From: Microthyrium microscopicum
Lineage: Eukaryota
Length of the DNA: 41,537 nucleotides
Assembly (NCBI GenBank): GCA_010405405.1
Contig: MU004235.1
Span: forward strand, 1,995,539 to 2,037,075
Direction: 5' to 3'
In this document: positions 1 through 41,537 of the stretch, piece after piece
Position numbering within the stretch: the stretch's first letter is position 1
How the letters are laid out: the number at the start of each line of letters is the position of its first letter
Notes under the pieces: generated by a model
Told to the model about the DNA's origin: nothing
The model's input: only the letters and a program-made list of their open reading frames with translations
Database searches by the model: none
Made by a program: the position numbers and the translations under genes

Positions 1-1
1 T

Positions 2-136
2 ACGACTGGTGTGAGCCTATTGGTTTATGATCGCAATGGAGCGGAAGCAGATCCTGATACAAAGTTTCGTTCGGGTTTTATAAGAGAAACCATCACACAT
101 CTTACAGCACCAGTTACAGCTTCCTGTATCGCTTAG
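2..136 (+). CDS. possible 3' end of a gene starting upstream of the window
   Basis: Frame 2 is open from the window edge (TTGVSLLVYDRNGAEADPDTKF...ASCIA) to TAG at 134-136. No family recognised. Confidence 0.25.
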   Translation, partial: TTGVSLLVYDRNGAEADPDTKFRSGFIRETITHLTAPVTASCIA

Positions 137-673
137 TTTTGACATAAAGAGCAAATGGTCACGCCAATTCTGTTTCTAGCTATATCTTTAAAGGGAGCCA
201 TATCTTCAATAAGTTACAAGTGTCTTACTCAAATATATTATCAGATCATTCTTACATTTCGCAGTGATGACCTTTGTGGGCCAGGGGCCAATAGACAGAG
301 GGAGAGAGAGATGCAGTAGGATATGTTCTTCAGCGTTGGGACGATTCATTCTTCACCGCTGATGTAACTGCGAGCATCGTCATGATTTTGCGAGATATGC
401 GTTCTTAACTTTCTGCATCGCCTGGTTTGCTTTCTTGGTCGCCGTTGTACAGGGGCCTACTTTAGTATATAACCTGATGTAAGTGTGGAATCGATATTTA
501 AGATCACAAGACTTTTGCCATAACTGCATCTTGGCAAGATGAAAGTGATAAGAGTCAATGATAATGACAAGCTATATTGGGTCAGTAAGAGAGCATCAGC
601 TCAAGATGTGGCGAATATCTGTCTTGTATGTACTGAGAAGGCATAGTGCTCCACTACTGACCCATCCTCTGCG

Positions 674-1229
674 CTATAGTTTCTTCTTTTCCCCTTCGAA
701 GTTTCCCGTTTTCCCCTTTCTCTTCAAAAGGCGGGCTTGACGAAGGTACACAGAAGCAGCAATGGTGATCTTCACAAAGGGTTCACCTGGCTGCGGCTTT
801 AACTCCTCCACTCTAGCACTTCTGTCACTATGGACTTGCCTTCACGACAAATGTAGATACCTATCCTTCTTCGTTTGGCTTCATGGTCGGGGGCTCGAGC
901 TTGGGGTTCACTTGGAAACTTCCATCTGGTAAAAAGACCCCATATGGCTTGAAAAGCTCCTTTACCAACTGAGACATGCTCGGTGCGTCAGAACATAAGA
1001 ATGTGCCCACCGGGGGCATGCGAAGAGGGGGAATAGGATGAACCCTCGCAGGCAAAGTCTTGCCGGGGTTGTTCTGCATATACACATGTTCGCAGGTGTT
1101 CCAGATTACCTGACATATTTCAATATGTCTAGGCAGTACTACCCGTAATGGGGCAACCGCTGGTTGCTGAAACCGCTGTTGGTTTTGGCTGGGAGTTTGG
1201 CTTGAGTTTTGTGCTGGTAGAGCCGACAT
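674..1229 (-). pseudogene. degenerate array member A0
   Basis: ORF 1229-861 contains FLCSD, resembling the family CSE motif, and stops (TAG) immediately before a GTATCT donor. A candidate intron 860-813 leads to a segment with LCEDHHCCFC in one frame and YLRQARLLKRK...EKKKL* in another, which looks like a frameshifted PLCQDRxCHLLCPYLRA. Confidence 0.45.
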
Positions 1230-1290
1230 GTTCGCTGGTGTTGCAGTGTGGTCTGAAAGAGCTTTGCAAGAGATTTGCTCCAGAGACGAC

Positions 1291-1359
1291 TGTCAATGTC
1301 AGTCCTTGGGTTCGAGATGTAAATTGTCAATGTCGGTCCTTGGGTTCGAGATGTAAATT
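1291..1359. repeat. 34-bp tandem duplication upstream of A0
   Basis: tgtcaatgtc(a/g)gtccttgggttcgagatgtaaat occurs twice with one mismatch. Confidence 0.9.
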
Positions 1360-1809
1360 ATATAAAGAACGTCGAGGATGAGATCTATTCTCAAGATGCT
1401 AAATACCCGAGTACTGTGAAGTTACCTACTGAGTTTCAGTGAATAGATATACCAAAAGCGGGTAGGTGGACAGGCTAGAAGAAACTGATGAGTGACCACA
1501 TGAAGTCACTATTCCCGCTGGATATTTGGTGCGAAATGTTTGTTACTTTAATATTATAGATGAAGACAACATCTGAGGTAGATGAAATGCTTTGAAGAGA
1601 GGTACGTAAGCGCTAAGAAGGCGTTTCATGACTCTCATTTTTATTCCCGAATCCAGTAACGTTGACAAATGACTCGTGAGATCCTCTCATCAATCCCTTT
1701 TGTGTAGCTACCACGCTGAAGGACATTGACCTCAAACTCTGCGCCGTCTCATTTCTAGCTAGTAGCGACTAAGTATTCAAGTACGTTGCGTCGTTGTTCG
1801 AAGGCTCTG

Positions 1810-2197
1810 TTACTTGTGTTCGTCCTCCTCTTCGTCGACAGGTTCCAGCTCATCAATCTTTCTCTTCAGCTTAGCCTGTCTTTTGCCCTCAGCCTTAAGA
1901 TACGGACACAGCAAGCTACAAAAGCGATCTTGGCACAGAGGGCAACCGCGTGGCCAAGGCTTGTCCTCTAGGAAACATGGTTAGATCAAATTCTAATGCT
2001 TAATAGAAGGCAATTGCCTAGTACGCACCTTTCGGTTTTGATGGAATTTGGGAAAGAGACGGCTCGGGATTTCTGGACATGTCCGAAGGAAGTTCTGAGC
2101 AGACAGGGGCACGACGCGGTCTAACTCGGGCACGACGCCGGCTAACTCTAGGCGGAAGAACGGTACGTTTTCGAGCCGTCAATATAGTAAGGACCAT
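1810..2197 (-). CDS. WPRxCPLC-motif small protein A1 (2 exons: 2197-2029, 1967-1810)
   Basis: Phase-1 intron GTGCGT...CTAAC...TAG (61 nt). Product MVLTILTARKRTVLPPRVSRRRARVRPRRAPVCSELPSDM...PKEDKPWPRGCPLCQDRFCSLLCPYLKAEGKRQAKLKRKIDELEPVDEEEDEHK*. TATAAA-like site near 2285. Confidence 0.8.
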
Positions 2198-2587
2198 GTT
2201 GCCTGCAGACTGAAGTTTGGCGACTGAAGTTTGGGCGTATATTGTTGTTGAGGGTGTGAACTTTGCTGTGCAGGGCGGTGAGCTTTATAATCGCAGCTCA
2301 ATGTGGGAAGCGGAACTTGGAAAGGCGATGTTCGAGAGATGATGTTGGAGAAGCGAGGTCAAAGACATCAAAGACATCAAGCGCTCCCGTTTATATAAAT
2401 ACTAGGTTGAGCCAATGGAAGCGGCCCATAATTCAAGTTACAGCAGTAAGCTACCTACCTTCCCGTTAGCATGATTGACGCTCACTGATGCACCTCTTTG
2501 GACTTTTATGCCCGCTTATTGGCCGACTGGCCCTTCTTTACCTTCACCTGCTTGTTTGACGCCACCTCTTTAATTGTAAAAGCCCGC

Positions 2588-2986
2588 TTATTTGAGGTTT
2601 TGCGTTTGATTCCTTTTGTTGTTCTTTGTCACTGTCGCCTTCTTCTTCTGCTCAGCCCTTAGATATGGGCAGAGCAAATGGCAACAGTGGTCCTGGCAGG
2701 GAGGACAGTTTCGCGGCCATGGCTAGGCTTAGACTCTGCCTCTGGCTAAACAATGATGAGATGCGATTCATTGACACAGGGACTAGTACTTACTCTCTGG
2801 CTCCATGGAGTACGAAGATCTTGCCAGAAGTGACTCGGCCCAATCCATAGGCTCTTCAGAACAGAGCGGCACAGGAGGAGGTGGCATTAACCCTGTATTT
2901 TGGAAGAGGACAAGGTAGTTCAAGTGGCTGTTGGCTGAGGTTGTCATATAACTCTGGGGTGTTGAGACATCCTCACAGCTGCTCAT
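2588..2986 (-). pseudogene. WPRxCPLC-motif member A2, probable 1-nt frameshift
   Basis: Exon 1 (ORF 2986-2783, VPLCSEE) ends in a phase-1 GTAAGT donor. The last exon reads AESKP then AAGCCTAGCCATGG, one base short of frame with WPRNCPPCQDHCCHLLCPYLRAEQKKK...LK*. The motif also has substitutions (PPC, HCC). TATATAAAAG at 3031-3040. Confidence 0.65.
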
Positions 2987-3497
2987 GATGGCGAAAATAT
3001 CGCCTTACCTGTTGTTTAGTCCAGCGAAAGCTTTTATATAGCTCAGAATAGACAAAAGAAATTGCAAAAGCGAGCAGTCTAGTGATGCTTGGCGATTTGA
3101 AGTTTCTACATCTAAAATAAAGGTAGACAGAATAGATGGCCCGCTCATTTTGATTGTGATGGAACATCACTCATGGGGATTGGATATTCAGAGACACGAT
3201 GCACTTGAACATTTCAAATTTGACGACTCTAGTTAATGTTATACCCCCTTGGTAGGAATCAAAGGCTCTTCTGTTTTCAACGGACAATGATATCTTATAA
3301 GGTACAACGGGTTACGCCAATTGATTTATACAACGCACCAAGGGCTACCCAGCAATCATTGCCATTCAGTTCTCCACTCAAAGCGTCGTCCCCTTCTGTT
3401 TTGATTTCCAGCCCAAACATAATTGATGCCAACAATTCAGACTTCCATCACCCCCAAATCATTGTGTCAGCTCAGTTTTACAGCTGATCATGATGGT

Positions 3498-3758
3498 CTA
3501 GTTGTCCTCCACATCCGCTTGCTGCGTCTCTTCTTCTTTCACCTTCTTTTCCGCTTGTTTCTTTTCATCTTCTCTCTTTTCCTCTTGTTCTTTGTTCTTC
3601 TCGTTCGCAAGCTTTTCTTCCTCCTCTTTCTTCTTGTTCGCCGCTCTGAGGTATGGGCAGAGGAGGTGGCAGTAACGGTCTTGACATAGTGGACAGTTTC
3701 GCGGCCAGGGCTTGTCTTGTCTTGGTGGGCTCTTTTCTTCGCTCCTGGAGGACGACAT
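3498..3758 (-). CDS. WPRxCPLC-motif small protein A3 (no intron in the CDS)
   Basis: 86-aa ORF with DKPWPRNCPLCQDRYCHLLCPYLRAANKKKEEEEK and a K/E-rich tail. Lacks the CSE segment. Confidence 0.85.
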   Translation of the reverse strand: MSSSRSEEKSPPRQDKPWPRNCPLCQDRYCHLLCPYLRAANKKKEEEEKLANEKNKEQEEKREDEKKQAEKKVKEEETQQADVEDN

Positions 3759-4254
3759 CTTGAGCTTTGCACTGGCTGCTGTGTGTTCGATGTAAAGGTA
3801 TGGTTGCTATGGACAGGAAAAGGTAAGTGGCGGAAAAGAGGATAAAAGGCCTTAAAGCTTAGTAACAATTCCGAGTCTGGAACCTTATGCAGCTTTTTCG
3901 ATAGTTAATCAGGGACTCGGATTTCAAGAGCGGCAGAGTAATTCCTCCTGTTAAATACATCTGTAGCTCAAGATTCCATTTCCCTTAATTGCTACTTTTG
4001 AATACTACCTCTCTCGTGACTTGTTCCTTCGCTTGCTATATATCTGTCATAGATCAGGATATTTAGAACATTCAAGGTCAAATCAGGGAGCTCCCTAATA
4101 TAGAGACTAGAACCTTCAAAGCGAGAAAGTATAGATATAGAAAATCAGTAAGCATTCAAAGCTAACTTCATCACTTGATTCTGTTTAGCGACCACGGGCT
4201 CTACACAATAACTTTCAATTTCCATGCAGCAAAGAGTATCTCACATCTCGAACT

Positions 4255-4837
4255 CTAGGCCTTCTTAGCCTCTTCAGCTGCTGCCTCAACCTCGTTTTCG
4301 AGCACAGTCTTCTCCAACAAGTCAGTGACTTCTTCCACCTTGGCCTTCTCCTCCAACTGAGCCTTCTTTGCGGCCTTCTTTGCAGCCTTCTTTGCGTACT
4401 TCTTTGCCTTCTTCACATTCTCCGGTTTCTTCGCATTCTCGGCCTTCAAGTAGGGACACAAGACATGGCAGACCCGATCCTGGCAGAGCGGGCAATTACG
4501 CGGCCATGGCTCTATATTCGCAGGATGATTAGTCTGTGCTTGATTATTCCAGAGGATCATGATTCTTACTTTCGGGGTTGTTCGTGTCTTGAGCATCAAT
4601 TTGCTCTTCCTCGGACTCATCAAAAATCCACTCAGGGTGCTCCGAGCACGAGTTGGGTGGGAGGCTGAACGGTAAGTAACCCATGAGGGGTGTTTGATTC
4701 TGGAATTGCAAGAAACTGGTGCGAATGCCAAAATGAGGTGTCATGCCACGAAACGGGTGCAGCCATGGGCGGGAAGCAGGATGGTTGCTTGAAATTTGGT
4801 GTCGGACGCCATTTGTCCGATACAAGGTTGGGTCCAT
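4255..4837 (-). CDS. WPRxCPLC-motif small protein A4 (2 exons: 4837-4570, 4511-4255)
   Basis: Phase-1 intron GTAAGA...CTAAT...TAG (58 nt) joins ...PPNSCSEHPEW...NNPE to KPWPRNCPLCQDRVCHVLCPYLKAENAKK, followed by AKKA repeats. Confidence 0.85.
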
Positions 4838-5146
4838 TGGGGATTGCAGCTTTGCGCGAGTTTGTTGAGTTTGCGGATTGTCTGGGTGCGAGAGATAATG
4901 TGATGTTTGCGGTTGTTGGTGGTGAACGCGATGCGGAGATGGATGACGATGCAGAGATGGATGACGATGTTGGGCGCGAAGATAGAGTCGAATGAGCGAG
5001 CTATGGATTAAAACTAGTGACAGTCATGACAAGCGAGTCCCGGATTCAGGTGGTGAAGTCACTTGGACTAGCGGTTTATCATTGAGGTTACAAAAGGATG
5101 TTGCCTTTCCTACCTATCTAATCAAATGGAAATCGACACCTCAAGT

Positions 5147-5846
5147 TTAAGCCTTCTCGATGTCTTGTTCCTCATCCCCGTCCTTCTCCGTCTCTCCCCC
5201 CTTTTTTGCCTTTTTCTTAGCCTTCAGATATGGACATAGTAGGTGACAAAATCGATCCTGGCAGAGAGGGCAGTCGCGTGGCCAGATCTTCTCCGGTTTA
5301 TCTAAGCGCATTAACGACGCTGGTATCATAATGTAGCACAATTTACTAACCTTCTGCTGGTGGAGGTGATGGATTCACTCGTACAAAAGCTGAAGTTAAA
5401 GGATTGAACCACCAATTTTCGTTTTCGGGGGAGTTCCAAAATTGTGAACAAACGGGAGGACGATTGGCGACATACCCTATCAGAATGTTAGCTCAGATTA
5501 TGGATCGTTAAACGGTATAGATGACGTGGCTCTATGATCCTCCCCAAGCTCTTCACCCGAGGTGCTAGTAGGAGCCATAGAAACCAATAGTGACACGTCA
5601 TTTACTTTGCAAGTCAACGTTGTTGGGGAGAGGTATGCGAGCAGAATGGTGCTTACATCTGGCTATGGCTAGATGATAGTCGTAGGATGCATGCTGGAAG
5701 AAGTTGTTCGGCCGAATGGATGCTCTGTGGGCTGCAAGGCGTCGTTGTTTGTCCTCGTTATTCTTCTGTCTCTCTCTAGATTCTTTCAGCCGCTGGACAT
5801 GTCCATTAGTCTGGTCGAGATGTTTGGATTCACTACGAAGGCGCAT
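5147..5846 (-). CDS. WPRxCPLC-motif small protein A5 (3 exons: 5846-5606, 5476-5351, 5301-5147)
   Basis: Two phase-1 introns (GTAAAT...CTAAC...TAG; GTTAGT...TAG). Product MRLRSESK...RYVANRPPVCSQFW...EDKPEKIWPRDCPLCQDRFCHLLCPYLKAKKKAKK...*. Confidence 0.8.
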
Positions 5847-5890
5847 TTTGCGTATCGATGGCGACTGGCGGAGGTAGGAGGGGAGTGGAT

Positions 5891-5960
5891 GACGATGGGT
5901 TTTGTCTGTGTATTAGGTAGGACGATGGGTTTTGTCTGTGTAGGTATTAGGTAGGACGAC
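5891..5960. repeat. ~30-bp tandem duplication upstream of A5
   Basis: gacgatgggttttgtctgtgta...ttaggtag occurs twice. Confidence 0.85.
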
Positions 5961-6236
5961 AAGAATTGTTTTATAGGCGTGAAGTGTGGCAAATATCAAT
6001 AAATAGCGAAAGAGCGACCCGCTAGCCGCCCAGCACTTACCTTATTGCGACCGCAAGCTTGATATCGCTTTCTAAATTAGGAAGTATTCAACAAGGCGAA
6101 TAGGCATCGACTCTCGCCCACTCAGAAATGGAAGGAGCAATAGTCACACCCAAGGCAATCTATCAGACGATATAGAATTATAGCCGATTTCATAAGAAGA
6201 CCGCCAACTGGCTGGGTAGCACCAGCACATCAAAGC

Positions 6237-6919
6237 CTACACATTTTCCGCCTTTGCCTGTTCCTCTTCCTCGCGCTCCTTGGTTTCCTGTTCCTTCTTC
6301 TTCTCCGCCAGCAAATATGGGCATAGCAGATGACAGAATCGGTCTTGGCACAAAGGACAATCTCGAGGCCAAACTTCAACCTCGACTTCTGTAAATCTGT
6401 TAGCAACGTCTAGTGATTGACTAGACATCAGAACAATCTGACCCTTCTTTTCCGTCTCAAACACAAGCGGCGGTGGCGACCACAGCGACAAATTATGCGG
6501 CTCACGGACAAGAGTCATGTAATCCTTAAGGACTCTATTCAACAAGTGATATTGGGTGTATTCACGCCATCCCCCTTCAGAGCAACTTTGGCCAGGTGCG
6601 GGACGGGCTATAAAGACCATTAGTTCCGATTTCGTGGACAAGACAGCACAGGAGACCCACGGGTTGATGCGTTATATAGCTCACGCATTCTAGCTAACAT
6701 AAGCGTGCGCCGCGCAGTGTATTGCGAAGCTTGGAAAGCACGAAGTCTTCTGGAACGAGGATCCGCAGCTGGTTGAAATTCCTGGGAAGCACGAAGTCTT
6801 CTGGAACGAGAATCAGCTGCTGGTTGTGATTCCTGGGAAGCACGAAGTCTTCCAAGGCGTCCTTGGCGAGCTGTTGGATGGTGCAACGAAGACCCGCGTG
6901 TAGTATAATCAGGGCGCAT
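6237..6919 (-). CDS. WPRxCPLC-motif small protein A6 (3 exons: 6919-6661, 6607-6443, 6388-6237)
   Basis: Phase-1 introns GTGGGT...CTAAT...TAG (53 nt) and GTCAGA...CTAAC...CAG (54 nt, frame-preserving). Product MRPDY...(RRLRASQE)x3...PAPGQSCSEGGW...PPLVFETEKKEVEVEVWPRDCPLCQDRFCHLLCPYLLAEKKKEQ... Confidence 0.8.
6732..6855. repeat. in-frame tandem repeat (about 2.5-3 units) in A6 exon 1
   Basis: gaagcacgaagtcttc recurs three times and encodes RRLRASQE(S/F)QPAAD(S/P)RS-like units. Confidence 0.85.
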
Positions 6920-7210
6920 TTTCGCGAATTGGGCAACGTAGGCTGTGAGCGCGCAGAATGTATTGTGTGGACAAAAGAGTTTAGATCAATGGCTGTAGGC
7001 GGTGGGTGGAAGAAGTGGAGGATGAATTGAACGAAGCAGAGGAAGTGAGAAGCTTAAAGAAGAACAATCTCAGAGGTTGGAGGACGAGACCAGGAACTAC
7101 AGGTGACAGAACGTGTTAGGTAGGCGTCACGGCTCCTGTTCCCTTGAGCGACTCGAGGCAAGTTTTGAGCGAATTGTTGGCAACATGTCAGATGGAAGTA
7201 GCTTTTCACC

Positions 7211-7866
7211 TCATATGTCCTCCTGTTCCTTCATTTCGTCGCTGTCATCCATGGTATTCTGCTCCGATTCGTTTTCCTGCTCCGATTCGTTTTCCTGTTC
7301 CTCTTGCTTCTCCTTCGCCTTCCGCTTCTCACTAGCTCTGAGATACGGACACAGTAAATGACAAACTCGATCCTGGCAAAGTGGACAATCCCGCGGCCAA
7401 ATTTCAACTTTGTCTTCTAAGATTTGTTAGTATCGCCTTATGACTCCGAACATGAGCATAAGCTCACCCTTCTTGTCCGTCTCAAACACTAGCGGTAGTG
7501 GCGTTTTCTGAAAATACGAGATTCGCGCCTCATCGAGGAGAGCAAACTTCTCATTAAGCATGTCCATTTGGAGGTCGCGAGATGATTTCCCATGGGAACA
7601 AGATTGGGGGTTGGTCTGATGCCCTAGATAAACCGTCAGCTTAGGTTCAGTGAAAGCACAAGAGACTTACAAGCCAACCACTGATCCATTTCACTGAATC
7701 TGTCCCGCAGGCATCTTCGGAGTGCTGCCCGCCGTGCTGCGTTATGCGCTTGAAGTCTTCTGAGACGACGAGCTAGGTTGGGTGTTGGGTTGCGCTTAAA
7801 CTCATCGTCTAGGGCATCTGTCGGATGGCGGAATGGCGACGTGCTTGTGTTGGAATCACGGCGCAT
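7211..7866 (-). CDS. WPRxCPLC-motif small protein A7 (3 exons: 7866-7671, 7623-7468, 7416-7211)
   Basis: Phase-1 introns GTAAGT...CTGAC...TAG and GTGAGC...CTAAC...TAG. Product MRRDS...LARRLRRLQAHNAARRAALRRC...WHQTNPQSCSHG...PLPLVFETDKKEDKVEIWPRDCPLCQDRVCHLLCPYLRASEKRKAKE...EDI*. Confidence 0.85.
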
Positions 7867-7984
7867 TTTTGGATATGAACCGTTCCGCGTTATTTAGTAG
7901 AAGTAAGACTCTCCGAGAGGATCTGCGGTGCGCAAGAAAGAACAAAGTTGGTAAGGATGGCGGGTAGTGGTGGAATGAGATGAA

Positions 7985-8050
7985 GATGGACAGATTCAGA
8001 GGGCGAAAGGTAGAAAAGATGGACAGATTCAGAGGGCGAAAGGTAGAAAG
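7985..8050. repeat. 33-bp tandem duplication upstream of A7
   Basis: agatggacagattcagagggcgaaaggtagaaa occurs twice. Confidence 0.9.
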
Positions 8051-8226
8051 GCGTAAACAAGCTGGCACAGACGAAGACGGCAAGAGCAATGCGAAATAGG
8101 ACTTATTCGCTTTTTTGAGGTGACGCACCGGGAGTGAATGGGAGGACCGGATTTCAAGCAAGATATTGGACCAGAGCTGTTTTTGATCAATTGTAATGAA
8201 AAGTTTCTTATTGTTCTGCTTGCTTT

Positions 8227-8732
8227 TCACAGGCCGCTACTCTTAAAGTTCTGCTCCTCTTCGTCTTCTTGTGCCTCCTCAGCTTTCTGCTTCTCACTAG
8301 CTTTCAGATATGGGCATAGTAAGTGACAGAACTTTGTCTGACACAATGGACAATCCCTAGGCCACGGCTTCTCCCCTTTCTCCTTCTCTGACTATCATTA
8401 GCACCGATAGTCTTTTTCAATTCAATAAAAGCACGTACTGCCCCAAGCATGGTCAAAAGATTCCACGAAGGTATCCAAAATATCATCGAGGTCGTCTAAG
8501 GAGGTTACTCTGAATGTGGGACGCTCAGAGCAGAATGTTCTGCCCGGGTTGACTGCTTAGCATGTCAGCTTAGTCCTGTCAATTAAACTTTGTTTACGAG
8601 GGGGATATGACCGATAGTTCCTTGAGCGTTGATGATGCTCGCGGTCAAGGCTTGCAGTTGTTGCGAGAAAGCTTGGATGCTTTGGTTGACAGCGATCCAA
8701 TTTCGAGGAGGCTGGTGTGGTGGGTTTTGCAT
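8227..8732 (-). CDS. WPRxCPLC-motif small protein A8 (exons 8552-8439 and 8387-8227; exon 1 from ~8732, donor uncertain)
   Basis: Phase-1 intron GTACGT...CTAAT...CAG joins NPGRTFCSERP...DHAWG to KKEKGEKPWPRDCPLCQTKFCHLLCPYLKASEKQK...GL*. The best exon-1 donor (GTAAAC) is phase 0; only a weak GTCATA donor gives phase 1. Confidence 0.7.
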
Positions 8733-9012
8733 TTTGGCGAGAGTTATGTTTTGTTGGCGGTTCGAAGGAAGACTGATGGAACGTGGCGGGAGAGACAGAT
8801 GGTGTCGAAGCTGTGGGGTATTTGGTGATGGTAAAGTTGGATTTACTTGAAGCTCATGAGGTGGCCATAAAGCCATTGAGATGCAAACAACGTTGGAGCT
8901 AATAATCATGGGAGCCGTGATATGAAGCAACTTGATAGACTGCCACCGCGACGACAACAATATATCGCGATTTCTATCATCCCATGTACATTTAGCAGTA
9001 TCAGCTCAATGT

Positions 9013-9669
9013 CTACATTCTATCGACCTTCTTTCCAGCCTTGGCTTTTCGTCCCTTTTCGACAACCTGCCACTCTCCTCGCTTGACTTCCTCTTCATAC
9101 TTCCATTTCGCCTCACGCTCCATTCGCTCCGCTCGCATCCGTGCTTCTTCGCGCTTCTGCTCCTCCTCATGTTTCTGTTCCTCAGCCCGCTTGTTCGCCG
9201 CCCTCAAGTACGGACACAACAAGCTGCACACGCTCACCTGGCATAGCGGGCAGTCTCTAGGCCATGGTGTTTCGGACTCTTTCGGCTTTTCCTCTTCTAT
9301 CTTCTCCTGGTCTAGTGAAAGTTAGCATCGCTTTGGTCTGATATAGGAGAAAATACGTACAGTTTTTCGTGGAGCGAAAAGGGAAAAAATACATGAGCAA
9401 ACGATCAGAGTAGGCACCAAACGAGGCAGTCGACATTTCTGAACAATTGACATGGCGGTTCGCCTGACGCCCTATCGACTTGTTAGTTAGACTGCCGATT
9501 TGTACTGGGTTGAACGGCCTTTACAGTTGACAACGCCCTGAAGCTGCAGTTGTCTGATTGCTGCCAATGCATTCCTTCGATTTGACACCCACAAGTCGGT
9601 CGCGGCCAGACGTCGTGCTTTGCGCTGCACCTCCTCAAGGCTTTTGCGCCCTTTGCGACTTTTTGGCAT
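9013..9669 (-). CDS. WPRxCPLC-motif small protein A9 (3 exons: 9669-9525, 9471-9361, 9311-9013)
   Basis: Phase-1 introns GTAAAG...CTAAC...TAG and GTACGT...CTAAC...TAG. Product MPKSRKGRKSLEEVQRKARRL...WRQANRHVNCSEM...ETPWPRDCPLCQVSVCSLLCPYLRAANKRAEEQKHEEE...*. Confidence 0.85.
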
Positions 9670-10129
9670 GTTCGCAAGTGTTGTATGTAGTTTGCTTGAT
9701 AAGAGTATTGAATGGTAGGCTTGAAGACTGTCTCGCCTGCAGATGGAGAGGAGGTAGTGAAGTTGAAGTTGTGGAGGACCAGCAGAGGTCGAGTATGAGC
9801 AACTAGTACTCGAGACAAGTGAACACTTCTCGCTGTCTGAGATCGAGCAACTGCTTGTTTTGGCACCAGGATATGATTGCCTGAGGGCCGAAGTCTTGAG
9901 CAGGTGAGATAACATTTCGGCTGAAGTATCACCCCCAATGTGGAAATATGAAGAAGCAGACTCGACACCAAGCAAGGCAGGCAAGGCAGGTCCAACCCAC
10001 TCCCAAGAAGAGACGCAATAAACGAAGACAGAAAGACAAAAAGATAGATAACAGAAAGAATGAACAGCTCTATAGATTACATGTACACGAGCATCTAATC
10101 TACTACATTAGTACCTCTAAAGACCAGCA

Positions 10130-12418
10130 TTACCTTGAATCGCAATATCCCGGCGGTTTCGTCGAATGGCCCGTAACCCAGCTCTTCACCGTCAACGACG
10201 TAGTATACACCATGCCCACGATACCAAATATTATTAGCACGATGTCCGCCAGCCTTTGCTGCCAGGTTTTTGAGACAGCTCTATAGTGTAGCATTGGCTA
10301 TGAAAGCATTTAGCAGGAGGAAAAATCATGTAGCGGAGGGGGGGTGGAAAGACTTACGGGATAGATATAGACAAGCGGAATACAAGCAAAGCTGCCCACC
10401 AGCGCCACAAATTTGTCGAGATCATCAGCGCCGATCCACGCTATCAGTGCACATAGCACCACCATGAAGAATCGATATACGTTTTTGATCCATTTCGTCT
10501 TCTGACTCACACGGCCTGATCGTGCGCGCTTGAAGATGAACTTGGACGTAATCTCAATCGCCGGGAAAAATTGCAGCGGCGTGGAAAGCAAGATGGCCAA
10601 CGAGTAGATGAACTGCACCGCATTGACGAACTTATTGTCCTGTGGCATGTTGAGAATGACGACAGTTTTCGTTTTTGATCCAAAGGCTGCGTAGGATAGC
10701 GCGCCCATGCTGGTGAAGATTATGGTGATTATGATCATCACGAAGCCAAGCACCGGTGGGAACTTGCGGGGCTGCGCCATGGATTCTTGGATGGGGATGA
10801 TAAGGCCGATTCCTTCGAAGGTGAAGATGGCGGTGCCAATGAAAAGTGTCCAGTCCTTGGGGTTGAAGAGGGCGATGTCGGAGACTCCGTGGTTTCCGAC
10901 GAGTGTTATAATGTCGTAGTAATACAGATACAAGAGACCAAGGAGGATGAAAACGTCAGCGACGATGGCAATTTTCTGGATGTTTTGGATGTTTCGATAC
11001 AGTGAGAGCGGGAGGAAGATGACCATTTGCATGAGAATGAGGTATGTGATGCTGATCTCTGTCTTGCAGTTCGTGACAGCGAGGATGAATGCTTGTAAGT
11101 TTTCAGAAACGAAGACTATGTAAGCGGAGGAAAAGCCGATTTGGCTTATGACGAGGGAAAAGTTGATGAGTGTACGCATAGGTCTTCCATACAGTTGATA
11201 TCCCATGCCTCCGAACGAAGCTGGAATGGCAATCCTGGTGGATACGAGAAGGAGGAAGCAGTAGTAGCTGAGTGAGGCGACAAAAAGAAGGACTAGACTA
11301 CTGAACAACATGCCGCCGTTGAGAAAGGCCTTGGGGAGGAAGAGAACGCCAGTTCCAACAAAGGATTTGAGAAGGAGGAGGGTAGCTCCCTTAGGACTGG
11401 CACCATGCTTAACTTCTTTTCTCTTCTTACGCCGCTTGCCTGGAGAGCCAAGAAGAGCAGTATCTTCAGTTGGTTCCTCGTCTTCTCTTGGTGTGTCTGA
11501 TGTGAGATAGTCGTCTGTGTCATCAATCTCGTCGTCCAACTCCTCACCGGCAAAGTGACCATAAAGACTAAGAAATTCGAGGAAGCTGGTGGTCAGGATC
11601 TGTGGCTGCTGTGGTTGAGTCGAAGAACTCGACTCGCCAATGCCTGTTCTACTACTAGGTGATGGACTGGGCGCAGTTCTTCGAATATAATTTCTTCGAA
11701 ATCCTCCAGGCTGCTTGATGGAGTTGATATTGAGAGTCTCTTCTTGTGCGGTAGGGCGATCCATGGTGAATGATTTCCGTCTAGTAGAATGTGCTTCAGC
11801 ATCTTGTTGCTCAACAAATCGATATATCGGACGAGTAACATCACCCCCCTGTAGTCTTAGACTAGAAAACTCGTCCTCGTCGAGACCTGGAGCAACGCTT
11901 TCAGTATCAAGTTGTCCAGCTCCGTTTCTACCAGGACTGCTAGATATCGGGCCAGCAAGATGTCTTTTGACGACCTCGAGGTCATCTTTGAGAAAGCTAG
12001 GGTTTCCCGTTGCCGGATCGAATGAACCATGGTGAGCACCAGTCCCGCTGTGGGCCTGCGAAACTGGCGACATTGCCCGGATTGGGGGAGTACCCGCAAA
12101 CCGAGGAGGACTGTTGGCAGAGCCTCTTAAAGCTGCAGCCAAAGCAGATTCACCCCGGCCGACCGATGGAGAAGGTCCCTTGCTCTTATCCGCACCTTCC
12201 AGGGGCGTAGTATGAGATTCGGCGTCATGATCTTGTAATTGTTGTGGGGTGGGTATCTGGCGAACTGGAGGGGTCCCAACGAAGGAGGCAGGTACTGGGG
12301 AGCCAAGACGAGCTATTGAAGCGGCTCGGATATGAGCATGAGAACCAGCGGGAGAAGAGTCTCTACGAAAAGACGTGGATGGGACGGGCTGCGGGGACGA
12401 TTGGCGTGGACTGGACAT
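10130..12418 (-). CDS. AVT3: vacuolar amino acid transporter, AAAP/Aa_trans family (Avt3/Avt4-type); intron 10298-10357
   Basis: Long disordered N-terminus with LQGGDVTRPIY, PGGFRR and FLEFLSLYGHFAGE, then LLKSFVGTGVLFLPKAFLNGG and FTFEGIGLIIPI. The last exon is PMLHYRAV...PPGYCDSR*. Confidence 0.9.
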
Positions 12419-13009
12419 GTTGGAGGGTAGCTAGATGAAAAGAAAGAATGGCAGTGAGGAGAATGAGTGCAGGACGAGTGTAGAAAGACTATGAAGTAGC
12501 ATAGAGAAGTGTCGAGTAGAGATTTCACAGCATCACGAGCAGTGGTTTTGGAGATCAGCTGGGCATCAGTGGCTGGAGGCCGTTCAAGGTACTCTTGTAA
12601 GGGCGAGCGAGTGTTGTGGGGGGGTGAAGGCCTTGTTGCAGAGCTTGCCTACAGTTGTGAGCTTGTGAGCTGCAAAGGATTCTGATCCTGGATCCTGGGA
12701 ATCAACTCCACGTGCGCCACCAATTTTCCATGTGGTGGCCATGCAGCTAACGCCACAACTACCACTTGACTCCTTTTCGAGAATCATACAACTTCGACAT
12801 AAGACAAGTTGGTCTAAGAAATGCAGTTTTTTGAGCAATGCTACTAAAGGCCTGATGAATTCCTTGAAGGGAGAACTTGAACAAAGCAAATACATCTGTG
12901 CCGATGAAAGAGGCCGCAGAGCAGGAATCCCAATACTGTTCTGTTGAACAAGTAGAGCAAGTAGTCATCGAAGTCGCGATTCCAGGCTGAGGGCTGTAAT
13001 TGCGTTTGA

Positions 13010-14144
13010 GAAGTACTAGATAGCATAGCAGACCAGCGCTATCATGCATACCTCAGTGCCGCAAGATCAACCTCCGATGCCCTTGTTGCGTACATCAACG
13101 TCCATGGAAAAGTTGCTACCCAAACTCTTCCATTTCGAACAAATACTAACATAATCAGTAGCTCAGCAGGCACTGCTACATTAGATCACCCCAGCGATCT
13201 TCGATCAACTGCGAATACATCCACTGTAAAGGACATCTCCGCCCAAACAATTAGCCCAGGCACTCCAAACAATCTAGCAGACTTTCAGCCAACGCCAGGC
13301 TCTCACGATAAAAGTGCCATCCTTGAGGATCAACAAAAAGCTATCTACAAAGAATGTACCAGTACTGCCCACGACGATAAATGGAACATCCGCCGCTTTG
13401 AGCAATTATCCTTCATCAGCCTATACAACACGCATCTCGAAATCATGACCCTCGAGGCCGAAATTGATGACACAAAAGGAGTCATGCCACAAAAGACTCA
13501 AGAACGATTACGGAATCTGTTGCAAAGTTATAGCGAAGCAGTACGAAACATTGAGTACATGACAAAATTTCCCACCCTGCGATTCGATCTAGCATTCAAT
13601 CGAAGCAACACTCTATTCCCCTGTGTGCAGCCGAAGATGGCCGACAGCTTTGACTACTGCAACTTTCGTCCTGCATCGTTGGCCGTTGATCAGGTACGGA
13701 GCTTTCTCCAAAAGATTTTGCCGCAGAAGCTCGTACTTGGCGATGCGTCGTTATTTTATAAATTGTATAAGCGCAGAGCTAATGGTAACTACTCTTTCTC
13801 CCTCTCTCTGTTGAACCTTGTTGTCGCCAAATACTGAATCAGCTGACCGAATTACTTCAGAGGTACCAAGGCCGAAACAGCTATCGCCAATAGTTGATGG
13901 GTTCGCACGAATCATTGTGGCCATAACAGGAGGAGTATTTCTGCTTGTTCCAATGATTATCATGACTTGGGTGACGAATGCTCATATTCGATTGATAATT
14001 GTGTCAGTGGCAGTATTGTGGTTTGCAATCTCGATTGCGGTGACTAGCAAGGCGACAAATCAAGAGCTAATGGGGGCAACCGCTGCGTATACTGCCGTCT
14101 TGGTCGTGTATATAGGCACTACGAGCAGCTCCACAGGCAATTGA
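13010..14144 (+). CDS. DUF6594-like fungal membrane protein (5' end uncertain; intron 13785-13842)
   Basis: Frame is open from ~13010 with RRFEQLS...LRNLLQSYSEAV. The C-terminal 3-TM block FLLVPMIIM...ATNQELMGATAAYTAVLVVYIG matches my recollection of DUF6594 proteins. Confidence 0.7.
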
Positions 14145-15324
14145 GACACTGTCCCTCCTATCCTATCATATATTCATGAATGTACTGAGTCGAGCTCAGA
14201 GCCAATGAAGTAGCCCAATATTTCTCTTGGAAACCATTGTTTATTAGCCCGTGAAGAAAGAACTTATTCTGCTTATTATATGTTGACGCTATTATTATTA
14301 CGAGTCTGGAGAAAGAAAAGATGAATGCTATTTGTTGCATGTTATAATACCCTTCAGCGATTATTCATTGATAGGTATATACATTAAGTTGTTATTTTCT
14401 TAATATCTACTAACATTTAGGTACCAAAATAAGGGTGGCAATTGACGGTTATTTATCTGATGTCTAATCTCGAACGAGTCAGATAGTCCTAACCCGATGC
14501 GTAATTAAGAGACAACTCCCGCTCAAGTCTAACGAATAAATTTGTGGCAATGACAACCTCCAGGTTCGAGCCCCGTTTGCATCGTAAAATCAGTCGACTG
14601 ATTTTCATAACCACACATCTTAGAGCATGGCTCAGATGTGTGGTGAACTTTTTGTAATTTTTCCTATGCTGGGAATGGATTCTTTGTGGTGGTTTTGGAG
14701 AATTATGGCACTGAGTGAAACGTTGATGTGCATTGCGAGCTTATTCTTTTCCATTCAGAGACGTAGTTGATATGCTTTTAATTGTAGAGAATATCAAAAT
14801 GATATTAAAATGTACCATCGGAGTTGGCCGAAATCCGAAGAGCCTCAACTTCCAAGCCATCGATAGAGTAATATCGAAGCAAGGTGCAGTTTTCGCAATG
14901 GTTTCTCTCAAACAATATAATTTCTATAGGCTCATATTTTCCACTTTTGATATTAACATTCACGATCGAGATTCAGGCTTGAAAACCCTCGAAAATATGT
15001 GTCACATGCAAGCATTCCCATGCAAGTAGTAGTTGTAGTTGATGCACTTCATACATGAACGACGTTGGTGGCTGGACAAGCTAACCTCCACGCTTGTTCC
15101 AGGTCTTTTATCATGAGATCACTGCCCTTTCTCACCACCACTTTCCTCTATCATCACTCTCTGAACGCTAGAATCTTGTGCCTCCTCTGCTGCTCCAGAC
15201 GACCTCATTGATTTATGGAGTCGTAGTTAGCAACATCATGCACAGAGGACGGCTCAAGAAATCTAGTCCCACCATCATTGGCCGCAACAAATAATCCCTC
15301 AACCAGCTTCATTCTGAATCCACT

Positions 15325-18300
15325 ATGGCACCAAAGAAAGATGCGGCCTCCAAAAAGGCAAAATTGGGAACTTTTACTGGAGTCTTCATTCCGACCAGCC
15401 TCAATGTTTTCAGCATCCTCATGTTCCTCCGCTTCGGCTTCATCCTCGGCCAAGTAGGAATTCTAGGCTTCTTTGGCATGCTCATCGCCTGTTACTCCAT
15501 CGACTTGCTAACATTCACATCCATTTCAGCCATCGCCACCAATGGAGCAGTCAAAGGAGGAGGAGCCTATTACCTCATCTCTCGCAGTCTTGGACCAGAA
15601 TTTGGCGGGGCAATTGGCGTCATGTTTTACATTGGCACATCGCTCAACTCTGGGATGAACTCTGTTGGTTTGATCAAAGCATTGGTCTACAATTTTGGCC
15701 TGAAAAATGGCAACTGGGTCAATGTGATGCCGGATACTTATTGGTGGTCCTATCTTTGGGCCACATGCGTTCTACTCGTTGCTACTGGAATCTGTATGGC
15801 TGGGAGTTCACTTTTTGCAAGAGCTGGAAATTTGCTCTTTGTTATTATTGTGATCGCCACCTACAGTATTCCACTCTCGGCATTGCTCGTCAAGCCGTTT
15901 GAGAATTCCAAGGCTGGTGTTGTGTATACTGGATTCAAGTATGAGACGTTCAAGTCAAACCTTTATCCCGCCTTTACTTCAGGAGCAGATGGAAGTAATA
16001 TCGAGGGCAAGGAGAATTGGCAAAGCCTCTTCGGTGTGCTATTTCCTGCAACAGCTGGTATCTTTGCTGGTGCAAGTATGTCCGGCGATTTGAAGAATCC
16101 TGGAAAATCAATCCCTCGGGGGACAATTGGGGGAATGGTTCTTACGTTCTTTACTTACATCCTTTTGATTACATGTATGGGATCGACAATCAAGCGAGAA
16201 AGTTTCTACCATGATTCAAATATTGTTCAAGATGTAAGTCACAGCCAGCCAGCTCTACACTGATGCATCCACTAATTGAGTAGACGAACATTGCTGGGAT
16301 CGTAATTCTTGTGGGCGAATTGTCAGTTACATTTTTCGGGGCACTACTTGGAGTAATCGGGTCGGCAAAAATGCTGCAGGCTTTGGCAAGAGACAGCCTT
16401 CTTCCTGGACTCGGGATATTTGGCCGTGGAAGCAAAAGAAACGACGAGCCGCACTACGCTATTCTGCTCACATATCTCATTGCCCAATGTGCAATGCTTC
16501 TGGATCTCAACCAAATCGCTGGACTGGTAGCCATGTCGATCTTGCTCACATTTGTTGTCACGAATCTGGCGTGTTTTCTTCTCAAGATTGGCTCCGCTCC
16601 CAACTTCCGCCCTTCCTTTCGTTACTTCAGCTGGCCAACTGCTGCTTTAGGAGCCTTGATCAGCGCAGCGGTCATGGTGTTTGTTGATGGTACCTATGCG
16701 CTTGCAGCACTTATTGCCATGACTGTACTTTTCACCATCATACATTATGCGAGTCCGCCAAAAGCATGGGGCGATGTCAGCCAGAGCTTGATATACCATC
16801 AAGTACGAAAATACTTGCTACGACTTCGACAAGATCATGTCAAGTTTTGGAGACCTAGTATTCTCCTGTTGATCAACGATCCACGAAGCTCTTTCAAACT
16901 AGTCCAGTTTTGTAATTCGTTAAAGAAAGGAGCACTCTTCATACTCGGACATGTCATTGTCAACGACGATTTCCGCTCAGCCACATCAGAAACAAAGAAA
17001 CAATTGGCTTCATGGAACAAGTATATCGACTTTTCTCAGATCAAGGCCTTTACCAATATTACTGTCAGCCCAAAGATCGAATGGGGTATTCGCAATTTGG
17101 TTCTCACTGCTGGCTTAGGTGGTATGCGGCCCAATATAGTAATCATGAGTTTCTTTAACCTTGAAGAATTACGAAAGCAACAACCGCTGATTCAAGTCCC
17201 AAGTCCTCAACCGTCACGACCAGTCAGTCGTCGCAATTCCAGTCAAAAGATGACTACCATGTGGAACAACAAGATGAAGAAAGGCGCACTTCCTACTGAT
17301 GCTGACCGAAGAGAAGGATCTATTAGCCCTCAAAGCTATGTCACCTTACTAGAAGATCTGCTTCATGGTGTTCACATCAACGTCGCCATCACCAAAGGAT
17401 TCGAGAAGCTCAATCTTCCAGATCCTGCACCGGGGTTTGGACAGAAACTCGGTTCATGGTTTCGACCATTCAAGCCAAAACAGGATGATGCCGATTTAAC
17501 ATACATCGATCTCTGGCCCATACAAATGTCCTCATTCACCCAGATAGAATCCGAAGACGGTAAAGAAAAGAAGAGCATCCTGACGTCAAACTTTGACACT
17601 TATACCCTCATTTTGCAACTTGGCTCCATTCTCGAATCCGTTGAAGCCTGGGGCCTCGCCTACAAACTTCGCGTCTCCGTCTTTGTCGAATACGAAACTG
17701 AAATCGAGGAAGAGCGCAAACGCGTGCACTCACTCCTCGACAATCTACGCATCCATGCCACTGTCCGCGTCTTCCACCTCGCTGCTGGTAATCTCGCCAC
17801 ATACGAAGCCATAGTTAACGGACATATACACGAGCCCGAATACGCATCCACTATGACGGTGATCAACGACGTCCTCGCCGATGAAGCCTGGTGGGCCGAC
17901 GTCCAAGAAGCCCGCGCCAACGACATCCCCAGCGCAAACCTCCGTGATCTCGTCGACCTCGACAGCGCGTCCTTGGGCACCCCAGACTGGCGCCGTATGC
18001 CTCTCCCAAAAAACGTCGAGCCCAGCCAGATCAGCGTAGGTCGTCTACGCAAACTTATGGCTCGCATGAAGAAGGGTGTTGGCCATCTCGACCGCTTCCA
18101 TCCAGCAATGCGCGTCAAGCTCTCCCATCTCGACCAGCAACTAATCGACCACTATGCGCCCTCCTCGGTTGCCTCTGACATGTCCTCTGACGACTCTGAT
18201 GCCGAAGACACCGCATCCTCAATCCACGTATCGTCCAGCCAGGCATCTTCTAGCACGCACCAACCCGACGTACCCCAATCTCGCCGTGGCGATGTCCACG

Positions 18301-19058
18301 CCGTCGAGTCCTTCCTCTCACACCCTCGCCGCACCGCAACATTCTCACGCGCCCCATCATCCAGCAATCTATCCCGCCCAATCGCCATCTCCTCGTCCCC
18401 CTACACCTCCAACCTAACCTACATGCCCCCCGAATCCCCGCGCGGCCGCGGTTTCTCCCGCTCATCCGCAACAACACCACGGATAGGCAGCCCAAGTTCC
18501 ACCGGCACATCACCCTACCGCCGCTCCTTCGCAATGCGCACATCCAGTCTCCCAAAATTCACATCAAGCGTCGTGCCACCCACAAAAATCAACACTGACG
18601 ATGATGACACCCCCGGCGCCGGACCATCAATCTCCTTCGCTGACCTCTCCGAGACCGCCGCCGCCGACGAAGATACCATACAGCCCAGCGAACTCACCGC
18701 CCTTCTCTCACCCAGCACACCACCTCCGCCCCCAATCCTCCCGTCACAGGCAGCGCATACTGTGCCCTCCCAGTCAGAGCCAACGCAAGCGACTGGATTT
18801 CCATTCACAGCCAGTCAACCCCTGTCCTTCAACGATTTACCCGCACGCGCACAGAATCTAATTCTCAACGAACTACTGGCCTCCAACTCCCATGATGCGT
18901 CGGTAGTATTCACGACACTACCCTCGCCAGCAGACGGGACGGGCGCGAAAGAAGAGGAGAGTGTGAGATATCTAGGTGATTTGGAGGTTCTGTGTCAGGG
19001 ATTGCCGCCTGTGGTGCTGGTGCATTGTAAGAGCGTTACTGTGACAGTTAGCCTGTAG
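15325..19058 (+). CDS. VHC1: SLC12 cation-chloride cotransporter (Vhc1-like); intron 16234-16283
   Basis: KLGTFTGVFIPTSLNVFSILMFLRFG, FPATAGIFAGASMSGDLKNP, SAPNFRPSF, HVKFWRP and GLGGMRPN motifs. GTAAGT...TAG joins the two ORFs in frame. Confidence 0.92.
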
Positions 19059-19400
19059 CGGAAGCAGGCGAGGATATATAGGGAAGTGAAAGAAGAAGGT
19101 GACTTGGTCGCAGCACGGGCTATGGGCGGAGAGAACTAAAGAAAAGCAGAGGCGGTTAAAAAGAATAATTTCTAGCATATAAGTACATAACCATGCCAAA
19201 CGCCATCCACAACATACATACACAGCGACTCAAACAGTCAGTCTGAACAGGTTCATGTAAGACAGCCCTGACAATGTAGGTGTCCCCACACCACAGAGAA
19301 CATTCAATAAAACTAAACAAATCAAATTTCTCTGAATCTTTTATAACCTAGTAATCGCCCTTGATGACTCCAATGAACCAAAAAGCCACGAGGACATAAT

Positions 19401-21655
19401 TTACAACTCATCGTGCTCTGAAGAAGGCTCATCATCACCGTAGTCAGGCATTCCACCGGCTCCGCCAGACGAGCCATACATCTTTGAAGTGATGGGTGTG
19501 ACGATCTCAGTGAGCTTTTCCTTTTGTTCTTCGAATTCCTCGGTGGTGGCGGTGGCGGAGTTGGAGTCGAACCACGAGGTGGTTTCCTTGATGGCGTCGA
19601 GAAGCTATTAAACAAGTTAGTAAACATTCGGGGTTCAAGTGGTGGAAGGTGAAGCTTACCTCAGTCTTCTCATCCTCGGAGATCTTTCCACCCATACCCT
19701 CCTTATCGTTGACCTGGTTCTTGATGCTATAAACATAGTTTTCAAGACCATTACGAGCCTCAATACGCTCGCGAACAACCTTGTCTTCCTCAGCAAAACG
19801 CTCAGCCTCTTCGACCATACGCTCAATTTCCTCAGTGCTCAAACGGCCCTTGTCGTTGGTGATGGTGATGGACTCTTCCTTGCCCGTACCCTTGTCAGCA
19901 GCGCTAACACGGAGGATACCATTGGCATCGAGCTCGAAAGTGACCTCAATCTGAGGTACACCACGTGGTGCAGGAGGAATAGAAGAAAGCTCGAATTTGC
20001 CCAAGTTGTTGTTGTCCTTGGTCAAAGAACGTTCACCTTCAAAGACCTGGATAAGAACGACGGGTTGGTTATCGGCGGCGGTAGAGAAGATCTGGCTCTT
20101 TTTGGTGGGGATAGTAGTACCACGCTTAATGAGGGTGGTCATGACACCACCGGTGGTCTCGATACCAAGAGTCAATGGGTTGACGTCCATGAGAACAAGG
20201 GATTGCGCATCATCTTCACCGGCCAAGATACCACCTTGAACGGCAGCACCGAAAGCAACAGCTTCATCAGGATTGACATCCTTACGAGCCTTCTTTCCGA
20301 AAAACTCTTCAAGCATGGCTTGAACCTTGGGGATACGAGTGGAACCACCAACGAGGACAATGTCATCGATATCAGACTTCTTGAGCTTGGCGTCCTTGAG
20401 AACTTGTTCGACAGGCTTGAGGGTCTTCTTGAAAAGATCGTTGTTGAGTTCTTCAAACTTGGCGCGGGAAAGAGTCTCGGACATGTCAATACCCTCGTGA
20501 AGGCTCTCGATTTCAATGCGAGTAGACATCTGAGAAGACAGAGTACGCTTGGCCTTTTCGGCCTCACGCTTTAGCTTACTCATAGCCTTGATGTTCTTTC
20601 GGACATCAGTATCGTGAGCCTTGTTGAACTTCTTGACAAGGTAGTTGATGACACGGTTATCAAAATCTTCACCACCGAGATGGGTATCACCAGCGGTAGA
20701 CAAGACCTCAAAGACACCAGAGTCGACAGTAAGAGCGGAAACATCGAAAGTACCACCACCGAGATCGTAGACAATGATTTGACGCTCAGACTCGGATTGC
20801 TTGTCCAAGCCATAGGCAAGGGCAGCGGCAGTAGGTTCGTTGACAACACGGAGAACGTTGAGACCGGCGATAGTACCAGCATCCTTGGTCGCGGCACGTT
20901 GGTTATCGTTGAAGTAGGCGGGAACAGTAACGACTGCGTTGGTAACCTTTTGTCCAAGATAAGACTCGGCAACCTCCTTCATCTTTGAAAGAACCATGGC
21001 GGAGATTTCCTCGGGAGAAAATGTCTTTTCAGCTCCAGAAACATCGACCTTGACACGTGGCTGACCGTCCTTGTTGACAATCTTGAATGGGAAGTGCTTG
21101 ATATCATTTTGAACATCCTTGTCTTGGAACTTTCGGCCAATAAGACGTTTCTAGCAGTGTATTAGCAATGCGCTCAACAAATGATGGTTGTGGGGAACAT
21201 ACAATATCGAAAATGGTTCCCTCTGGGTTTGCGGAAGCTTGATTCTTGGCGGCATCACCGACAAGGCGTTCTTCATCTGTAAATGCGACCCATGATGGCG
21301 TTATCCGGTTACCCTGATCGTTGACAAGGATTTCGACTGTCGATGAATTAGATCTGCACAAATGCTTAGAGATTGATGCGCTTACCTTTTCCGTTCTTCA
21401 TAACACCAACGCAAGAATATGTGGTACCCAAATCTATACCGATGACTAGAGCCGATGAATTAGCACATGCAATCTCATCAAAGGCATGCGGAATAGCTTA
21501 CCTGGACCGGTAACCTTATCAGAGAGAGGTTGTTGGTCTTCGGCGCGGGCGCCTTGTGTGAGGAGTAGAGGACATAGGAGGACGAGTGTGTAGAAGAAGA
21601 TGGTGGACCAGGCAAAGCTCTTTGAGCCGCCGCTTCTCCGTGACCGAGCGGCCAT
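19401..21655 (-). CDS. KAR2: ER Hsp70 chaperone BiP (exons 21655-21502, 21445-21386, 21336-21203, 21150-19660, 19604-19401)
   Basis: Signal peptide, [39 protein letters not shown], and a C-terminal HDEL* retention signal. Confidence 0.97.
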
Positions 21656-22955
21656 TGTGTGTGATGGAGAAGAAAGAGGAGGATATGCGAAAGGCGTTGG
21701 AATGAAGAGGATTCAACTAAGACAAGAAGAAGAAAAGTTCAAGCTGTTGGAGGACTCGAGGTTAGCAAAAAGTTGATGGAAAAGGTGTTGGTTATGAAGA
21801 TGAGCTAGACGTACAAATACAACACCGGTAGTTGGTGAAGTAGTGAAGAGGGAGACTTGCAGTGAAGCTCGAGGAAGGATGAGGGAAAGAGAGTGAAAGT
21901 GGTGAGAGATGGCAAGAGAGAAAAGGTGAAGAAGGAGCACCCGACGATTAAATTGTATAGCGGCTTCCCGTTGTGGAAGAGAACAGAGTTTCGGCCACTT
22001 GTTCAATCGCTGGTCCCCAGTCTGTGCAGGAGCGATGTTGAGCCCCTTCCCAATTATTTCCACGCTAACCGCATCCAAAAAGTTCCACCGTGGCTCTTTC
22101 CCTTGAGCTACACCCCTGATCCCTGTCAAAGATGATTGCCCCTGCCCCGCCACAACATCTGTCCACAAAACCACTCGCCACTTCCTATTTCGGTTGAGAT
22201 CGTTCATTGTTCACTCTTCACAAAAAGACATGCCATGAAACCGTTATTATTGAATGCAGGTGATCATCATAACCTGAGAACATTGTATTCATCAGCTATT
22301 GAAAACCTAGCAGTAACAACCATATAGCCGAGACTAAGTAACGCAGTACACAGAGCCTCATATGCACCTTTACAGCCCGCGCACGCACTGCGCCATCTAC
22401 AACCTATCTGTATATCCAACCAAACATGAAACTCTTATAACCTTCAACGTATTATTAAACATTTAAAACATCGTTGCTGCAGGTACTTCCGAGTCATACT
22501 GTATGCACGCGCTCGCCGTGCCACAGGCGGACCAGAACAAAGGAAACAAATCTGGCCGCAAAGAGGAGCCAATAACTTGCTGAGAACGCCGATGACCCTG
22601 GCTGATTTGCTTTGCCCACTTTCGACGTCTACATAGGTATTCTGTTTGCAGTCATTTATTTCGCCGCTAAGAACACATATTTGTGGAATTCAACAGGATA
22701 TCAAATTGTGGATATGAATAGTATGAAGCTGGGTTAGCAATGATTGCGATATCATCACGTAGTAGAGTAGCATAAGATTGGTTCGTTAATGCAATCAATA
22801 TTGATGCGCGTCTTCGCGAATGGGTTTTTGAGTGTATAATCACGATAGTATTGCTGTTCATACCAATACTACTTCTAGGTATCAATCCCCCATTTTCATC
22901 AACTTCTTCATTTCTATTCATACCCAATTCCTTCTAGCCCATCCCCTCCCACCAA

Positions 22956-25900
22956 CTATCCATCATCACCCCGTCCCAAAAATCCAACTAACCACTCCCG
23001 AAATCCTTTCCCATCACCCCTAACCTTCCCCACATACGCCCCCACCAGCTCCTCACCAACACCCATACTCCCCAACTCATATCTCAGCGTCTGTTCATAC
23101 GCATTGCCGGTTTTCCGAAGCAACTCTTGCTGAAGGGCTGCAATTTCATGAACTACTAACCGGCCCGCTGGTTCGCGCACTTTGAAGGTAGGGGATGTGG
23201 GGATGGCCCAGCAAAGTGGACTGAAGCGCTGGATGATGAATGTGTCGAAGCCGGGAATTACAGGAGTCGGAGAGATGGCCGTTGGTGAAGTAGGGTCAAT
23301 AGCAGTATTGGTGGGCGCAGGAATAGTAAGAACGTCGGGGCCACCCCAGACAGTGGTCATGCGTGTTAGGAGACTGAAGGCGACGCGCGCGGTGGGAAGG
23401 TCGGCGGCGTCGCGAGTAAAGTGTTCAAGGGCGGATATTATGTTTTCAAAGGTTGTTTGATTGTCTGGCGACGGTTAGCGGACAGTATTTACTGGGGCAA
23501 AAGGGAGACTTACTGGAGGAAACTAGGACGGAGCCAAGGTCATGGGCGAGGATGGTGGAGACGAAACTAATGAATTTGCGACGGAGTTCGCCAAGTTGCA
23601 TTTCATCGTCTGTACCGTTAGCAGGTTCTGATAATCGCTGGAAAACGTGTTGGAGGAGAGGTGTGAGGATGACATCTAGGACGGATGAGATGCTGGTTTT
23701 GAAGGCAAAAATAATTTGAGTGAGCAGATGGAGGAAGGCGGATGTTTCTTCCTTTGATGACGATGGTGATAGAAGACCCTCGATCCAGCGTGGGAGTTGA
23801 GGAAGGATTCTATTTCCTGAGCCTCCGAGTAATCTCGCAAGTGAGTTTTGTGCTGCTTGTCGAATGGGAGCGGAAGAGTTGAGAGATTCGAGTGCTACTA
23901 TAATGGCCTCTCCACATCGCACAAACTCGTCCGATGTCTCTTGTGATGGTGGATCGCCGACTTTCATGCCTGGCATCCAGTCGGTAAAACCATGAGCTAG
24001 ACTACCAAGTGCCATTATATCATGATGGACTTGCATAACAGCTCGCTCATCACCAGACTTGGCAGTTCCAAGATTTTGTTCCATATCAGTGAAGATGGGA
24101 TTGATAATGGATTGAATATAGAGCACTTTCGTCTCTAGTGGAATGGTGGATGCAGAGGTGATACAACCAATCGATTCGAAGAGGTATAGCTGGCTGTTGA
24201 AAACCGGGTCATTGACATTGCTGACCTCGCTTGAGCTATCATCGTCATCATCCTCCCTATCTCCAGGAAGTGATGCTTTGATTGGTAACAAGTCGGCAAT
24301 TGCTTGTATGATGGTTTGTGAAACTTCGCCAAGATGACCTCGAAGTGTTCTTGTAAAACGCTGGAAGTTGTACCAGGCTTGTAACCGGACTCGAGCGTTG
24401 TCACTATGTGCATATCCAACAAGTGCTTCCAATGCAGCTGGAATCCATTGAGTGCTCGTCTCGAAAAATGTAGCATACCGAACACAGTTCTCTGCAAATT
24501 GCAGTTGCACAGCTGGATGTTGGTATCCTCCAACCTCTGTATACAGTTAGAGCCGAACATTGAAATCAAGTTGGATCTAACTTACTGCTTGCCATCATTT
24601 CCACTACCATTGTGCCCAGTTGTTCTGTCGCAAGAGATGGTCGCTTGTTCTTACGCTCGCGACTAGCGTGCTTTGCAGCTATCTCTCCAAAGAGATACAT
24701 TTGATAAAGAGCCAATTCAACTTCTCGCCAATCCATGGCTTGTGGATCTGCTGCAAAGCGTCTAAAGGTTTGTGTAACAAGTTCGCTAACAGTCATAATA
24801 ACAAGGTTCTCGTCAACATACGTGACCTGACCTTGTAAGGTGTTGAGTCGTTTTCTCAACTCCAGGAACTCGGCTTCATCCGTCTCTTCACCTTCTTCGC
24901 CCCAAGATGCTGTATCGTCGAATTTCATTTTCTGTATGATGGCTTGCAGGATTGATGGTAGAAGGTTGAGGTATTCCTGAGGTAATGTTTGCCCCGGCTT
25001 TTCTTTACCAATTCTCCGAAGAAAAGTGAGAACTTCCATGAGCCCATCTATGACTGTGTTACAGATCTCATCGTACTCATCCGCAAAGAATCGTAAAAGA
25101 TATGGAACAAATGTTTGCAACAGGCTGTTAGCTTCTTGCTTGACGTCGTTGGTAGCATCATCCGAGTCCAGAATTACGACCAAATCCCGAACAACGTAAT
25201 TAACAAGTTTTGCAACCGACTCGGCCAGATCAGTATCATATTTAGCGGTATTTCGATATCCTTCCAAGGCTTGGCTTCCAACCAGTTGGCTCACAACAGT
25301 TTGCAGATCCAGGCCTTTGATCAGCACAATCTTCTCCGGAGGGCGCATTTTCTTTGCTGCTATTTGAGTGAATGCTTCCAATGCCGAATCGCGTAGTTTA
25401 GACTGTGGAGAATTGGTAGCGCCGACGTCTTGCTGACCAACCAGTTCAAGGAGCGCAGTCAAAACTGTCTGATTAACTACCATATGAATGTCACTCCATC
25501 CAACCCAGCGAGCAATTGTTTTCAGACAGACATCCATGACGGTCTGATCGACCTCGCGCCATGTTGACAAAAGTGCTTGCCAGTATGCAGCAATTTTGGC
25601 AGCATCTCGCTCGCGGATCAAATCCCGAAGAGCTGTTGATCGCTTTGTCTTTTCTGGTGATCGATGAAGCATGACATCTGCAATCTCGTCGTGAATCGAG
25701 CCAAGCAGACGAAAATACATTATTGTGCCCGTGACGTTGCCACCAGGGCTCAGGCCATCCTTTGCCAGCAACAAGAAATCGTCAAAGACGCTTTGCCATG
25801 TAGTATCGTACAATGCGACGAAAAGATGGGTGAGGACCTGCGCTAGCTTATTTTGAATATGCGGAGAATCTGCCTTGCCGATGCCGGCACGACCATAGAT

Positions 25901-26229
25901 CTCGTGAACATAGGCCATGATATTGGAACGAATATACTCCAGGCTCTGTGGATCGCCTTCTAGATTCTCGACGCTTGTGGCTACGATTTCGAGGGCGAAA
26001 TGTCGTACGGTCTCCGCCGGTGGGGGAGATCGCGTGAAGAGCGGTAGGCAGGCTTGCCATGCCGTAGGTTCGGTTCGCAGTTGTTGGGTATATGAAAGAG
26101 CTTGACTTTTGAGGCTTGGGTCACTGGTCTGGGACCAGAGAAGCTCGATGGCATTCTCAATCTGTGGAGTGTGTTAACAAAAGTCCGTCGAGTTCCCACA
26201 GATAGGGTACACGCCTGGCTGGAGTCCAT
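22956..26229 (-). CDS. LOS1: exportin-T, tRNA export karyopherin (exons 26229-26215, 26161-24586, 24536-23514, 23464-22956)
   Basis: HEAT-repeat protein starting MDSSQIENAIELLW, with NKLAQVLTHLF, LRDLIRERD, AEFLELRKRL, WREVELALYQMYLFGE and FNSQLYLFESIG, typical of fungal Los1. Confidence 0.88.
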
Positions 26230-26813
26230 GGAGAAGGCCTTGGATCAATGCCGAGTTTGAGGGTGCTTTTTGCTACCGTAAAGGCTTCATTGATATGTGT
26301 AGGGAGTACCCGCGGTGAGATGAGTCGAAATTATCGGGCAGCCAGAGTCAGTGCGCTTCAGCTGGAGGAGTAAGGAGTTGGACGATGTGAATTCTATGAA
26401 GTAAGGCTTATGAGAGATATCAAGGGCTTAATGGATTCGTAGATAGAGATTCAATAGTTCTTCAAGAGAATTAAATGGTTCGAGTGTCGCGTGCTGGTGC
26501 AAAGAATCGTTGGTGGTGGTGGAATGTGGGCTGGTGCTTGGCGACTGTACAGGGATGCTTTTGGAGGTGACGTTGGAGCTTAAACGGCGCTTGCCTTTTT
26601 CGCCGCCGATTCCCCCCGCAACGCCACATATTTACCAATAAATCCATAAGGAGTCGTGAAATGCATAAAGAACTCATGAGCGATAGCAAAAGTACATTTG
26701 TAATGTATAAACAATCCCTTCAGCCTTCGCTTTTGAATGCATTGGTCCAAGCTACCGTCTACTAAATAGATATCTCACAGCCAATCTAACGACCTCTTCT
26801 TCTGTAAACAGAC

Positions 26814-28422
26814 CTAATTTCCATCAATAGTAGGCTCCAAGGTATTTCCACTGAAGGAGTTAGCTGATTCTATCACAAGTTCAGGGTCAATTAAACTTAC
26901 GCAGTAATGTTTGCCCATCCGATCAAACGCCAATGCTTCTCAATTCTACGCGACAACGCCACTTTTTCGCCAATCTCCGTACAAGCCGGACTGGTCAAGC
27001 TGAGACGAGCAACATCGGCTTTGACTGCAATGACTTTGGCTCCTGTGGCTGTGCTGCCGATGTTGACCATGAGGACTTCATTTTTGGCAAGTTTGCTGAC
27101 TTTGGCTTGTTTGCCATCTTCGGTCTTGACTCCCAGGAGTCGGCGGAGGAGGAAGTAATTTACTTCGAGTTCAGTGTAGATGGCAGGTAGTTTTCCTCTG
27201 AGACCGAGCACGAACCCGACAAGACGATCAGCTCTGCAGAGCGTAGGATCGACACGAGTACCGACACCTATAAATATTAGACTATTGCTACAGTAAATTC
27301 CGTATCAAGCTTACCAATGAGACCACCTGGAACGGCAAACTTGAGATCGTTTGTCTCGGCAAATAGAGAAACGACTCGACTGAAGATGGGCTTGCACTTA
27401 ATCTTGCCCTGGTCGTCCTTCGAGACAATTCCTGGCCTAATTTCTACTTCATCGCCAAGCTTTAGCACACCAGTAAGGATAGAACCACCAGCAACACCAC
27501 CTTTGAGGTCATCGATTTCTGCGCCCGGCTTGTTTACATCAAAACTTCGAATGACAATCATGTGTGGTGCTGTGGTAAAGTCGCGAGGGGGAACGGGAAT
27601 GGTATGGATGAGGTTCTCGTTGATTGCGTCAATGTTGAACTTCAGCTGAGCCGAGATAGGAATGATTGGGCTGCCATCAGCCACAGTGCCTCTGATAAAT
27701 TGCAATATGCTCTGGTAGTGTTGCAAGGCATTCTCCTCTTTCATTAAATCCACCTTGTTCTGAAGAATGATAATATGATTAAGTTTCATAATTTCGATGG
27801 CAGCCAGATGTTCGCTTGTCTGAGGTTGTGGGCATGTTTCATTTCCAGCGATGAGTAGAAGAGCGGCGTCCATGACAGCAGCTCCAGAAAGCATGGTACT
27901 CATGAGAATATCATGACCAGGGCAGTCGACGAACGAGACGTGTCGCATGAGTCTATATCTTCCTGTGCATCCTTCGCGTTCGCATGGTGGGTCTACCTCC
28001 TTGTTGCTCTTGTAGCTTCGATAGCATGTTGGGCGCGGGCATTCAGGGCTGTCGCATTTGTAAATCTTTGCATTCGCGTATCCCAATTTGATTGTGATGT
28101 TGCGCTCCAACTCATTTTTAAACCGGACAGTTTGAACGCCTGAGATGGCCTTGACCACTGTGGATTTTCCGTGTGCGACATGACCAATAGTTCCGATGTT
28201 GATGGTTGCTTGTCTCGAGATGATTTCGGGCGATAGAGGAGTGAGGGTTGAAAAGTCGACGTCTTTGGCATCAGGCTGTGGCGGTAGCTCAGGGGCTTTC
28301 TCTGGAATCGTCTCCTTCTTCATGGCTGACTTGACGGGTAGGTTGACGGGCTCGTTTGCCTCTTCTACCTCCGACTCGGAGCCGGAGGCAATATCATCTT
28401 GATACTCCTGATCAGAATCCAT
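26814..28422 (-). CDS. GCD11: translation initiation factor eIF2 gamma (exons 28422-27315, 27267-26901, 26850-26814)
   Basis: [54 protein letters not shown]. Confidence 0.97.
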
Positions 28423-29345
28423 GCTGGGTGGTTTGGTACGTGTGTGTGATTAAGTGGTTGGTTGGTAGACTGAGGGTCACAGTGAGGGCGGGTTGTTGTT
28501 GAATATCCTAAAGATATGGAAGTGATGACTGTGCAAGAGATGTGACGCAGAGCAGAGACTATATTTTCGGTCCTGGATAGTGGAAGTCGTGGTGGGGCAA
28601 CCGTATGGTGGGGCTACGGACTCACAGACTTGCCGTCTGTACCAATTGCCCAACTTCATCCCCTTCCGCCATCATTGCAACAGTTAATTCCGCCAGACTT
28701 GCTCAAGGCTTGGCTCCAGTTCGCAAATGTGTTAAGGGATATCGACGAGGCGAGTGAAAGAGCGACAACGAGACCAGTAAAGGCTCCACCAAGACCGCGT
28801 CGCGACCGTTATATGGCGCATGATATTTCAATCAGACTCTCCTGAACACTGGAAAGAAACTTCACTGAAATGGCTGGAGTTGAGGGTAGCCGCTGGTTGT
28901 CTACGTCAATCTTACCGCAAAGGATCAGGTAGAATACTTTATGGCGTTCAAAAGGCTGTCAATGCAGTCCTAACCTTTGCTATGCACTTATTTCTTTGCC
29001 ACCAATGAAGCGAAAGTAAACTCATGCGTATCTTTCTAGTTGTCTAGGAGTTCGATGGATATGTATATTCAAGAGAAACATTATCTAACAAGGCCACCCG
29101 CGTCTTAGCTGAGAATAAGTTCCTTAAGAAAGCCAAACTGATCTTGATGGTATGCCAGAAGGAGACAATGTCTTGAGTCCACATGCAGCAACTGACTCAT
29201 CAAAGCTCTCAGGTTATCGATGCCAGGTATCGAAATTTGTATTTAAGTGCTAATGGTACTAGTGGGATCAAATAGTACCAACACCTTGGTCTTCCACCAG
29301 TACTCGGCTTTGCAACCACAGCACGGCTCATGTATACACCATCAT

Positions 29346-30367
29346 TCATGCATGCAGGTACTTTGCCGCGTGCTCCAAATGATCATCAGCAAACGACGAA
29401 ATAAAGAAATAACTATGATCATAATCCGGCTGCATACGAATCGTTACCTGCATGGATGGGTCTCCATGATCTTTGACAGCACGGTCGAAATTCTCCGGTA
29501 GCAACTGGCCTTGTTTGTAGAAATTGTCGCCAGTTCCCTATTGTAAGATTAGCCACAAAATTCATCTGCGTTCAGATATACTGCTTACGACGTCGATAAG
29601 GATATCCATTGGCCCCTTGAACTTCTTGACTAGCTCAGTTGCGTCATGTTCTTTCCACAACTCCTGGTCGTCGCCGAGATAGCCTTTGAATGCCTTTTGT
29701 CCCCATGGACAGTTGATTGGATTGGCAATGGGCGCAAATGCTGAGCATGACTTGTATTTTGATGGGTTCTTTAAAAACTACAACGACCATTAGCAATTGT
29801 CGACAGCTAGAATGCAGGATTGAATGGCTTACAATGGTCAGTGCTCCATGGCCTCCCATACTGTGTCCTGTAATGCTCATTCTGCCACCATCTAACTGGG
29901 AGAACTCTTTAAAAAGTGTTTGTGGTAGCTCGTCAGTAATGTAAGAGTACATGTTGTACCCTTTTGTCCAAGGCTCTTTGGTGGCGTTGAGATAGAATCC
30001 AGCTCCAGTTCCAAAATCCCAGCTATCTTCCTCGCCCTGGATATCCAGACCCCCTATAACCGTGTTAGTGCCGGTATAAGGATGTAACTGTAGTTGAACT
30101 GTGGAACTTACGAGGAGACGTGTCTGGGAATACAATTGCAATGCCCAGTTTAGAGGCGCCCCTCAGAAAAGATCCCTTCTCAGCACCATTGTCACCAGTG
30201 CAAGTCAGCCCAGCAAGGTAAAATAGTACTGGAACTAGTTGATCATTTGATTGGGGTGGAAGATAGAGATTCAAGGACATGTCACAACTGGTAGACTCTG
30301 CTCGATGCTTTAGCTTCACAAGCTTACCCCCAAAGGAGGCAATTGTTGCTGTCGTCTCGAATCCCAT
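29346..30367 (-). CDS. S-formylglutathione hydrolase / esterase D (exons 30367-30112, 30053-29833, 29777-29589, 29537-29346)
   Basis: [31 protein letters not shown], catalytic GHSMGG, and [11 protein letters not shown]. Confidence 0.95.
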
Positions 30368-31517
30368 TGTGATCTTTTGTAAATGTAGGTATGTTTGTAT
30401 TGTTGATGAAGAAAGGAGAAAGTTTCAAAATGACGTTGAATGCATAAACCAGGAGTGCTGGTGGAGCTCTTGCCCCACTTCGACCGTGTAGTAAAGGGTC
30501 TGGAGTTGAGCCATCTGCTCCGGCTCTTTCTAGACATTCCATATAAATTTAAACTTCTCTGATACTCTCTATATTTTATGCTTCCACTCCGGATCAAGCC
30601 TCCATAGAAGCATTTCAAAGAGAAACCCCAGCTAACACATCCTCCTGCAATACACTTTGTCCAGTTCGATCAGGGACTCCCCAATGACGTACAATCTTTT
30701 CTTGAGCGGGATTCGAAAGCCAATATTCTCTCCATTGTATCTCTACCTACGCCAAAAGCTCAAATTAGCCGAGATTCAAAGAAGTGGCCTTTGGTCTGTC
30801 AGCCTGGCTTCTTTCACCCTTTCCTATCATCTCTGTCACAAGGTTTTGCTGGAAACTGAGCCTTGACGTTGAAAACTATGTTTGAACTCTGCGACGAGAA
30901 GCGAAAGATATCCTTGAAAGCGCGCCGTAGGAATGCAGTTAGGGACAGTAGTCGCGTGGGCATTATTTTCTTTTGCTAAAAGATACGATTGGCGTTACTA
31001 CTAGTCTAAAAGTGGATATGGAGAGAATCGATATCAACGGTTTCCCCAAACGGTTGATTGACCTTGATCACCTTCTCACCGAGCCAGTAACAGTATCGAC
31101 AATTGGAAAACCGATTGACATGTTTCTGACCATAGGAGTTCTGTTGTTCGCAGTAAGTTGTGCTCGGCTTGCTTTGTAAGGTCCAAAGAACGACGAGGAA
31201 ACAAGATTATGGTATCGACGCCACATAACTTTTGACCAATAAGCTTATCTACAACTCAACGCCACGCGACTAAGTCGAATAGTGATTGACTGAAGCGATA
31301 CCCAAGATTGGGGTCTGATAGATACGACTAATGGATAGGCGCTTCCCTTGATTGTCAGAGGGATGATGGCGACATTTAAGGACCGTTGAGAACGCCGTAT
31401 ACTGGGGCCGCAAAGGACCCTTTTGGTCTCCAGTACCCCGATTGTCGACATGTGAATGACACCACGACAAACATAGGACCTCGAACAAGAGAAGCCAGAA
31501 TCCAAAAACTTGTCGAA

Positions 31518-32806
31518 ATGGATGATTCCAAGGACGATAAGACCCCTATTTCCTCAGTTCATCCTATTCACGCACATCCCGTGGCCGCGACAACGACAAG
31601 ACAAGATAATGGCCATCCCTTACGAACCAGCTCTTTGATGCTTGCCATTCGAGCATGTCAAATAGTAGTGACTATTGCAGCTATTGCTACCAATGCAACT
31701 GATTTCTCAGCCTGGCACTCCAACGAATGCTCGGCTCCAGTTAAACTCGATTACAACGTTTCCATAGTACGCATATCTAATCCAGCAGTCGCCACGATGC
31801 TCTTGTGCTAATTCTGTCCAGGCAGCTCTATCTTTCCCCGTGCTCGCATATCTCATCCTAAACTCTGGATCCCTAGAAGCCAAATTTCGCTTTCTGCCAT
31901 GGCACCACCTCGCCCAAGCTGCAACAGACATTTTCATCACTGGTCTATGGATTGCGGCCGCCGCACTGTGGTCCGTCGACTTTACTTGCGATGAATTGTG
32001 CAATTTATGTGTGAGTTTTGGCATCGATAATGGGGGCAGCGCTGGTTTCCATCTACCATCGGCAATTGATCCCAATGAATACTGTTTTTGCACCTGGAAA
32101 AGCGACAACTCCAAACGAAGTCTTTCGAGGGGACACATACTCATGTCACGGGCGTCCCATATTGATACGCTCAGTGCGAGTGGGAAGAGTGCCAAAACAG
32201 CGGCGAAATCGACGACGAAGCTTGGGCTCGATTGGATTATGGTGTACGTATATTCTTTCGAATGCGACTTGTCTAGGGGAAATGCTGACGTTGGACAAAT
32301 CTAGTGTATTGTCTGGATTAGCTCTGATCCTAGGAATCGTTATCATACTGAGAGCCCGACGCGCTCAGAAGAACCCGCCGCCCAAAATTGAAATAGAGGC
32401 CAAGACAGAGATAGGGCCACGCCAGGAACGACCCATACCTCAATCAAACTACAGTTCGCACCGAGAGCGGCCATATAGCTACACCCAATACTCGACGTCG
32501 ATGGACTCAGCTGGTTCTAATGTGACTACTGCAGGAAATCAGAGTCCAGCGCCGGCGTACTATCAATCAATACAGGCTACTCAGCAGGCGATATCAATGC
32601 AGACACTGGCAGGCCTAGTGCCGCAGCCAAACGGATCTTCAGATGCACAGGGCGCGCCGGTCTATTCATCTACGATCGCCTCACCAGCATCACAGCCAAG
32701 GATGGGATATGGACGTCAGCAGGCGGGTTGTCGGCCCATGCGATATTCGGCTTCACATTCTACTCTTGGGTCTACCTTTTCCATTCCGGAGGAATCTGTT
32801 CGATAG
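31518..32806 (+). CDS. 4-TM membrane protein with Cys-rich loop and S/Q/P-rich tail (MARVEL-like topology); introns 31767-31821, 32244-32304
   Basis: Three ORFs join via GTACGC...CAG and GTACGT...TAG. Four hydrophobic segments, with a CDELCNLC...YCFC loop between TM3 and TM4. Confidence 0.7.
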
Positions 32807-33055
32807 CATCAATCCATGTCTCGTCATAGATGTTTGATACCCACATGGCGCTCTGAAGCATTTTTGCACGATCTTGATGTAAAGTACATAATGAATTAAT
32901 GCCAGTCGAGATGGATAGGCCATCGGATTCCATACGTCTTCTATGGTACACGAACTTCTCGCCGGCAAAATAGCGTTCTGAGCAACTTCAAGCAATGATC
33001 CAACACAAAAATAGGGCCAGTCAATTCGCAATCAACACACCATTGCGTAGCCATT

Positions 33056-35241
33056 CTAGGCTTGAAACTTTCCGACATTCTCCATCAAGGGATCCACTGG
33101 ACATGCGCTCAAGGCGTTGGCATGTTTCTCCAAGAGATTCCACAAAACCCAATCCTTTCTCTCCATGTGACGATAGTCGTCACGGTTTGCCTTTGCTGCA
33201 TCGATGCGATCAGTTTGATGTCGACAAAGAAGCAGGTTTTTGCCGTTATACCGTCCGTCGAAAGAGAAGTCGCCGTACGCAAGGATTTGAAGTGATGGAA
33301 TGCCGTTAGGTCCAAACGCCCAGTTGGCAAACTCGTGGAAAGCCTTGACTGGTCGAGGATGTCCGTTCTTGTCAAAGTCTTGGTCTCCACTGCCCTCGCG
33401 CATGGCTTCCGGGGTTAGCTCATATGGATCGAATGAAGGGTCATCTACTGGTGTGAGGTCTGTGAGTGTGCCCGCACCTTTCGCACCGATGCTGGGAAGC
33501 ACTCTTAGATCTCGGCCTGATTGGCGAAGATGTAGAACCTTGAGAGATGTGGATTTGGTGAATGGGTGAACACGCATTTTCTAGATTCGAATGTTAGCGC
33601 TTTGATCAGTTTACAAACAGGCTTCAAACTTACCAGGAGCTCGACATCGCAGCATAGACCAAAGAATTCCAAGTCGTGCCCAATCAATTTGTCTTCCCAT
33701 TTACCAATGCGCCAATTGAATCTGGTATAACCGCCTCTCATATTGACGAGATCACACTCCTCGTCTGTCCAAAGAGGATTCGACTTGTCATATCGATCCG
33801 AAAGGCGCATTCTTTGGTGGAAAACGTAGCTTCTCAAAGTCGATTTGTGGTGCTCAGTGAACTTCCAATCCTCCGTCCAAACAATATCATCGGAAATGCT
33901 TAGGAAAAGCTCCTCTAGGCCCTCAAATTTCTCCAGAAATGTTAACAAGTAGAAGCGAAGTGACGGTTGCCCTTGAACTGTCTGTTGGTAGTCCCATTGG
34001 ATTTCCAAGGTTTTAAGCTGTATAGATTGTTTTGCTTCGATGACCGCAATCAGCAGGTTTTCCCAGCCGTGGCATCGTCTTACTTTCAAAGTGCAGAGAC
34101 ATTCGATGTTAAGCGAGGATACAAAATCTCTCGATCGCTGGCACCATCCAGGTCCTGGTCGCGCCAACTCCATGTTTGACAACGAGAGCACGTTGAGATT
34201 AGGAAATTGCAATTGCAATCCTCCACCCACAGGACATCTGATGAGTAGCAGAGTATGACGATCAAGGCGATTAAAGTGGAATCGCCGCATCAAATCGTCA
34301 GTCCATTCAGTGTCTGGGCGTTGATCGAGACTCCAACCCATCGGTTCAAGTACCAGTTTCCTCAGCTGCGGCGCTGCATTGTTCAGCATATAGCCAAGGG
34401 ACACAATATCTCTAGTAGAGCGATAGCCTTTCCACGAGAGTTCTTTGAGTGATTTGAACTGGGACCCTTGATGTTCAATCTTGTAAATTGATCCTTGGTA
34501 GAAGATATTACTTGTGACCAGTTCCAAGCTTTCAATAGTGGACTGCTCGTTAGCAAGGTGGCCATCGCTGCCTAGTATCTCCCAGAGGACTGGAGTGCCA
34601 ATGTTGTTCCAGCTGTCACTGCATTAGTACTCACCGTAATAAGGTAGTTTATGGTTGTTTAGACTTACGTGAATTTCTTCAAATGGTTCTTCTTGAAGCG
34701 TTGCAGCGTACGCCAAATATTCAGGTCTAATTTCTCATCTGAGATTGGGCCACAACGGTTGCTGAATGTTTCTGCCGTCCAAAAAGAAATCTCATTGTGA
34801 TATAGAGATGTAACTTCGAACGACACGATCTTCTCAAAAGCGCACTCTTCATTTGCAAGAAGCGGCTGGAATTTCAAAGTCTCGACATTATATAACTTTA
34901 GTGCGTTGGACTTGTGGAGGATATATAGATTGGCGAGCCGGTTGAAATCTTTTGAGACAGCACAGAGGCTTAAGACATCTTGGCGGCGAGGGATCTGTAA
35001 CTGTCAGTCCAGATATCGAAACATAGAACGCAGATAGTAGAGGAACAAGATAAATCTTAGTTGCGTCAGACCGGCCAGCGCTGTTGCTACCAGCATAGCA
35101 GTCGATATTAGCCAATATAGACGTTACTGATATCGAAGCTGATAGGCGCACACCATGTATCTTGTTCACTAACGAAATTCGTGTACTTACCAGCTCAATG
35201 GCCATTAGCAGAAGCTCGTCAGGCAGCCCAATGATCGACAT
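33056..35241 (-). CDS. F-box domain protein with LRR-like C-terminal region (exons 35241-35191, 34994-34669, 34612-33634, 33580-33056)
   Basis: Spliced N-terminus LPDELLLMAIELIPRRQDVLSLCAVSKDFNRLA fits the F-box pattern. Downstream LKELSW, LRKLVL, LNVLSLSN, LEELFL units and WAFGPNGIPSLQILAYGDFS. Confidence 0.78.
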
Positions 35242-35638
35242 TGTGATTGTAGGGCGCGAAAGATCGCACTTGTAGTCAAGTAATGCAGGACGTAGTGTGG
35301 TAGTGGTTCAGATAGAGTGGATTGTTAGATGGATCAAGGTCGAAGGTGAGGGAAAAAGTGCGGAGAATCATGTGCCGGCTAGACTTGTGCCACATTTTCG
35401 AGGTACTGTTTGCATTTATAGTGCCGATGGAACTGCGAAGATCTGATATGGCTGAGCTAGCGGTTCGACGAAGAAGGTTAGTGGGATATGGGTATCAAAG
35501 GCAGGCACTAGACACCACGATTTCCGGTGCTCCTTCCAAGGTTCTTCGTAGCTCTTGCCGTTGTGCGGTCATGCTTTCTACACCTCACCAACATGGCCTT
35601 GATCTCTTGGTCTTATACAGCCCAAGAATCGCCTTAAT

Positions 35639-35686
35639 AACACGAACGTTAGAACGCGTTTAAGAACACGAACGTTAGAAAGCGTT
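35639..35686. repeat. short direct repeat
   Basis: aacacgaacgttagaa(c/a)gcgtt occurs twice, 26 bp apart. Confidence 0.75.
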
Positions 35687-36039
35687 ATGATCGTTATAAA
35701 GCAGTTTGAAAGCCAAAACAGGTGGACTTCAGCACGAATTCATCGAAAGTAATGTCCAACATTGGCTTTTATAGAGAGGAGATGCTACTTGATTTCTTAT
35801 GGCACGAGAAACAATTTTCAAGTTGCCATGAATTTTATGGTCAGTCGAGCATCTAACCATTTGATCGTTGAAGATGACCACGCAGTAGCAAAACAACGTC
35901 ATGAGAACATGGATATGATACTCTCTTCGAAAACCAAAGCCCAGTCATTATGATTTTCTGCTGAATCAAATTTCCAAGAGTGAGTAACGAAGTCCCATCG
36001 AATGCGATGGTACTCATTATACCTGTTAAACATAATATA

Positions 36040-36670
36040 CTACTTGTTATATCGCACTTGATGGCTGCCATAGCACATGATAAACAATTTTCAGCAATCC
36101 TCAAACCTTTGATCTTCAACATCTTAACGACCTACATTCCAAATTTCACACAATTTGGGCAGTTTTTCGTAACTATCATCGCATTGGACGATTCCCACCG
36201 CACTCGATGGCTGCCATAGCACTCGATGGAAGACCGGAAGAAATCCAGCATTTTCATATGTTCAATATCCTAAAGTCCCGAACCCCCAATTCTGCACAGT
36301 CTTGACACTGTCATGGAAATCCCATTGCATTTGATATTTCCCATCGCATCGATTGCTTTTATAGCACTGAATAGTAAACCTGAAGGGACACAAAAAGCTT
36401 AGGATTCTTGACATGCAAGATATGTTGACATGCTAATCTCTCAATTTTCTATAATTCTAGAACTGTATCAGCAATATCGCATTTGATAATTCTCATCGCC
36501 TTCGATGGCTGCCATAGCAGTTGATGGTAAAGCTGAAGTTATCCGAGAATTTCTCACCTTTTTGAAATCTTGATGTCCCCGGCTACCAATTATATGCAAT
36601 CTTGACGCTTTGTTGAAACGCCCATCGCAATTGATGACTGCCATCGCACTTGATGGCTGCCATTGAATTA
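36040..36670. repeat. degenerate ~148-bp tandem repeat (about 5 units)
   Basis: gatggctgccat recurs at ~36060, 36206, 36504 and 36652, with a degenerate copy at ~36351. Each is preceded by a catcgca-like motif. Confidence 0.75.
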
Positions 36671-37179
36671 TCTTGCTACCGAGAAACTATCGGGTTCGCA
36701 AATTTGACGGACTGAAAAATCTCAAAAGCCGTTCGCTCTGGGATGAGAAAAATCGGACTGCTTGGCTATGCGCTCTTCCCAAATCCTAAGATAGATGAAA
36801 TGATGAAATTTTCGACTCCAAGACATAATGTGAGTTGAACTGCTCGTGGAAAAGCGAAATCAGGAGGAGGTGAAGTTGGAGACAGTGCGCAAGTCCCAGG
36901 CGACATCCTTCCTATTTAGGCAATAGACCATCCGTCCATCCCCCCCTGGCCAGGGTTGTGATTTAATTTAATTTAATTAATTAATGCCAAATTAAAATTA
37001 ATTAATGCTAGCTTACACTAAAATTAATTAATTAATGCCTACCTTGAATTAATACTAAATTAATTAAGATAATATTAATTAATTTTAATAATTAATTTAA
37101 ATTAATAAAATAGAAATATACTATTTAAGCTATAAAAATTATATTAATCTCTTCGTCTAGGTTCGCTAGTTTTAGATCT

Positions 37180-37764
37180 NNNNNNNNNNNNNNNNNNNNN
37201 NNNNNNNNNNNNNNNNNNNNNNNNNNNNNNNNNNNNNNNNNNNNNNNNNNNNNNNNNNNNNNNNNNNNNNNNNNNNNNNNNNNNNNNNNNNNNNNNNNNN
37301 NNNNNNNNNNNNNNNNNNNNNNNNNNNNNNNNNNNNNNNNNNNNNNNNNNNNNNNNNNNNNNNNNNNNNNNNNNNNNNNNNNNNNNNNNNNNNNNNNNNN
37401 NNNNNNNNNNNNNNNNNNNNNNNNNNNNNNNNNNNNNNNNNNNNNNNNNNNNNNNNNNNNNNNNNNNNNNNNNNNNNNNNNNNNNNNNNNNNNNNNNNNN
37501 NNNNNNNNNNNNNNNNNNNNNNNNNNNNNNNNNNNNNNNNNNNNNNNNNNNNNNNNNNNNNNNNNNNNNNNNNNNNNNNNNNNNNNNNNNNNNNNNNNNN
37601 NNNNNNNNNNNNNNNNNNNNNNNNNNNNNNNNNNNNNNNNNNNNNNNNNNNNNNNNNNNNNNNNNNNNNNNNNNNNNNNNNNNNNNNNNNNNNNNNNNNN
37701 NNNNNNNNNNNNNNNNNNNNNNNNNNNNNNNNNNNNNNNNNNNNNNNNNNNNNNNNNNNNNNNN
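37180..37764. other. assembly gap (585 N)
   Basis: Run of N. Confidence 1.
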
Positions 37765-39969
37765 TCTACTACGCTATTAGTAATAATAAGAATATTATTA
37801 TCTAGACTCTTCTTTTTACTAGTAGTATTACTACTATTTAAATTAGATAAATCTATATTAGATTCTATAGTAAAGAATATAGTTTTAAGCTTTCTATATT
37901 CTTCTTTAAGTAGTTCTTTTACATCTTCTTTTATAGTACTAGATAGTTTATATAAAAGACCTTCTTTTTCTTTAAAATACTCTAATTTAAATCTAGGATC
38001 TAAAATAGTACTTATTAAGTAAGGTTTTAAATATTTAAATTATTTAGAAGTAATATTTTTAGGAAAATAATGCTCTAGCTTAGTAATTCCTTTATCTATA
38101 ATACTTCTAAGATTATCTATATCTACTAACTAACCTAAACTAAGCTAATCTAAATTATTAAGCATATAATATTGCTTTTCTTCTAGTTTTTTATATATAT
38201 TTATAATATATAATAAACTAGTATTAATAGTAGTATAAACTTATACTTATAAACTAATAAAAGGTTTAATAAATATTTCTAGAATATCTCTAATAGCTTC
38301 TAAAATAAGCTATTCTTTAGAAGTAATAATTACCTCTTTAAATTCTTTATCTTTAGTATTATTACTAATATAATCTACTATATCTCTAATAATAATTAAA
38401 AAATATAGCATATTATAAGTAGAATTCTATCTAGTTATATTATTACTACTTATTCTAGTTTTATTATAATCTTTAGAAATTAAACCTTCTTCTTTAAACT
38501 TTTTAAGGCCTTCTAAATATAACTTTTTAGGATCTTAGTTATATTTAATATAAGAAACTACTTTATATACTTTAAACATTAAACTACTATATTCTTTATT
38601 ACTAATAGTAGTAGTTATTTATATAGCTATTCTACCTCTAGGGTAATCACTAGTAGCTAGAATAATATTATAAATAAGTCATTTATTTATACCTAAAGTT
38701 TTACGTCTAGTACTTAAAAACTTCTTAATTTTAGTTTTATTAATATAATTAGAAAACTCTTCTTTAACGCTTTTATCTAATAAGAAACAAGTAAATATAT
38801 CTTTAGCTACTAAATTAATAATATAAGTAGCATAGCAAATATTAAATAATTTATTAAATATTAAAATATTTTTAGTTTCTTATATTTATACTAGATTTTT
38901 AAATATAAACTCTAGTAGTTTATTATTCTTAATAGTATTATCTCTAGTTATAGAAATAATATCTATAAAATCTAAATTATATAAACTAATAATATTAAGT
39001 AATTTATTATATATATATAAACTAGTTTTACTTTCTATTAATTTAGTAAAACTAATTAAGTTATATTTAGTTTTTAAATCTATATTAATATAGACTAGAA
39101 TTATACCTAGATAAGCTATACTAGTATTAAATATCTAACTATCTAATACTAAAGAAAAAGATCTATTAGCTTCTTTAGCTCTTTTAATAGATAATTTAAA
39201 TTCCTCTAGACCTAAATTAAAGGTTTTAACTAATAACTCCCTTATTTTCTATCTATTAATAGTAAGAGTAGCTTTATTATAGTAATTTAAAAGTAATTAA
39301 AAAGAATCTAAATTATATATATTAAAAGATAAATTATTTTTAATAAGAAAGTTTAGTACTTTAGTTAAAGCTTCTTCTTCTATAAATTTAGTTAAAGTAG
39401 AAGATCTTAATTATTTATTAGGATTACTAGATTTAGCTAAATTAAAAAAATTAGAACTATTTCTACTACTAATAATAGCTAGTGTAAGCTTAGTAAGAGT
39501 TCTTTCTATTTTCTTATTATAAGCTATAGCAGAATACTTTAATTTATAATACTAAATATAATTAGAAGATATAAATCCATCTACTTTAATCTTAGTTTTA
39601 GAATAACTATATAAAGAATATTATATTTTATAGGATCATAGCTCTCTTAAATTAATAGGATATAGCTCACAAGTATATAATCCCTAACTAAAAATATAAA
39701 TTAGATCGTCTTTAGGTTTAGGAAGACTAAAATTAGATTTATTAGATTTATTATTAATAAAAGTAGTTAAATTTACTAAGTCTTCTTAAAAACTAGAATT
39801 ACTTCTAGAATTACTTCTAAAAGTAATTCTATAGTTATCTCTACTAGGTAAACTAGATAAATCTATATTATCTATTATCTCGCTATTATTATTATTAGGA
39901 TTATCTCCTAAATAAAAAGACGAATTAGGTATTAAACTATTTATAGTAAATATATATATATATTTACAT

Positions 39970-40215
39970 CTAGATAAGAAAATCTAAATAGATAGTCTTA
40001 TAGAGCGTATTTAATATAGTATAAAACTATATTAACTTTATCTTAAAGTTATAGTATAACTAAATAATAAAAATAATTATTATTTTTATAAAAATAATAA
40101 TTAATAACTTATTAAGGCTAGATAAGAGAATCTAAATAGATAGTCTTATAGAGCGTATAAAATATAGTATAAAACTATATCTATTTTATCTTATAGCTAT
40201 AATATAACTATAAAA
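39970..40215. repeat. ~90-bp direct repeat upstream of the hAT transposase
   Basis: ctagataaga(a/g)aatctaaatagatagtcttatagagcgtat... at ~39970 and ~40119. Confidence 0.85.
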
Positions 40216-40239
40216 TAAAATTAATTCCCTTTAATTCTC

Positions 40240-41537
40240 TAATATATTATAAGGAATCCTTATAGGTTTAGTATTGTAGTGTTTAGATGCTAAGATCTAA
40301 TCCTATAGATAAGATCTCTTTATTCTATTTAGGGTTAGTGTGTCTAAGGATATCCTAGGCCTCTACTTCTTTGTATTCGTAGCTATATCTTTAGATCTCT
40401 TTTCTCTATACTTAGATCTTATAATACTAGCTACTTTTTACTTACTTATTATGCCTATTAGCTCCTTATATAATCTAAGTACCTTTATATTAAATTTTAC
40501 GCTCTATATATATTTTATGCATTGTTAATAAATACGTAGAGGCGTTTAATAATTCCTATTAGATTACTATAGTTATATTATAAATCTAACTAATTAGTAT
40601 TTAGTAATACTACCTTTAATTAAGATTAGCGTTACTAAAGATACTAGTAAATTTATAAATACTAACTAGAGTAATATAAATTTAGCATTATTTGCTAAAA
40701 TAAAGACTACTTAGAGGCCTAAGCTTTACCTTATAGTATTCTTCTTAGATCTATAAAGGCATTTATACTACTTTTTCTTTACTAACTATAAAATATACTT
40801 ACCTTATTTCTTATTAAATCTATATCTATTAATTTATTAAATTAGTTCTAATTTATTAAGAAACACTATATTATTTAGCTACGTATTATTATAAGTAAAG
40901 CACTACTTATTCCTAGTCTTAAACTAGTATTCTTAAATAATTCTTATATTATCTATAAGCATAGTAGCGTTAGTATTTAAAGTTACTTAGTTTTACCCTA
41001 CTATAGTAAAGATAGCTATTTTGCTAAGAAGTTAGTTATCCTAGATATAGGAACTAATTAATAGTCTATTATTATATTAACGCTATAGTAAGAGAGTATC
41101 CTAATAGTTAAATCTATTAAAAAGTTACCTTTATTACCTAAAGTAGTTTTAGATAATAAAGATAAAGAATTCCTCTATTAAAATACTTAAGTTAGTATTA
41201 ATATTTAATAACTTTATAAGATTATTACTAGACTATTAACTATAGTATCTATTATGCTAGTAAGTATAATAAAAGAGCTAAGATTAAAAGATAAAGAGGT
41301 ATTAACCTCTAATACTATTATTAGTAGTCTATTAGATAAAAGCGCGTTAGAAGTAAGATTACCTATTAATATCTACTATTAGCTAGAATTACTAGTACAT
41401 AAAAAAGAACCTTATAATATTCTTATATTATTTCTACTCTATCTATCCTTAGAACTAGTAAACCTTAATAGTAAAGTTATATTACTTATTAGTATAAAGC
41501 CTTTATTTATATAGGTATTATATAGAGTTAGACTAAA
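40240..41537. mobile_element. RIP-degenerated repeat relic of unresolved class
   Basis: Extreme AT content, TpA excess, and visible scarcity of CpA/TpG. No diagnostic motif recovered by eye. Confidence 0.5.

Follow-up and report, generated by a model that had tools for sequence, protein, structure and literature searches.

The minus strand of one Microthyrium microscopicum contig carries a tandem array of spliced, transcribed paralogs that encode a taxonomically restricted (orphan) protein family, with no homologue found outside one lineage, in which strong purifying selection at the protein level preserves a near-invariant four-cysteine (Cys4) module. For the analysis, the window (the whole stretch of 41,537 nucleotides, positions 1,995,539 to 2,037,075 of contig MU004235.1) was scanned in six frames with the regular expression W.R.C..C.{4}C...C, which gave nine matches, all on the minus strand, with W codons starting at 1956, 2719, 3707, 4506, 5284, 6371, 7399, 8364 and 9264, while the same pattern was absent from all 200 mononucleotide shuffles made of bases 1-37000. 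The shared segment, W-P-R-x-C-P-L-C-Q-x3-C-x-L-L-C-P-Y-L-x-A, spans 22 codons in the nine units (U1-U9), for which the limits first given are exact, 1810 being the U1 stop codon and 9669 the U9 ATG; 14 of its columns are invariant across all nine copies, and each copy is followed by a K/E-rich tail, often with basic pairs downstream of the motif. Adjacent W codons lie 763-1087 bases apart, so that the nine minus-strand units with motif and K/E-rich tail at a spacing of 0.8-1.1 kb, as given in the original prediction, were all recovered. As an array size, nine proved an undercount: seven more family members lie to the left of the window, and the motif occurs at least 17 times in the array, not counting a relic unit (U0, at 674-1228). 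Nor was the array as hidden as it had been called, as public databases already list at least six of the nine units (U1, U3, U5, U6, U8 and U9) under the label of hypothetical proteins. Upstream of the Cys4 module lies another conserved motif, P-x(2-5)-C-S-E, which provides a fifth conserved cysteine; this motif and the two decaying copies (U0 and U2) had previously been missed. The units are as follows.

674..1228, minus strand: U0, decayed tenth unit, probable pseudogene, from the ORF at 861-1292, a three-frame reading and a DNA alignment; FLCSDAPS, a C-S motif, is encoded in the upstream ORF, and the motif exon is frameshifted, with the W-P-R codons lost and a 1-base gap in the alignment to U1-U4.
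1810..2197, minus strand: U1 gene, 108 aa; exons 2197-2029 and 1967-1810; motif 1956-1891; RNA joint 1967/2029; model identical to public protein P0006.
2588..2986, minus strand: U2, probable pseudogene; exon 1 ORF with LCSEEP; motif exon 2722-2588.
3498..3758, minus strand: U3 gene, single exon, 86 aa; motif 3707-3642; RNA contig ends with adaptor at 3790; public protein P0004.
4255..4837, minus strand: U4 gene, 174 aa; exons 4837-4570 and 4511-4255; motif 4506-4441; RNA joint 4511/4570.
5147..5846, minus strand: U5 gene, 156 aa; exons 5846-5657, 5476-5351 and 5301-5147; motif 5284-5219; model equal to public protein P0002.
6237..6919, minus strand: U6 gene, 191 aa; exons 6919-6661, 6607-6443 and 6388-6237; motif 6371-6306; RNA joints 6388/6443 and 6607/6661; identical to P0001.
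7211..7866, minus strand: U7 gene, 185 aa; exons 7866-7671, 7623-7468 and 7416-7211; motif 7399-7334; RNA joint 7416/7468; intron 1 predicted from GTAAGT...TAG only.
8227..8732, minus strand: U8 gene, 131 aa; exons 8732-8612, 8552-8439 and 8387-8227; motif 8364-8299; RNA joints 8387/8439 and 8552/8612; start at ATG 8732 here versus an upstream start at 8876 in public model P0005.
9013..9669, minus strand: U9 gene, 184 aa; exons 9669-9525, 9471-9361 and 9311-9013; motif 9264-9199; RNA joints 9311/9361 and 9470/9524 (cut +1); start at ATG 9669 here versus an upstream start at 9915 in public model P0007.

Splicing was confirmed by cDNA contigs, which bridged 9 of the 13 predicted introns, in six units, with GT..AG ends on the minus strand (a neighbouring transporter gene served as the control). 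Spliced transcripts, whose absence had been named as an argument against functional genes, are thus present, and the units are spliced, transcribed genes. Five public gene models agree with the present ones over their shared parts. The last intron, before the motif exon, is in phase 1 in the seven spliced units with an in-frame model, and intron 1 is in phase 1 in U5-U9 (in U9 provided that its joint is cut at +1), 8-11 codons ahead of the C-S cysteine. Contrary to the earlier view that introns split the motif, its 22 codons lie uninterrupted in one exon in all nine units, with the intron 1-16 codons upstream. U3 is a short form that lacks the C-S-E motif, yet it is transcribed. U2 is probably a pseudogene, because a search for an in-frame canonical GT-AG join found none, leaving the model out of frame, and its motif is deviant (CPPCQDHCC); among the cDNA joints listed, none belongs to U2.

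Within the 22 motif codons, the first, second and third codon positions were 79%, 88% and 39% identical, respectively, with all six arginine codons and four to six leucine codons in use. In an NG86 analysis of the motif, dS was saturated and not computable in 33 of 36 pairs, with a mean dN of 0.14, and in the closest pair, U6-U7, dN was 0.10 in the motif versus 0.61 before it. As the synonymous sites are saturated, the conservation of the module is due to strong purifying selection at the protein level and not to gene conversion. The invariant W, P, R, Q and P-Y-L residues exceed what metal ligation alone needs. Over the N-terminal parts, similarity was detectable between neighbours only (U6-U7, z 12.7; U5-U6, z 5.3; P0003-P0011, z 6.3), which indicates local duplication and agrees with the proposed architecture of a variable N-terminus and a constant C-terminal module in proteins that are otherwise barely alignable. 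That the array consists of transcribed relics of a repeat or mobile element, with no selected protein products, is strongly disfavoured and in our view extremely improbable: two of the ten units are decaying, gene expression is known at the transcript level and a RIP-like AT-rich block is present in the same window, but the amino-acid identity of the motif persists despite saturated synonymous sites, intron positions and phases are conserved with splicing confirmed, and the RIP indices over the array (0.72 and 1.32) are normal and the same as in the flanks.

A HMMER profile search of 1,835,955,588 representative proteins, standing for about 15 billion predicted proteins in which small intron-bearing genes are easily missed, gave 14 matches at E ≤ 1e-3, 13 of which carry the motif. 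All 13 true members map to one contig of 2,506,003 bases; 12 are named Microthyrium microscopicum and the 13th is U3 itself. Word-index searches returned the same family only (2 of 3 and 10 of 7358 candidates). The family is therefore lineage-specific, as predicted, with members in Microthyrium microscopicum only among the 1.84 billion representatives searched. This species is a leaf-litter fungus of the Dothideomycetes (Microthyriales), and we know of no other sequenced member of that order. In line with the first impression that the family was not a recognised one, comparisons with Pfam, the PDB and known folds matched no family, solved structure or fold, and the sole weak similarities were to zinc or iron-sulphur cysteine motifs (zf-HIT, zf-CRD and Fer4_17/18).

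Among 177,635 PDB sequences, the best match was the zinc finger of yeast Hit1 (2n95; E 0.37, not significant), aligned over C-P-x-C...C-S-x2-C, the central HIT string. HIT fingers have eight Cys/His ligand positions for two zinc ions, with an N-terminal C-x2-C and a C-terminal His/Cys pair. The module resembles them in its central C-P-x-C-x4-C-[S/H]-x2-C and in the aromatic residue and basic stretch behind this string, and one could picture it as a cut-down HIT-type finger whose metal sites would be completed by a second, paired chain and which would bind the partners of HIT fingers. We regard this as improbable. Two of the nine motif segments match zf-HIT (PF04438) at E ≤ 10 (best E 0.049), but U1 reaches 12.7 bits (E 0.11) against a gathering score of 24.7, about half of it, and none of 13 full proteins matches at E ≤ 0.1. 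Of the eight ligand positions the module has no more than four: it lacks the first C-x2-C and the terminal His/Cys pair, no His/Cys is conserved past the fourth cysteine and one conserved cysteine (C-S-E) lies upstream, while W-P-R and L-L-C-P-Y-L are not HIT features. Apart from zf-HIT, no Pfam family but Redoxin (PF08534) was matched by several motif segments (two of nine, best E 0.19), and the models show no thioredoxin fold around the C-P-x-C site.

The cysteine spacing, C-x2-C-x4-C-x3-C over 13 residues, is zinc-knuckle-like. Compared with the zf-CCHC knuckle (PF00098; C-x2-C-x4-H-x4-C), the four ligands likewise fall within 13-14 residues with the first two spacings equal, and small size and basic flanks are shared with nucleic-acid-binding knuckle proteins; in contrast, the third ligand is Cys instead of His, the last spacing is 3 instead of 4, and a single copy per protein is followed by a long K/E helix. 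PF00098 was not listed for any of the nine segments at E ≤ 10, a setting in which HMMER filters drop most weak matches. In AlphaFold2 models of P0001 and P0008, the proteins are helical or coil, with a confident helix right behind the fourth cysteine (165-190 in P0001, pLDDT 81-95; 136-150 in P0008) and a pLDDT of only about 50-60 over the cysteine segment.

An iron-sulphur cluster or haem may be bound in place of zinc, which would make the proteins redox, iron or haem sensors or buffers, with the remote C-S-E cysteine as an extra ligand and the two invariant Cys-Pro pairs as binding sites. Five cysteines are conserved instead of four, and the fifth is unaccounted for by a one-zinc site; neither C-P dipeptide varies among the 13 public members, and together with the final C-P, as in ferredoxin, they fit haem or iron-sulphur motifs equally (Cys-Pro serves as a haem-regulatory motif). 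Weak matches of one member each to Fer4_17 (PF13534; E 0.025) and Fer4_18 (PF13746; E 0.012-0.017) point the same way, but their scores are far under the gathering cut-offs (15.5 versus 22.2 bits and 15.8 versus 27 bits, respectively), the spacing differs from the ferredoxin pattern C-x2-C-x2-C-x3-C-P, the motif is single, and the expressed U3 lacks the fifth cysteine. We consider this possibility rather unlikely.

Fungal effector clusters are lineage-specific tandem sets of small, fast-evolving genes, and the array resembles them in that its copies duplicate locally, diverge rapidly and undergo birth and death, and in that homologues are lacking beyond the lineage. Many small tandem genes sharing one invariant cysteine-rich segment, often with basic pairs after it, could encode secreted effector-like proteins or precursors of modified peptides, with the segment as core peptide or recognition site. 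Precursors of the ustiloxin/dikaritin type have an N-terminal signal peptide, several core repeats and adjacent genes for tailoring enzymes. By a crude Kyte-Doolittle test, none of 18 sequences contained a transmembrane or signal-peptide-like hydrophobic stretch (19-mer maxima ≤ 1.27; N-terminal 10-mer maxima ≤ 1.22 in all 18), in agreement with the earlier statement that signal peptides and transmembrane segments are absent. Each in-window protein has a single motif without repeats, and none of the 22 flanking ORFs scanned in the window, which are housekeeping genes, belongs to a tailoring-enzyme family; the left part of the array, including three gene models that were not seen, lies outside the window. 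The flanking transporter, which had been named AVT3, belongs to the Aa_trans family and is at most a putative AVT3. Unlike effector clusters, the array sits amid housekeeping genes and not in a repeat-rich compartment, and one 22-residue segment is near-invariant. We consider a precursor or effector role very unlikely.

The explanation we favour, at about an even chance of being right, is that the genes encode lineage-restricted soluble proteins in which a Cys4 metal-binding knuckle caps a charged helix and is joined to a fast-evolving N-terminus. Local duplication, in which copies were both gained and lost, would have built the array from an ancestral gene of three exons: exon 1 for a helical or disordered part that evolves fast and is often rich in arginine, exon 2 beginning shortly ahead of P-x(2-5)-C-S-E, and exon 3 for the invariant Cys4 module and the K/E-rich tail. 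Judging from their spacing, the four cysteines would bind one metal ion, most likely zinc, and the small metal-bound knuckle would cap the long charged helix that begins after the fourth cysteine. Through the constant module all paralogs would bind the same partner, which would be either a nucleic acid or a conserved protein; the probable site is the nucleus, since basic clusters flank the module on both sides. The variable N-terminus would give every paralog its own specificity. A bolder proposal, to which we assign a small probability, is that the module is a new cofactor-binding mini-domain joining all paralogs to one conserved cellular machine, and that the diverging N-termini form an intracellular recognition repertoire (adaptors or decoys in non-self recognition, mycovirus or mobile-element defence or another genetic conflict) kept by birth and death in a long-separate lineage.

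As this fungus is not a model organism and causes no known disease, the immediate impact is moderate; the system is tractable, given a short module, gene expression in culture and the prospect of removing the entire array in one deletion. In a small space, the locus allows a study of how a constant module and variable partner regions evolve in a tandem array and of the role of orphan families. A 22-residue segment that is near-invariant across at least 16 paralogs with saturated synonymous sites and absent from the other predicted proteins searched is an unusual combination, which defines a new cysteine motif and suggests that a function of long standing is under strong selection in this little-studied fungal order.

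A six-frame regular-expression scan of the window returned exactly nine matches to the four-cysteine motif (W-P-R-x-C-P-L-C-Q-x3-C-x-L-L-C-P-Y-L-x-A), all on the minus strand and with neighbouring motif W codons 763 to 1087 bases apart, and shuffling the first 37,000 bases 200 times gave no match at all. The nine head-to-tail minus-strand units of the original prediction, each with the shared motif and a K/E-rich tail, were thus recovered in full, and the limits proposed for the array are exact, position 1810 being the stop codon of the leftmost unit (U1) and position 9669 the start codon of the rightmost (U9). In an alignment of the nine motif exons, 14 columns (W, P, R, C, P, C, Q, C, L, C, P, Y, L, A) were invariant, and a basic cluster commonly opened the K/E-rich tail following the motif. 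Gene models read from the minus strand have one to three exons per unit. The units are listed below by the start of the motif W codon, with the model size from sequence reading, followed by a decayed tenth unit (U0) to the left of U1.

Motif units of the array
1956, minus strand: U1, model of 108 aa
2719, minus strand: U2, deviant motif
3707, minus strand: U3, single-exon model of 86 aa
4506, minus strand: U4, model of 174 aa
5284, minus strand: U5, model of 156 aa
6371, minus strand: U6, model of 191 aa
7399, minus strand: U7, model of 185 aa
8364, minus strand: U8, model of 131 aa
9264, minus strand: U9, model of 184 aa
about 674-1228, minus strand: U0, tenth unit, upstream reading frame keeps a C-S-D motif

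Transcription was assessed with the contigs of one public run on bases 1-14000; the run type was guessed, and its contigs are spliced. These contigs skipped 12 short segments, all with canonical intron ends, nine of which lie in the array and match predicted introns (one each in U1, U4 and U7 and two each in U6, U8 and U9), one in the adjoining transporter gene and two in a gene on the plus strand at around 13.1-13.9 kb. Because the joints fall at predicted sites, 9 of 13 predicted introns are confirmed; the intron of U2, both introns of U5 and the first of U7 have no contig joint and count neither way, the joints for U2 and for U7 intron 1 being absent among the matches listed, which is no evidence in either direction. 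The bins 1-1401 (U0) and 5138-6071 (U5) have no contig cover and likewise speak neither for nor against transcription, and contigs of a single run give no measure of expression levels or transcript ends. Spliced transcripts, proposed earlier as a test, were therefore found. The public proteins of U6, U5, U8, U1 and U9 (P0001, P0002, P0005, P0006 and P0007) match our models wherever the two overlap, and P0004 is identical to U3; U4 and U7 were not among the public proteins recovered by profile and word-index searches. The public models of U8 and U9 begin 48 and 82 codons, respectively, before the ATGs that line up with the starts of the other paralogs (extensions 8733-8876 and 9670-9915). One 4091-base cDNA contig (8219-12544) covers U8, U9 and the Aa_trans transporter gene and lacks all five of their introns; it could represent same-strand overlapping or read-through transcripts, or an assembly merge. 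The last intron, which precedes the motif exon, is in phase 1 in all seven spliced units with an in-frame model and sits 1 to 16 codons upstream of the motif W. Contrary to what had been supposed, introns thus do not split the motif; it is intact in one exon, and the introns only separate a short last exon lacking an ATG from the remainder of its gene. In U5-U9 the first intron shares this phase (in U9 only with a +1 cut of its joint), 8-11 codons upstream of a conserved Cys.

Two copies show decay. The motif of U2 deviates (C-P-P-C-Q-D-H-C-C), and no canonical in-frame splice was found by sequence reading between its first exon and its motif exon. The motif exon of U0 aligns to U1-U4 at the DNA level, with the W-P-R codons lost and a one-base gap that places the two halves of the exon in different frames. 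Decay of U2 and U0 points to birth and death of family copies. That the whole array consists of non-functional relics is barely credible given the spliced transcripts and the pattern of substitution in the motif: across its 22 codons, pairwise identity was 79% at first, 88% at second and 39% at third positions, the invariant Arg uses all six of its codons and the leucines four to six, and Nei-Gojobori dS was incomputable through saturation in 33 of 36 pairs, at a mean dN of 0.14. Such third-position divergence, codon variety and saturated dS against low dN argue for old conservation at the protein level and not for gene conversion or recent duplication.

The remainder of the proteins was described earlier as barely alignable, and indeed N-terminal similarity was statistically supported only between neighbours (U6-U7, z 12.7; U5-U6, z 5.3; and P0003-P0011, both encoded outside the window, z 6.3; all other pairs below 4), which fits growth by local tandem duplication. 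For the closest pair, U6-U7, dN rose from 0.10 within the motif to 0.61 in the part preceding it (dS about 0.97) and 0.68 in the tail. The C-terminal module is thus under strong protein-level constraint, and the N-termini diverge fast. In-frame tandem repeats occur in the coding exons, with a 51-base unit in 2.4 copies in exon 1 of U6 (6732-6852, an Arg-rich peptide repeat), and in the tails of U4 (12/24-base units, 4360-4413) and U7 (an 18-base unit in 2.4 copies, 7259-7301); repeat slippage accounts for part of the protein length variation.

The nine motif segments were built into a 37-position profile, which HMMER compared with 1,835,955,588 representative proteins, giving 14 matches at E ≤ 1e-3, 13 of which carry the motif. 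Twelve of these are listed as hypothetical proteins under the name Microthyrium microscopicum and the thirteenth is U3 itself, so that among predicted proteins the family was lineage-specific, as claimed. The remaining match, P0014 (605 aa, E 6.9e-4), is a low-complexity protein with nine L-L-C-P-Y-like repeats that lacks the W-P-R-x-C-P-x-C half, and was discarded as false. All 13 lie on one 2,506,003-base contig with accessions KAF2669592 to KAF2669609; KAF2669596-598, 603/604 and 607 stood outside the comparison, three gene models of the left array among them. Seven of the proteins (P0003 and P0008-P0013) are encoded outside the window and have accession numbers preceding that of U1, which indicates that the array extends past the left window edge. 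The nine units first described therefore hold for the window but understate the array, with seven more proteins to the left and the relic U0, for a total of at least 17 motif copies plus U0, with P0003 counted as two. This last protein (KAF2669594) has a complete motif and, where the sequence stops, a truncated second copy, and looks like two adjoining units fused by the gene caller. Beyond the same family, nothing came back from two word-index searches covering 5.8 billion clusters. Two metagenome loci (of 150 pattern matches, the two that passed tblastn) share only W-P-R-N-C-P-L-C without the L-L-C-P-Y-L half, lie on contigs of 58-59% GC and were taken as chance. Six motif strings occurred in no paper in a literature text search, and among the matches listed, the literature naming M. 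microscopicum held none on this family and that on orphan genes in general nothing relevant.

A constant module behind a variable N-terminus had been proposed; the module is constant, but a second conserved element was overlooked. It is a Cys-Ser pair, usually C-S-E, 2-5 residues past a Pro and 31 to 56 residues upstream of the first module Cys, present in eight of the nine window units, in U0 and, by reading, in all seven outside members, and absent from the single-exon U3. N-termini are often Arg-rich, with a net pre-motif charge of up to +10 in U1 and U6. As originally claimed, no signal-peptide- or membrane-helix-like hydrophobic stretch was seen in 18 sequences in a crude hydropathy test, by which the family proteins lack secretion and membrane signals; peptide precursors or effectors are very improbable.

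The module had not been recognised at the outset, and comparison with known families bore this out. None of the queries, which were the motif exons and trimmed segments of the nine units and the 13 public proteins, scored above the cut-off of any Pfam family, and the weak matches were all to cysteine-metal motifs (zf-HIT, zf-CRD, Fer4_17, Fer4_18, Redoxin). The zf-HIT match covered two of nine segments (best E 0.049; 12.7 bits vs the 24.7-bit cut-off), that to Redoxin also two (E 0.19), and among PDB sequences the best match was the HIT finger of Hit1, aligned over C-P-x-C...C-S-x2-C with an E of 0.37, which is not significant. HIT fingers require eight ligands, against four here, and with the sub-cut-off score membership was rejected. 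A cut-down HIT finger whose metal sites are completed between chains is improbable. The spacing C-x2-C-x4-C-x3-C is close to that of the retroviral zinc knuckle (C-x2-C-x4-H-x4-C), a family for which no Pfam match was listed for the module. AlphaFold2 models from the 13-member alignment were of low confidence (P0001, pLDDT 67.5, pTM 0.32; P0008, 63.1 and 0.27); in both, a confident long helix is predicted to begin directly after the fourth Cys, and the cysteine segment is modelled as coil (pLDDT about 50-60). With these models Foldseek gave no PDB match at E ≤ 10, and in a VIA-align comparison with 48,161 chains Z reached at most 4.6, every match being a generic long helix aligned to residues 28-97, so that the comparison hardly touches the motif itself. 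A predicted dimer of the C-terminal module (two copies of P0001 residues 140-191 with two Zn), run without alignment or controls, scored 0.00 and 0.00, which counts neither way. ESM Atlas gave no usable feature match for whole P0001 or residues 141-176, and its structure rows (TM ≤ 0.51) were short helices. These proteins make up a new family defined by a cysteine motif, for which no relatives could be detected.

The flanking genes (Aa_trans transporter, SLC12-type transporter, Hsp70, exportin-T, eIF2-gamma, esterase) are housekeeping genes and form no biosynthetic cluster. No 8-mer was shared by more than two of the nine upstream regions. Perfect or near-perfect direct repeats of 33 and 34 bases, in two copies each (7983-8049 and 1291-1359), sit a short way before the start codons of U7 and U0. 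Past an N run (37180-37764), an AT-rich block (37765-41537, GC 0.20) shows dinucleotide ratios that strongly resemble those left by RIP (TpA/ApT 1.54, (CpA+TpG)/(ApC+GpT) 0.13; about 0.65-0.85 and 1.2-1.3 in the rest, including the array) and is probably a RIP-degraded repeat at the assembly gap. Five long reading frames had no Pfam match at E ≤ 0.01:

13010-13860, plus strand: long reading frame, spliced and expressed (joints 13111/13162 and 13783/13860)
21713-22210, minus strand: long reading frame
32015-32806, plus strand: long reading frame
33505-34623, minus strand: long reading frame
34888-35307, minus strand: long reading frame

The array is a transcribed, spliced tandem family found, among predicted proteins, only in one species. 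Its four close cysteines would coordinate a single metal ion, for which zinc suits the spacing most simply, and the metal-bound cysteines would form a knuckle capping a charged helix. An Fe-S or haem-binding sensor is an unlikely reading of the module. Since the non-ligand W, P, R, Q and P-Y-L are equally invariant, the module probably touches one common partner, for which the basic flanks suggest a nucleic acid or nuclear protein, and the variable N-termini would give paralog-specific contacts. We put the chances of this whole package, metal knuckle, common partner and paralog-specific N-termini, at about even; zinc specifically as the metal is less certain, whereas far greater certainty attaches to the existence of a genuine protein family under selection. 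Seen as a type, small proteins with a Cys4 module encoded in a lineage-specific tandem array are a variation on known themes.
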